A DNA stretch of 21,605 bases from a virus (lineage: Duplodnaviria > Heunggongvirae > Uroviricota > Caudoviricetes). How positions within the stretch are numbered: position 1 is the first letter of the stretch; each line of letters begins with the position of its first letter. This document shows, one piece after another, positions 1-21,605 of the stretch. The stretch lies in IMG/VR virus record IMGVR_UViG_2681813318_000014, one strand, 5' to 3'. Position numbers and translations under genes: made by a program. The notes under the pieces were generated by a model, which did no database searches, was not told the origin of the DNA, and saw nothing but the letters and a program-made list of their open reading frames with translations.

Positions 1-186
1 TTAGTTTGTTTTACCATCATCAATCGTAATTGTGATTTCATATTTGAAAAGCTTAATGCTGAAATTGAAGCGTGTACTTTTGGCGATAATCATTTTTAAA
101 AGCTGATACACCAGAAGCACCAGAAACACAAAGCAACCTAAGCTTGCGAATCTGTGAGATTCAGCAATTGTTTCAAGAAAGCCCAT
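1..186 (-). CDS. small predicted membrane protein (61 aa), divergent from the RHH regulator gene
   Basis: ATG at 186 with AAGGGG RBS about 6 nt upstream; hydrophobic stretch LGCFVFLVLLVYQLL; stop at 1-3; own consensus-like promoter (237-265, minus strand). Confidence 0.35.
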   Translation of the reverse strand: MGFLETIAESHRFASLGCFVFLVLLVYQLLKMIIAKSTRFNFSIKLFKYEITITIDDGKTN

Positions 187-236
187 TAATTCCCCTTATT
201 TATCAAAGGGAATGACCTGTATCAGCCCCTGTAACC

Positions 237-287
237 ATAATATCATGTAAATGAGATGTTGACAATATGTTAAATAAATGTTAAGAT
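237..287. promoter_or_regulatory. divergent face-to-face sigma70 promoters with overlapping -35 boxes
   Basis: Plus strand: TTGACA 259-264, 17-bp spacer, TG-n-TAAGAT 279-287 (extended -10), driving the 323 gene. Minus strand: TTGTCA (complement of 260-265), 17-bp spacer, TATTAT (complement of 237-242), driving the 1..186 gene. Confidence 0.45.
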
Positions 288-322
288 TGTAGTATGAGTA
301 AGAGATTTAAGGAGATTTTACA

Positions 323-613
323 ATGACTCACACAGTTACGCGCCTTTTGCCAGAGGCATTTGAACGACTGGCAGCAATCAAAGCCAAATATCCCGATATG
401 AAGCACACAGCGCTTGTTGGGGAGATTTTAAAAGAGTCGGTAAACCTTAGCCCTTTCGATAACGTTAAGGGCGTTGCAGAGGGTTCTAAGGCCATCAGAA
501 TCACAACAGGCCAACTGGAACTACTCAAAGCACAGTCCGCAGTAGCAGGCTGCTCAATGATTCAGGTCTTGAGCGATAAGGTTTGCAAGCTTGCTGATAA
601 ATTGGAGGTTTAA
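323..613 (+). CDS. putative DNA-binding regulator with two ribbon-helix-helix-like repeats (CopG/Arc/Mnt type), 96 aa
   Basis: ATG 323 with AAGGAG 8 nt upstream; two segments with beta-strand-then-two-helices pattern (TRLLPEAFERLAAIKAKY... and IRITTGQLELLKAQSAVAGCSMIQVL); stop TAA overlaps next ATG (TAATG). Confidence 0.55.
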   Translation: MTHTVTRLLPEAFERLAAIKAKYPDMKHTALVGEILKESVNLSPFDNVKGVAEGSKAIRITTGQLELLKAQSAVAGCSMIQVLSDKVCKLADKLEV

Positions 614-999
614 TGTATGACTTTTATAAACATCGTGACCATTTGGTAAGATTTGACGGTAGAGTCTGGAAAGACATAACAGAAACCAATAAACCCAAGT
701 TTACCCACCAGCAATTAGCCTCAAGATTTGATATCTGGACTGAAGCACAAAAAGATAATGGTGATTTCGAGTTTATCAGGGGTTTTGATTATGCTTACGA
801 AGACGACCTTAAAGACGCCATTAAATTAATTGAAAATTTTAATGGAAATAATTCTGGTGACAAACACAAAGCCAATGGTAATCGGTATGACAGGGAGTTA
901 ATTCTTGATGCCATTTCCAGAGGTCAATCACAAAGTTATATTTCTGAGAAATACGGTTTATCACGCAGTCAATACTACAAGATTAAAGCGTCTGTGTAA
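613..999 (+). CDS. hypothetical protein with C-terminal helix-turn-helix (128 aa)
   Basis: ATG 613 overlapping upstream stop, GGAGG RBS at 604-608; C-terminal DRELILDAISRGQSQSYISEKYGLSRSQYYKIK resembles recombinase/terminase-small-subunit type HTH. Confidence 0.5.
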   Translation: MYDFYKHRDHLVRFDGRVWKDITETNKPKFTHQQLASRFDIWTEAQKDNGDFEFIRGFDYAYEDDLKDAIKLIENFNGNNSGDKHKANGNRYDRELILDAISRGQSQSYISEKYGLSRSQYYKIKASV

Positions 1000-1136
1000 G
1001 CCTGTGAGAATGAGTGAGACTCAAAGATGAGCTACCCTATTACTAAGGTGTCTCACTCCCTCTGTAACCCGCATGGTTACTGGCCTCAGAATGGCTATTT
1101 TGGCAGATTTAAGATGTGTTTTAGAGGAATTTAAAA

Positions 1137-1460
1137 ATGAATAATCACCCAATGCAAATTTTCGTTGATAACGACACCGCTATGATGATTCAGGCTTTCA
1201 CTGATGTAGGTGTTAGCATTGACTTTGATAAGTTGTTAGAGTTAATGGCTGATAATGCGGAAAGCATCTCTGACTTTATTCACTCGGTGGAGTTTAACGA
1301 GCCTCGAATGATGCTACCAATTAAAGACAGCAACATGAAAAGATTGGTTATCGAGCAAACGAACAAATACAGCGTTAGCCCTGAAAAATATCTCAAGGCA
1401 GCTATAGCAATTTTGTACAGCGATAATATTCTGGTGACGGATTCGAAGGTGGTGCATTAA
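1137..1460 (+). CDS. hypothetical protein (107 aa)
   Basis: ATG 1137 with GAGGAA RBS 7 nt upstream; no recognisable motif. Confidence 0.5.
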   Translation: MNNHPMQIFVDNDTAMMIQAFTDVGVSIDFDKLLELMADNAESISDFIHSVEFNEPRMMLPIKDSNMKRLVIEQTNKYSVSPEKYLKAAIAILYSDNILVTDSKVVH

Positions 1461-1537
1461 TGGGTTTAATAATTGCTTGGACGCTGTTAGGGTTATTTGT
1501 TGGTTGCTGGATGGGTAACACAGTAAATAAGAATTGA
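1460..1537 (+). CDS. possible 25-aa hydrophobic peptide (MGLIIAWTLLGLFVGCWMGNTVNKN)
   Basis: ATG overlaps the upstream TAA (TAATG); AAGGTGG-like RBS 7 nt upstream; single transmembrane-like segment; below the ORF-track size cutoff. Confidence 0.3.
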   Translation: MGLIIAWTLLGLFVGCWMGNTVNKN

Positions 1538-1561
1538 TGTTACCAATCTGTTAAAAAGCTG

Positions 1562-1590
1562 TTGACAAATAACCTTAAACATGACATAAT
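1562..1590 (+). promoter_or_regulatory. near-consensus sigma70 promoter (TTGACA-17-CATAAT with TG extension)
   Basis: TTGACA 1562-1567, 17-bp spacer, TGaCATAAT 1582-1590; followed by AGAGAG/CTCTCT hairpin at 1610-1626 and about 430 nt without an ORF before the 2023 gene. Confidence 0.45.
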
Positions 1591-1760
1591 TTTAATTATA
1601 GAGAGAATTGCTCTCTTATTTCTTTCAACAATTCCATCTACATCTAGGGATAGTTATTCTGAAAGGTGCAATGCTTTTCGCTACATGGCCTATTTAGCCC
1701 ACTAGATAGGCTATATATCAAAAAGTGCTTAATCATTCATTATTGAACCCTTACAGCTTT

Positions 1761-1788
1761 GCCCTAATCATGAGTTAGGGCTTTCTTT
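1761..1788 (+). terminator. intrinsic-terminator-like hairpin
   Basis: GCCCTAA (1761-1767), 7-nt loop, TTAGGGC (1775-1781), then TTTCTTT. Confidence 0.4.
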
Positions 1789-1857
1789 AAGAGTTTTTAA
1801 ACAGAGCTTTTAAAGAAAGTTTTTCCTGAAACTTCGTTAACGTTAAAGCAAACCTTC

Positions 1858-1901
1858 AAAGCCCTTCACAGATAAGGATGAACCTATGTTTAGGGCTTTT
1901 T
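1858..1901 (+). terminator. second terminator-like hairpin in the leader
   Basis: AAGCCCT (1858-1864) pairs with AGGGCTT (1891-1897), followed by a T6 run; the loop is long (about 26 nt), so the structure may be more complex. Confidence 0.3.
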
Positions 1902-2022
1902 TCAGCTTTTAAAAAGCATACTTGGCAAACCGCCTTTTAAGCCTCTTCTAAGTTTAGATAGGCTGTCAGGTGTGCTTTTTAAAAACTGAAACATAAATTA
2001 TCTTAGAAGAGGAAAAATAATA

Positions 2023-2727
2023 ATGTCTATCCGTGATGAACATGAAATGATTATCGAAAACAAACCAAGTGCACTTGATATTCACGAATTAAGTTTGCGT
2101 GAATCTTTTGATAGAGCTTGGCGGGAATCACACGAAGTAAATAAAGGTCCATATATTCCACCAGAACCACTCGAGATTCCAAGAGTTGAAATTGATTTTT
2201 CTATGAACGAACGGTGTGAACTTGATTTGAAGTTGAAGCTACAACGCCGATATTTCCAAGCTATTAAAGACTCTCAAGAAGCAATGAGAAGTGTTTACGA
2301 GAAAATTCAGTCCAAGCTTGAAGACGAAATTGACGAAATGGCTATTTTGATGGAGCTTCAAACCAATTCTTATGCTTATTTCTCTCGACTAGACCGTGAC
2401 GGTTGGGGGTATGACCCTGTAGAGATTGGTAAAGTGATTGCAGATTTACCAGAAGGTCAAAGAGTTGTTCGTACAGAAAGAGCCATTAGAGCGCCACATC
2501 GACTGTCTCTAATTGTTGCTGATAAATCACAAGCTGAGCTTGAAGAAATTGCCAAAGAGAAACTGATGAAAGCAAGAGAAAATGAGATTAATTTGCTGAA
2601 ATCAAGACTGGCTAAGCTGATTAGTGACCATCAAGCGCTGGCTAAGGAGTACCGTCAAGAGTTGGCACAGATTATCAGCTTCAATGATTTTCTGAGTGTT
2701 CCACGAGAATTTAGCAAGGCTGTTTAA
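2023..2727 (+). CDS. hypothetical protein, charged/helical (234 aa)
   Basis: ATG 2023 with GAGGA RBS; composition rich in E/K/R/L suggests coiled coil; no recognised motif. Confidence 0.55.
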   Translation: MSIRDEHEMIIENKPSALDIHELSLRESFDRAWRESHEVNKGPYIPPEPLEIPRVEIDFSMNERCELDLKLKLQRRYFQAIKDSQEAMRSVYEKIQSKLEDEIDEMAILMELQTNSYAYFSRLDRDGWGYDPVEIGKVIADLPEGQRVVRTERAIRAPHRLSLIVADKSQAELEEIAKEKLMKARENEINLLKSRLAKLISDHQALAKEYRQELAQIISFNDFLSVPREFSKAV

Positions 2728-2749
2728 TTATGCATATGTGAGGTGATGA

Positions 2750-2965
2750 ATGATTGATTTAACAGAACGCTATGAAACTATTCGGTCTGTTTGTGAAAAC
2801 TTAAAGTTACAAACTAAACCAGCCTTAAGAATTAAAAGCAAACATCAAATTATCACCTCACGCAAACCAAAAACACGCAAGATTCCAAAGTGGTGTATCG
2901 ACCGTATCCCTTCCGATGCTCAAATTATAGGTGAAACGGAACTACATTATCTTGTCAGGCATTAA
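2750..2965 (+). CDS. small basic hypothetical protein (71 aa)
   Basis: ATG 2750 with GAGGTG RBS; K/R-rich. Confidence 0.45.
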   Translation: MIDLTERYETIRSVCENLKLQTKPALRIKSKHQIITSRKPKTRKIPKWCIDRIPSDAQIIGETELHYLVRH

Positions 2966-3062
2966 AAAAGAATGGTTGGGTGTATGAGATAGGTTCTATC
3001 GAATCTATAACACGGGGAGAGATTATCGAGTGATATCGGTAGTTTCTCCCTTTTTTGTATGT

Positions 3063-3129
3063 GTGCTACGTGAAATCTTCTGAACAGATATACCCACCAA
3101 AAATTATTTTTTACGTAGCTCACGCTTAA
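3063..3129. repeat. about 65-bp conserved element, copy A, immediately upstream of the tape-measure-like gene
   Basis: CTACGTGAA...ATACCCAC-CAAAAATTATTTTTTACGTAGCTCACGCTTAA; a 32-bp core is identical to copy B at 5326-5392; contains the internal inverted repeat GCTACGT...ACGTAGC about 41 bp apart. Confidence 0.6.
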
Positions 3130-3147
3130 AGAGGTGAAAAAATATGA

Positions 3148-5316
3148 ATGGCACAATTTAAAGTTGATGATTTTCTGATTGAGTTAAGTTTTAACTCTCA
3201 GAAAGTTTTAAAAGGCTTGGAAAAAGCCGAGAAACAAACGATGCAGGTAGCATCACGAATTGAGAAGCGATTGAATAAAGCTTTTAAAGTTAACCCTACG
3301 CCTTTAAATGATTCTCTCAAGGTCATGGAAAGAAATGTCGATAAAACTGTTTCCAAGATTGAGCAGCGTCTTAAAAACACTAGAGTGTTTAAGATTAAAA
3401 CGGAAATTGAGGATACTTTAAAGCCACTTAGACAACCAAGACAGCCACGAATTAGCGGCAACAGAGCAATCACAGCAGCTTACTCAGCGAATATGAGCAA
3501 GCTAAAAGGCTTTGACCCTATTTTGCAGAAATACATCAAATCTCAGTTTTACGGGCTATCTGCTAAAGCCGGGTCAATGGATAATTCAAAATTCAATGAG
3601 AAGCTGGCTCAGCTAAATGCTTCAGTCAGAGAAGCAATTGCTAAAGCTAAAGGTCATACATCCACCAGCATTAATAATACAAGCGACGCATTTAATAATC
3701 TTGCAAGCAATGCAATTAAGTTATCTGGTGCATTTTACTCTGTGATGGGTGCTCTTAACGCTTACAAGGCCATTATGAATGCAGGTCTTAAACGAGATTC
3801 CGCACAGAGAGCCGCTAAGTTTGTACTTGGTGATAAAGCATCTGAGGCTGAAACATTTATCAGGGGACTGGCTGACAAGACAGGTCTTAATATCTCTGAA
3901 GGGCTATCAAGCTACGCTAAGTTTGCAGCAGGTGCTCAGGGTTCTATGTCACAGGAACAGACACAGGAGCTATTTGGTAATGCAACGGCTATGAGTCGCT
4001 TAATGGGGCTTAGTAATGATGAGCTAAACGGCATTTTGAAAGCTTTTGAGCAGATGGCTTCTAAGGGCAAGATTCAGGCTGAAGAATTACGTGGGCAGTT
4101 AGGTGACCGTATGGCTGGTGCATTTAAGCTATTCGCTGAAGCACTGGGTATGACTGCTACAGAGCTTGATAAAGCGATGAAAGACGGGAAGATTTTAAGT
4201 AGTGATACTCTCCCTAAAGTCGCTAAACAGATGGGCTTGATGATTGATAAAGCGGGTGGCTGGGCTGAAGTCGCTAAGAGCACCCAGACAGCTTTAGGTA
4301 AGTTAGCAAACAACTGGGATGATACGATGGTGAAAATCTTCTCAGGTTCACAGGATGAGCTAAACGGCTTCTTATCCAGCCTGAGTAACCTGCTTAGTGA
4401 AATGGGGATGAGTTCTTCTATCGCTGGTGATGCTATCGGTGGGCTTATCGACATGCTTAAAGCTGGTGTAGATGATATTCGCGTATTCAATAACACCATT
4501 GAAGGCTGGATTTTACAGGTTAAAAAGTTCTATTACAGCCTTGATGACACTAAACGAAAACTACTTGATGAAGTCGGTGATGGTTTTATCAATTTTGTCA
4601 AAGGTCTTGCTATAGCGTTATCTGCAAAGACGCTATTCAGTGCCACTACAGGGGTTATGAACCTGACAAGAGCAATCACAACGTTAGGTACAAGAGCTAA
4701 TCAGGTGGCTGGTCAGGTAGCTACTGGTAAAGGTGGTGAAAAACTGAAAGGTGTAGCTGGTGGTGTAGGTAGTGCTCTTGCAATTGGTTATGCTGATGAC
4801 GGTTATGAAACAGCGTTAGCATTAGCTTCAATGATTCCACAAATCAGAGGTGTCACCCTTGGTTTATATGCATTGAAGAAAGCACTGGATTTTATGAATC
4901 AGGAAGTAGTCAAAAACGCTAACATGCATCCATCTGGGGTAGGTGTGGGTAGTGACTTTAATCCTGTGTATTCTGGTGACCCTAATAAACCGAATATGAT
5001 TAATGAAGGGTGGATTAAAATTTTTAGTTCAATGGGTGAATTGTTTAACAATGCCACAATGAATATTGCAAGATTCAATCATCCAGAATTAAACAACATT
5101 AAGCAAGAAGCATCACTAACCAGCGCAGATATTCAAAGTCTGAGGGATGAAATCTCTGCTTTAAGTAAGCGTATTCAGGAGCCTGTGAAAGTTTCACTTG
5201 GTGGTGAAGTTGCCATTAAACCAGATGAAACATCGTTTATGACCTTTAGCGGTAATATTTACGACCAATACGCAGAAGCTACGCTATTAAGTTCATCATT
5301 TCCAGAAGATGATTGA
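3148..5316 (+). CDS. tape-measure-domain protein (phage tail length tape measure-like), 722 aa
   Basis: Segment LKAFEQMASKGKIQAEELRGQLGDRMAGAFKLFAEALGMTATELDKAMKDGKILSSDTLP matches the conserved tape-measure motif as recalled from memory; central Gly/Ala-rich hydrophobic segments; GAGGTG RBS upstream. Confidence 0.7.
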   Translation: MAQFKVDDFLIELSFNSQKVLKGLEKAEKQTMQVASRIEKRLNKAFKVNPTPLNDSLKVMERNVDKTVSKIEQRLKNTRVFKIKTEIEDTLKPLRQPRQPRISGNRAITAAYSANMSKLKGFDPILQKYIKSQFYGLSAKAGSMDNSKFNEKLAQLNASVREAIAKAKGHTSTSINNTSDAFNNLASNAIKLSGAFYSVMGALNAYKAIMNAGLKRDSAQRAAKFVLGDKASEAETFIRGLADKTGLNISEGLSSYAKFAAGAQGSMSQEQTQELFGNATAMSRLMGLSNDELNGILKAFEQMASKGKIQAEELRGQLGDRMAGAFKLFAEALGMTATELDKAMKDGKILSSDTLPKVAKQMGLMIDKAGGWAEVAKSTQTALGKLANNWDDTMVKIFSGSQDELNGFLSSLSNLLSEMGMSSSIAGDAIGGLIDMLKAGVDDIRVFNNTIEGWILQVKKFYYSLDDTKRKLLDEVGDGFINFVKGLAIALSAKTLFSATTGVMNLTRAITTLGTRANQVAGQVATGKGGEKLKGVAGGVGSALAIGYADDGYETALALASMIPQIRGVTLGLYALKKALDFMNQEVVKNANMHPSGVGVGSDFNPVYSGDPNKPNMINEGWIKIFSSMGELFNNATMNIARFNHPELNNIKQEASLTSADIQSLRDEISALSKRIQEPVKVSLGGEVAIKPDETSFMTFSGNIYDQYAEATLLSSSFPEDD

Positions 5317-5325
5317 TTTAACGGT

Positions 5326-5392
5326 GTTCTACGTGAATAAAGCAAAGTTAATACCCACACCAAAAATTATTTTTTACGTAGCTCACGCTTAA
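5326..5392. repeat. about 65-bp conserved element, copy B, immediately upstream of the 5473 gene
   Basis: CTACGTGAA...ATACCCACACCAAAAATTATTTTTTACGTAGCTCACGCTTAA; same core and same internal inverted repeat as copy A. Confidence 0.6.
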
Positions 5393-5472
5393 CAGAGAAA
5401 ACACTTATATATCAAAGGCTTGGTTAAAAATGATTAAAATACACTAAGCCTTTGAAATCAAAGGAGAATTTA

Positions 5473-6261
5473 ATGATTTTTAGCAATCAAATCCGCTACA
5501 GTGGCAAAGATGGCATCTATTTCCACTTAAGAGATAATGTAGATGCCTTCTTAACTTTATCAGCTACTGAAAACATGGAATTTGACAGCCCTATGCAGGT
5601 CACTACACAAAACATGCAATCAGGGCAAACCGTCACAGATAATGTGCAAAGAGCACCCAGAACAATCACTATTAGTGGTGTCGTTGTAGTTGGCTATGAA
5701 GGGAGCTTATTATTAACTCGTCAGGGCCAGTTAGTAGAAAACTTCATCGACACTCTTGAAAGCTGGAGAGACCAGAAACAAATTATTTCAGTGATTTGTA
5801 AAGATGGTATCAAGATTGATGACTCAATTATTACCAACTTTAAAGCCTCTAAAGATGTTACTATCTCTAACGGTCTTCGTATCCAGCTAACTTTTCAGGA
5901 AATTAACTTCAAAGCCGTTGTGGGTCAAACTGATATTTCAGCAGCAACTGGAAAGACCGCTACTACAAATGATGGTGGTGTGACCAGTAAGAAGAATGCA
6001 GGTAACGTGACCACTGAACGCAATAACGCGCCTATGCTATCGTGCAAAGAGTTAATGAGTATTAACGATGTATCCGGTTACGCTCCAGCTATCAGAAATG
6101 ATATTCTCGATGCTCAGATTAAATGTAATAAGGCTTGGAAGCTGGATTATTCAGACTTAACAGAAGCTGAAAAAACCAACGTCACCAATGCTAACAGTAA
6201 CGCTGGTCGAGTAGCTTCAAAGCTTAAAAAGTACTCAGTGAACCCTCACAAAAAATACTAA
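5473..6261 (+). CDS. hypothetical beta-rich protein (262 aa), possibly a distal tail component
   Basis: ATG 5473 with AAGGAG 6 nt upstream (the track start at 5452 is a TTG with no RBS); position directly after a tape-measure gene; functional call is by position only. Confidence 0.5.
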
Positions 6262-6303
6262 ATCTCTACTACATCAACATCTATTAAACCCCTCTCAGTG
6301 ACT

Positions 6304-7782
6304 TCAGAAAGCGACTGTATAGCCTCTGTAACGTTGTCTGAGGGGTTTTCTGTTATTGGTAGGGTGGATTGACTTACTATTGTGAAAAGTTACTTTACAG
6401 CGACGTTTAGCAGTATTTAAAACGACCTCTTTAACAGCACTTTTGATTATCAGTTGTGCTTCAATCCTTCCCGCCTTTGTAGTCAAGTCACAATCAGACA
6501 AACACCCCACATCAATAGATTTAAGGCGTTGTGTCTCCTTCTCGATATCCGCATCAACCTGTGATAGCTCACCTTTTAACTGTTTTAGTTTGCTGGTAAT
6601 AGCGGACAAGTCTTCAATTTCAAGTGATAGCTGTACCAGCTTTTCAATATTGCTTGAGATGTGTTCACGGTGTAGCCTCAACATATCTATGGTATTCGTC
6701 ATATCGCTATCAAATCGGTCAAGACGAGATAGCAGGGTAAGTAATGTACCATCGGTTTGCTTACGTGACAGCCCTTTAGCACTACAACGGTTTTCATTAC
6801 GAAGAGGACAACGATAAATCCCGCTTCTTGTATCGCTAAAGCCTGTGATAATCAAAGCATGACCACATTCAGAACAACGGATAACACCTTTAAAGAGATT
6901 CACACTCAATGGTTTATCTGAAACAGGTTTTCTTCCATAACGAGAATATGATAGTTGCTGGACTTTGTAGAAATCAGTCTCAGGGATGATAGAGGGGAAA
7001 TAACCAGTTATCTCCTCACAGCCTTTAGGTGTGAAGTAACCAATTACAGAGCGATTCTTCAGAAGGTCTTGCACTGAGGTTTGACCAAACTTACCCGCTT
7101 TATATTGGTTAAGTGTCTGGTGACCTTCATCATTAAGAGTCCTGACAATCTCCCAGATAGACTTACCCTCTAACCGTAGCTGAAAGCACCTCTTCACAGT
7201 CTCCACTTTCTCAGGTATCACAGAGAAGCTTTTACGGTCATCATTCAGCCTTAACCATGCAGGACAACGCTTAGAAATCTTGATACCTTCAGAGATGAGT
7301 TCTTTTTTACGGTTCCATGCAGCTTGTATACGCTCAGACTTCCTCAAACTCTCCTCATGCGACCGCTGCATTATCAGAATGCTTTTAATCAGAGCTAACG
7401 GGTCTTTAAGAGATTCCCTTGTGTAATGTTCACCATCGGACAAGGTGACTACATCTACACCAGAGCGAAGAATGTTTCGTAATAGCTCACTTGCTCGGTC
7501 TACGTTCTGGCGTGACAAACGGTCAAGAGATTCTATCAAGAGCGTATCACCAGCTTTAACAAGCCCTTTCTCGATAGCGGTTAAAAAGTCACCTAAGCCA
7601 CCTTTCAAGTGCTTACCAGTAAACCCGCTAACGCCTAAATCACGGAAGGATAAATCTTGGTCAAGGTAGTACTCAGGATGAGCCTTAAGCCAGTCATTAA
7701 CCATCTTAGACTGTCTGCGTAGTGAATCACCTCGGGATTGCTTCTCAGATGAAAACCTGATGTAAGAAATGGCACGTTTCAT
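6304..7782 (-). CDS. large serine recombinase (integrase/resolvase family), 492 aa
   Basis: N-terminal resolvase-type catalytic region with Ser in AISYIRFSSEKQ; long recombinase domain; Cys-rich zinc-ribbon-like segment CSECGH...CP; C-terminal coiled coil; GGTGAGGTG RBS; at the edge of the AT-rich block next to chromosomal DNA. Confidence 0.85.
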   Translation of the reverse strand: MKRAISYIRFSSEKQSRGDSLRRQSKMVNDWLKAHPEYYLDQDLSFRDLGVSGFTGKHLKGGLGDFLTAIEKGLVKAGDTLLIESLDRLSRQNVDRASELLRNILRSGVDVVTLSDGEHYTRESLKDPLALIKSILIMQRSHEESLRKSERIQAAWNRKKELISEGIKISKRCPAWLRLNDDRKSFSVIPEKVETVKRCFQLRLEGKSIWEIVRTLNDEGHQTLNQYKAGKFGQTSVQDLLKNRSVIGYFTPKGCEEITGYFPSIIPETDFYKVQQLSYSRYGRKPVSDKPLSVNLFKGVIRCSECGHALIITGFSDTRSGIYRCPLRNENRCSAKGLSRKQTDGTLLTLLSRLDRFDSDMTNTIDMLRLHREHISSNIEKLVQLSLEIEDLSAITSKLKQLKGELSQVDADIEKETQRLKSIDVGCLSDCDLTTKAGRIEAQLIIKSAVKEVVLNTAKRRCKVTFHNSKSIHPTNNRKPLRQRYRGYTVAF

Positions 7783-7832
7783 TGTTCACCTCACCTAATA
7801 ACCCCTAGATTGTATCGCTTTAGGTGGTGTAT

Positions 7833-8234
7833 TTAAACGTGTCTAATAAAAATCACCCGATTAACGCCGCGCTGATGTAAACCGCGATTAAGCGTTTGTT
7901 CCTCTTCCCCTTTGGCGAAAAACTGTGGATGGCGGACTTCCACACCATAATTAAATTCGCCAGGGAGAGAATCGAGAAAATGCCAAAGCGCAGGCAGCTC
8001 CCGTGGGCCGAATGTGGCAGGCAGTTGCAGCCAGTATTGCCCAATGCGCGGAGCCAACGGTGACATGCGGGTCAAAAATTCAGTCACTAAATCATCGCAA
8101 TGTCGTAATGCTGCCTGATGCGAAATGGTCGCCGGAAACTTAAAACAGAAGCGGAAGTCATCTGTGGTCTGTTCACGCCAGCGCAGGACAACCTCGGGTT
8201 TCGGCAGGGCGTAAAGCGTGGTGTTGCCCTCCAC
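7833..8234 (-). pseudogene. yecE: fragment of a chromosomal DUF72-family gene (consistent with yecE), missing both ends
   Basis: GC-richer composition than both flanks; sequence CVEGNTTLYALPKPEVVLRWREQTTDDFRFCFKFPATISH fits the conserved DUF72 N-proximal pattern as recalled; no native start (frame open into the integrase 3' end); only about 133 codons versus roughly 270 expected. Confidence 0.5.
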
Positions 8235-8260
8235 GCAGTTAACATGACGGGTATTAAGGA

Positions 8261-9574
8261 TTAACTTACTGATTTTAATAAGCCTCTGGTGTCACTTTGG
8301 TGACTATGGGGCATCATTGGGACATAATCTGTCAGCTTCTGATTCAGCATTGCGATCTGTTCTGCATTGCTGTCAGTCATCCATGCTCCGTATACATTGA
8401 ATACCATCTGGGCACTTGCATGGCCCATCTGGCTGGCAATGAAGCTTGGGTTTGCTCCGGCAGATAATGACCAGCACGCATAAGTGTGTCGTGACTGGTA
8501 TGCCTTTCGATGCCTGATCCCTGCACGCTTAATGGCTGTTTCCCATGAGTCACCTACAGAATCGACTTTGTAGACAAAACCTACCTGTTCGCTTTTTCTA
8601 ACCACTTGAGGGTTAAACACGAAAGTACATTCATGGTTCACTGAACGTCCATATTCACGTAGTTGCACCTTGATGTTGTACTGCTTACCCAGTCTTGTCA
8701 TTTCAGCCTGATTTTTCAGGACACTGATAGCGGGCTGGATAAGGTGCACAACCCTGTTTGTGCTTGCTTCAGTTTTCGGTAGAGTGAACTCACCAAGTTT
8801 CGTATAATTGCGCCTGATGGTAATTGTTCCTGCCTTCAGATCGATATCTTCCCAGGCCAGGGAGACCAGTTCACCGTGACGCATTCCTGTGTACACAGCC
8901 AATGACCACAGGTTTTTCGTCTGCTGATGTCGGCAAGCATCTATCAGGCGAATAAATTCGTCACGAGTTAGCGGATCTGGCTCTGCCCTGGCTCTTTTAA
9001 GAGGCTTAATTCCCTGGAAGGGATTTGCTTCTAAGTAACCGTGATCTGCAGCAAACTGAAACATTCCAGCGATTGTCGTCATGTAATAATTTACAGTAAC
9101 GACGCTCCGTCCTTTTGCTGCTGCTTTGTTTTTCGTTGAATTCTGATACCCGGTAAGCAAATCTTTCCTGATATACAGCAATTCCTCTTTGGTTACCGAT
9201 GACACCAGTCTACTGCCTCCAATTTTCGGAACCATCGTTCTTGCAACGGATTCATAGCGATTGAATGCATTTGCAGAGATTTCCATTCGTTTCAGATCCA
9301 GCCACTTTTCTTCAAGTTCCTTCACCGTAATTTCTTTTTTACTTACCCCAAAAGCCTGAAGGTTGGGGGAGTCAGGGAACTGTGCAGCATAATCAAAGCT
9401 TCCTGTGCGGATGGCAAAACATACTGATGTCCGCAGTTCCCCGGCGATCTTCCTGTTCTTGGCAGTGTCAGGGACACCAAGATTTTCCCTGACACGTTTA
9501 CCGTTAAAATTAAACCAGATGCGTAATGTGCCGCCGTGGTTTTCGACGCCTGTTGGATATTTGACTTTATCCAT
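8261..9574 (-). CDS. int: phage tyrosine integrase (437 aa)
   Basis: C-terminal catalytic-region residues consistent with a tyrosine recombinase (AYQSRHTYA..., ...VYGAWM); N-terminal arm-type domain; GGAGGT RBS; immediately downstream of an excisionase-like gene on the same strand. Confidence 0.85.
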   Translation of the reverse strand: MDKVKYPTGVENHGGTLRIWFNFNGKRVRENLGVPDTAKNRKIAGELRTSVCFAIRTGSFDYAAQFPDSPNLQAFGVSKKEITVKELEEKWLDLKRMEISANAFNRYESVARTMVPKIGGSRLVSSVTKEELLYIRKDLLTGYQNSTKNKAAAKGRSVVTVNYYMTTIAGMFQFAADHGYLEANPFQGIKPLKRARAEPDPLTRDEFIRLIDACRHQQTKNLWSLAVYTGMRHGELVSLAWEDIDLKAGTITIRRNYTKLGEFTLPKTEASTNRVVHLIQPAISVLKNQAEMTRLGKQYNIKVQLREYGRSVNHECTFVFNPQVVRKSEQVGFVYKVDSVGDSWETAIKRAGIRHRKAYQSRHTYACWSLSAGANPSFIASQMGHASAQMVFNVYGAWMTDSNAEQIAMLNQKLTDYVPMMPHSHQSDTRGLLKSVS

Positions 9575-9629
9575 CGATACCTCCAGACGCCCAAGAGCGA
9601 TACGAGCTTACATATTTCATGATATTAAA

Positions 9630-9866
9630 TCACCTGGGTTGTTTGTTTTTCATTGAGGCGACCCAGGCATCTATTGCTTTTCTGTTATACATACATTCAC
9701 TGGAAGGCTTTGGATTACCGTCTGGTGATACGTGAATATACTCTCTTCCAACCATCCAGCATTCTTTCCGGGCCCGAAGAATTGTGCCTGGTTTGAGCCC
9801 GGTAATTGCGATAAGAACGCTTTCACAAACCCATTCATTGGGAGCCAGTTGAATCACATTGCCCAT
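9630..9866 (-). CDS. xis: excisionase-like protein (78 aa)
   Basis: Small basic protein directly upstream of int on the same strand; TGAGG RBS; resembles the lambdoid-prophage excisionase-like family from memory. Confidence 0.55.
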   Translation of the reverse strand: MGNVIQLAPNEWVCESVLIAITGLKPGTILRARKECWMVGREYIHVSPDGNPKPSSECMYNRKAIDAWVASMKNKQPR

Positions 9867-9874
9867 GTATTACC

Positions 9875-10021
9875 TCACACAACACTCAGCCCACGGCAGT
9901 GGCACCACACTTCAAACATTCGCTTCACAACTTCACGACAGTAGAAGCCGTCAACATCTCGCGTCAGGTCATAGCGATTGCCGTAACGCTGGTGGACCCA
10001 TCGTTCAAATGCTTTATTCAT
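9875..10021 (-). CDS. possible small protein (48 aa), below ORF-track cutoff
   Basis: ATG at 10021 with AGGAAG RBS 7 nt upstream; begins 4 nt after the upstream gene's stop; its stop lies 8 nt before the xis ATG. Confidence 0.3.
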   Translation of the reverse strand: MNKAFERWVHQRYGNRYDLTRDVDGFYCREVVKRMFEVWCHCRGLSVV

Positions 10022-10024
10022 TCT

Positions 10025-10267
10025 TTACTTCCTTTTTATGGCTCGTAATTTTTTCAGGTGCTTTTCCTGCTCAGTGTCCGCGAGAATTTTGCGGTACTCC
10101 TGGTGGTCAATATGTTCGAACAGGCAGTTTAACTCACCAATGCGTACCCGCCCGGATCGTCCGTCCATCCGTCGAAAGAACACTGAGTGCTCAGTGATGC
10201 GAGTAATCACCACGGGGTATCCGGCTCTGTCCGTGTATATCTGACCGCGTTGAATCAAAGCGAACAT
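10025..10267 (-). CDS. hypothetical phage protein (80 aa)
   Basis: ATG 10267; sits in the tightly packed early-left operon. Confidence 0.5.
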   Translation of the reverse strand: MFALIQRGQIYTDRAGYPVVITRITEHSVFFRRMDGRSGRVRIGELNCLFEHIDHQEYRKILADTEQEKHLKKLRAIKRK

Positions 10268-10271
10268 GTGG

Positions 10272-10355
10272 TTATCCCCAGCGGCAAATCGAATACACCA
10301 TCAGCGTCACCGCCATCGCAATTCCTACCGTTGTTAATGCTTCAGGCCAGGTCAT
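10272..10355 (-). CDS. possible 27-aa hydrophobic peptide ([27 protein letters not shown])
   Basis: ATG overlaps upstream stop (ATGA at 10352-10355); GGAGG RBS 10 nt upstream; single transmembrane-like segment. Confidence 0.3.
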
Positions 10356-10696
10356 CGTAAAATATCCTCCACGCTTATCAGTCCGTTCCGCTCCAGATAA
10401 CTCATCGCCTTATCCGGTAATTTGCAGTCTGGCTTCGCTTTCCTCAGTTGCCAGGTTAACTGCTTTACCAGCATGGTTAACTCATCGACCAGACGCTGAT
10501 ATCCCACTGGTTTGTATTCATGCAATTTACCGGCTGGCTCTGCTGCCAGCGATACCAGTGCGATTTCCAGAACAGCAATATCCATCTTATATGTGCGGAT
10601 GATGTCATGGTCGATTGTACCCGGTATGCACAGTCTCTGTGCTTCAATAGTCTCCTCTGCGTGAGCTATTAACTGCTCTCTGGTAAAAGTCGTCAT
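10352..10696 (-). CDS. hypothetical phage protein (114 aa), paralog of the next gene
   Basis: ATG 10696 in ATGA overlap with upstream stop; AAGGGG RBS; shares the [10 protein letters not shown] motif and a 29-bp DNA repeat with 10693..10878. Confidence 0.55.
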
Positions 10697-10878
10697 GCCG
10701 TAGCCCCTTCTTGATATTTTTCAAACCAGAACACAACCGGCTCTGCTTCCAGCGATACCAGTGCAATTCGTGCCAGTTCTTCCGCTTCTTCTGCTGGCAG
10801 TACAACGTTGCTACCCGGTCCGTATGTTTCGCGCCACTGCTTGATTGTCAGCAGTCGCCCTTTGGTAATAGTGATCAT
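10693..10878 (-). CDS. hypothetical phage protein (61 aa), paralog of 10352..10696
   Basis: ATG 10878 in ATGA overlap; AAGGAA RBS; motif [10 protein letters not shown]. Confidence 0.5.
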
Positions 10879-11390
10879 GCCGCGTTTCCTTCTTTCTTAT
10901 TAACAATCACACCGTCATATATTTCATTAAGGTGCCCTCTCAACTCCATGCGCCTTAATGCAGATAACATGTAATCGCATTCAACCTGCTTATTCCCAGT
11001 AAATGGCTTATCGTCAGGATTACCCCAACAGCAATTACCCCTGGGCCATCCATGTACTTTCCGTACTCTTCCGTTAACAACGTGAAGTAATCCCCAGCCG
11101 GGAGGTAAATCCTCAACTGAAATAATTTCCGGCTCACTAATAAAGAATCGCCAGTCGCCCATGCCAAGTGAGGGATTTTTACGGAAACGCTTTTTTCTAT
11201 CTGCCAACAAGTCAGCACGAGAACACTTCGCCTCTATCAGGCATGATGCTGAATTTCTGAATCCCATAGCATCTGGCTGTTCTCCGGTACTGGTTACAGC
11301 AACAAAGCGGTCATGAAAGCAAACCTTGAACCCGTTGCGCTTAAGGAACTTGTACGCAATCTGACAGAGTTCGTGGTGTGTTAACGCCAT
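10875..11390 (-). CDS. putative PD-(D/E)XK nuclease, MmcB-like (171 aa)
   Basis: Start moved to ATG 11390 (AAGGAG 6 nt upstream; track start 11423 is TTG); motif DAMGF...CLIEAKCSRADLLAD...DWRFFISEP fits the D...E-x-K nuclease core of the MmcB-like family as recalled. Confidence 0.55.
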   Translation of the reverse strand: MALTHHELCQIAYKFLKRNGFKVCFHDRFVAVTSTGEQPDAMGFRNSASCLIEAKCSRADLLADRKKRFRKNPSLGMGDWRFFISEPEIISVEDLPPGWGLLHVVNGRVRKVHGWPRGNCCWGNPDDKPFTGNKQVECDYMLSALRRMELRGHLNEIYDGVIVNKKEGNAA

Positions 11391-11391
11391 A

Positions 11392-11877
11392 TCACTCTCC
11401 TTTGATGCGAATGCCTGTTGCAATGCTGTTTATGATGCTGTCAGTGCATGGGGTAGAAAGCTGGGCATCTCCAGCAATTTTCATGACCTCAACATCTGCA
11501 TATCGAATACCGAGGTGTATCAGACCGGCTATGCCTGACTTAAGCCGAGCATTTTCCATAAATAGAACTTTTGCCCGCTGTTTTTCTGCTTCAAGCTCAA
11601 CGCGCAGCTTCCCTACCGTTAGCGCAATATCCTCGTTCTCCTGATCGCGGCTTTTGATGTATTGCAGGTTTCTTTCCCGTTCATCCAGCAGTGCCAGCAC
11701 GGTTTCTGGTCCGGTCAGAAATTTGAAGGCGTTGAGCGCATCAATATCCACACCGTAATCTTTAAGTTCCTGTTCACTTAACAAGTCATCATCAGCTGGC
11801 AACATTAACAGGCGTTCCATTGCTGGAATTGCACGTTCCGCCACCTCACGCAGTGCCTGGTAATTAATTTCGCTCAC
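11392..11877 (-). CDS. Ea22-like early protein (161 aa)
   Basis: GTG start at 11877 with AAGGAGG RBS 6 nt upstream; N-terminus MSEINYQALREVAE is characteristic of the Ea22-like family in lambdoid phages; GTGA overlap with upstream stop. Confidence 0.55.
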   Translation of the reverse strand: MSEINYQALREVAERAIPAMERLLMLPADDDLLSEQELKDYGVDIDALNAFKFLTGPETVLALLDERERNLQYIKSRDQENEDIALTVGKLRVELEAEKQRAKVLFMENARLKSGIAGLIHLGIRYADVEVMKIAGDAQLSTPCTDSIINSIATGIRIKGE

Positions 11878-12380
11878 TGGTTGCCTCCTTTGCGAAGCTG
11901 GGCAGCAAAGTCAACTAACCACTCAGTCATTTCAACCTTCCCTACCAGGTCTGAACCAGGGTACATACAGCAATCACTCTGCGCCGCTTTGAAATCCTTA
12001 TACTCATATTCTTGGGCCACCAGATTTTTTGCAGCTTCTATAGCAGCGTCCACCCCCTGCGCCCGGACTTCAGCCAGGAAAGCATCAGTGGTTGGCGTTT
12101 CAGGTATCTGTCTCCTCATCCGTTCTATTGCATGATTGAACCCGAAGTCTTCCGCGAGAGATACGTCATCCATATTGTCATTGTCATCCTCAATATCCCG
12201 TGATTCTGGAATTGCAGACTTTATTCCCGCATTCTCCGCTGCCAGCGCCGCGCACTTGGCCTCAAGAGCGGCAACCACTTCCTGATGGTCTTTGTACTTA
12301 ACGTATGAGCCGGAGATGTCATCACCTTCGGTGTTTAGCCATGCGTCATTGCAATTCACTGCGTAGGTTCTGATGCTCAT
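11874..12380 (-). CDS. acidic hypothetical phage protein with coiled-coil segment (168 aa from the internal ATG)
   Basis: ATG 12380 with GGGAGAG RBS, in ATGA overlap with the stop of 12377..12559; the track's longer 208-aa version begins at an upstream ATG without an RBS. Confidence 0.5.
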   Translation of the reverse strand: MSIRTYAVNCNDAWLNTEGDDISGSYVKYKDHQEVVAALEAKCAALAAENAGIKSAIPESRDIEDDNDNMDDVSLAEDFGFNHAIERMRRQIPETPTTDAFLAEVRAQGVDAAIEAAKNLVAQEYEYKDFKAAQSDCCMYPGSDLVGKVEMTEWLVDFAAQLRKGGNQ

Positions 12381-12559
12381 GTTGATGCTCTCCCGCCCCT
12401 GACAGACGCCAGGCCAGTCAATAAAGTATCCGCAATGCCTACCCTCAGACGTGCGCGCAGGATAAATGCCGTTATGACCCGGCAAATATATGCTACCCAT
12501 TCATCTTGCGTTGCCTGTTCCGCCGCCTCGCGCAGTGCCTGATAGTCAATCTTGCTCAC
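12377..12559 (-). CDS. short Ea22-like N-terminal-module protein (60 aa), possibly a recombination remnant
   Basis: GTG 12559 with AAGGAGG RBS; the first about 22 residues (MSKIDYQALREAAEQATQDEWVA) match the Ea22-like N-terminus, the rest is low-complexity; its 5' region is a DNA paralog of the 11877 gene start. Confidence 0.35.
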   Translation of the reverse strand: MSKIDYQALREAAEQATQDEWVAYICRVITAFILRARLRVGIADTLLTGLASVRGGRAST

Positions 12560-12860
12560 TGGCAGCCTCCTTTGCCGGGATTTCTAACTTTTGAGTGGTT
12601 GTATCAAATTCAAACAACTTAACCACGTCATCAAACAGGACATAATCACCATCAGGATCTTCAGTCATATCTGCGCCACAATCCTGACCGCACGAGTCGC
12701 AACCATCCATATCAAGCTCGTATCGCTTCAGGTTTGCGATATTTGATAAATTCAGCGCCAGTACAGCCAGGTCATAAACCTCTTCGGCAGTGACATCGCT
12801 GTTCAGTCCCATTTCATGGCGATATATGATTTTTTCTACTCGTTGTTTTGTGATCGTCAT
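12546..12860 (-). CDS. hypothetical phage protein (104 aa)
   Basis: Start moved to ATG 12860 (GGAGTG RBS 9 nt upstream); acidic C-terminus. Confidence 0.5.
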   Translation of the reverse strand: MTITKQRVEKIIYRHEMGLNSDVTAEEVYDLAVLALNLSNIANLKRYELDMDGCDSCGQDCGADMTEDPDGDYVLFDDVVKLFEFDTTTQKLEIPAKEAASEQD

Positions 12861-13131
12861 TTTTCTCTTCACTCCGATATACAAGGATTACTACACCCCC
12901 TCTGCTGATTGCGCGAGCTGGATCCCCTGGTTCCATGCCGTCAATTCCGAAGGCTTCGGAAAACGCATTCATTGCCTTCTGGCGTTCATCCTGCTTACGG
13001 CGTTTATTCCATTTTTTCAGGAACAACAGCGACAGCCACCGTCCGCTGCAGAACACGATGTAAAAATAACCAAGGAGCGCCAGGCCGACATTCAGGGCCG
13101 TTTCTATGGTTAGTTGTGAGTCAGTTGCCAT
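12814..13131 (-). CDS. small predicted membrane protein (105 aa)
   Basis: ATG 13131; N-terminal transmembrane-like segment LNVGLALLGYFYIVFCSG followed by a basic stretch KKWNKRRKQDERQK. Confidence 0.4.
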   Translation of the reverse strand: MATDSQLTIETALNVGLALLGYFYIVFCSGRWLSLLFLKKWNKRRKQDERQKAMNAFSEAFGIDGMEPGDPARAISRGGVVILVYRSEEKNDDHKTTSRKNHISP

Positions 13132-13369
13132 TTCTTACCTGTTTAAGTAACTGGTTGAACATAACACTTAGGGGATTGCTGTATCCAAACGGCAGATTGT
13201 TTACGCAGTACAGAATCATTTTGTTTTTTTCTCCAGTTCGTACTATTAACCCATTCCACAATAACCGTGATAATTCATTACTGATAGAAGTTGCGCTTCT
13301 TCCAAGTGCGAGGGATATATCTTCTCTACTGCAATCTGGATTTTCCTGGATATACTCGATAACGGTCAT
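13121..13369 (-). CDS. small winged-helix/HTH-like protein (82 aa)
   Basis: Start moved to ATG 13369 (AAGGGA RBS right after the upstream stop); segment CSREDISLALGRSATSISNELSRLLWNGLIV looks like an HTH. Confidence 0.45.
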   Translation of the reverse strand: MTVIEYIQENPDCSREDISLALGRSATSISNELSRLLWNGLIVRTGEKNKMILYCVNNLPFGYSNPLSVMFNQLLKQVRNGN

Positions 13370-13379
13370 GTGGTCCCTT

Positions 13380-13961
13380 TTACTTAATATCTGTTTCGGA
13401 TTGCATGCCATGAGTATTCATTTCGTTAATAATTTCATCCAGAAGGATTTCAAGCCCTTCTCGACCCATATCTGAAAGAATGAAACCTTTATCAGGGGAA
13501 GTAGTGAGCATTTTCTGATAAAGAAACAGCGCTCTTCCCATTCCTTCAGCTTCGCCGTATTTTTGAATTAAATTCCATTCAATATACTGTTGTAAGGCAA
13601 ATCGAATGGGGCCGGGATATATCGTCATAAACCCATACATCCCGTTATATACCACGGCGTGTTCAGTTGTTCCGTGTTCATTCAGGATATCAATTGTGCC
13701 GTTCTTGTCTTCTTCTTCGTTGATGAATGTCGTCACATACAACCATCGCCACTGAGCAACCTTCATCTCAACCGGAAGTTTACCCAGTAATCCTGCTTCG
13801 TCGGCTTGCGCCAGACACTGAAGGATACGTAAACCTCGCACATTAGGAGTATCGAATTCTCCGGCATCCAGACGACGTATGGCGTCGTGATAATCAATCG
13901 TCATACTGCCAGTTCGTATACCATTGGCTGTTGCTTCAGCCTGGAATTCATCGTATTGCAT
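13380..13961 (-). CDS. hypothetical protein (193 aa)
   Basis: ATG 13961 with GAGGAA RBS 8 nt upstream; no recognised motif. Confidence 0.55.
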   Translation of the reverse strand: MQYDEFQAEATANGIRTGSMTIDYHDAIRRLDAGEFDTPNVRGLRILQCLAQADEAGLLGKLPVEMKVAQWRWLYVTTFINEEEDKNGTIDILNEHGTTEHAVVYNGMYGFMTIYPGPIRFALQQYIEWNLIQKYGEAEGMGRALFLYQKMLTTSPDKGFILSDMGREGLEILLDEIINEMNTHGMQSETDIK

Positions 13962-13966
13962 GATAT

Positions 13967-14155
13967 TTATTCCTCATCTTCATCTTCATCTGCTGGTGCA
14001 ATAACGTCATATCCTGCCCTTTCTGCAATAAACAGGAATGTTGAAAGAGTTCCTACAAGTTCATCGTCATGAACATGGCGAATGAATATTACTTTCCCGT
14101 TTTTGATGGTCAGCAATATTCTGGTTTGTTCGTGTTCTGCTGTTTTCTGATGCAT
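13967..14155 (-). CDS. small acidic hypothetical protein (62 aa)
   Basis: ATG 14155 with GGGAGA RBS; C-terminal DEDEDEE tail. Confidence 0.45.
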   Translation of the reverse strand: MHQKTAEHEQTRILLTIKNGKVIFIRHVHDDELVGTLSTFLFIAERAGYDVIAPADEDEDEE

Positions 14156-14157
14156 TA

Positions 14158-14271
14158 TTATCTCCCGTATGCTTTACGCAGAAATAAGCAGGCAATATGC
14201 ATGTAATTTTCACCGTATTGTGCAATAAGGCAGGCGGTCTTGTGTGATGCCATATTCTTTATAAAAGTCAC
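14158..14271 (-). CDS. possible 37-aa ORF in the 195-bp intergenic region
   Basis: GTG start with AGGAGG RBS 7 nt upstream; stop overlaps the RBS of the next gene; weak. Confidence 0.2.
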   Translation of the reverse strand: MTFIKNMASHKTACLIAQYGENYMHIACLFLRKAYGR

Positions 14272-14304
14272 AATAAAGCCTCCTGTGGATTAAGGTTGTA
14301 ACAA

Positions 14305-14346
14305 TCCCCGGCGATAAAACCGCAATAAACGTTCAGGGCATATTTG
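14305..14346 (-). terminator. terminator-like hairpin after the 121-aa gene
   Basis: Minus-strand reading: GCAATAAC...GTTTATTGC stem starting 4 nt after the stop, followed by GGTTTTAT. Confidence 0.35.
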
Positions 14347-14349
14347 TTG

Positions 14350-14715
14350 TTATTGCGCTAATTCTTTTTCGGCAGCAGCTTTTGTATACTCACATGCAAA
14401 ACTCAGAATTTCGCTGCCGAGTGTTTTCGTTTCGTGATTACTGGACATATGTAATACCTGTGTTGCATGCAATAAATGATAAACATTTACCGCAAATGAA
14501 TCAGGCTCCAGACAAATGCCTTCGTAATTATCTTGCTGTGAGGTTGTTTCTGTCATTGCTCCTGAAGTGCATGCGAGCCTGTTTTTGACAATTCTCTTTT
14601 CTCTAATCACTATATCGGCAACATCTATTGCCTTTACAACCTCCGGGAGAAGTTCCGGGTTTGTATAATCAAAGTCATCAACATGGAGAACAGTTATGTT
14701 TTCGAACTTTTTCAT
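14350..14715 (-). CDS. hypothetical protein (121 aa), second gene of the cI-adjacent module
   Basis: ATG 14715 with GAGGAAG RBS 4 nt upstream; no recognised motif. Confidence 0.55.
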   Translation of the reverse strand: MKKFENITVLHVDDFDYTNPELLPEVVKAIDVADIVIREKRIVKNRLACTSGAMTETTSQQDNYEGICLEPDSFAVNVYHLLHATQVLHMSSNHETKTLGSEILSFACEYTKAAAEKELAQ

Positions 14716-14846
14716 GGCTTCCTCAGCTGACTTATATGTTCTGCTATATAGCGAGTCTCAGAAGTGTTTTCATATTGAGACTGTTTCCGCAATGATTGAT
14801 AAAAATGTTCGCATGTACCTTGAAGGGCGAAGCGGCGATTATGTCA

Positions 14847-15392
14847 CTATTGGTATTGGTTCTTCCGCAGAAGAGCTTCGCGAGATAAGGGGCAAACTTG
14901 TTGAGATGCGTCATGGTGTTGCTGCTCCTCACTTTTTGGTTGCTCCGGAGGAGTAACCTCACCAGTTAACAGCCACATCGGATCGCAGCCAAGAATATTT
15001 GCCAGTGGGATAAGCATACTGATAGTTGGTTCATACTCTCCGCTCTCCCACTGGATGATAATTTCTTCATCGAGATCGAGCAGCCTGGCGAGTTCGGCGG
15101 TTGTTAAGCCGCAGGCTTCGCGTTGGGTGCGAAGGTTAACCAGCCAGCTTTCAGGGAAGGATTGTTTTTGTTGTGCAGGAGAAGCAGCAGATAGAGCATA
15201 TTCATGGATAAATTCCATTACCTCAATGCCCAGTTCCTTTGAGCGAGCACAATCCAGAAGATGGAATGTGCGTACAGCACTTAGCAAATTTGCAATATTT
15301 AATGCAAAGGAATCAAGTTCTAAGCCCTTAAGCGTAACACAGCCGCAGTTGATAAAATTAGTTGTTTCTGGAGTTGCTTTTAGTGTCTTCAT
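14847..15392 (-). CDS. two-domain protein with C-terminal XRE-type helix-turn-helix (181 aa from ATG 15392)
   Basis: HTH segment LTTAELARLLDLDEEIIIQWESGEYEPTISMLIPLANILGCDPMWLL; the track start at 15422 is a TTG, the first ATG is at 15392; the N-terminal 90 residues are unassigned. Confidence 0.55.
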   Translation of the reverse strand: MKTLKATPETTNFINCGCVTLKGLELDSFALNIANLLSAVRTFHLLDCARSKELGIEVMEFIHEYALSAASPAQQKQSFPESWLVNLRTQREACGLTTAELARLLDLDEEIIIQWESGEYEPTISMLIPLANILGCDPMWLLTGEVTPPEQPKSEEQQHHDASQQVCPLSREALLRKNQYQ

Positions 15393-15444
15393 ATATCCGC
15401 CAACAATTTTAAATTGAATCAAATCAAGTTATAATTGATGGTGC

Positions 15445-15473
15445 GATATTATGTTTTGGGAAACAGGCTGTCA
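15445..15473 (-). promoter_or_regulatory. PL-like early-left promoter
   Basis: Minus strand TTGACA (complement of 15468-15473), 17-bp spacer, TAATAT (complement of 15445-15450); near-palindrome ATCAAGTTATAATTGAT at 15423-15439 just downstream, operator-like. Confidence 0.45.
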
Positions 15474-15503
15474 AGAAAAAATTGATATCGTATATTTCAG
15501 GCA

Positions 15504-15525
15504 GAAAAAAACGGGCAAAGCCCGT
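15504..15525 (-). terminator. intrinsic terminator after the cI gene
   Basis: Minus-strand hairpin ACGGGC-TTT-GCCCGT followed by a T7 run, 13 nt after the cI stop. Confidence 0.5.
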
Positions 15526-15537
15526 TAAAATCAAAGA

Positions 15538-16227
15538 CTAACCAAATCTGTTTATGTTGAATGGTACTGATGAGATCACTTTAGACTGGATATAAAGCAG
15601 AGCTAACCCCTCTTTTTCGATGCTCCATGGTTGATAATTGGGGTTATCAGATAACACCATGATTTTGCTTCCAATTTTTTGAAGCCTTTTCACGTAGCAT
15701 TCTCCATCAAAACAAAATGCATAAATACCATCGCCATCAAAATAAGTTACTGTCTTATCAAGAAAAAGAAGGTCGCCAGGTGAGATTGTGGGAGCCATAC
15801 TGTCTCCTCTGGCGTTACCTATTTCTATATTTTTGAATGCCCGATTTCCAACAAGACGTCGGGCATATTCAGGATCAAGTTCTATTGAGCGCACTACATC
15901 TATCAAGTCACCACGGACATGAGTTCCATCACCGCAACTAAACTCAACATCAAGGACATTAAATACGACGCTATCTGTTCTTGTCTGGTGTTTCTCTTGC
16001 GAGGAAAAGGTTGGTGAGGAGTCTTCACCTAAGAACCAGGATTGTGGATAACCGCTAATCTCTGATAAATGCGCGAGCTTATCACTCCGTGGAAATGTTT
16101 TTCCTGTTGTCCAGTACTGCACTGATTGCGCACTCACACCTAACTTGCGGGCCAGTTGAGCCTGAGTCCATCCTTTTGCTTTCAGCATCGCGGCTATTCG
16201 ATTTTCCGTGTTTTTGACGTTCTTCAT
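15538..16227 (-). CDS. cI: prophage repressor, cI-like (HTH plus LexA-type S24 peptidase domain), 229 aa
   Basis: N-terminal HTH (WTQAQLARKLGVSAQSVQYW); C-terminal autocleavage domain with Ser in GDSMAPT and Lys in VKRL; divergent from a cro-like gene; start moved to ATG 16227 (track start is TTG). Confidence 0.85.
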   Translation of the reverse strand: MKNVKNTENRIAAMLKAKGWTQAQLARKLGVSAQSVQYWTTGKTFPRSDKLAHLSEISGYPQSWFLGEDSSPTFSSQEKHQTRTDSVVFNVLDVEFSCGDGTHVRGDLIDVVRSIELDPEYARRLVGNRAFKNIEIGNARGDSMAPTISPGDLLFLDKTVTYFDGDGIYAFCFDGECYVKRLQKIGSKIMVLSDNPNYQPWSIEKEGLALLYIQSKVISSVPFNINRFG

Positions 16228-16233
16228 GACCAA

Positions 16234-16360
16234 ATCCTGTGGGTTTCTTTACAAGGATAAATCTTTACTTGATTTTAGTGTATTCGATCCTTTTGTAACT
16301 TGCATGTTAATTTAAACTTGATGTATTCTTGATTTATAAAGTTAATATTGGTGCTTTGTT
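16234..16360. promoter_or_regulatory. immunity-region operator/promoter zone between cI and cro
   Basis: Three imperfect 17-bp sites ending in ACTTGAT/CTTGAT (16257-16273, 16306-16322, 16317-16333) related to the palindrome next to the PL-like promoter; TAATAT -10-like hexamer at 16343-16348. Confidence 0.45.
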
Positions 16361-16633
16361 ATGGAAGGAAATGATTACGACAAACTTCGTGCATTAATTG
16401 CGCAAAATGCCATAGCGCGAAATCTTGGTGTGACGCCGCAAGCGGTGAATCAGTGGTTTTCAAAAAACACAATTCCTGCTCGTTTCGTTTTACGCGTATG
16501 TGAAGTAGTTGCATGGAAGGTCACGCCACATGGCTTAAGGCCAGATCTTTATCCTCACCCTGAAGATGGAATTCCTGATTCGTTACGCAAAATTTCAAAT
16601 CCAAGCTTAGCGCACACAGAGGACGAGAAGTGA
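16361..16633 (+). CDS. cro: Cro-like repressor, YdaS-type HTH (90 aa)
   Basis: Divergent from cI; segment NLGVTPQAVNQWFSKNTIPARFVLRVCEVVAWKVTPHGLRPDLYP fits the YdaS/Cro-type HTH family as recalled. Confidence 0.7.
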   Translation: MEGNDYDKLRALIAQNAIARNLGVTPQAVNQWFSKNTIPARFVLRVCEVVAWKVTPHGLRPDLYPHPEDGIPDSLRKISNPSLAHTEDEK

Positions 16634-16673
16634 TGGTGGTGATATGAGCGAAAAAATAACTATTAAATACGAT

Positions 16674-16696
16674 GGGGCAACCATTTCGATTGCCCC
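16674..16696 (-). terminator. hairpin downstream of the antisense moron gene
   Basis: GGGGCAA-9 nt-TTGCCCC stem; on the minus strand a U-rich stretch follows but is not immediately adjacent; weak. Confidence 0.25.
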
Positions 16697-16703
16697 AATC
16701 ACA

Positions 16704-16997
16704 TTAGCGTTCGCTGAGAAGTTGTTGGTAAGCCTTAAAGGATGCGAACTGCATTCTACCTTCGGCATTGATTCCAATGCCTTCGCTTGTACACCAGGTG
16801 ATGAACTCGGCTGTATCCGCTTCAACTTTAATAACTCGTTGCCCGCTTCTTTCGACACGCTTAATCAATTTTTCAGCGTCGTGTTTCCACTCGGTGTAAC
16901 TGTCGGAGAGCACATCAGCATCAGTAAAAATATTTTTGAGCTCATGATACTGAATCGCATCGCGAAACCAGAATAAACCAACGGCCTGAACTTTCAT
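16704..16997 (-). CDS. hypothetical protein (97 aa) encoded antisense within the early-right operon (moron-like)
   Basis: ATG 16997 with AAGGAGG RBS 7 nt upstream; opposite strand to cro and the rha genes; no recognised motif. Confidence 0.5.
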   Translation of the reverse strand: MKVQAVGLFWFRDAIQYHELKNIFTDADVLSDSYTEWKHDAEKLIKRVERSGQRVIKVEADTAEFITWCTSEGIGINAEGRMQFASFKAYQQLLSER

Positions 16998-17116
16998 GTC
17001 GAACCTCCTTTGGTTCTTTTGTTTATAGGGATCAAAAGGATAACTGAAGGAAGGTTCGGCACCAATAAGTACGAATGTGCGGAATCTTAAAAGAATTTAT
17101 CCGTAAGGAGATGGCA

Positions 17117-17824
17117 GTGAACACCGCAATTTTTAACGACAAAGCATCCATGACCAGCGTTGAGATCGCAGAGCTGGTGGGTAAACGTCATGACAATGTG
17201 AAACGCACTATTGAAACATTAGCCAAAGGTGGCGTTGTCCGGTCTCCTCAAATTGAGGTTTCCGAAAGAATCAATAACTTAGGTTTTAAAGTTCAATATG
17301 AGCATTACCTGTTTGAAGGAGAACAAGGTAAGCGCGACAGCATCATTGTCGTCGCACAGCTCTGTCCTGAATTCACTGCTCGCCTGGTAGATCGCTGGCG
17401 CGAACTGGAAGAACAGATCCGTAAGCCAATGAGCGAAATCGAAATGGTTGCCGCGATGGCTCTTGAAGCCGTTCGCCAACAGAAACGGATCACTCAGGTG
17501 GAAGAAAAAGTCAGCCACGTTGCTGAAACAGTCGAGCAAATTAAAAAGGGCACTATTCGTGAGGGCTATGCCGGATATCGCCAACTGAAAGCAAAAACCG
17601 GTTTGTCAGATGATAAATGCCGCAATCTGGTGAACGCCTATCAGATTCCTACAGACACCCATGAGTTCATGACGCCGGACGGATTGTTGTCACGTCGCGC
17701 AATTGTTGCTGTGGAACCGTTTATGGCTGCTTTTTATCGGGTTATGGAGGAAGCAGAACCGCGAGGGACTCGCTGGTATCACCCGAAAATGGGGTTATTT
17801 CAGGTTATTGGTTGGCAGCGGTGA
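17117..17824 (+). CDS. phage regulatory protein, Rha family (about 235 aa)
   Basis: Motif SVEIAELVGKRHDNVKRTIETL matches the Rha-family N-terminal signature as recalled; the track ATG at 17075 has no RBS; ATG 17111 abuts AAGGAG with no spacer, so GTG 17117 (6-nt spacer) is favoured; the start is uncertain by a few codons. Confidence 0.65.
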   Translation: MNTAIFNDKASMTSVEIAELVGKRHDNVKRTIETLAKGGVVRSPQIEVSERINNLGFKVQYEHYLFEGEQGKRDSIIVVAQLCPEFTARLVDRWRELEEQIRKPMSEIEMVAAMALEAVRQQKRITQVEEKVSHVAETVEQIKKGTIREGYAGYRQLKAKTGLSDDKCRNLVNAYQIPTDTHEFMTPDGLLSRRAIVAVEPFMAAFYRVMEEAEPRGTRWYHPKMGLFQVIGWQR

Positions 17825-17847
17825 AAAAAAGCCGGGAGTAACCCGGC
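17824..17847 (-). terminator. strong intrinsic-terminator hairpin oriented for the minus strand
   Basis: GCCGGG-AGTAA-CCCGGC (17831-17847) with the run 17824-17830 giving U7 on the minus strand; begins at the Rha stop codon. Confidence 0.45.
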
Positions 17848-18232
17848 TCACTCAACATCAATAACGGGGAGCTGTTTCGCATAAAACGGCTCCGAAACAT
17901 CCAAGAACAGTTCTAAAGATATCAGCAGCTATATGATCATTTCAAGACCAAATATTGATTCTGCAATTTCGGGACGTTACACTGTCTCTGCACCTTATAA
18001 AGCGGGTGCCGGGGGTCGCAGCCCGGAATTGTCAACGGCGATATATGACGCGCCAGCGTCTTTTTTATCGTCCGCGCTCACGCACGCCAGAATTATGGTG
18101 GGCTGGGCAGGGGAGCCGAAAGGCTCGCCGGTCTCCGTTGACGCCGGTACTGCGAACCCTGTTCAGTCTGCCACCAGTGAGTTTCGCAGCTCCGGTGGTG
18201 GAAGTTTTCCACAGTCAACGGAGGCTGCCATC

Positions 18233-18784
18233 ATGGCTACGATCCCAACCCTCACTCAACCTGAAATTGCCATCGTTGATGGTCAGGCTGTTACTTCATC
18301 CCTGGCTGTTGCCAACTTCTTCTCCAAGCGTCATGACGATGTACTGAAAAAGATCCGCACGCTTGAATGCTCCGCATCATTCACTGCCCGCAATTTTTCG
18401 GTGAGTGATTACACCGATTGCACAGGCCGCAAACTACCTTGCTATCAAATCACCCGTGATGGCTTCGCGTTCCTTGCTATGGGCTTTACTGGCAAACGTG
18501 CAGCCCGGTTCAAAGAGGCATACATCAACGCCTTTAACCTGATGGAGAAGAGTTTATCAGGTGCCGATGCGTCTGATATGTCAGCTGTCGCACGAAACGC
18601 CAGAGGCGTATACCTGCATTTGCGTGAAATCCATCAAATCTGGACAAGCCAGCTTTATCCAATGCTTAAGGCCGTTGAATCTCCGCTGGCTAGCAAACTG
18701 TACGACCGTGTTGGTGATGCTGTTTTTGGCGCTGCACTTGTTGATTCCAGGCTGAATGGTTCTGACAAGGAGGTTCGCCCATGA
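18233..18784 (+). CDS. second Rha-family-like regulatory protein (183 aa)
   Basis: ATG 18233 with GGAGG 9 nt upstream; motif AVTSSLAVANFFSKRHDDVLKKIRTLE; the track's longer version (from 17933) adds a GC-rich low-complexity extension with no RBS. Confidence 0.65.
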   Translation: MATIPTLTQPEIAIVDGQAVTSSLAVANFFSKRHDDVLKKIRTLECSASFTARNFSVSDYTDCTGRKLPCYQITRDGFAFLAMGFTGKRAARFKEAYINAFNLMEKSLSGADASDMSAVARNARGVYLHLREIHQIWTSQLYPMLKAVESPLASKLYDRVGDAVFGAALVDSRLNGSDKEVRP

Positions 18785-18975
18785 TTAGTTACGAAATCAT
18801 CATCTCCACTACGGAATACAGAAACGATGTATCAGTTCGCACGGATGTATCTGTCTGGCACCGTCGCTATAAATCCAGAAAAACAGCGGAACTGAAAGCG
18901 GCAGAGATGTGTGAAACCATCTCAATGAAAGGTAGCCCGGTTAAATACGTAACTACGGTGGAGGTGCGTCCATGA
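18781..18975 (+). CDS. small hypothetical phage protein (64 aa)
   Basis: ATG in ATGA overlap with upstream stop; AAGGAGG RBS. Confidence 0.5.
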   Translation: MISYEIIISTTEYRNDVSVRTDVSVWHRRYKSRKTAELKAAEMCETISMKGSPVKYVTTVEVRP

Positions 18976-19196
18976 TCCGCCACATCGTTAATTCCCTGTA
19001 TCACCGATACAACCGTTGCCCCCGTGTGGGGCAGTGGTTCGCCACCAGCAACGGTCACGTTCTGCGGGTTTGCCTAGTCAACGCTGAAAGCCAGAAAGTC
19101 GTGTGCGAACTACAGGGGCGTAGCTACACCATCAGTTACCCTCTGGCGGTATTTCTGTCTGGAAAAATGTTTAAGCGTCTGGGAGGTGTGGCGTGA
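18972..19196 (+). CDS. small hypothetical phage protein (74 aa), Cys/His-containing
   Basis: ATG in ATGA overlap; GAGGTG RBS. Confidence 0.5.
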   Translation: MIRHIVNSLYHRYNRCPRVGQWFATSNGHVLRVCLVNAESQKVVCELQGRSYTISYPLAVFLSGKMFKRLGGVA

Positions 19197-19492
19197 ACTG
19201 TTTTCAGTTTGTGTGCGGATGTGCTTTCGATAACCCGATTCAGCGCCTAATTATGTTGCGTGTTTTGATGTCGGGTTCTTCAGACGGTGAAGGCGAGAGA
19301 GTTATTGATCATCAGGTGCTTGCTGATTTCTGCTGTTGTTCTAAGCAAGCGATATTCAGGGAAACCCTGGCACTGGAAAGAGCTGGTTATCTTCATATCC
19401 GAAAAATTGCAACGCTTACTATTGATGCAAAAGCCCGACTACAACCTGCGCGTGGCTACACAATTCTCATGCCGCGGAAGGAGGTTGTATGA
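19193..19492 (+). CDS. hypothetical protein, possible winged-helix DNA-binding (99 aa)
   Basis: GTG start in GTGA overlap with GGGAGGTG RBS. Confidence 0.45.
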   Translation: MNCFQFVCGCAFDNPIQRLIMLRVLMSGSSDGEGERVIDHQVLADFCCCSKQAIFRETLALERAGYLHIRKIATLTIDAKARLQPARGYTILMPRKEVV

Positions 19493-20514
19493 GCCGTTAC
19501 GCCCCCACACCGGAAGTTATGGCTATTGGTCAAATTAATATTTCCGGCAATGTTACACCTGCGAACTGGTGGAAATATATTCGACTACCCAGTGGGCGTC
19601 CGGATGCGACGGCTATCGCTCTGCTTTCAGAGATCGTTTACTGGTACCGCCCGACAGAGGTCAGGGATGAGCACACCGGAGCGTTGCTGGGATATCGCAA
19701 GCGTTTTCAGGGCGACAAACTGCAAAGAAGCTACCAGGCGTTTGCTGAGCAGTTTGGTTTCGGGAAAAGGGAAACCGCAGATGCGCTGAAGCGTCTGCGC
19801 GATGCAGGGTTTATTACTCTGGATTTACGCACGGTGGAAATGCTCGATGGGGTGAAATGCAGCAATATTTTGTTTGTCGGGATCAACCCACAGGCAATTG
19901 CGGCCATCACCACACCTTCTTCTGTTTCGCCAGAAAGTAACAGCAATAATGCAATCAGCGATACAGCTATTACGTTAAAACGGAACACCCCCCGACGTCA
20001 TAACGGAACAGGGGATACGCCGAATGTTGATACAAATACAGAGATTACTACAGAGATTACAACGGAGACTAAAAACACTATTGATGCATCCGCTGACGCG
20101 TCTGCGCGTTCTGCCCGACAGGAATATTCACCGGAATTTGAACAGGCCTGGCAGGAATATCCCAAACGTGCTGGTGGCAATTCCAAGTCAGCGGCCTTCA
20201 AAGCCTGGAAAGCCCGTATCAGGGAGGGAATAAAACCGGAGACCATGCTTGATGGCGTGAAGCGGTATGCCGCCTGGGTACGTGCTACAGGAAATACCGG
20301 CACACAGTTCGTGAAGCAGGCTGCGACGTTCTTTGGACCCGATCGTCACTTCGAAGATTACTGGCAACAGCCAGCCGCTCACGGAGGTGGGCGACAGCGA
20401 CAGGTCGATGTCCTGGCTGGCCTGGGAGCCATGTCTGACAAATTCGGTAAATCCAGTAACGAGGGAGCCACTTATATGTTGGGGAGGCAAAGCCTCCCGC
20501 AACATATCTTTTAG
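19489..20514 (+). CDS. phage replication-initiator/replisome-organiser-like protein (341 aa)
   Basis: ATG in ATGA overlap with AAGGAGG RBS; two domains joined by a Thr/Glu-rich linker that is encoded by tandem 12-bp repeats; overall resemblance to lambdoid O-type proteins is from memory. Confidence 0.55.
   Translation: MSRYAPTPEVMAIGQINISGNVTPANWWKYIRLPSGRPDATAIALLSEIVYWYRPTEVRDEHTGALLGYRKRFQGDKLQRSYQAFAEQFGFGKRETADALKRLRDAGFITLDLRTVEMLDGVKCSNILFVGINPQAIAAITTPSSVSPESNSNNAISDTAITLKRNTPRRHNGTGDTPNVDTNTEITTEITTETKNTIDASADASARSARQEYSPEFEQAWQEYPKRAGGNSKSAAFKAWKARIREGIKPETMLDGVKRYAAWVRATGNTGTQFVKQAATFFGPDRHFEDYWQQPAAHGGGRQRQVDVLAGLGAMSDKFGKSSNEGATYMLGRQSLPQHIF
20037..20072. repeat. three tandem 12-bp repeats inside the replication gene (possible origin iterons)
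   Basis: ACAGAGATTACT / ACAGAGATTACA / ACGGAGACTAAA, in frame (TEITTEITTETK). Confidence 0.3.
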
Positions 20515-20522
20515 TAATCAAA

Positions 20523-21605
20523 TTAGAACTGGTAAACCATACCTACAGCAACGATATCATCGGTAGCAACGCCAGATGCTTTCGTGAAATCGCTCTTATC
20601 AATCAGGTTGATTTTGTAATCAACAAAAGTGGACATATTTTTGTTGAAGTAATAGGTTGCACCTACATCAATATATTCAACCAGGTCCTGATCACCCCAC
20701 GCACCCAAGTCTTTTCCTTTAGATTGCAGGTAAGCAACGGACGGACGCAGACCGAAGTCGAACTGATATTGTGCAACTACTTCGAAGTTTTGTGCTTTGT
20801 TGGCAATATGGTTATTACCAAAAACAGTCATGTTCTGGGTTTCAGAATAGGTGGTAGCCAGATAGATGTTGTTCGCATCATATTTCAGACCAGCTGCCCA
20901 TACTTCAGCATTTTGACCAGATGCATTCAGGCTGTTGTTACCGTAGATAACCTGATTATTAGTGCGGTCAGATTTAGCATAGGTTGCACCTACACCGAAT
21001 CCTTCATACTCATAAGTAGTGGAGAAACCGAAACCATCACCATTAGCTTCAGTTACGTCAGTGCGGTCATTTTTACCCTGATACTGAGCAGCAAAGTTCA
21101 GACCATCAACCAGACCAAAGAAGTCGTTGTTACGATAAGTTGCAACACCAGTGGTGCGACCAGTCATGAACACATCTGTTTGGGTCCAGGTATCGCCACC
21201 GAATTCTGGCAGAACGTCAGTCCACGCACCGATGTCGTATGCTACACCGTAGTTACGGCCGTAATCGATTGAGCCGTAGTCACCGAATTTCAGGCCAGCG
21301 AAGGCAAGACGGGTTTTATCTTTGGAGGAACCTTGAGATTCAGCGCGGTTGCCTTTGAATTCATATTCCCACTGACCGAAACCAGTCAGTTGATCGTTGA
21401 TTTGGGTTTCACCTTTGAAGCCAAGACGGGCATAAGTAGTATCACCATCATCTGCATCATTAGAGGAGAAATAGTGCTTAGCATTAACTTTCCCGTACAG
21501 ATCCAGCTTGTTACTGTCTTTATTATAAATTTCAGCTGCCTGAGCAGACATCGCCATCAGTACTGATGCAGCTACAGCAGAAATTGCCACTGTTAATTTT
21601 TTCAT
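20523..21605 (-). CDS. nmpC: outer-membrane general porin, OmpC/OmpF/PhoE family (NmpC/Lc-like, prophage-associated), 360 aa
   Basis: Signal peptide [23 protein letters not shown] followed by AEIYNKD; porin-type YG/aromatic-rich beta-barrel composition; C-terminal ...VGMVYQF ending in Phe; the symbol is assigned from the prophage context and is not verified. Confidence 0.85.

Follow-up and report, generated by a model that had tools for sequence, protein, structure and literature searches.

The region described here, positions 14,305 to 15,473 of a 21,605-nt stretch of phage DNA (the window), is perhaps best explained as the start of an early-left (PL) operon that is repressed by cI and belongs to a phiP27-like lambdoid E. 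coli prophage without an N gene, and we tentatively propose that its first two genes encode a regulator and its antagonist, paired in a manner resembling SinR and SinI. According to this proposal, PL would be among the first promoters to be turned on after induction or infection, and both an XRE regulator (gene 1) and its HTH-less relative (gene 2) would be made. Through its alpha-hairpin, the gene 2 protein would form mixed oligomers with the regulator, and these would titrate or re-time the DNA binding of the latter, following the logic of SinI on SinR or of AimX on AimC. As this phage group lacks an N gene, the role of the first early-left genes matters for its lysis-lysogeny circuit. The coordinates of all features are given in Table 1.

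Table 1. Features at the putative head of the early-left operon (positions of the window).
Feature	Position	Strand	Basis or remarks
cI repressor, immunity type "cI-1"	15538..16227	-	HTH_3 and S24 peptidase
Intrinsic terminator 3' of cI	15500..15526	-	Stem AACGGGCTTTGCCCGTT, then T run
Putative operator OL-b, GTCAAGAAAAAATTGAT	15470..15486		Overlaps the -35 hexamer
Predicted PL promoter	15446..15474	-	TTGACA (15474-15469), 17-nt spacer, TAATAT (15451-15446)
Putative operator OL-a, ATCAAGTTATAATTGAT	15423..15439		Palindrome just downstream of the -10 hexamer
Gene 1, 181 aa from ATG	14847..15392	-	HTH_3; phrog_4836
Gene 1 N-terminal alpha-hairpin, aa 23-69	about 15186-15326	-	AF2
Gene 1 HTH, aa 81-143	about 14964-15152	-	Pfam, AF2
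HTH-coding core, recombination joint of mosaic segments	14975..15134	-	Match boundaries in E. coli genomes
Gene 1 disordered read-through tail, aa 148-181	14850-14951	-	AF2
Antisense small gene, 86 aa	14696..14956	+	phrog_6104, E 1.4e-49
Gene 2, 121 aa	14350..14715	-	phrog_5451, E 2e-83
Gene 2 small alpha/beta domain, aa 1-50	14566-14715	-	AF2; disordered linker follows
Gene 2 internal ATG, M54	14554-14556	-	PGAP start, gives 68 aa
Gene 2 alpha-hairpin, aa 66-120	14356-14520	-	AF2 helices aa 71-120
Next small ORF, 37 aa	14158..14271	-	GTG start, AGGAGG site; annotated in PhiR49_2

The upstream border of the region is formed by cI, which carries the PGAP label "XRE family transcriptional regulator" (229 aa) and matches Peptidase_S24 (E 4e-17) and HTH_3 (E 5e-8) in Pfam. 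A preliminary description of this DNA had reported a terminator behind cI, followed by a promoter with a palindrome, and all of these were found again by the scans and in the sequence. The terminator stem, 15526-15510(-), has seven pairs, five of which are G-C, and the promoter hexamers agree at 10 of 12 positions in the promoter scan. In the region as a whole, six promoter-like sites were found against 7.2 expected by chance and four terminator-like sites against 2.3, so that the scans by themselves do not rise above chance and the credibility of both elements comes from their position and from the operators.

Two putative operators flank the promoter. The upstream one, OL-b, which had been missed earlier, deviates by one mismatch from ATCAAGN5ATTGAT and is part of the direct repeat D10, and operator-related copies are present in the cI-cro intergenic region at 16257-16273, 16306-16322 and 16336-16352. 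When the motif was searched for in all 21.6 kb with at most two mismatches, nine sites were found, and five of them were those beginning at 15423, 15470, 16257, 16306 and 16336. Phage phiP27 has a different cI and its own repeated motifs, common to both of its intergenic regions, while the HTH of its regulator is 94% identical at the nucleotide level; the same switch of motif with cI type, at an unchanged regulator HTH, was observed in L054, L085 and L081 as well as in phiP27. Promoter-like elements occupy the equivalent intergenic spot in the other immunity types, whose operator motifs were read by eye, quantification being restricted to the type of the window. An automatic comparison of the best 15-mer between the two intergenic regions, which suffered from a cI start placed too far upstream in phiP27, gave 11-13 of 15 matches within and across types and did not discriminate between them.

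Because the operator-like sites recur in the cI-cro region and change with the cI type, they would be cI operators (OL) on PL. The arrangement corresponds to that of a lambdoid PL/OL, the putative operators being common to the OR region, specific for the cI type and overlapping a leftward promoter that adjoins cI, and from these sequence features we infer that cI represses PL. Flanked by two operator copies of the cI type, PL should leave its genes silent in the lysogen and express them early after infection or induction.

As at the PL promoter of lambda, where N is found, gene 1 is the first gene downstream of a leftward promoter with operators at the -35 and -10 hexamers and follows right after the cI unit. 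N is an arginine-rich RNA-binding antiterminator, whereas gene 1 is an HTH_3 DNA-binding protein with no N-like match in PHROG or Pfam, and an N-type antiterminator was rejected as its identity. Pfam and PHROG gave no N homologue for the window; a single antiterminator, quuD of the Q type, was seen in the prophage, in a part of the source record outside the window. The two genes had been described at first as an accessory module between the cI terminator and the rest of the early-left operon, in a position of the rexAB/sieB type. Both points have to be revised, as the genes are not a self-contained module but form the start of that operon and, being downstream of PL/OL, occupy the position of lambda N. 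The rexAB genes of lambda are located between cI and PL and are co-transcribed with cI in the lysogen. What the region has in common with rexAB and sieB is the general neighbourhood left of cI and a variable gene content, but its genes are found beyond PL/OL and have no homology to Rex or SieB. With a terminator after cI and the genes downstream of an operator-flanked promoter, rexAB-type cargo was rejected.

Gene 1 is the two-domain protein of the preliminary description: its N-terminal part has no match in Pfam, and HTH_3 is matched at aa 87-141 with an E-value of 4.7e-11. AF2 modeled helices at aa 23-45 and 49-69 with a pLDDT of about 82, the HTH with 80-93 and the tail with less than 50. 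Foldseek against the PDB returned P22 C2 and 434 Cro with a TM of 0.9, for the HTH part only, and a sequence search of the PDB gave HTH matches only. The residues of the HTH show little or no variation across 45 homologues. Taken together with these domains, gene 1 presumably functions as a DNA-binding XRE regulator, and its modeled two-helix hairpin is likely a dimerisation module through which the protein would oligomerise. The near-invariance of the HTH across immunity types suggests a DNA target that is common to those phages, rather than the immunity operators. The last approximately 34 residues are unconstrained, with a pN/pS of 1.15-2.0 in the tail frame, and the C-terminal tail is an artefact of read-through across the antisense gene. 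In regulator forms with two HTHs, the dimerisation domain is perhaps unnecessary.

In PHROG, gene 1 belongs to phrog_4836, labelled "CII-like regulator" (E 2e-78), and ASU11 is annotated as "putative CII repressor". This raises the question of whether gene 1 does the work of lambda CII, as an early activator of the cI and int promoters that establish lysogeny, with gene 2 as a CIII-like stabiliser or modulator. Apart from the labels, such a role would agree with the PR operon of the window, where no CII homologue is visible, and with the invariant HTH, which implies a target common to the immunity types, for example an int-proximal promoter. The PHROG label, though, is an annotation and not a test, gene 1 matches only the generic HTH_3 and not Phage_CII in Pfam, no candidate binding site was identified and gene 2 has no similarity to CIII; we consider this role improbable. 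Membership in the CII family itself was rejected, as there is no Phage_CII homology and the label stems from phrog_4836 only.

The second protein, of 121 aa, is likewise present as described and is annotated at two different lengths. No match to gene 2 was found in Pfam, NCBIfam or PADLOC, nor any sequence in the PDB at E-values up to 10, while its C-terminal half matches phrog_4587; an exhaustive profile search retrieved only 38 representatives. The earlier remark that neither protein belongs to a nameable family holds for the non-HTH parts in Pfam, but PHROG families exist for both (phrog_4836 and phrog_5451). The composition of gene 2 became evident from comparison with the regulators. By BLASTP, aa 24-70 of gene 1 and aa 69-115 of gene 2 are 43% identical over 47 aa (E 9e-10). 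An alpha/beta domain of the gene 2 type heads the HTH-HTH proteins P0163, P0167 and P0170, and a hairpin of the gene 2 type heads the HTH proteins P0177, P0179 and P0182; in P0179 a single chain contains a hairpin, an HTH, an alpha/beta remnant and two further HTHs. Gene 2 is therefore made up of two regulator N-terminal modules without an HTH.

This composition recalls SinR and SinI of Bacillus subtilis, in which formation of a heterodimer with SinI abolishes DNA binding by SinR (PMC3163267). In both cases an XRE HTH regulator carries a short all-helical oligomerisation domain (in gene 1, a role presumed for the predicted hairpin), and an adjoining small protein without HTH is homologous to that domain. 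On the other hand, the domain order is reversed, the hairpin being N-terminal to the HTH here, gene 2 has an additional alpha/beta domain, the genes would be part of a cI-controlled early operon in a phage and the hairpin types of neighbours are shuffled. Neither protein is a member of the SinI or SinR families by sequence, only HTH models being matched at Pfam E-values up to 0.1. In the AimC/AimX system of arbitrium Bacillus phages, a small helical protein that covers the helical oligomerisation domain of an XRE repressor antagonises this repressor (bioRxiv 10.1101/2025.11.23.689978). There too a small gene has a transcript antisense to the regulator, which loosely recalls the plus-strand ORF of the window, but the sequence of this ORF is unlike a helical mimic, host and phage group are different, there is no homology and gene 1 is an early PL gene beside a classical cI/Cro switch, not a lysogeny repressor.

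The regulator family combines the near-invariant HTH with swappable N-terminal modules that track the cI type one to one in 90 loci: N-domain type A occurs with cI-1 in 52 loci (51 of type A and one A2 variant), B with cI-2 in 27, C with cI-3 in six, D with cI-4 in four and F with cI-5 in one. A comparison of hairpin profiles with hhalign showed types A and C/D to be homologous (probability 97.7%, E 2e-12), while no homology of the type B N-domain to the hairpin family was detectable. L037-39 and L046 have no gene 2; in L040-44 and L048-49 it is fused stop-to-start with the regulator, and in phiP27 other inserts separate the two. Gene 2 has been lost or replaced in relatives that retain the HTH gene, and in some its hairpin has been swapped from A-like to D-like with the alpha/beta domain kept. 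The same A-like gene 2 is found behind type A, B, C and F regulators. A type-B regulator is accompanied in L084 by a D-like gene 2 and an E-like hairpin gene, and a type-D regulator in L085 by an A-like hairpin gene. Stx2a phages carry a 66-aa hairpin-only gene that overlaps the stop of a two-HTH regulator. An array was found in L092 (X+HTH, alpha/beta+HTH+HTH, alpha/beta+X, X, X+X), and L093 has X+HTH+HTH and then X+X. The hairpins of three separate small proteins resemble those of three regulator N-types, namely A (43-50% identity), D (57%, E 4e-17) and E (29%, E 1e-6). Matches in E. coli genomes break off at positions 1076-1080 and 1234-1243 of a query covering 13900-16400, that is, at the borders of the HTH-coding core. 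As a recombination joint, this core illustrates in concrete terms the "linker" idea of modular phage evolution. In the region described here, PhiR49_2 in ECOR13 and E. coli AF39 are 99.6-100% identical to the window.

A regulator of this family is present in all relatives that were recovered by way of their cI side, and conserved core regulators, the outcome that the preliminary description had set against its own proposal, are for this reason largely what was found for gene 1 and partly for gene 2. Among the relatives gene 2 is common but dispensable.

The hairpin types of neighbouring genes served as an indirect test of a heteromer, and the result was negative, the types being shuffled without co-variation. 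Because of this lack of co-variation, the regulator-antagonist pairing is proposed only tentatively, and since no homology between type B and the hairpins could be detected, the pairing cannot work as stated in type-B phages. The absence of gene 2 from some relatives and the structure searches, which returned only generic helical hairpins, were also counted against pairing. In its favour stand the homology of the two hairpins, the regulator modules that make up gene 2 and the hairpin-only genes that turn up repeatedly beside the regulator. All these observations would be accommodated if the shared hairpin were a generic dimerisation module spread by domain shuffling, with genes 1 and 2 acting independently; gene 2 would then be an early protein that dimerises without contacting the regulator, and its alpha/beta domain would serve some other purpose, such as host takeover. 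Physical adjacency explains all the associations observed: gene 2 variants go with the neighbouring 3' part of the regulator gene, and N-domains go with cI. Independent action fits less well with the hairpin-only proteins of 60-68 aa, which hold nothing else and must work by binding something, with small proteins whose hairpins descend from three regulator N-types (A, D and E), with the hairpin swap, which suggests that the hairpin type matters, and with the fusion of both gene types in P0179. We regard it as rather unlikely, though more probable than the other alternatives considered.

The one-to-one link between N-domain and cI type across the 90 loci could also mean that the hairpins are immunity-specific recognition modules. 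On that reading the N-domain would contact the phage's own cI (or Cro), and free hairpins would be aimed at the regulator or repressor of particular immunity groups, co-resident or superinfecting phages included, so that an array could serve as a tool of competition or cross-talk between prophages. The free hairpins of foreign type in L084 and L085 point in this direction, and trans-acting antirepressors between prophages are known (PMC3121763; PMC10432266). A contact with the own repressor would have a parallel in MOR of TP901-1, a small HTH protein that is encoded by the first gene of the early operon and contacts the phage's own CI (PMC11149083), and this would suit the one-to-one link. In the window, on the other hand, a Cro-type gene is already present on the PR side and no homology to MOR is found, and the link is what linkage would produce: about 150 bp separate the N-domain from cI, this interval offers no homology for recombination, and the first sequence in common is the segment coding for the HTH, in which the breakpoints are found. 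The free hairpin of the window, moreover, is of the phage's own type. Immunity-specific recognition, judged from sequence comparison, thus seems a poor candidate. Equally speculative is a hypervariable "hairpin code", in which the first early-left regulator would bear a hairpin specific to its immunity group, and one or more free hairpins, by themselves or joined to a small alpha/beta domain, would be type-specific decoys that mimic particular regulator types, sometimes foreign ones. If it were true, a phage could set the timing of its regulator and interfere with, or listen in on, related phages in the same cell, the antisense gene would be the reciprocal, lysogen-side part of the switch, and polylysogenic E. 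coli, including carriers of Stx phages, would harbour a new layer of prophage-prophage competition.

The spacer of 130 bp reported between the two genes exists as a gap of 131 bp; it is not empty but covered by the 5' half of a conserved plus-strand ORF. This ORF converges on gene 1, sharing the final 110 nt of that gene, and stands head-to-head to gene 2 with 20 nt in common, and it is annotated neither by PGAP nor in PhiR49_2. Its pN/pS is 0.35 against both L089 and L092, and it stays intact where a nonsense mutation shortens the regulator tail. Homologues of 50-88 aa form 18 protein clusters, and 22 invariant residues are common to the ORF and ten near-full-length homologues (82-88 aa) from Escherichia, Salmonella and Citrobacter. 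TATAAT at 14664-14669 and GGAG at 14685-14688, both partly conserved, precede the ORF, with no -35 match alongside the TATAAT. In PADLOC it matched only Cas11a at chance level (E 0.03). As leftward transcription from PL would run antisense through the ORF, it may be expressed reciprocally to the operon.

The preliminary description had favoured exclusion or defence cargo, and it is indeed the case, as its proposed check of variability shows, that gene content at the locus differs among close relatives. An HTH protein followed by a small protein of no named family is also a layout like that of a toxin-antitoxin pair, and PaaR2-PaaA2-ParE2 is located in an immunity region in CP-933P (PMC8630535). 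Nevertheless, it is very improbable that the two minus-strand genes are lysogen-expressed defence cargo of the rexAB or sieB kind or make up a type II toxin-antitoxin system with an HTH antitoxin. Lying behind PL and its cI operators, they should not be expressed in the lysogen, PADLOC and Pfam gave nothing beyond the HTH (for gene 1, PADLOC matched only the HTH portion of the RmrA, HTH_VI and CapH models), and gene 2 consists of regulator modules, not of a toxin fold, and is freely lost or replaced while the HTH gene stays. In addition, a conserved antisense gene is situated between the two genes and no terminator bounds a module. Type II systems of the HipB, MqsA or HigA type were rejected, there being no match to a toxin family and no obligate co-occurrence; an MqsA-like identity was rejected as the model match, with an E-value of 2.9e-4, covers the HTH only and is far below the cutoff. 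If there is a separately expressed cargo gene at all, the plus-strand ORF would, speculatively, fit this role better than the two minus-strand genes.

A terminator-like hairpin had also been reported after gene 2, but none was detected there in the scan of the minus strand, and the 91-nt stretch following the gene folds no better than shuffled sequences (z = -0.18). The next small ORF follows gene 2 with no terminator in between, which indicates that the operon continues. The interval between genes 1 and 2 did not fold better than shuffles either (z = +0.49), and Rfam returned nothing in 14000-15600.

Our literature search found no paper on the gene 1 regulator or on gene 2, while PMC8951638 mentions an atypical "CI clade VIII" with two HTHs in Stx phages, possibly the regulator in its two-HTH form. 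Should gene 2 act as a hairpin mimic of the regulator, antagonism of the SinI/AimX type would operate in lambdoid coliphages as well. The conserved antisense gene is absent from existing annotations. The locus occurs in phages associated with Stx2a, Stx2d and Stx2e, and early regulation in Stx phages governs toxin release; at least as a fragment, it was found in 372 of 5,426 complete E. coli genomes (about 7%).

On the minus strand, the features of this region run from right to left in the order cI, terminator, promoter, gene 1 (an XRE-type regulator), interval and gene 2 (its paralogue lacking the HTH). Across this stretch, identity of the window is 100% to a prophage adjoining yecE in E. coli AF39 and 99.6% to PhiR49_2, a phage induced from ECOR13. 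Several Stx phages and about 7% of complete E. coli genomes carry the locus in whole or in part. The promoter and terminator scans, taken alone, were not above chance for the region, and both signals owe their credibility to context, not to scan scores. The preliminary description was partly confirmed: scans and gene calls agreed with its anatomy of cI terminator, promoter, palindrome and two genes, while it had missed a second operator and a shared domain, taken a gene for a spacer and assumed a closing terminator.

Features of the cI to early-left region in the window
Feature	Position	Strand	Remarks
cI	15538-16227	-	HTH_3 + Peptidase_S24
Intrinsic terminator after cI	stem 15526-15510, then T run	-	terminator scan
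Palindrome, second copy	15470-15486		overlaps the -35 hexamer
Promoter TTGACA-17-TAATAT	15474-15446	-	promoter scan
Palindrome ATCAAGTTATAATTGAT	15423-15439
Gene 1	14847-15392	-	181 aa, counted from the ATG also chosen by PGAP
Interval between genes 1 and 2			131 bp
Antisense ORF	14696-14956	+	86 aa
Gene 2	14350-14715	-	121 aa

The palindromic operator-like site noted earlier at the promoter is real, but its second copy had been overlooked. When the whole 21.6-kb window was searched for ATCAAGN5ATTGAT with at most two mismatches, five of the nine sites fell within about 240 bp, namely those at 15423 and 15470 and, in the cI-cro intergenic region, at 16257, 16306 and 16336. Phage phiP27 (L002) shares about 94% nucleotide identity over the HTH part of gene 1 and the whole of gene 2, and its cI is unrelated. 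Different repeats (TTGATAC.T.AG...) lie upstream of L10, the phiP27 homologue of gene 1, and recur in the cI-cro intergenic region of that phage; in each of three further cI types, the two intergenic regions share a motif peculiar to that type, the left region also holding a promoter-like element. Judged from these sequences, the operator-like sites go with cI, not with the HTH of gene 1. Because the motifs change with the cI type, the comparison is decisive for assigning the promoter and its sites to a PL/OL arrangement, in which the palindrome is a predicted cI operator and PL would be repressed by cI.

In lambda, N occupies the first early-left position downstream of PL/OL, and rexAB lies elsewhere. 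The position of gene 1 is that of lambda N, not that of lambda rexAB, and the module opens the early-left genes in a lambdoid group that lacks N. The placement of exclusion or defence cargo at a rexAB-type position is thus not supported. A search for a defence or toxin signature found none, gene 2 is lost freely among relatives and, by prediction, both genes are silent in lysogens, all of which make a defence or toxin-antitoxin module most improbable.

The gene 1 product has three parts: a two-helix hairpin (aa 23-69, predicted with pLDDT ~82), an XRE HTH (aa 81-143) and a tail. Among 160 homologues the HTH was invariant or nearly so, the N-terminal module occurred in about eight unrelated-looking types, and the C-terminus was variable. 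The family's commonest form, of about 230 aa, bears a second HTH, and at least 1,000 contigs carry its cluster P0033. The boundaries of matches in E. coli genomes fell exactly at both ends of the HTH-coding core (window ~14975 and ~15134), which therefore represents a recombination joint; in keeping with this, N-module type and cI type matched 1:1 in 90 loci. By this comparison the core appears to act as a conserved recombination linker between the immunity-side segment and the downstream early-left segment. The core (14975-15134) has 92-100% DNA identity in prophages with unrelated flanks (boundaries from 372 E. coli genomes). A survey of Stx-phage regulatory regions reported an unexplained 'CI clade VIII' with two HTH domains and without the S24 domain (PMC8951638); the clade may represent the gene 1 family in its two-HTH form (230-242 aa) under a mistaken CI label.

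The 130 bp between genes 1 and 2, at first regarded as a spacer, belong to a gene. The antisense ORF matched phrog_6104 over its full length (E = 1.4e-49); it is convergent with gene 1, stands head-to-head with gene 2 with an overlap of 20 nt, and is annotated neither by PGAP nor in the PhiR49_2 record. Selection on it was assessed with two diverged relatives. Against locus L089 (70% nucleotide identity), the plus frame had a pN/pS of 0.35 and 64% amino-acid identity, and the gene 1 tail frame 1.15 and 38%. Against locus L092 (71% nucleotide identity, 72 codons), the plus frame again gave 0.35, and the tail frame gave 2.0 over codons 34-72. Of the remaining frames, only the ORF's mirror frame had a low ratio, and it is riddled with stop codons. 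The family comprises 18 clusters of 50-88 aa. When ten near-full-length homologues (82-88 aa; Escherichia, Salmonella and Citrobacter) were aligned with the window ORF, 22 residues were invariant, including CFHIET, RMYL and GDYV. By comparative evidence the ORF is a genuine gene; a promoter for it was looked for and none was established. In four loci, a nonsense mutation cuts 18 residues off the gene 1 tail and causes only a V-to-I change in the antisense ORF. The tail (aa 148-181) is disordered in the AF2 prediction and is swapped in relatives for 7-10 residues or a second HTH. From these features and the pN/pS values, we conclude that the tail is read-through across the antisense gene.

An inverted repeat, AGTCTCA-N15-TGAGACT (14754-14782), lies in the gene 2 leader and within the antisense ORF. 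Its arms are kept in L089 and L092 and its loop differs; as RNA its stability is not unusual (z = +0.49), and it could be a protein-binding site or a mere coding constraint.

The model of gene 2 shows a small alpha/beta domain at aa 9-50 and a two-helix hairpin at aa 71-120, joined by a disordered linker. The two-domain regulator and the 121-aa protein of the preliminary description are both present, but the hairpin they share (43% identity, E = 9e-10) had gone unnoticed. The gene 2 hairpins are homologous to those of types A, C and D, all making up a single family (hhalign 97.7%), to which no relationship of type B was detectable. A profile search run exhaustively over 1.8 billion representatives yielded only 38 relatives. 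The alpha/beta domain heads the HTH-HTH regulators P0163, P0167 and P0170, hairpins like that of gene 2 stand at the front of other HTH regulators (P0177, P0179 and P0182), and in P0179 a single chain runs from a hairpin and an HTH through an alpha/beta remnant to two more HTHs. Proteins of 60-68 aa made up of the hairpin alone are common. By this sharing of modules with HTH regulators, gene 2 is a regulator-family member made solely of N-terminal modules.

The synteny of cro, cI, regulator and HTH-less paralogues is kept in distant relatives. In L092 (1983-4316), three modules make up five early-left genes in a row, and the antisense gene is present as well; in locus L093 (3501-4757), a double-hairpin protein comes after the regulator. 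The three modules in such arrays are the hairpin, the small alpha/beta domain and the HTH, in differing combinations. Variable gene content, as proposed earlier, is real; what varies is gene 2, the antisense gene and the end modules of the regulator. In phiP27, an unannotated 80-aa ORF at ~4836-5079(-) (MKNCDAYHICLIGELL...) overlaps the L10 stop codon (ATGA) within an insert of ~360 bp that also bears L09 on the opposite strand. It was found again in loci L030-36 and L045, and no similarity to the hairpin family was detectable.

The annotations of PhiR49_2 and phiP27 (L08) give gene 2 a length of 121 aa, the first base being 14715 in the window; RefSeq PGAP gives it 68 aa, starting at an internal ATG (M54, 14554-14556), which yields a hairpin-only product. 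Diverged homologues conserve the ORF at full length, and the ribosome-binding site of the long form is the better one; two products, long and short, are conceivable. The 68-aa product would resemble the 66-aa hairpin-only genes of Stx2a phages.

The terminator-like hairpin formerly placed after gene 2 was absent: the minus-strand scan gave no terminator-like site there, and shuffled versions of the stretch folded just as well (z = -0.18). Without a closing terminator, the module is followed by a 37-aa ORF with an AGGAGG site and then by more early-left genes. These include a 96-aa winged-helix protein at 13121-13411(-) (MarR-like phrog_1687, E = 1e-24; weakly, 'Ren-like exclusion protein' phrog_142, E = 5e-5) and a 62-aa protein at 13967-14155(-) that matches phrog_340 and weakly resembles the C-termini of anti-repressor PHROGs; the regulatory or exclusion-type labels of both are weak.

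With operator and promoter anatomy, domain make-up, paralogy, antisense gene and mosaic structure established, we tentatively propose a transcription factor with a truncated-paralogue antagonist. The regulator would dimerise via its hairpin and bind a DNA site common to phages of differing immunity; gene 2, like those genes of relatives that encode a hairpin alone, would form mixed oligomers with it that could limit or time its activity. The closest systems in working would be SinR/SinI and AimC/AimX, although the module belongs to neither family by sequence. SinI antagonises SinR by forming mixed oligomers (PMC3163267), and AimX acts likewise on AimC (bioRxiv 10.1101/2025.11.23.689978). A literature search turned up no description of the regulator, of gene 2 or of the antisense gene. 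A CII-like role for gene 1, suggested solely by a PHROG label, is very improbable, and would be compatible with the antagonist mechanism, not an exclusive alternative to it.

That mechanism as a whole is possible but doubtful, since its obvious prediction fails: co-variation of hairpin types between neighbouring genes was looked for and not found. A-like gene 2 occurs after regulators of types A, B, C and F, and mismatched pairs are seen in loci L084 and L085. Such mismatches would be expected if the hairpin were merely a reused dimerisation module and genes 1 and 2 did not interact, which we consider rather unlikely. It is quite improbable that the mismatches are deliberate, with free hairpins targeting particular types, possibly of other phages or cI; free hairpins from at least three regulator types (A, D and E) do occur in phages whose own type differs, and a change of hairpin with retention of the alpha/beta domain is seen in one gene 2, but the 1:1 link with cI is fully explicable by linkage. 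The hypothesis of hairpin specificity arising from the module is testable.

On the other side of cI, a reversed 97-aa ORF (16704-16997(-), phrog_4753, E = 1.8e-49) lies between cro and the first Rha gene, followed by a terminator-like hairpin (16697-16673(-); together 16673-16997). It is missing from the otherwise near-identical PhiR49_2 and looks like a moron-type insertion. Further on, two matches at Rfam gathering level, to isrK (17990-18066(+), 58.7 bits) and to C4 antisense RNA (18091-18178(+), 78.8 bits), fall within the 5' portion of a 283-aa 'Rha family' ORF (17933-18784), the N-terminus of which is probably over-called. The segment 17990-18178(+) looks like a P1/P7 immI-type antirepressor module under C4 RNA control within the PR operon.

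Follow-up and report, generated by a model that had tools for sequence, protein, structure and literature searches.

Candidate operators of a cI-like repressor on both sides of its gene in an Escherichia coli lambdoid prophage

The immunity region of this prophage contains five imperfect copies of a 17 bp sequence, ATCAAGTTnAACTTGAT, on both sides of a gene coding for a cI-like repressor. Judging from the sequence and its relatives, these sites are very probably the operators at which the repressor (and Cro) would switch the early promoters off. We consider it about 80% probable that dimers of this repressor, and by analogy Cro, bind to them. The operator set is a well-founded prediction for an uncharacterised lambdoid immunity type, and its only unusual aspect is the predicted geometry of promoters and operators. 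The window, that is, the whole stretch of 21,605 nucleotides which we have analysed, was the subject of an original prediction: a palindrome at the left promoter and three sites between cI and cro would define a candidate recognition sequence for this immunity type. That idea is supported by a consensus taken from diverged relatives, by spacings common to 136 loci, by the lower variability of the sites and by their linkage to cI.

The immunity region and its distribution

The window belongs to an E. coli lambdoid prophage, whose immunity region includes a cI-like repressor, a divergent cro and a leftward early operon. Positions 15380-16380 are found with 100% identity in the E. coli chromosome NZ_OZ547136.1. 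When positions 14800-16700 are compared with other phages, the identity is 98.8% for the ECOR13 phage PhiR49_2, and 78-81% for Stx2a- or Stx2d-converting phages and for phage phi467. This immunity type is fairly common: the immunity region is present, at an identity of at least 80%, in 136 of the 5426 complete E. coli genomes, and relatives reside in Stx2a- and Stx2d-converting phages. Genome annotations only mention generic XRE or LexA-family regulators. In the literature library searched, no paper contains the operator 17-mers, and a search for PhiR49 found nothing relevant. The predicted consensus and the map of five sites (Table 1) are testable, and they concern an immunity type previously without a described recognition sequence. 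The map lets prophages be assigned to one predicted homoimmune group, and it should be useful for the design of induction reporters in Stx phages.

The repressor has the two domains expected from Pfam matches to HTH_3 (4.9e-8) and Peptidase_S24 (4e-17), and it is assigned to PHROG 4, a family of transcriptional repressors. Its C-terminal domain aligns to UmuD and LexA, including the serine of the GDSM motif and the lysine of VKRLQ. The same comparison gave no significant match between lambda cI and the cI of the window. The cro gene is divergent from cI, its reading frame lies 133 bp from the cI start, and its product resembles the solved structures of a Xylella prophage Cro (3bd1) and of P22 Cro (1rzs). 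Throughout the group, cI and Cro each keep an unchanged recognition helix, and the two helices are similar. In fact, the whole HTH of cI is identical in PhiR49_2, in the Stx2 phages of O145 and O157 and in phi467.

Table 1. Genes, candidate operators and predicted promoters of the immunity region (positions in the window; matches are to the consensus derived from relatives).
Feature	Positions	Strand	Description
First gene of the PL operon	14847-15392	-	HTH protein, 181 aa; Pfam HTH_3; PHROG 4836 'CII-like regulator'
OL1, candidate operator	15423-15439		ATCAAGTTATAATTGAT; 14/16, top match in the 21.6 kb window; about +1 to +17 of predicted PL
Predicted PL	15446-15474	-	-35 TTGACA (15474..15469), 17 bp spacer, -10 TAATAT (15451..15446); 10/12 consensus match
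OL2, candidate operator	15470-15486		GTCAAGAAAAAATTGAT; 12/16; exact RTCAAK-N5-MTTGAY; promoter-proximal half is the predicted PL -35
Predicted intrinsic terminator	15510-15526	-	After cI, between cI and OL2; from a scan, 7 bp stem with 5 GC pairs, then T run
cI-like repressor	15538-16227	-	229 aa; N-terminal HTH (helix 3 VSAQSVQYW), C-terminal S24 autoprotease domain
ORa (OR3-like), candidate operator	16257-16273		ATAAATCTTTACTTGAT; 12/16; over the predicted PRM start
Predicted PRM	16277-16305	-	-35 ATGCAA (16305..16300), 17 bp spacer, -10 TACACT (16282..16277); proposed from conservation
Predicted PR	16300-16329	+	-35 TTGCAT (16300-16305), 18 bp spacer, -10 TATTCT (16324-16329); weak, 7/12
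ORb, candidate operator	16306-16322		GTTAATTTAAACTTGAT; 13/16, second-best match in the window
ORc (OR1-like), candidate operator	16336-16352		ATAAAGTTAATATTGGT; 12/16; about +1 to +17 of predicted PR
Cro-like protein	16361-16633	+	90 aa; helix 3 TPQAVNQWF; Pfam YdaS_toxin and P22_Cro

Candidate operators flanking the repressor gene

The consensus was derived from diverged relatives, and the window was not used. We retrieved 80 relative loci from IMG/VR and one from a Pantoea genome (L005), the single locus found by a profile search of genome contigs with the cI alignment. Relatives whose cI is 75-80% identical have flanks which cannot be aligned. They nevertheless present ATCAAGTTAAACTTGAT and GTCAAGTTAAACTTGAT downstream of cI, in a place matching 15423-15486 of the window. 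Pooling the half-sites of 65 distinct site sequences gives R-T-C/a-A-A-G/t-T-T, where positions 4 and 5 are invariant. The half-site ACTTGAT, as first proposed, does occur in related sites, but it is better written ATCAAGTT.

Every 17-mer in the window was scored against ATCAAGTTnAACTTGAT. Eight matches reach at least 12 of 16 positions, versus 1.75 expected, and six of the eight are found within the 278 intergenic bases which flank cI. We have simulated these two spacers with a first-order Markov model which keeps their AT-rich composition. An average of 0.05 matches is expected in them, versus the six observed, and none of 20000 simulations reached six. The stricter pattern RTCAAK-N5-MTTGAY, allowing at most one mismatch, has only four matches in the whole window, all of them in the spacers flanking cI.

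OL1, originally described as a near-perfect palindrome, is the best match in the window. That description is generous, since only six of its eight pairs are symmetric. Its outer arms are invariant among E. coli relatives, and the same position in diverged relatives is occupied by the perfect palindrome ATCAAGTTAAACTTGAT. The original prediction had a single left site and missed OL2, which reads GTCAAGTTAAACTTGAT in diverged relatives. The distance between OL1 and OL2 is 47 bp, centre to centre, in every relative. A weak extra match to the consensus, the sixth in the spacers flanking cI, is found at 15402-15418. A further palindrome, CAATTTTAAATTG (15404-15416), is only present in lineages with the HTH gene at 14847-15392.

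Between cI and cro, the site chosen beforehand as the best match coincides with ORb. It is the least variable of the sites and directly follows TTGCAT in all lineages. ORa is the weakest class of site, which falls to 10-11 of 16 matches in some lineages; it lies 49-50 bp left of ORb in most of them. In every lineage, ORc follows ORb to the right at a distance of 30-31 bp. The site is stronger in some relatives, for example ATCAAGTTAATATTGGT in L009, ATCAAGTTATACTTTAT in L077 and ATAAAGTTTAACTTGAT (15/16) in L094. OL2, ORa and ORc only reach 12 of 16 matches each in the window. The layout of five sites and their spacings are common to the 136 loci, which contain 34 distinct five-site combinations.

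The third site in this spacer is not the one named originally. All three sites were said to share ACTTGAT: two of them do (16267-16273 and 16316-16322), but the third reads TCTTGAT (16327-16333). The 17-mer which ends there (16317-16333) has nine of 16 matches and two of eight symmetric pairs, and overlaps ORb by 6 bp. Its TCTTGAT is not conserved either: L009, whose cI is identical, has CTTGTG, and the motif is absent in L077, L084 and L005. The conserved site is ORc, just past the end of the region originally marked. Four extra CTTGAT hexamers are found within the cI coding sequence. Since they encode Leu-Asp and just one of them is kept in relatives, we treat them as chance occurrences.

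Predicted promoters

The best of the predicted promoters is PL. All lineages retain its pattern TTGACn-17-TAnnnT despite divergence of the spacer sequence, and the promoter scan independently recovers PL in the Pantoea locus. The position of the -10 hexamer puts the start at about 15439, so OL1, which begins six bases past this hexamer, would overlap the start of the transcript, as was originally claimed. OL2 always begins with G because its promoter-proximal half is the PL -35.

PR and PRM are less evident; their hexamers match at about 7 of 12 positions, below the threshold of the promoter scan. The TTGCAT assigned to PR is invariant in all lineages, each of which has a TAnnnT hexamer 16-18 bp downstream. 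The predicted start, about 16336, is the first base of ORc and lies upstream of a conserved ribosome-binding element of the GGTG type. On the opposite strand, ATGCAA-17-TAnAnT is present in 13 of 13 representatives, and ORa is three to four bases beyond its -10. The predicted PRM start is near 16270 on the minus strand. ORb fills the predicted PR spacer and lies directly upstream of the PRM -35.

Other hexamers have been considered. The scan proposed GTTACA-16-TAAAAT (16299..16272) for PRM, but these hexamers are lost in diverged lineages, so we prefer ATGCAA-17-TAnAnT. An alternative PR, TTGATG-19-TAATAT, has better hexamers, but its spacer would be 19-20 bp long and its start would fall downstream of the cro Shine-Dalgarno sequence. 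We keep it as an alternative only; it also overlaps ORb and ORc. As far as can be predicted, PL overlaps OL2 and abuts OL1, and under every alternative considered ORb and ORc overlap core elements of PR and ORa overlaps the start of PRM.

Conservation of the sites and their linkage to the repressor

The sites vary less than the surrounding sequence. We have compared the spacers of relatives of the E. coli type, 49 distinct ones on the left and 28 on the right. Variable columns amount to 26% inside the five sites and to 65% outside them (Fisher p about 1e-9, a value which ignores phylogeny, most E. coli relatives being close). Within the sites, variation is concentrated in the central bases. 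Other invariant stretches of the spacers coincide with predicted promoter hexamers.

The original prediction suggested a search for the palindrome in other genomes, and we have run this search on IMG/VR. The exact palindrome ATCAAGTTAAACTTGAT has 90 copies, of which 55 adjoin a cI homologue with more than 60% identity. All 55 have the partner site exactly 47 bp away. The remaining 35 copies each occur singly, almost always in low-GC contigs. The exception is L146, whose divergent spacer contains two of these palindromes. Its repressor is different from that of the window: it has 301 amino acids and two HTH domains. The first of these shares 34% identity with the N-terminal domain of the cI of the window, and it has a similar recognition helix, VSAQAAQQW compared with VSAQSVQYW.

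The same sites are found wherever the helix VSAQSVQYW is retained. On the other hand, the repressors of Fels-1 and of the Klebsiella phage ST147-VIM1phi7.2, which are about 40% identical and have another HTH, are accompanied at both places by palindromes of a different sequence: ATGT-N7-ACAT in Fels-1 and TGCGT-N-ACGCA in the Klebsiella phage. From these comparisons, the sequence of the sites tracks the predicted DNA-binding specificity of the repressor across phages.

Part of the conservation could have a simpler origin, as the consensus holds a -35-like TTGAT and a -10-like TAAACT. The conserved strings might then be elements of the early promoters, and the palindrome would arise only because divergent promoters overlap in AT-rich DNA. 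Two of the sites fit this idea: the proximal half of OL2 is the PL -35, and ORc contains TAATAT. However, OL1 is the best conserved and most symmetric site, although a promoter needs no element at its position downstream of the PL -10. Both half-sites are present in a fixed 17 bp register at all five sites, and in IMG/VR the exact 17-mer goes together with cI homologues. Nor would shared sigma-70 elements predict that relatives with another HTH have other palindromes in the same places. We regard promoter function as an unlikely explanation for the sites as a whole.

Two other proteins might be responsible for some or all of the sites. The left palindromes could be autoregulatory sites of the HTH protein coded by 14847-15392, their resemblance to the cI-cro sites being a coincidence. 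OL1 is 30 bp upstream of the start codon of this gene, its product has an HTH_3 domain with an HTH that does not change between the E. coli, Stx2 and phi467 lineages, and the palindrome CAATTTTAAATTG is confined to lineages which carry it. But L077 and L084, in which this gene has been swapped for unrelated genes or is absent, retain OL1 and OL2 with their 47 bp spacing; therefore the left sites belong with cI and cro, not with that protein. In addition, a cI homologue is found at 55 of 55 IMG/VR loci with the palindrome pair, and left and right sites come under one consensus. A regulator of its own at the left sites is, in our opinion, very improbable. A host nucleoid protein which shapes the early promoter regions appears slightly more improbable still. 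IHF, with its core WATCAA, would be such a protein: it often has sites in the early regions of lambdoid phages, and OL1 has AATCAA as its left arm or just before it. Nevertheless, the IHF consensus WATCAANNNNTTR demands a TTR element four bases after ATCAA, and this element is missing from all five sites. IHF sites are asymmetric, while the five sites have two-fold symmetry, and a host factor site would neither change with the HTH of the repressor nor track one cI family. Operators of the cI-like repressor, shared with Cro, account best for these observations.

A possible switch

If the sites are operators, the switch might work as follows. Leftward early transcription would be blocked by repressor at OL2, which holds the PL -35, or at OL1, which covers the start. 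ORb in the spacer and ORc over the start would block PR, and with it cro and the rightward early genes. ORb is also just upstream of the PRM -35, the place where lambda cI at OR2 activates, so repressor bound there could turn PRM on. The position of ORa over the PRM start would allow the shut-off of cI synthesis at high repressor or on Cro binding. Cro would bind these sites by analogy with other lambdoid phages, through a recognition helix similar to that of cI. Upon induction, the S24 domain would cleave itself under stimulation by RecA, and the sites would be left empty. We infer the activation of PRM and the order of affinity of the sites, as well as the exact promoter hexamers, from sequence comparison. 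The spacings of 30, 47 and 49 bp are unlike those of lambda adjacent-site cooperativity, and the logic of the switch may differ from this proposal.

Taken together, these features allow a more tentative reading, which we consider possible but rather doubtful: the switch would be wired differently from that of lambda, with a -35 shared by PR and PRM, an ORb with a dual role and a second operator at each promoter start. TTGCAT/ATGCAA (16300-16305) may be the -35 of both PR and PRM, on opposite strands. A single ORb may occupy both the PR spacer and the activator position of PRM. Finally, PL, PR and PRM may each carry a second operator over the start site. If this were true, the fixed spacings of 30-49 bp would point to non-adjacent or looping interactions, or to none, as reported for 933W, and not to the pairwise cooperativity of lambda.

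Comparison with other phages

The region resembles lambda in many aspects. The repressor has an HTH and an S24 autoprotease domain, and cro is divergent from it. The sites are 17 bp long, with imperfect two-fold symmetry about a central base, and are found on both sides of cI. Three of them are placed between cI and cro. As predicted, they would overlap PL, PR and PRM, the weakest one being over PRM. The differences are also clear. The consensus is ATCAAGTTnAACTTGAT, while lambda operators are of the TATCACCGCCAGAGGTA type. There are two left sites instead of three. Lambda operators are adjacent, about 20-24 bp apart, but the sites described here are separated by 30-49 bp, centre to centre: the lambda array of three adjacent sites per side, about two helical turns apart, is not matched by 47 bp on the left and 49 and 30 bp on the right. 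Judging from conservation, a single hexamer seems to serve as the -35 of both PR and PRM, read on opposite strands. Finally, the lambda cI mRNA from PRM is leaderless, whereas here a leader containing a Shine-Dalgarno sequence is predicted for the PRM transcript. Beyond the recognition sequence, the general lambdoid design is confirmed, not altered.

Phage 933W is also a case with a total of five operators in an E. coli prophage switch, and the relatives described here are found in Stx2-converting phages. Each of its five natural operators has rotational symmetry around a central base pair (PMC3317979). They are 15 bp long and have a different conserved core (PMC3317979), and this description sets them apart from our 17 bp sites, whose sequence is another. 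The 933W repressor is reported to bind adjacent sites without cooperativity, which would suit the wide spacing found here too.

The C2 repressors of the P22 type are among the closest characterised relatives, with 34.5% identity over the full length. The P22 operator has conserved outer half-sites and a variable centre which is probably not contacted (PMC4267663), and the centre of our sites is variable too. On the other hand, P22 operators are 18 bp long and symmetric about a point between bases 9 and 10 (PMC4267663), while our sites have 17 bp and a central A/T base, and the recognition helix differs.

By sequence, the closest named phage repressors are those of HK022 (cI, 37%) and Fels-1 (40%). 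Fels-1 has the same gene layout, with palindromes on both sides of the repressor gene. Its HTH, DVGNISRLERG, and its ATGT-N7-ACAT palindromes distinguish it from the immunity type described here.

Variation and distribution of the predicted operators

The window repressor may not be the only one associated with this type of operator. Locus L146 (positions 1-1076 of IMGVR_UViG_2744054915_000001) encodes a dissimilar repressor of 301 amino acids, which has two HTH domains and an S24 domain. Its N-terminal domain shows 34% identity with that of the window cI, its helix is VSAQAAQQW, and the divergent spacer upstream of the gene contains ATCAAGTTTAACTTGAT at 62-78 and ATCAACTTAAACTTGTT at 106-122. 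Otherwise unlike repressors therefore seem to have this DNA-binding module and its operator in common.

ORc, the predicted site over the PR start, is variable at its third base (16338), where the consensus has C. All four bases are found among E. coli relatives with identical or near-identical cI: the window has A, L009 has C, L049 has T and L043 has G. This variation looks like affinity tuning of the site.

Within the 5' untranslated region belonging to the left HTH gene there is an extra palindromic site (see the table), separated from the OL1 centre by 21 bp. The site agrees with the operator consensus in 12 of 16 positions. This palindrome is restricted to lineages which contain the left HTH gene: the window and phi467 have it, the Stx2 type has a weaker form, and it is absent from the diverged loci L077 and L084 and from the Pantoea locus L005. 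The palindrome may serve either as a sixth, weak site for cI or as an autoregulatory site for the left HTH protein. The HTH of this protein is invariant across lineages, while in the Stx2 phages the C-terminal portion has been exchanged or duplicated.

The terminator hairpin that follows cI in the window is missing from the left spacers of the Stx2-type (L002/L003, about 3490-3520) and phi467 (L004, about 3440-3500) lineages. These spacers instead have additional CTTGAT half-sites adjoining OL2 (ATTGATAAACTTGAT; TTTTACTTGATTT).

Among complete E. coli genomes, the immunity region is found at 146 places, spread over 136 genomes. It is present twice in some chromosomes, in two prophages that are predicted to be homoimmune.

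Neighbouring genes

Features of the window outside the cI and cro genes
Feature	Position	Strand	Remarks
Tape measure	3148-5316		Tail gene
Dit-like	5452-6261		Tail gene
Large serine recombinase	6304-7782	-	After tail genes
Tyrosine integrase	8261-9574	-	Arm DNA-binding domain
HTH protein, 181 aa	14847-15392	-	First gene of leftward early operon; PHROG 4836 'CII-like regulator'; 'L10' of phage phiP27
Extra palindromic site AACAATTTTAAATTGAA	15402-15418		Core CAATTTTAAATTG, perfect 13-bp palindrome
97-aa ORF	16704-16997	- (opposite strand)	Between cro and Rha-like gene; full-length PHROG 4753 member, function unknown
Two consecutive Rha/antirepressor-type regulators	17075-17824, 17933-18784		Downstream of cro; Pfam Phage_pRha; PHROG 821/518

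In 1-9574 the window probably crosses the boundary between two tandem prophages, or else a prophage end. The 97-aa ORF is a moron-like insert of the early right operon. It overlaps a plus-strand ORF of 110 amino acids, for which no family match was found.

In lambda, N is found at the position of the first leftward early operon gene, occupied here by the HTH gene. The two Rha/antirepressor-type regulators lie where cII and the replication genes are usually found in lambdoid phages.

What the first reader, a model, noticed from the sequence alone, without database searches (positions are those of the whole stretch)
16634..17074. Antisense moron gene embedded between cro and the Rha genes
A 97-aa ORF on the opposite strand has a near-perfect RBS (AAGGAGG, 7-nt spacer), a downstream hairpin and a 75-bp upstream region containing an 11/12-bp inverted repeat (CGAACCTCCTT / AAGGAAGGTTCG). 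The early-right transcript must read through it in antisense. Independently transcribed genes in this position are typically lysogeny-expressed cargo.
Basis: partly seen in the sequence, partly recalled or inferred. Interest (0 to 1): 0.45.

Follow-up and report, generated by a model that had tools for sequence, protein, structure and literature searches.

The report
Swappable antisense cargo gene after cro
A small conserved gene of unknown function sits backwards between a prophage's cro and Rha genes, in a slot where related prophages carry nothing or a different small gene behind the same promoter and leader, so it is a typical accessory ("moron") gene, but in a slot I found no description of.

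Summary
The minus-strand ORF 16704-16997 (97 aa) is a real gene. It matches phrog_4753 end to end, is under strong purifying selection (dN/dS 0.03-0.12, dS>1) and gives a confident fold (pLDDT 94.6). The overlapping plus ORF evolves neutrally and has no family.

The moron reading is supported by comparison. Phage PhiR49_2 has the same backbone but lacks 16622-17105. Other prophages with the same cI/cro replace exactly 16639-16994 with a BssS-like gene.

It is conserved in front of at least five other cargo types, always antisense between cro and the next early-right gene. This is an exchangeable cargo slot.

The protein belongs to a large uncharacterised family (1128 clusters). Its only structural relative is SO3848, probably through that protein's non-DNA-binding domain. 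Its function is unknown.

Expression in lysogens, the transcription start and any role of the inverted repeat are all untested. Covariation support for the repeat is marginal.

The parts
16361..16633 (+). cro (YdaS-type helix-turn-helix, 90 aa), the left neighbour, convergent with the cargo gene
   Evidence: Pfam YdaS_toxin 1.6e-12 and phrog_35. PGAP calls it 'transcriptional regulator'.
16601..16638 (+). Left mosaic junction of the slot: the last ~11 codons of cro (…PSLAHTEDEK) plus 5 nt. Otherwise unrelated cro alleles share this stretch.
   Evidence: SE11-type loci match the window only from 16601. The BssS-cargo locus L075 matches up to 16638. The 69-aa cro ends with the same decapeptide.
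16622..17105 (.). Segment absent from the closely related phage PhiR49_2, where 16 bp stand in its place and cro overlaps roi
   Evidence: blastn of the window against L001; annotation of PV340570.
16639..16994 (-). The exchangeable cargo unit: the coding sequence after the ATG plus the terminator. In prophages with the same cI/cro a BssS-like gene with its own terminator replaces it.
   Evidence: Similarity to L075 and L142 breaks at 16638 and resumes exactly at 16995. Pfam BssS 1.3e-15.
16673..16697 (-). Terminator-like hairpin of the cargo gene (GGGGCAATC…GGTTGCCCC, then a T-rich tail)
   Evidence: In diverged loci the variable stem positions keep pairing only in the minus-strand RNA (A-U to G·U, U·G to U-A, G-C to G·U). 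The U-tract is imperfect, so efficiency is unknown.
16704..16997 (-). 97-aa protein-coding gene (X family, phrog_4753), a soluble alpha/beta protein with order strand-helix-helix-strand-helix-helix
   Evidence: Maximum hydropathy is 0.42, so there is no membrane segment.
16644..16976 (+). Codon-aligned antisense shadow ORF (110 aa); not a protein-coding gene
   Evidence: dN/dS about 1 and no family. This antisense frame has 0-1 stops in all family members, whether embedded or not.
16995..17065 (-). Conserved control region ('head'): -35, spacer, -10, leader, ribosome-binding site and ATG. The same region stands in front of unrelated cargo genes.
   Evidence: 26 distinct versions with 82% mean column identity. 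It is the same in EKP1, where the X protein is only 34% identical. At least five other cargo types sit behind it. It occurs in 87 E. coli genomes.
17060..17065 (-). -35-like hexamer TTGGTG of the candidate promoter P1
   Evidence: Position-weight score 7.8, at or above the 99.9th percentile of the window and similar to the PR/PRM candidates. It is the top or second candidate in all 5 diverged contexts, at a fixed distance from the ATG.
17037..17042 (-). -10-like hexamer TATCCT of P1 (TATTCT or TGnTATTCT in relatives). The predicted start is near 17030, giving a leader of about 30 nt.
   Evidence: The A and T of the hexamer are kept in all 26 heads although they lie outside the search pattern. 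Loci L046 and L067, where X lies left of cI, have TGnTATTCT/TGnTATACT at the same distance.
17004..17010 (-). Shine-Dalgarno sequence AAGGAGG, 6 nt before the ATG
   Evidence: Sequence. GGAG is invariant in the 26 heads.
17000..17010 (.). Proximal arm of the inverted repeat (covers the ribosome-binding site)
17047..17058 (.). Distal arm of the inverted repeat; lies in the spacer of P1
17075..17116 (+). Possible remnant of the 5' end of a phrog_4439 gene (M..EFIRKE), in frame with Rha. That gene is the usual right neighbour of the slot elsewhere.
   Evidence: Shared TTTATCCGTAAG and (D/E)F(I/L)(R/K)K with L034 and EKP1. The evidence is weak.
17117..17824 (+). Rha/Roi-type regulator, the right neighbour, with its own AAGGAG ribosome-binding site
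   Evidence: PGAP start; Pfam Phage_pRha; alignment with roi of PhiR49_2.

Best explanation
The finding is a self-contained accessory-gene cassette (a moron) in a conserved cargo slot of lambdoid enterobacterial prophages. The slot lies immediately downstream of cro, on the strand opposite to the early-right operon.

Shown by comparison: the slot can be empty (PhiR49_2). It can hold this 97-aa gene. It can also hold at least five other small genes, one of them BssS-like. All of these sit between the same two flanks, the 3' tail of cro and a ~70-nt control region.

Inferred: the cargo is transcribed leftward from a weak-to-moderate sigma-70 promoter in that region (TTGGTG-17-TATCCT). It is translated from a near-consensus ribosome-binding site, and its transcript ends at its own hairpin 6 nt after the stop codon.

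Inferred from geometry only: the gene converges on PR, so it should be expressed when CI keeps PR off, that is in the lysogen. After induction, polymerase collisions and antisense RNA from PR should shut it down.

Inferred, weaker: the inverted repeat puts a sequence complementary to the ribosome-binding site inside the promoter spacer. Transcripts that start at the gene's own promoter would then have a free ribosome-binding site. Transcripts entering from upstream would fold it away. This is the layout known from IS10.

Protein: a soluble 97-aa alpha/beta domain from a large uncharacterised family, with no DNA-binding or catalytic signature. Its fold resembles only SO3848, most likely that protein's non-helix-turn-helix, oligomerisation part. 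I therefore infer that it acts by binding another protein, as a lysogen-expressed effector. Its target and phenotype are unknown.
For: The gene is real and constrained.

Presence/absence between adjacent genes.

Cargo replacement with breakpoints at 16638 and 16995 in an otherwise 98% identical immunity region.

The same control region stands in front of X, BssS-like, phrog_5286, a ~155-aa family, an 88-aa and 68-70-aa ORFs, in every checked case between cro and the next rightward gene.

The control region is kept at the DNA level where X has diverged to 34% identity (EKP1).

A promoter-like site is conserved at a fixed distance.

The hairpin comes after the stop codon, and its substitutions are compatible only with minus-strand RNA.

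There is no good plus-strand promoter or terminator in the insert.

Other family members occupy other moron-type positions (beside cI, an integrase, tail genes).

Fold: read.
Against: There are no expression data of any kind, and the promoter is only a consensus match (-35 matches 3 of 6, -10 matches 4 of 6).

The hairpin has a poor U-tract.

Base composition is not foreign (GC 0.44-0.46, like the flanks).

Covariation for the inverted repeat is marginal: 84.5% of cells are paired against 83.9% in shuffles, and 5 double changes against 2.8. The repeat folds at least as well on the plus strand. One lineage, L036, has largely lost it.

There is no hit to known defence systems and no partner gene. 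Two natural nonsense alleles show the gene is dispensable.

Which part of SO3848 the protein matches is inferred, not read from an alignment.
Confidence: 0.65

Rival explanations
1. The plus-strand ORF 16644-16976 is the real gene, the next cistron after cro, and the minus ORF is its shadow.
For: The plus ORF is open (110 aa) and starts 11 nt after the cro stop. In relatives the equivalent frame starts right at the cro stop behind a Shine-Dalgarno-like GGGAGG/GGAGG. The EKP1 annotators called that strand.
Against: dN/dS is about 1 for that frame against 0.03-0.12 for the minus frame, and substitutions pile up at minus-frame third positions. It has no family in Pfam, PHROGs, NCBIfam or PADLOC. 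The minus product has 1128 relatives and a pLDDT of 94.6. The codon-aligned antisense frame is open in family members that are not embedded at all.
Confidence: 0.02
2. The unit is part of the lysis-lysogeny switch rather than cargo. It would be a leftward transcription unit in the place of lambda's PRE/oop. Its read-through RNA would oppose cro, or its protein would bind Cro, CI or Rha as a decoy oligomerisation domain.
For: X-family genes lie directly beside the cI-cro pair and converge on one of the two regulators in 5 of 11 independent lineages, down to 32-38% identity. The hairpin has a weak U-tract, so read-through into cro is possible. The only structural relative is part of a helix-turn-helix regulator, SO3848, which is Aca2-like.
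Against: PhiR49_2 lacks the unit on the same backbone. The same slot and control region carry unrelated cargos with identical cI/cro. The module sits behind different immunity alleles, so it cannot be allele-specific. In other lineages X converges on cI, not cro, so there is no consistent antisense target. X shows no similarity to the neighbouring regulators. Nonsense alleles exist.
Confidence: 0.12
3. The cargo is specifically an anti-phage exclusion or defence factor, or an anti-defence factor. The slot would be a defence hot spot like those of P2/P4.
For: The slot has conserved flanks with rapidly exchanged, mostly unknown small genes, predicted to be lysogen-specific. This is the pattern described for the P2/P4 hot spots (PMC9122126, listed).
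Against: No cargo hits PADLOC. One cargo is BssS-like, a host-physiology family. X is under strong purifying selection, with no sign of an arms race. All cargos are single small proteins without enzymatic domains.
Confidence: 0.2
4. The inverted repeat works on the plus strand or on DNA, not as a fold-back on the cargo mRNA. It could be an RNase III or stabiliser hairpin in the PR transcript just upstream of the next gene's ribosome-binding site, or a protein-binding site over the promoter.
For: The plus-strand fold is more stable in 5 of 6 lineages: -29.3 against -22.4 kcal/mol in the window. The hairpin ends about 5 nt before the ribosome-binding site of the rightward neighbour in L034-type loci. 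The promoter spacer is unusually conserved.
Against: No U-tract follows, so it is not a terminator. In L036 the plus-strand fold collapses while the minus-strand fold survives. The element is shared by phages of different immunity, so it is not a CI/Cro operator. It occurs once per locus. There is no Rfam match.
Confidence: 0.25

Closest known systems
Morons of lambdoid phages (the Hendrix/Juhala concept; examples are lambda bor and lom, and HK97 gp15). Named from my own knowledge.
   Same: An extra gene between two genes that are adjacent in a close relative. It has its own promoter-like and terminator-like signals and is predicted to be expressed from the prophage. It is dispensable.
   Different: It lies antisense inside the early-right operon, directly after cro. 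Its base composition is not atypical. It shares its promoter and leader with alternative cargos, so it is an allele of a slot rather than a one-off insertion.
[quoted passage not shown]
   Same: Conserved flanks with diverse cargo swapped between otherwise similar elements.
   Different: The cargos here are single small ORFs of 68-157 aa with no recognised defence domain. The conserved flank includes the promoter, leader, ribosome-binding site and start codon. The location and orientation (antisense after cro) differ.
SO3848 of Shewanella oneidensis (PDB 2OX6), an Aca2/YdiL-like helix-turn-helix protein (PMC8434428)
   Different: There is no helix-turn-helix domain. Sequence identity is 11%. 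Profile searches do not connect the two. Aca2 and YdiL themselves are not hit. Which part of SO3848 aligns is inferred.
Fold-back inhibition in IS10/Tn10, which protects the transposase gene from activation by outside promoters (from my own knowledge: Davis, Simons and Kleckner 1985)
   Same: An inverted repeat pairs an upstream segment with the ribosome-binding site, and the gene's own promoter lies between the arms. Only internally started transcripts would then be translatable.
   Different: This is entirely untested here. Covariation is marginal, and the hairpin folds as well on the other strand.
Leftward transcripts next to cro/cII in lambda (PRE transcript, oop RNA). From my own knowledge.
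   Same: A leftward transcription unit embedded in the early-right operon close to cro.
   Different: The unit encodes a conserved protein, has a hairpin before cro, is absent from a close relative and carries exchangeable cargo. No CII-type repeat flanks the -35.

Membership tests
Moron (accessory transcription unit in a phage genome) | Present between two genes that are adjacent in a closely related phage | tested here: met
   PhiR49_2 is 99% identical up to 16621 and 91% from 17106, with cro and roi overlapping.
Moron (accessory transcription unit in a phage genome) | Own promoter | tested here: inconclusive
   TTGGTG-17-TATCCT scores at or above the 99.9th percentile and is conserved at a fixed distance in diverged contexts and in 26 heads. 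The strict consensus scan did not list it. There is no transcript evidence.
Moron (accessory transcription unit in a phage genome) | Own terminator | tested here: inconclusive
   A stable hairpin starts 6 nt after the stop codon, and its substitutions are specific to the minus strand. The U-tract is interrupted.
Moron (accessory transcription unit in a phage genome) | Base composition different from the flanks | tested here: not met
   GC is 0.44-0.46 across 16600-16999 and 0.40-0.46 in the flanks. This feature is frequent in morons but not obligatory.
Moron (accessory transcription unit in a phage genome) | Expressed from the repressed prophage | not testable with these tools
   Needs strand-specific RNA-seq or a reporter in a lysogen.
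PHROG 4753 (X family) | Full-length profile match | tested here: met
   E = 1.8e-49 over residues 1-97 of 97. A profile of close homologs finds 1128 representatives.
Aca2/YdiL/SO3848-type helix-turn-helix regulators | N-terminal helix-turn-helix DNA-binding domain | tested here: not met
Aca2/YdiL/SO3848-type helix-turn-helix regulators | C-terminal dimerisation domain with a parallel two-stranded sheet | tested here: inconclusive
Known anti-phage defence systems (PADLOC-DB 2.0) | Profile match to a defence protein | tested here: not met
   No hit for X or for any alternative cargo.
IS10-type fold-back inhibition | Upstream segment complementary to the ribosome-binding site, with the gene's own promoter between the arms | tested here: met
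   The arms are at 17047-17058 and 17000-17010. The -35 (17060-17065) and -10 (17037-17042) flank the distal arm. This holds only if P1 is the real promoter.
IS10-type fold-back inhibition | Pairing maintained by selection (covariation) and translation blocked in read-through transcripts | tested here: inconclusive
   84.5% of cells are paired against at most 48% in slid controls, but only marginally above shuffles (16 of 500 and 26 of 500). The effect on translation cannot be tested here.
Toxin-antitoxin pair | Conserved two-gene operon with a partner | tested here: not met
   No constant co-oriented neighbour appears across 11 lineages.

The most novel reading that the evidence does not exclude
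The position directly after cro, antisense to PR, is a general hot spot for accessory genes in lambdoid enterobacterial prophages, and I found no description of it.

Unrelated small cargos are plugged in at the start codon behind one shared 'head' of promoter, leader and ribosome-binding site.

The geometry makes every cargo strictly lysogeny-specific: PR read-through switches it off on induction. The head's inverted repeat insulates translation from outside transcripts, as in IS10.

The X family (1128 clusters, no annotation) would then be a new class of lysogen effectors built on a free-standing SO3848-type oligomerisation domain.
Probability: 0.3. Interest if true: 0.65.

Novelty: new member of a known kind. 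Interest (0 to 1): 0.48.

Why it matters
The gene is an ordinary kind of object, a prophage accessory gene, and every database calls its product hypothetical.

What is useful is the slot. One conserved ~70-nt promoter and leader, found with a 16-nt pattern, retrieves a set of unrelated, mostly unannotated small genes. All of them are predicted to be expressed only in lysogens. That gives a cheap handle for finding and testing lysogeny-expressed effectors in E. coli, Salmonella, Klebsiella and their relatives.

The antisense placement after cro is also a simple, testable design for coupling cargo expression to the state of the lysis-lysogeny switch.

The X family is large (1128 clusters at 50% identity) and folds confidently into a fold with only one solved relative. 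A phenotype for one member would annotate many proteins.

Tried and rejected
1. The plus-strand ORF as the real gene. Rejected on dN/dS and the lack of any family.

2. A 'bridge ORF' idea: the shadow frame is kept open so that ribosomes cover the PR transcript. The control shows 0-1 stops in the codon-aligned antisense frame of family members that are not embedded, so openness is not specific. The ATGA stop/start overlaps could be chance. It stays only as a remark.

3. RNA-structure proof for the inverted repeat. Covariation is marginal with 10 sequences and with 26.

4. Strand assignment of the long hairpin by stability. Ambiguous.

5. Known RNA families. None found.

6. Sequence relationship of X to the neighbouring regulators (the 191-aa helix-turn-helix protein and the 121-aa protein). 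None.

7. Domain fusions that might reveal function. The longer family members are mis-called starts or tandem copies, and Pfam finds nothing in them.

8. PDB by sequence profile. Nothing below E = 0.09. BFVD gives only uncharacterised proteins. The AFDB library was not available.

9. Wider locus collection. Single distant proteins and broad alignments gave few or no loci.

10. A plus-strand terminator at 17001-17016. It has a 5-bp stem and is not conserved in relatives, so it is unlikely to be an efficient terminator.

11. The palindrome GTGACATGTCAC as a repeated operator. It occurs once per locus.

12. Literature. No paper mentions the protein accession, the PHROG or PhiR49_2, and none describes this slot.

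Full report
**What is in the window**

The window is the early region of an E. coli lambdoid prophage of the phiP27/PhiR49_2 type. The gene order is:
- cI, 15538-16233, minus strand (Peptidase_S24 plus helix-turn-helix);
- cro, 16361-16633, plus strand (YdaS-type helix-turn-helix);
- a 97-aa ORF, 16704-16997, minus strand;
- a Rha/Roi gene, plus strand, starting at GTG 17117;
- an Ash-Rha gene, 17933-18784, plus strand, followed by replication genes.

- AAGGAGG lies 6 nt, not 7, before the ATG.
- A hairpin at 16697-16673 starts 6 nt after the stop codon.
- An 11-pair, one-bulge inverted repeat has arms at 17000-17010 and 17047-17058.

**Which strand codes**

The minus ORF matches phrog_4753 over all 97 residues (E = 1.8e-49), and RefSeq annotates it (WP_000867914.1).

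I compared the window with loci that are 74-82% identical at the protein level. The minus frame has dN/dS of 0.03-0.12 with dS above 1, and 42-52 of 64-75 differences are at third codon positions. The codon-aligned plus frame has dN/dS of 0.8-1.4. The plus ORF 16644-16976 has no family in any library.

That antisense frame stays open in all relatives, but this is not informative. The same frame has 0-1 stops in family members that are not embedded in any operon.

**Is it a moron?**

Phage PhiR49_2 is 99.3% identical to the window over 13300-16621 and 90.8% identical over 17106-19189. In place of 16622-17105 it has 16 bp, and its cro and roi overlap.

The module occurs in 91 of 5426 complete E. 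coli genomes. It also sits behind a different cI/cro pair (SE11 type), with the similarity starting at 16601, inside the last codons of cro.

In relatives from other genera the gene is again the first thing after cro, convergent with it. There it is followed by a cII-like gene, a phrog_4439 gene or the replication gene instead of Rha.

**The main new result: the upstream region is an independent unit**

In phage EKP1 the X protein is only 34% identical. Yet the ~70 nt before its ATG are nearly the same as in the enterobacterial loci, and so is the divergent neighbour, phrog_4439.

I searched IMG/VR for the 16-nt core TTGGTGCCGAACCTNCC and got 78 loci. They fall into three groups:
- About 29 are chance hits without the rest of the region.
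- 25 carry an X-family ORF.
- About 24 carry the full region, through GGAGGTTCGACATG, in front of other ORFs.

The other ORFs are:
- an 83-aa BssS-family protein (Pfam 1.3e-15);
- a 145-157-aa family (phrog_5286);
- a roughly 155-aa family;
- an 88-aa ORF;
- 68-70-aa ORFs.

In 13 of the 14 loci checked the order is the same: right-hand early gene, control region, cargo, cro, cI. No neighbours could be identified in the fourteenth.

Locus L075 has the same cI (100%) and cro (97%) as the window. There the similarity stops at 16638 and resumes exactly at the ATG, 16995. Only the coding sequence and its terminator were exchanged.

PGAP annotates 'bssS family protein' behind the same region in several RefSeq E. 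coli genomes.

So the finding is one allele of a cargo slot. The slot has conserved flanks: the tail of cro on one side and a promoter/leader 'head' on the other.

**Signals**

The best promoter candidate is TTGGTG (17065-17060), 17 nt, TATCCT (17042-17037). It has these properties:
- It scores like the PR/PRM candidates of this phage.
- It is the first or second candidate in each of five diverged contexts, at a fixed 36-39 nt from the ATG.
- Its -10 positions are kept in 26 distinct heads, although they were not part of the search pattern.

The strict consensus scan did not list this site. A second candidate further upstream (TTCACT-16-TAAATT) exists in the window but is not general.

The terminator hairpin is conserved in position. 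Its variable stem positions keep pairing only as minus-strand RNA, but its U-tract is interrupted.

On the plus strand the insert has no good promoter (best score 5.7) and only a weak, non-conserved 5-bp terminator-like hairpin. This fits the inference that PR transcripts cross the insert to reach Rha and the replication genes.

**The inverted repeat**

The repeat is the core of a hairpin of about 25 bp covering nearly the whole head.

For it:
- Its complementarity to the ribosome-binding site exceeds dinucleotide shuffles (13 of 1000 in the window, 3-15 of 1000 in three other lineages, 84 of 1000 in L036).
- It exceeds slid-register controls (84.5% of cells paired against at most 48%).

Against it:
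- Both arms are themselves conserved, and compensatory changes are few (16 of 500 and 26 of 500 shuffles reach the observed values).
- It folds at least as well on the plus strand.

If P1 is the promoter, the distal arm lies in its spacer. The gene's own transcripts would then lack that arm, and transcripts from upstream would have the ribosome-binding site sequestered. This is the IS10 layout. It remains a hypothesis. The rivals are a plus-strand processing or stabilising hairpin, or a DNA site.

**The protein**

The protein is soluble: the maximum hydropathy is 0.42.

A profile of close homologs finds 1128 representatives at E <= 0.001, mostly 95-105 aa. None has a Pfam, NCBIfam or PADLOC match, and there is no PDB relative by sequence.

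With 59 diverse sequences AlphaFold gives pLDDT 94.6, with all five models agreeing. The order of elements is strand-helix-helix-strand-helix-helix.

SO3848 is an Aca2/YdiL-like protein. It has a helix-turn-helix domain of about 55-60 residues and an enlarged C-terminal dimerisation domain. Three points suggest the resemblance is to the non-DNA-binding domain. No other helix-turn-helix protein is hit. 84 residues cannot fit in the helix-turn-helix domain. The order of elements matches the published description. This is an inference.

Distant family members sit in other typical accessory positions:
- convergent with cI on its left (Kp4865-4 and a Salmonella plasmid-borne prophage);
- next to an integrase;
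- next to tail genes.

One member has an apparently chromosomal context, and one is co-oriented in an early operon (Bcep176).

No constant partner gene exists. Two natural nonsense alleles occur.

**Conclusion**

Lysogen-specific expression and the protein's function remain untested.

I found no description of this slot in the searchable literature. That does not prove it is unknown.

Noticed in passing
L016 4295-5207 (IMGVR_UViG_2874920711_000002): An insertion sequence of about 914 bp (DDE transposase in two frames) sits exactly between the stop codon of the 97-aa gene and its terminator hairpin.
   Followed up: partly
L025 and L032, gene at 4001-4294: Two natural nonsense alleles of the 97-aa gene (W37* and E36*). 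The gene is dispensable in some lysogens.
   Followed up: no
L044 3064-3396 (Elizabethkingia phage EKP1, OM284015): The deposited annotation calls the antisense shadow ORF as a CDS and misses the X-family gene at 3001-3279 on the other strand. This is probably a mis-annotation.
   Followed up: partly
window 16601-16633; L016 5282-5320: Two unrelated cro alleles (90 aa and 69 aa) end with the same …PSLAHTEDEK. A mosaic junction therefore lies inside the cro coding sequence.
   Followed up: partly
L034 4363-4374; L044 3390-3401; L064; L066: A perfect 12-bp palindrome, GTGACATGTCAC, spans the cro stop codon. About 30 nt around it are conserved although the cro genes belong to different families. 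It occurs once per locus. Its function is unknown.
   Followed up: partly
window 17075-17116: The ATG-initiated extension in frame with Rha (MCGILKEFIRKE…) resembles the 5' end of phrog_4439 genes (MNPADFIRKH, MHPVDFLKKH). Those genes are the usual divergent neighbour of the slot. It is likely a recombination remnant.
   Followed up: partly
L075 6373-6624; E. coli genomes (e.g. NZ_CP119734): A prophage-borne BssS-family (biofilm regulator family) gene occupies the same slot behind the identical control region.
   Followed up: partly
window 14350-14715 (-) and 14847-15422 (-): The 121-aa protein and the N-terminal half of the 191-aa helix-turn-helix protein to the left of cI share a domain (phrog_4587/5451/4836). 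They are possibly a regulator and a truncated paralogue.
   Followed up: no
L033 3917-3920; L034 3917-3920: The shadow ORF begins at the cro stop behind a Shine-Dalgarno-like sequence and ends in an ATGA overlap with the next rightward gene. This would fit translation of the antisense stretch of the PR transcript, with the product being irrelevant. A control showed that the open frame is not specific.
   Followed up: partly
P0025 (206 aa) and P0101 (205 aa): P0025 is a tandem duplication of the X domain. P0101 carries a C-terminal extension of about 100 aa that Pfam does not recognise.
   Followed up: no
L046 2440-2500; L067 3440-3500: X-family genes placed to the left of cI (convergent with cI) have a different upstream region but a similar extended -10 (TGnTATTCT / TGnTATACT) at the same distance from the ATG.
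   Followed up: no

What the first reader, a model, noticed from the sequence alone, without database searches (positions are those of the whole stretch)
17824..18232. GC-rich structured non-coding spacer between the two Rha genes
About 400 bp with no convincing coding frame: the track ORFs here are low-complexity with no RBS. It contains a strong minus-strand intrinsic terminator (17824-17847) with no annotated minus-strand gene upstream of it, and a possible minus-strand promoter (TTGAAA-18-TATCTT, complement of 17916-17945) that would give an RNA of about 85 nt. On the plus strand there is a possible promoter (TTGATT-17-TACACT, 17956-17984) followed by hairpins CCGGG...CCCGG and GACGC-GCCA-GCGTC plus T6 (18049-18066), and a GNRA-type hairpin GAGCC-GAAA-GGCTC (18113-18126). 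This suggests one or two small RNAs or a cis-acting RNA element.
Basis: seen in the sequence. Interest (0 to 1): 0.5.

Follow-up and report, generated by a model that had tools for sequence, protein, structure and literature searches.

The report
Phage immunity RNAs, not a gene
The spacer holds a well-known pair of phage regulatory RNAs (IsrK and C4) that mask the ribosome-binding site of the next gene. It also holds a possible, so far undescribed, small RNA gene on the opposite strand.

Summary
On the + strand, 17955-18232 is an IsrK-C4 module. This is the RNA immunity system known from phages P1/P7 (c4), from satellite P4 (seqA/CI) and from Salmonella Gifsy-1 (IsrK). Both RNAs pass Rfam's curated thresholds: C4 at 18091-18178 with 78.8 bits, isrK at 17990-18066 with 58.7 bits. 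Two unpaired segments of C4 are complementary to sites inside IsrK and to sites just upstream of the second Rha gene, and one downstream site covers its Shine-Dalgarno sequence (GGAGG 18220-18224, ATG 18233). Across 17 divergent loci these contacts co-vary three ways, with 97-99% of cells paired against about 40% in slid controls.

RefSeq annotates this stretch as the N-terminus of a 283-aa protein, and Pfam matches it as an 'Ash' domain. Its substitutions show no protein-level constraint (pN/pS 0.9 versus 0.19 for the real Rha domain).

The minus-strand promoter-terminator unit (17824-17945) matches no Rfam family. It is a self-contained 127-bp cassette found in about 4% of E. coli genomes in three sequence types that keep the promoter, a 5' GUUCUUGGAU block, a hairpin and the terminator. 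Its expression and function are unproven.

Overall: a known system, with one modest new lead.

The parts
17117..17824 (+). First Rha/Ant-like gene (Rha1). GTG start at 17117 with AAGGAG six bases upstream. The stop TGA at 17822-17824 abuts the A7 run of the minus-strand terminator.
   Evidence: Pfam Phage_pRha 40.2 bits. PHROG 63 'anti-repressor Ant', E 2.6e-48. Same coordinates as the RefSeq CDS.
17824..17908 (-). Candidate 85-nt small RNA. The 5' end is GUUCUUGGAU(GUU). It has an internal hairpin GGAGC..GCUCC, a single-stranded UUAUUGAUGUUGAGUGA stretch, and a terminator hairpin (17829-17849) followed by U7.
   Evidence: Fold -28.2 kcal/mol, z -3.1. Three sequence types keep the architecture; types B and C fold with z -4.5 and -4.3. 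No Rfam family matches beyond terminator-only hits below threshold. The TSS at G 17908 is inferred from the -10 position.
17916..17945 (-). Sigma-70-like promoter of the minus-strand RNA: TTGAAA, 18 nt, TG-n-TATCTT. It lies back to back with the IsrK promoter; the two -35 hexamers are 9 bp apart.
   Evidence: The -35 hexamer, the 18-nt spacing and TGnTAT(C/T)TT are kept in all 24 distinct copies except for one -35 variant, while the spacer between types A and B is only about 56% identical, counted by eye on the alignment.
17825..17951 (.). The 127-bp cassette (terminator to -35) as an insertion unit between Rha1 and the IsrK promoter.
   Evidence: Homology to other phages starts at 17952-17954. 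Rha1-bearing phages of the phiP27 type and the DUF4222 type lack the cassette. It is present in 223 of 5426 E. coli genomes, always in this context in the 40 records listed.
17955..17983 (+). IsrK promoter, the analogue of P4 PLE and P1 P51: TTGATT-17-TACACT. The inferred TSS is about 17990.
   Evidence: Identical promoter in 11 of 17 loci. In the others a different TAnnnT hexamer sits at the same distance from IsrK position 1.
17990..18066 (+). IsrK / seqA-like RNA. Hairpin 1 is 17990-18009. Hairpin 2 is 18010-18025 and displays the upstream junction-target TCGCAG (18016-18021) in its loop. The upstream loop-target GTCAACGG (18031-18038) is single-stranded. The intrinsic terminator is 18047-18066.
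   Evidence: RF01394, 58.7 bits (gathering 50), full length. Stems are 93-100% paired with compensatory changes. Both target sites co-vary with C4.
18091..18178 (+). C4 / CI-like antisense RNA. It has a 17-bp closing stem, hairpin 1 (18113-18126) and hairpin 2 (18127-18148). The unpaired loop element CTCCGTTGAC is 18133-18142 and the unpaired junction element CTGCGAA is 18150-18156.
   Evidence: RF01695, 78.8 bits (gathering 45), E 3e-14, full length. The MFE fold equals the family fold, z -4.3. Covariation in all three stems.
18183..18224 (+). Downstream target region in the Rha2 leader. The junction-target TTCGCAG is 18183-18189. The loop-target GTCAACGGAGG is 18214-18224 and contains the Shine-Dalgarno GGAGG (18220-18224).
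   Evidence: 11-bp duplex of -18.8 kcal/mol and 7-bp duplex of -10.5 kcal/mol. Loop plus junction against the leader gives z -5.6. Of 16 well-aligned pairs, 13 show changes on both sides.
18233..18784 (+). Second Rha gene (Rha2), 183 aa from the ATG that follows the masked SD. It is antirepressor-like and is the regulated gene.
   Evidence: Phage_pRha 104 bits. pN/pS 0.19, with variation mostly at third codon positions. Homologs are annotated as antirepressor/Ant. SD plus ATGGCTAC is conserved in 16 of 17 loci.
17933..18232 (+). The 100-codon 'N-terminal extension' of the RefSeq CDS, which is the Pfam 'Ash' match. The frame is open across the IsrK promoter, IsrK, C4 and the targets. It is the positional equivalent of the N-terminal part of P4 eta.
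   Evidence: RefSeq CDS. PF10554 matches residues 16-111, i.e. nt 17978-18265. pN/pS is 0.87-0.94 in all three frames and variable sites are flat across codon positions. No SD precedes ATG 17933.

Best explanation
The + strand half of the spacer (17955-18232) is an IsrK-C4 RNA immunity module. It controls the second Rha (antirepressor-like) gene and probably the transcription that continues into the replication genes.

Proposed steps. All of them are inferred from sequence, from comparison with other loci and from the P1, P4 and Gifsy-1 literature:
1. A promoter at 17955-17983 starts transcription near 17990.
2. Most transcripts stop at the intrinsic terminator 18047-18066. This gives the 77-nt IsrK RNA.
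3. Read-through transcripts carry the C4 element (18091-18178). In P1 and P4 this element is cut out as a stable RNA of about 77 nt.
4. Two unpaired segments of C4 pair with two sites in the leader of Rha2. The segments are the hairpin-2 loop (18133-18142) and the multiloop junction (18150-18156). The leader sites are 18183-18189 and 18214-18224.
5. The second leader site covers the Shine-Dalgarno sequence. Translation from ATG 18233 is therefore blocked, in cis on the same transcript and in trans on transcripts of a homo-immune phage. In P1 and P4 untranslated RNA is then terminated prematurely.
6. IsrK carries a second copy of both target sites (18016-18021 and 18031-18038). It competes for C4. 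In Gifsy-1, short IsrK acting in trans opens the long transcript and switches translation on.

The pairing segments differ between phages and co-vary with their targets. They therefore act as immunity-specificity determinants.

The long ORF drawn across the module is not a conserved protein domain. If it matters, it matters as in P4 eta. There, ribosomes reading through from an upstream promoter override the RNA block.

The minus-strand half (17824-17945) is a separate inserted cassette. It most likely makes an ~85-nt terminator-ended RNA of unknown role.
For: Shown here:
- Both Rfam families pass their gathering thresholds over their full length.
- The same IsrK-then-C4 pair, mostly about 25 nt apart, occurs in all 16 homologous loci examined and in P4 itself. 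These cover lambdoid, e14-like, P1-like plasmid, P4-like and APSE-3 elements. In P4 the C4 hit falls where the CI RNA is known to be.
- Counts on 17 loci: 97.4% of 1019 cells pair, 30 of 60 pairs change on both sides, 0 of 500 shuffles reach this, and slid controls give 36-45%.
- C4 against the upstream sites inside IsrK: 98.7% paired, 12 of 14 pairs change on both sides, covariation score 0.87 against 0.04-0.15 when slid.
- Hybrid energies: -18.8 kcal/mol for the loop on the SD site. Loop plus junction against the leader is -42.6 kcal/mol, z -5.6. The MFE fold of the full leader forms these contacts in cis, z -5.7.
- The regulated gene is a genuine CDS starting at 18233 (pN/pS 0.19) whose homologs are annotated as antirepressors.

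From the literature:
- c4 blocks ant mRNA around its ribosome-binding site and sets P1/P7 heteroimmunity (PMC12197685).
- IsrK read-through, orf45 and anrP activation in trans, and a stable processed RNA downstream of IsrK (PMC4825925).
- IsrK and C4 are the structural homologs of P4 seqA and CI, and they occur in lambdoid prophages (PMC3632133, PMC10111431).
Against: - There are no expression, processing or Hfq data for this locus.
- The IsrK promoter matches the consensus in only 8 of 12 positions, and the scan did not call it.
- IsrK's own fold is not better than shuffles (z -0.65).
- Whether Rha2 is an antirepressor, and of which repressor, rests on annotation only.
- The three experimentally studied relatives differ in outcome: translation block plus Rho termination in P1, termination control of a replication operon in P4, trans-activation in Gifsy-1. 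Sequence cannot say which applies here.
- Unlike Gifsy-1, the ORF that starts at the C4 AUG (18095) has no stop and runs in frame into Rha2. The uORF-coupling step described there cannot be identical.
- A helix between the C4 3' tail and the downstream GGUGG has no covariation support.
Confidence: 0.88

Rival explanations
1. The stretch 17933-18232 is what RefSeq and Pfam say it is. It would be the N-terminal 'Ash' domain of a 283-aa Rha/Ash protein, and the RNA-like features would be secondary.
For: - RefSeq annotates the ORF as a CDS.
- PF10554 scores 62 bits, against a cut-off of 26.
- The frame is open across C4 and IsrK in 13 of 17 loci.
- Three indels are multiples of three: +45, +39 and +3.
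- In P4 the equivalent ORF (eta) is reported to be translated from an upstream promoter (PMC10111431).
- In Gifsy-1 the orf45 part is translated (PMC4825925).
Against: - pN/pS is 0.87-0.94 in this frame, the same as in the other two frames. Variable sites are 54/51/49 and 29/30/29 by codon position. The Rha2 domain in the same loci gives 0.19 and 18/8/46.
- Substitutions follow RNA pairing instead.
- A promoter and an intrinsic terminator lie inside the supposed domain.
- No SD precedes ATG 17933, and the start is 109 nt from the Rha1 stop.
- Indels or stops break the frame in L008, L009, L012, L013 and L017.
- In P4 the PF10554 match lies on the old 'cI gene product' CDS, over the C4 hit that marks the CI RNA.
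- The Gifsy-1 authors also noted conserved nucleotides but variable amino acids for orf45 (PMC12197685).
Confidence: 0.07
2. The minus-strand cassette encodes a trans-acting, Hfq-type small RNA. It would use its conserved 5' end GUUCUUGGAU as a seed on host or phage mRNAs.
For: - It is a self-contained promoter-RNA-terminator unit with sharp insertion boundaries.
- In three sequence types about 71% identical, the promoter hexamers, the spacing, the 10-nt 5' block and the terminator are kept. The internal hairpin is replaced by unrelated hairpins: GGAGC/GCUCC, ACUUC/GAAGU and CUGC/GCAG.
- A type B variant, ACUUC/GAGGU, is a G-U pair on the minus strand and a C-A mismatch on the plus strand.
- All three types fold with z between -3.1 and -4.5.
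- The terminator hairpin with U7-8, preceded by a U-rich single strand, is typical of Hfq-binding RNAs (general knowledge).
Against: - There is no expression evidence.
- No target better than chance was found in the window, for the 5' block or for the 3' single strand. Host genomes could not be scanned.
- Two type A variants weaken the hairpin on the minus strand but not on the plus strand.
- Distribution is narrow: 223 of 5426 E. coli genomes, and no true match in GTDB species representatives.
- It matches no Rfam family, and its sequence was not found in the paper library.
Confidence: 0.35
3. The minus-strand cassette works in cis, like lambda OOP. A short convergent transcript would be antisense to read-through RNA from the Rha1 operon. 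It would insulate the IsrK-C4-Rha2 module from upstream transcription, by RNA duplex cleavage or by polymerase collision.
For: - Its orientation opposes the early rightward genes, and its size (85 nt against 77 for OOP) and promoter/terminator layout resemble OOP (PMC12197685).
- The + strand has no U-tract after the hairpin, so Rha1 transcripts should read through.
- The only strong complement to the RNA in the window is its own antisense strand.
- The cassette also cuts the eta-like long ORF off from any upstream gene, whereas e14-like relatives keep it coupled to ymfL.
Against: - OOP overlaps the 3' coding end of cII. This RNA overlaps Rha1 only at its stop codon.
- Conservation of a specific 10-nt 5' block across types is not needed for a purely antisense role.
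- A minus-strand gene (16704-16997) already interrupts the rightward operon upstream. How much transcription arrives from the left is therefore unknown.
Confidence: 0.25
4. The minus-strand features are not an RNA gene. The hairpin would merely end or stabilise the Rha1 message, and the promoter match would be chance.
For: - One promoter-like match in 2 kb is fewer than shuffles give (mean 2.4).
- The hairpin directly follows the Rha1 stop codon.
Against: - The run of T's lies on the minus-strand side only.
- The promoter hexamers, the 18-nt spacing and the TG are kept while the neighbouring bases diverge.
- Other Rha1 genes do without this cassette.
Confidence: 0.3

Closest known systems
c4 antisense RNA of the immI operon of phages P1 and P7 (Rfam RF01695)
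   Same: - Same RNA family, with a full-length match at 78.8 bits.
- Same fold.
- Two unpaired segments pair with sites upstream and downstream in the same transcript, and the downstream contact covers the ribosome-binding site of the first gene of an antirepressor operon.
- The pairing segments vary between phages and define specificity.
- A P1-like plasmid locus (L009) aligns column for column with the window.
   Different: - The downstream gene is a Rha-family protein, not icd followed by ant1/ant2.
- The host element is a chromosomal lambdoid prophage with a CI/Cro switch, not a plasmid prophage with C1.
- The module sits just upstream of the replication genes.
- Control of the promoter by the main repressor, as at P1 Op51 (from memory), was not examined.
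seqA / CI RNA / seqC immunity system of satellite phage P4, with the nested eta and kil ORFs
   Same: - The isrK and C4 models hit P4 at 8615-8692 and 8420-8507, in the same order.
- An open frame (eta; its C-terminal 137 codons are the old 'cI' CDS) runs across the RNA genes, and the CDS translation matches Pfam Ash just as the window's ORF does.
- The module precedes replication functions.
   Different: [quoted passage not shown] In the window the long ORF starts 109 nt after Rha1, has no SD, and is cut off by the inserted minus-strand cassette.
- P4 has a 107-nt gap between seqA and CI, against 24 nt here.
- The C-terminal effector differs (Kil versus Rha).
IsrK - orf45 (STnc1160) - anrP locus of Salmonella prophage Gifsy-1 (Rfam RF01394; PMC4825925)
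   Same: - Same RNA family, with its own promoter and a leaky intrinsic terminator.
- The read-through transcript is translationally silent because IsrK-complementary sequence pairs downstream.
- An antirepressor-like gene follows.
- The lambdoid prophage context is the same.
   Different: - In Gifsy-1 a separate 45-codon uORF ends before anrP and is needed for coupling. Here the ORF from the equivalent AUG (18095) continues in frame into Rha2.
- The Gifsy-1 paper does not describe the downstream element as C4, although it compares it with P4 CI.
- No antQ-type output can be inferred here.
Lambda OOP RNA (comparison for the minus-strand candidate only)
   Same: A short RNA (77 versus about 85 nt) with its own promoter and intrinsic terminator, transcribed against the early rightward genes between a regulator gene and the replication genes.
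   Different: - It does not overlap the coding 3' end of the upstream gene.
- No homology was tested or claimed.
- It carries a conserved 5' block that suggests a seed.

Membership tests
C4 antisense RNA (RF01695; P1/P7 c4, P4 CI) | Covariance-model score at or above the curated gathering score, over the whole model | tested here: met
   78.8 bits against 45, model positions 1-87 of 87, E 3e-14.
C4 antisense RNA (RF01695; P1/P7 c4, P4 CI) | Fold: a long closing stem enclosing two hairpins, kept by compensatory changes | tested here: met
   The MFE fold equals the family structure. The closing stem is 99.7% paired with 6 pairs changed on both sides. In hairpin 1, 4 of 5 pairs are changed on both sides.
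C4 antisense RNA (RF01695; P1/P7 c4, P4 CI) | Unpaired segments complementary to sites in the downstream leader, one covering the ribosome-binding site | tested here: met
   Loop 18133-18142 pairs with 18214-18224 (includes GGAGG) and junction 18150-18156 pairs with 18183-18189. Of 16 well-aligned pairs, 13 change on both sides across 17 loci.
C4 antisense RNA (RF01695; P1/P7 c4, P4 CI) | A second set of the same target sites upstream in the same transcript | tested here: met
   Sites 18016-18021 and 18031-18038 lie inside IsrK. 98.7% of cells pair and 12 of 14 pairs change on both sides.
C4 antisense RNA (RF01695; P1/P7 c4, P4 CI) | Excised from a longer transcript as a stable ~77-nt RNA that acts in trans as an immunity factor | not testable with these tools
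   This needs RNA mapping and superinfection or fusion assays.
isrK / seqA RNA (RF01394) | Covariance-model score at or above gathering | tested here: met
   58.7 bits against 50, model positions 1-77 of 77. The margin is modest.
isrK / seqA RNA (RF01394) | Own promoter and Rho-independent terminator, placed directly upstream of a C4-like element | tested here: met
   The terminator was called by the scan. A -10 hexamer sits at a fixed distance from position 1 in all 17 loci. The IsrK-then-C4 order holds in 16 of 16 loci and in P4.
isrK / seqA RNA (RF01394) | A separate short uORF (orf45) that stops before the antirepressor gene and couples its translation, as in Gifsy-1 | tested here: not met
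   The ORF from AUG 18095 is 138 nt upstream of ATG 18233, in frame with it, and has no stop. The locus therefore belongs to the RNA family, but the Gifsy-1 coupling step cannot be copied unchanged.
isrK / seqA RNA (RF01394) | Hfq binding; activation of the long transcript in trans | not testable with these tools
   Experimental only (PMC4825925).
Pfam PF10554 'Ash protein family' / P4 Eta N-terminal region, taken as a protein domain | Profile match above the curated cut-off | tested here: met
   62.1 bits against 26, residues 16-111, i.e. nt 17978-18265.
Pfam PF10554 'Ash protein family' / P4 Eta N-terminal region, taken as a protein domain | Amino-acid sequence under purifying selection, as expected of a protein domain | tested here: not met
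   pN/pS is 0.87-0.94 and equal in all three frames, with no third-position excess. The Rha2 control gives 0.19 and 18/8/46.
Pfam PF10554 'Ash protein family' / P4 Eta N-terminal region, taken as a protein domain | A usable translation start (SD, or coupling to the upstream gene as reported for P4 eta) | tested here: not met
   No SD lies before ATG 17933, and Rha1 stops 109 nt upstream. The e14-like relatives L011, L015 and L016 do have an ATGA-type overlap with the upstream gene.
Lambda OOP-type cis-antisense RNA (minus-strand candidate) | A short RNA with its own promoter and intrinsic terminator, opposite to the early rightward genes | tested here: met
   This rests on sequence features only; no transcript data exist.
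Lambda OOP-type cis-antisense RNA (minus-strand candidate) | Overlap with the 3' coding end of the upstream regulator gene | tested here: not met
   The RNA would end at 17824, the last base of the Rha1 stop codon.
Hfq-type trans-acting sRNA (minus-strand candidate) | Terminator hairpin with a long U tail, plus a conserved single-stranded seed with identifiable targets | tested here: inconclusive
   U7-8 and a conserved 10-nt 5' block are present. No target above chance was found in the window. Host genomes could not be scanned.

The most novel reading that the evidence does not exclude
The 127-bp cassette at 17825-17951 would be an undescribed, mobile small-RNA gene (a 'moron') of E. coli lambdoid prophages. 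It would make an ~85-nt RNA whose conserved 5' end GUUCUUGGAU regulates host or phage mRNAs, or which insulates the IsrK-C4 immunity module from upstream transcription. Its insertion would also have uncoupled the eta-like long ORF from upstream translation, changing how this prophage overrides its RNA immunity.
Probability: 0.4. Interest if true: 0.45.

Novelty: already known. Interest (0 to 1): 0.3.

Why it matters
**Biology.** The module is a second layer of immunity in a lambdoid prophage, made of RNA and placed between the CI/Cro switch and the replication genes. It decides whether an antirepressor-like protein is made. Its variable pairing segments give each phage its own specificity. This is established for P1, P7, P4 and Gifsy-1, so nothing new in kind is shown here.

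**Annotation.**
- RefSeq draws a 283-aa 'Rha family' or 'ash family' protein across the two RNA genes in the records inspected, and related stretches occur in thousands of E. coli genomes.
- Pfam PF10554 and PHROG profiles model that translation.
- Published surveys treat 'Ash' as a protein domain of unknown function. One survey uses PF10554 as the marker for P4 epsilon, but epsilon matches a different family (PF25738).
- Reading these loci as RNA changes the predicted start and size of the regulated proteins.

**The open lead.** The only item not yet described is the minus-strand cassette, a candidate accessory sRNA carried by about 4% of E. coli genomes.

Tried and rejected
- **Targets of the minus-strand RNA in the window.** A pattern search for the complement of the 5' block found only the locus itself within 2 mismatches. 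Duplex scans of the 5' 16 nt and of the 3' single strand gave best non-self hits of -16.7 and -20.1 kcal/mol. These are no better than shuffled probes, which averaged -19.2 and -20.9.
- **A small protein on the minus strand** (31 aa, 17900-17805). Rejected: no SD, the ORF runs through the terminator, and its ATG is lost in type C.
- **Identity of the minus-strand RNA with known prophage sRNAs.** AgvB, AsxR, Esr41 and STnc100 are Rfam families and gave no hit even at E up to 10. The Pas sRNAs lie in late regions. Text searches for the sequence found nothing.
- **Spread beyond E. coli.** One pattern scan of GTDB species representatives gave a single hit. It proved to be a chance match in an unrelated contig.
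- **A helix between the C4 3' tail (CCACCA) and the downstream UGGUGG.** No covariation, and the register is ambiguous.
- **Wobble asymmetry to decide the strand of the cassette's hairpin.** Inconclusive: one variant group favours the minus strand and two favour the plus strand.
- **Old papers.** Riedel 1993 and Forti 1999 are not held. The P1 a/b site names are therefore not used. The APSE-3 record labels the loop a' and the junction b'. My recollection of the P1 papers is the reverse.
Full report
**Context.** The window is a lambdoid prophage of Escherichia coli. Bases 17700-18350 are 100% identical to many complete genomes.

Around the finding lie these genes:
- a CI-type repressor (15538-16233, minus strand);
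- a Cro-like gene (16361-16633);
- a minus-strand gene of unknown function (16704-16997);
- a first Rha/Ant-like gene (Rha1, 17117-17824);
- the spacer under study;
- a second Rha gene (Rha2);
- three small ORFs;
- replication initiation genes (19193-20514).

Folding energies exceed dinucleotide shuffles:

| Element | z-score |
|---|---|
| Full leader 17990-18245 | -5.7 |
| C4 element | -4.3 |
| Minus-strand RNA | -3.1 |
| First + strand RNA (IsrK) alone | -0.65 |

**What the + strand part is.** A scan of the whole window against Rfam at curated thresholds gave exactly two hits, and both fall in the spacer. C4 antisense RNA (RF01695) lies at 18091-18178 with 78.8 bits (gathering 45). isrK (RF01394) lies at 17990-18066 with 58.7 bits (gathering 50). 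Both cover the full model.

The GAAA hairpin is the first internal hairpin of C4.

The pair is not a coincidence. I fetched 16 loci at 67-93% identity, covering lambdoid and e14-like prophages, a P1-like plasmid, P4-like satellites, Salmonella phages ST64B and 118970_sal3, and APSE-3. All of them carry IsrK followed by C4. Satellite phage P4 carries the same pair, and there the C4 hit falls on the region of the CI immunity RNA. The APSE-3 record even annotates both RNAs.

The literature already equates IsrK with P4 seqA and C4 with P4 CI, and notes the pair in lambdoid prophages (PMC3632133, PMC10111431).

**How it works: what the comparison shows.** Two segments of C4 stay unpaired in the family fold: the loop of hairpin 2 (CTCCGTTGAC, 18133-18142) and the multiloop junction (CTGCGAA, 18150-18156). 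Each has a complement downstream and a complement upstream:

| C4 segment | Downstream target (Rha2 leader) | Upstream target (inside IsrK) |
|---|---|---|
| Junction | TTCGCAG, 18183-18189 | TCGCAG, 18016-18021, in the loop of IsrK hairpin 2 |
| Hairpin-2 loop | GTCAACGGAGG, 18214-18224, including the GGAGG of ATG 18233 | GTCAACGG, 18031-18038, single-stranded |

Across the 17 loci these segments differ freely, and all three partners change together. For example, the loop segment is GTTGAC, GTATGC, TTGATC, TTGGTG or GATAAC in different loci, each with matching sites on both sides.

For the internal stems plus the downstream contacts, 97.4% of 1019 cells form pairs and 30 of 60 pairs change on both sides. 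No shuffle out of 500 reaches this, and sliding the partners by 1-3 columns drops pairing to 36-45%. For the upstream contacts, 98.7% of cells pair, 12 of 14 pairs change on both sides, and the covariation score is 0.87 against 0.04-0.15 when slid.

The loop-SD duplex is -18.8 kcal/mol. Loop plus junction against the leader gives z = -5.6. The unconstrained fold of the whole leader forms the same contacts in cis.

**The resulting model.** It is the one established for the relatives:
- C4 masks the ribosome-binding site of the downstream antirepressor-type gene, and it defines immunity specificity through its variable segments. This is the P1/P7 mechanism (PMC12197685, summarising Citron and Schuster 1990).
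- IsrK carries decoy copies of the targets, competes for C4, and can switch the long transcript on in trans. This is the Gifsy-1 mechanism (PMC4825925).
- In P4 the same contacts cause premature termination ahead of the replication genes (PMC10111431).

Sequence alone cannot tell which of these outcomes dominates here. The position just upstream of the replication genes makes a P4-like effect on downstream transcription plausible.

**Coding or not?** RefSeq annotates 17933-18784 as one 283-aa 'Rha family phage regulatory protein'. Other genomes call the same stretch 'ash family protein', including over the c4 gene of a P1-like plasmid.

Pfam PF10554 ('Ash protein family') matches residues 16-111 of that ORF. 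This corresponds to nt 17978-18265, which is exactly IsrK, C4, the target sites and the first 11 codons of Rha2. In P4 the Ash match lies on the old 'cI gene product' CDS over the CI RNA. The true epsilon protein belongs to a different family, PF25738.

I tested for coding constraint:

| Region and loci | pN/pS in the ORF frame | pN/pS in the other two frames | Variable sites by codon position |
|---|---|---|---|
| Nine ungapped loci, Ash region | 0.87 | 0.83 and 0.90 | 54/51/49 |
| Four loci sharing Rha2, IsrK-to-C4 stretch | 0.94 | 0.82 and 0.86 | 29/30/29 |
| Same four loci, first 110 codons of Rha2 | 0.19 | 1.32 and 2.39 | 18/8/46 |

The stretch therefore does not evolve as a protein domain.

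The frame is nevertheless open across C4 and IsrK in 13 of 17 loci, although indels or stops break it in five loci. This fits what is reported for P4. There the ORF eta spans the promoter, seqA and CI, and it is translated only from an upstream promoter. The passage of ribosomes, rather than the peptide, overrides termination (PMC10111431, citing Forti 1999, which I could not read).

In the window such an override looks weak. ATG 17933 has no SD and is not coupled to Rha1. The e14-like relatives, in contrast, start the long ORF on the stop codon of the upstream gene.

The ORF from the C4 AUG (18095) corresponds to Gifsy-1 orf45. Here it runs in frame into Rha2 without a stop. This is a real difference from Gifsy-1.

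**The minus-strand part.** Homology to phages that lack it shows that 17825-17951 is a discrete insertion between the Rha1 stop and the -35 of the IsrK promoter. It occurs in 223 of 5426 complete E. coli genomes, always in this context in the 40 records listed, and in IMG/VR prophage contigs.

There are three sequence types about 71% identical to each other (24 distinct copies). All of them keep:
- the -35 TTGAAA (one copy has TTGGAA), an 18-nt spacer and TGnTAT(C/T)TT;
- the block GUUCUUGGAU, 7-13 nt after the -10;
- a hairpin;
- UUGAG(Y)GA;
- a terminator hairpin followed by U7-8.

The hairpin itself has unrelated sequences in the three types: GGAGC/GCUCC, ACUUC/GAAGU and CUGC/GCAG. All three types fold better than shuffles, with z of -3.1, -4.5 and -4.3. 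The inferred RNA runs from 17908 to 17824 and is 85 nt long.

It matches no Rfam family beyond terminator-only hits below threshold. It is not one of the described EHEC or EPEC prophage sRNAs, and its sequence is absent from the searchable literature. I found no target above chance in the window and no true match outside E. coli.

It is therefore a reasonable but unproven sRNA gene. Its role could be in trans, through a 5' seed, or in cis, as an OOP-like insulator against read-through from Rha1. It fails the OOP criterion of overlapping the upstream coding region.

**Verdict.** The main element is a textbook member of known families, so its novelty is low.

Two by-products deserve a note. The 'Ash' protein annotation is a translation of an RNA module. 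The conserved minus-strand cassette is a candidate new accessory sRNA.

Noticed in passing
window 17933-18265; L098 (P4) 8168-8584: Pfam PF10554 'Ash protein family', and the RefSeq name 'ash family protein', model the translation of the IsrK-C4 RNA module, which shows no amino-acid constraint. The window's Rha2 matches only positions 144-323 of 324 and 101-285 of 307 of PHROG profiles 821 and 995, so those profiles appear to include the same N-terminal extension. Two papers treat Ash as a protein domain of unknown function or as the marker for P4 epsilon, but epsilon itself matches PF25738.
   Followed up: yes
L008 1279-1340 and L014 1132-1199: Two P4-like or satellite-type loci carry a 39-nt and a 45-nt insertion between the IsrK terminator and C4. 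The insertions contain a second promoter-like motif (for example TTCAGT..17..TATAAT). This suggests C4 can have its own promoter in some elements. Both insertions are multiples of three.
   Followed up: no
alignment A2: L003 and L005 versus window; L004, L006, L010, L014 and L015: The two C4 pairing segments assort independently. L003 and L005 share the window's junction segment but have a different loop segment. L004, L006, L010, L014 and L015 share a junction segment (ACGCCAA) combined with four different loops. Specificity therefore looks combinatorial and recombining.
   Followed up: partly
window 16704-16997 (minus strand): A 97-aa minus-strand gene (PHROG 4753, unknown function) sits between cro and Rha1. 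RefSeq annotates the equivalent gene in the related loci L002-L004. It interrupts what would otherwise be a continuous rightward early operon. A 110-aa + strand ORF overlapping it has no family match.
   Followed up: partly
window 17916-17983: The minus-strand promoter and the IsrK promoter are back to back, with their -35 hexamers 9 bp apart. Type A copies carry a palindrome with a Dam site (ATGATCAT) in the minus-promoter spacer. Possible co-regulation was not examined.
   Followed up: no
window 18220-18250 and the same columns of A2: The SD, an 8-nt spacer and ATGGCTAC(N)(N)TCCC (peptide MAT-I/V-P) are conserved in 16 of 17 loci, even though the downstream proteins differ (Rha, Icd-like, other). 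The first few codons therefore seem to belong to the RNA module or to a recombination joint rather than to the protein families.
   Followed up: no
L099 7836-7898: The only hit of the cassette pattern in GTDB species representatives is a chance match in a Chthoniobacterales MAG contig. It has no similarity outside the pattern.
   Followed up: yes

Follow-up and report, generated by a model that had tools for sequence, protein, structure and literature searches.

What accounts for a phage replication gene and a porin gene that meet stop codon to stop codon with only 8 bp between them? The pair closes a 21,605-nucleotide stretch of DNA from a virus of the class Caudoviricetes (IMG/VR record IMGVR_UViG_2681813318_000014; hereafter, the window, meaning this stretch at its full length). 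The replication (rep) gene lies on the plus strand at 19489–20514, encodes 341 aa and ends with a TAG at 20512–20514. The porin gene lies on the minus strand at 20523–21605, encodes 360 aa and runs from a start codon at the window end to a stop codon at 20523–20525, leaving the gap at 20515–20522. This convergence had been claimed by an earlier sequence-only reading, and it was confirmed by the ORF coordinates and by independent gene calls on other assemblies that reproduced the 8-bp spacing (10001–11026 versus 11035–12117). In a PHROGs profile search the rep product matched PHROG 270 ("replication initiation protein"; E = 6e-75, residues 2–323) and several further "replication initiation" PHROGs; family matches to it came from PHROGs only, with none in Pfam or NCBIfam. 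The porin covered the whole Pfam Porin_1 profile (E = 3e-153), scored 518 bits against the NCBIfam OmpC subfamily (cut-off 484) and matched PHROG 410 over its full length. No helicase loader, nin-type or Q gene was found between the two genes or elsewhere in the window, in agreement with the earlier remark that the genes usual after a replication module are absent. We consider it very likely that the 8-bp layout is the scar of one illegitimate, blunt deletion of 4,144 bp in a lambda-like prophage at yecE; prophage decay of this sort is commonplace and does not amount to a novel type of system.

The deletion junction and the replaced end of the replication protein

The reference for the comparison was the prophage that E. 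coli AF39 carries at yecE (NZ_OZ547136.1; hereafter, locus L002), which is the closest available relative and not a proven ancestor. Window positions 7849–20460 aligned to L002 3001–15612 with 99.5% identity and positions 20461–21605 to L002 19757–20901 with 100% identity, the 4,144 bp between them (L002 15613–19756) being missing from the window. This places the junction at 20460..20461, where homology on the left ends at L002 15612 and homology on the right starts at L002 19757, and the joint is identical in loci L003–L008, which come from independent assemblies. The rep and porin genes are thus 8 bp apart because the deletion took out the genes between them. The proposal of a deletion or recombination junction was borne out by the AF39 homology on both flanks and the loss of the intervening sequence, but its placement at the 8-bp gap was not, as the true discontinuity lies 54 bp to the left of the rep stop.

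At the breakpoint, the two parental sequences have no base in common (microhomology of 0 bp on both sides), and the join was therefore blunt and illegitimate; a deletion mediated by microhomology or by repeats was rejected on the same grounds. Within 40 bp of the joint, the longest word common to both parents is 8 bp long and lies away from the junction. The 8-bp word GGGAGCCA, present at 20424–20431 and 20463–20470, was considered as a mediator and rejected, both copies being still in place. As a side observation on which we place no weight, the right breakpoint sits in the loop of a small hairpin (AAGTGGCT-TGAGGG-AGCCACTT), the middle one of three in the spacer that separates Q from the porin gene in AF39.

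Codon 324 has its third base at position 20460, so the break coincides with a codon boundary. Codons 1–324 (19489..20460, plus strand) form the native part of rep, which falls to PHROG 270 and is 99.5% identical to the AF39 rep, and the remainder (20461..20514, plus strand) is a junction-derived tail of 17 codons (EGATYMLGRQSLPQHIF) plus the TAG, running through the 3′ flank of the porin gene. In a protein alignment, residues 1–324 matched full-length homologs identically through N324, after which three full-length homologs end in ...KSSNKLTF and the window protein in ...KSSN followed by the 17 new residues (325–341). The KLTF end is kept even in a homolog whose N-terminal domain is unrelated, and the family profile matches to rep all end by residue 326. 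The tail codons are a reverse-complement reading of the porin 3′ flank, including its stem-loop. Alignment of the C-terminus with homologs, which the sequence-only reading had proposed, thus supported its suspicion that the end of the protein derives from the junction. As the break fell, by chance, at a codon boundary, the rep frame runs on for 17 codons and ends 8 bp before the porin stop, and the gap itself is simply where this accidental frame reaches a stop.

The C-terminal ~130 residues of rep (window ~20080–20460; L001 1469–1856) are identical in a homolog from strain 15A whose N-terminal ~190 residues are unrelated, and both this homolog and the AF39-type rep sit ahead of the same DnaC-like loader. 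From these comparisons, rep looks like a swappable origin-binding domain joined to a constant loader-contacting domain, and the shared ~130-aa C-terminus would fit such a loader-contact role. A 12-bp unit (TACAGAGATTAC) occurs inside rep in two exact tandem copies at 20037–20060, encoding TEITTEITTE, with a further copy at 19962–19973 (83% identity). The array totals just these few copies, which might represent the iterons of an intragenic origin like that of lambda O. Separately, rep 3′ homology ends at L002 ~15517–15546 (window ~20365–20394) in ~140 of 408 complete genomes with 86–95% identity. This end, ~67 bp left of the junction, is a natural mosaic boundary, presumably one at which other loader modules are attached. 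That the rep 3′ end might be a hot spot for deletions was considered and rejected, as most breaks in complete genomes reflect this boundary and not deletions.

Lost genes, the porin and its 3′ flank

Within L002 15613–19756, the missing segment comprises the final four rep codons with their stop, a 299-aa IstB/DnaC-like ATPase (NCBIfam DnaC loader, E = 3.7e-36, below the curated cut-off at 125 versus 357 bits), a 466-aa DnaB-family helicase (DnaB_C, E = 6e-74), an 85-aa ORF between the helicase and the DUF968/HNH gene, the DUF968/HNH protein (E = 3e-81), the QuuD antiterminator (Phage_antitermQ, E = 3.5e-53) and the initial 126 of the 188 bp that make up the Q–porin spacer. The ancestral order would have been rep, DnaC-like loader, DnaB-type helicase, 85-aa ORF, DUF968/HNH, QuuD (the Q antiterminator) and the 188-bp spacer, followed by the porin on the opposite strand, tRNAs, a nanS-p esterase and the holin/lysozyme genes, and the deletion starts 15 bp short of the rep stop and reaches to a point 62 bp past the porin stop. 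The AF39 prophage itself is a complete lambda-like genome with an integrase, a Q–porin–lysis region, terminase, portal, capsid and tail genes and tail fibres, and its rep–loader–helicase–DUF968–Q order was found again in strains 15A and JKHS016. The lambda O/P replication modules are similar, as an initiator is followed by a helicase loader; in the intact relatives of the window the initiator precedes a DnaC-like loader and a DnaB-type helicase. They differ in that a phage of the present kind brings its own DnaB, whereas the lambda-type P-like protein recruits that of the host; in the window, moreover, the partner genes are gone and the last four rep residues are replaced.

The porin is carried under the RefSeq label "porin OmpC"; it is nevertheless a phage cargo gene of the Lc/NmpC/"OmpD" type, encoding a member of the 16-strand general porin family and normally found directly after Q, and not the host ompC. 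In complete genomes, a 100%-identical porin lies inside a prophage, directly after quuD, with three tRNAs, a nanS-p-type esterase, a holin and a lysozyme on its far side. Porins of 97–99% identity occur in the isolated phages PhiR34_1, PhiR68_2, PhiR70_1, ev099 and ev243, always right after Q, and porins of ~90% identity in Perceval and other phages. These isolated phages have a common layout of Q, a 188-bp spacer and the porin on the opposite strand (in PhiR34_1 the order is Q, 188 bp, porin on the minus strand, then S/R/Rz). Convergence of the porin on the early-right operon is thus the normal state in this phage group, and the abnormal feature is the absence of everything between rep and the porin.

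The phage porins Lc (phage PA-2) and NmpC (DLP12) likewise belong to the Porin_1 family and are lysogenic-conversion cargo of lambdoid phages, located after Q on the opposite strand; on the K-12 map, DLP12 also has the quuD–nmpC pair. The likeness of the window porin to PA-2 Lc and K-12 NmpC is one of family and position, as distinct from direct sequence comparison. In contrast to both, the window is without the adjoining Q and without two thirds of the Q–porin spacer, including its canonical terminator. The position of the lc and nmpC porin genes after Q is described by Blasband et al. (1986), as cited in PMC11677980, and nmpC sits on a lambdoid prophage that is defective (PMC11677980).

The full Q–porin spacer of AF39 (L002 19631–19818) measures 188 bp, includes three stem-loops and shows conservation among isolated phages. 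The window retains 62 of these 188 bp as the porin 3′ flank (20461..20522, minus strand; 100% identical to L002 19757–19818), and this part is conserved in PhiR34_1, ev099 and Perceval. It contains a stem-loop with a 15-bp stem and one bulge at 20474..20507, within the final 41 bp of the rep ORF. The folding energies are −22.7 kcal/mol on the plus strand and −23.3 kcal/mol on the minus strand (z = −6.8 and −5.7, respectively), 0 of 200 shuffles folded as well, and the structure is nearly invariant in four relatives. The stem is followed on the porin strand by AAGUGG, without a U-run, and on the plus strand only by CUUUU. A consensus scan for a stem plus T-run returned no site in 20200–20800. 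The earlier statement that no terminator separates the genes thus holds for a canonical stem plus T-run in this interval, although it had overlooked the strong hairpin. AF39 has a canonical minus-strand terminator, GGGGCGTTGCAACGCCCC followed by a T-run, at L002 19664–19681, 138 bp beyond the porin stop; it falls within the deleted segment, and the proximal stem-loop was kept. With its canonical terminator gone, transcripts of the porin gene may therefore run antisense into rep. In the other direction, repressor cleavage would send early rightward transcription head-on into the porin gene.

The first stretch after Q is the usual site of the late promoter and the Q-loading site in lambdoid phages. 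Promoter scans of the Q–porin spacer and of the porin–tRNA region found nothing beyond shuffle expectation, and an Rfam search with the intact spacer returned only chance-level matches (TarB, E = 0.2; AniS, E = 0.8). If the late promoter lies within the Q–porin spacer, late transcription from Q would cross the porin gene antisense. The late promoter might instead be located beyond the porin, where it might be rescued by a compatible Q of another resident prophage.

Recurrence of the junction and rival explanations

The exact 341-aa fused protein was found on 12 contigs, among them contigs from five different NCBI assemblies and an ENA metagenome, and has been deposited as "replication protein [Escherichia coli]" (e.g., CTX59446.1); given this recurrence, we regard the junction as real. 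Over up to 12.1 kb, the joint included, the carrier contigs match the window with 99.96–100% identity, which points to a single event passed on within one lineage. In a set of 5,426 complete E. coli genomes, the intact rep/loader joint was present in 283 and the intact quuD/porin joint in 2,315, and the fused rep–porin joint in none. The occurrence of the same layout in complete prophages, which the sequence-only reading had named as counter-evidence, was sought in these genomes and in 50,697 phage records, and it was absent from both sets (0/5,426 and 0/50,697). The exact 33-mer spanning the junction had 0 matches in the genome_contigs collection, a result of little weight, since each species is represented there by a single genome.

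In loci L014–L016, the same rep gene has a second deletion allele of independent origin, with a 344-aa product (L014 10001–11035; GCA_049209475.1, ABYHYD010000004.1). Here AF39 homology breaks off at L002 15579, 33 bp left of the breakpoint in the window, and picks up again at L002 18455, within the DUF968 gene, with an overlap of 2 bp. This allele, too, is without the loader and helicase, and RusA and a different Q (PF06323) are retained. It is conceivable, though in our judgement unlikely, that loss of the loader and helicase is recurrent and selected, and/or that the deletion rewires the locus and makes the porin repressible by DNA damage. Under such rewiring, SOS-induced early transcription would enter the porin gene antisense with only a weak hairpin between.

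Four other explanations of the layout were weighed against a single recent deletion. The window could represent a viable mosaic variant that uses the host DnaB and DnaC and has its late regulator elsewhere, the compact rep–porin layout being functional. Lambdoid phages are indeed highly mosaic, and the end of rep 3′ homology near the junction in about a third of the genomes compared (~140/408, ~67 bp to the left) would agree with it. Against this, none of the phage records has the layout, the new rep tail is just an antisense reading of the stem-loop 3′ of the porin gene, no Q-family gene was recorded in the 17 kb seen, and flanks 99.5–100% identical to an intact prophage indicate a recent loss and not an old module swap. 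We therefore regard a functional variant as very unlikely. A chimeric short-read join of two prophage fragments during assembly is extremely unlikely. The joint is missing from the complete E. coli genomes and all its carriers are draft contigs, as an artefact would predict, but the same joint appears in five separate NCBI assemblies and one metagenome, and with no bases in common at the joint a k-mer assembler had nothing to mis-join on there; the recurrence and the lack of common sequence together make an artefact implausible.

The gene pair could also mark a prophage/host boundary, with the porin as chromosomal ompC and rep as the last gene of a truncated prophage. The RefSeq label and the score above the NCBIfam OmpC cut-off would favour a host gene, whereas the phage tRNAs, nanS-p-type esterase, holin and lysozyme on the other side of the porin, the 97–99% identical porins between Q and the lysis genes of isolated phages, and host flanks of yecE and yecD instead of the ompC locus all speak for a phage gene. 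A boundary of this kind is scarcely credible, and a host gene at the prophage edge was rejected as the identity of the porin, which is cargo in its usual position downstream of Q. Even less probable, to the point of being practically negligible, is that the 4.1 kb are an insertion in AF39-type prophages and the window the ancestral state. Nothing specific speaks for this reading. Such an insert would have to provide the conserved rep C-terminus, the whole loader–helicase–Q module on which lytic growth depends and the upstream part of a spacer conserved in isolated phages, and the intact joints occur in 283 and 2,315 genomes when the fused joint occurs in none.

State of the prophage and significance

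Apart from the deletion, the prophage retains its control and integration genes. Excisionase and Ea22 genes are present and the element is integrated at yecE, and the tyrosine integrase (8261–9574), excisionase, HTH plus Peptidase_S24 LexA-like repressor (15538–16233) and Cro/YdaS-like regulator (16361–16633) are intact in the window. Two consecutive Rha-family regulators, the second with an N-terminal Ash domain, lie in the early-right operon (17075–17824 and 17933–18784). The 5 kb that adjoin the window on its right in the deletion lineage encode three tRNAs (CAU, UCG and UCU anticodons), an esterase, a holin and a DUF1327 gene. They match AF39 with 99.98–100% identity as far as the lysozyme gene, where the contig ends; every contig of this lineage breaks at or before that gene, and so ahead of the structural-gene region and attR. 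The sequence-only reading had proposed a look for late genes on this side; lysis genes are present there, but their activator Q is not. One of the tRNAs (L003 12943–13014) is called tRNA-Ile by RefSeq and tRNA-Met with a CAT anticodon by ARAGORN, the usual ambiguity of a lysidine-modified Ile tRNA, as in Stx-type phages upstream of the lysis region.

A second element was observed inside yecE, immediately left of the lambdoid prophage (window 1–7848; compare L010 3885–14712). It encodes a tape-measure protein (3148–5316), a Dit-like tail protein (5452–6261) and, on the minus strand, a large serine recombinase (6304–7782), and a DUF72/yecE fragment (7833–8234) separates it from the tyrosine integrase. 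In strain JKHS016 this element is ~10.8 kb long, too small for a full phage, and it may be a remnant or a satellite.

With the loader, helicase and Q lost relative to AF39, the prophage is very probably defective, as the sequence-only reading had likewise supposed, and very probably unable to replicate or to switch on its late genes. Induction could still lift repression and perhaps permit excision, but replication would fail without the loader and helicase, and late transcription would fail for want of Q and probably also of a late promoter or Q-loading site. As judged from flanks 99.5–100% identical to an intact prophage and from one clean deletion as the sole lesion in the region examined, the decay is very recent. 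Loss of this kind is the usual route to a cryptic prophage, and the general process of prophage grounding has been reviewed (both PMC6379469). In E. coli, cryptic or "grounded" lambdoid prophages such as DLP12, Rac and Qin are alike in having lost lytic genes by internal deletion while keeping cargo and immunity. They are, however, heavily eroded, unlike the prophage described here with its intact integrase, excisionase and repressor, which also sits at yecE and not at argU.

These observations bear on annotation. The deposited 341-aa "replication protein" (CTX59446.1) is a fusion artefact of a deletion, and the gene annotated as "OmpC" is phage cargo and not chromosomal ompC. Tools that count genes could rate such a prophage intact despite the missing loader, helicase and Q. 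As a simple deletion scar, the locus is a new instance of a well-known process, the decay of lambdoid prophages. Judged by gene content, a single blunt deletion would have disabled replication as well as late transcription and left immunity, integration and the porin untouched, giving a clean and very recent view, expected rather than surprising, of the first step in prophage domestication.
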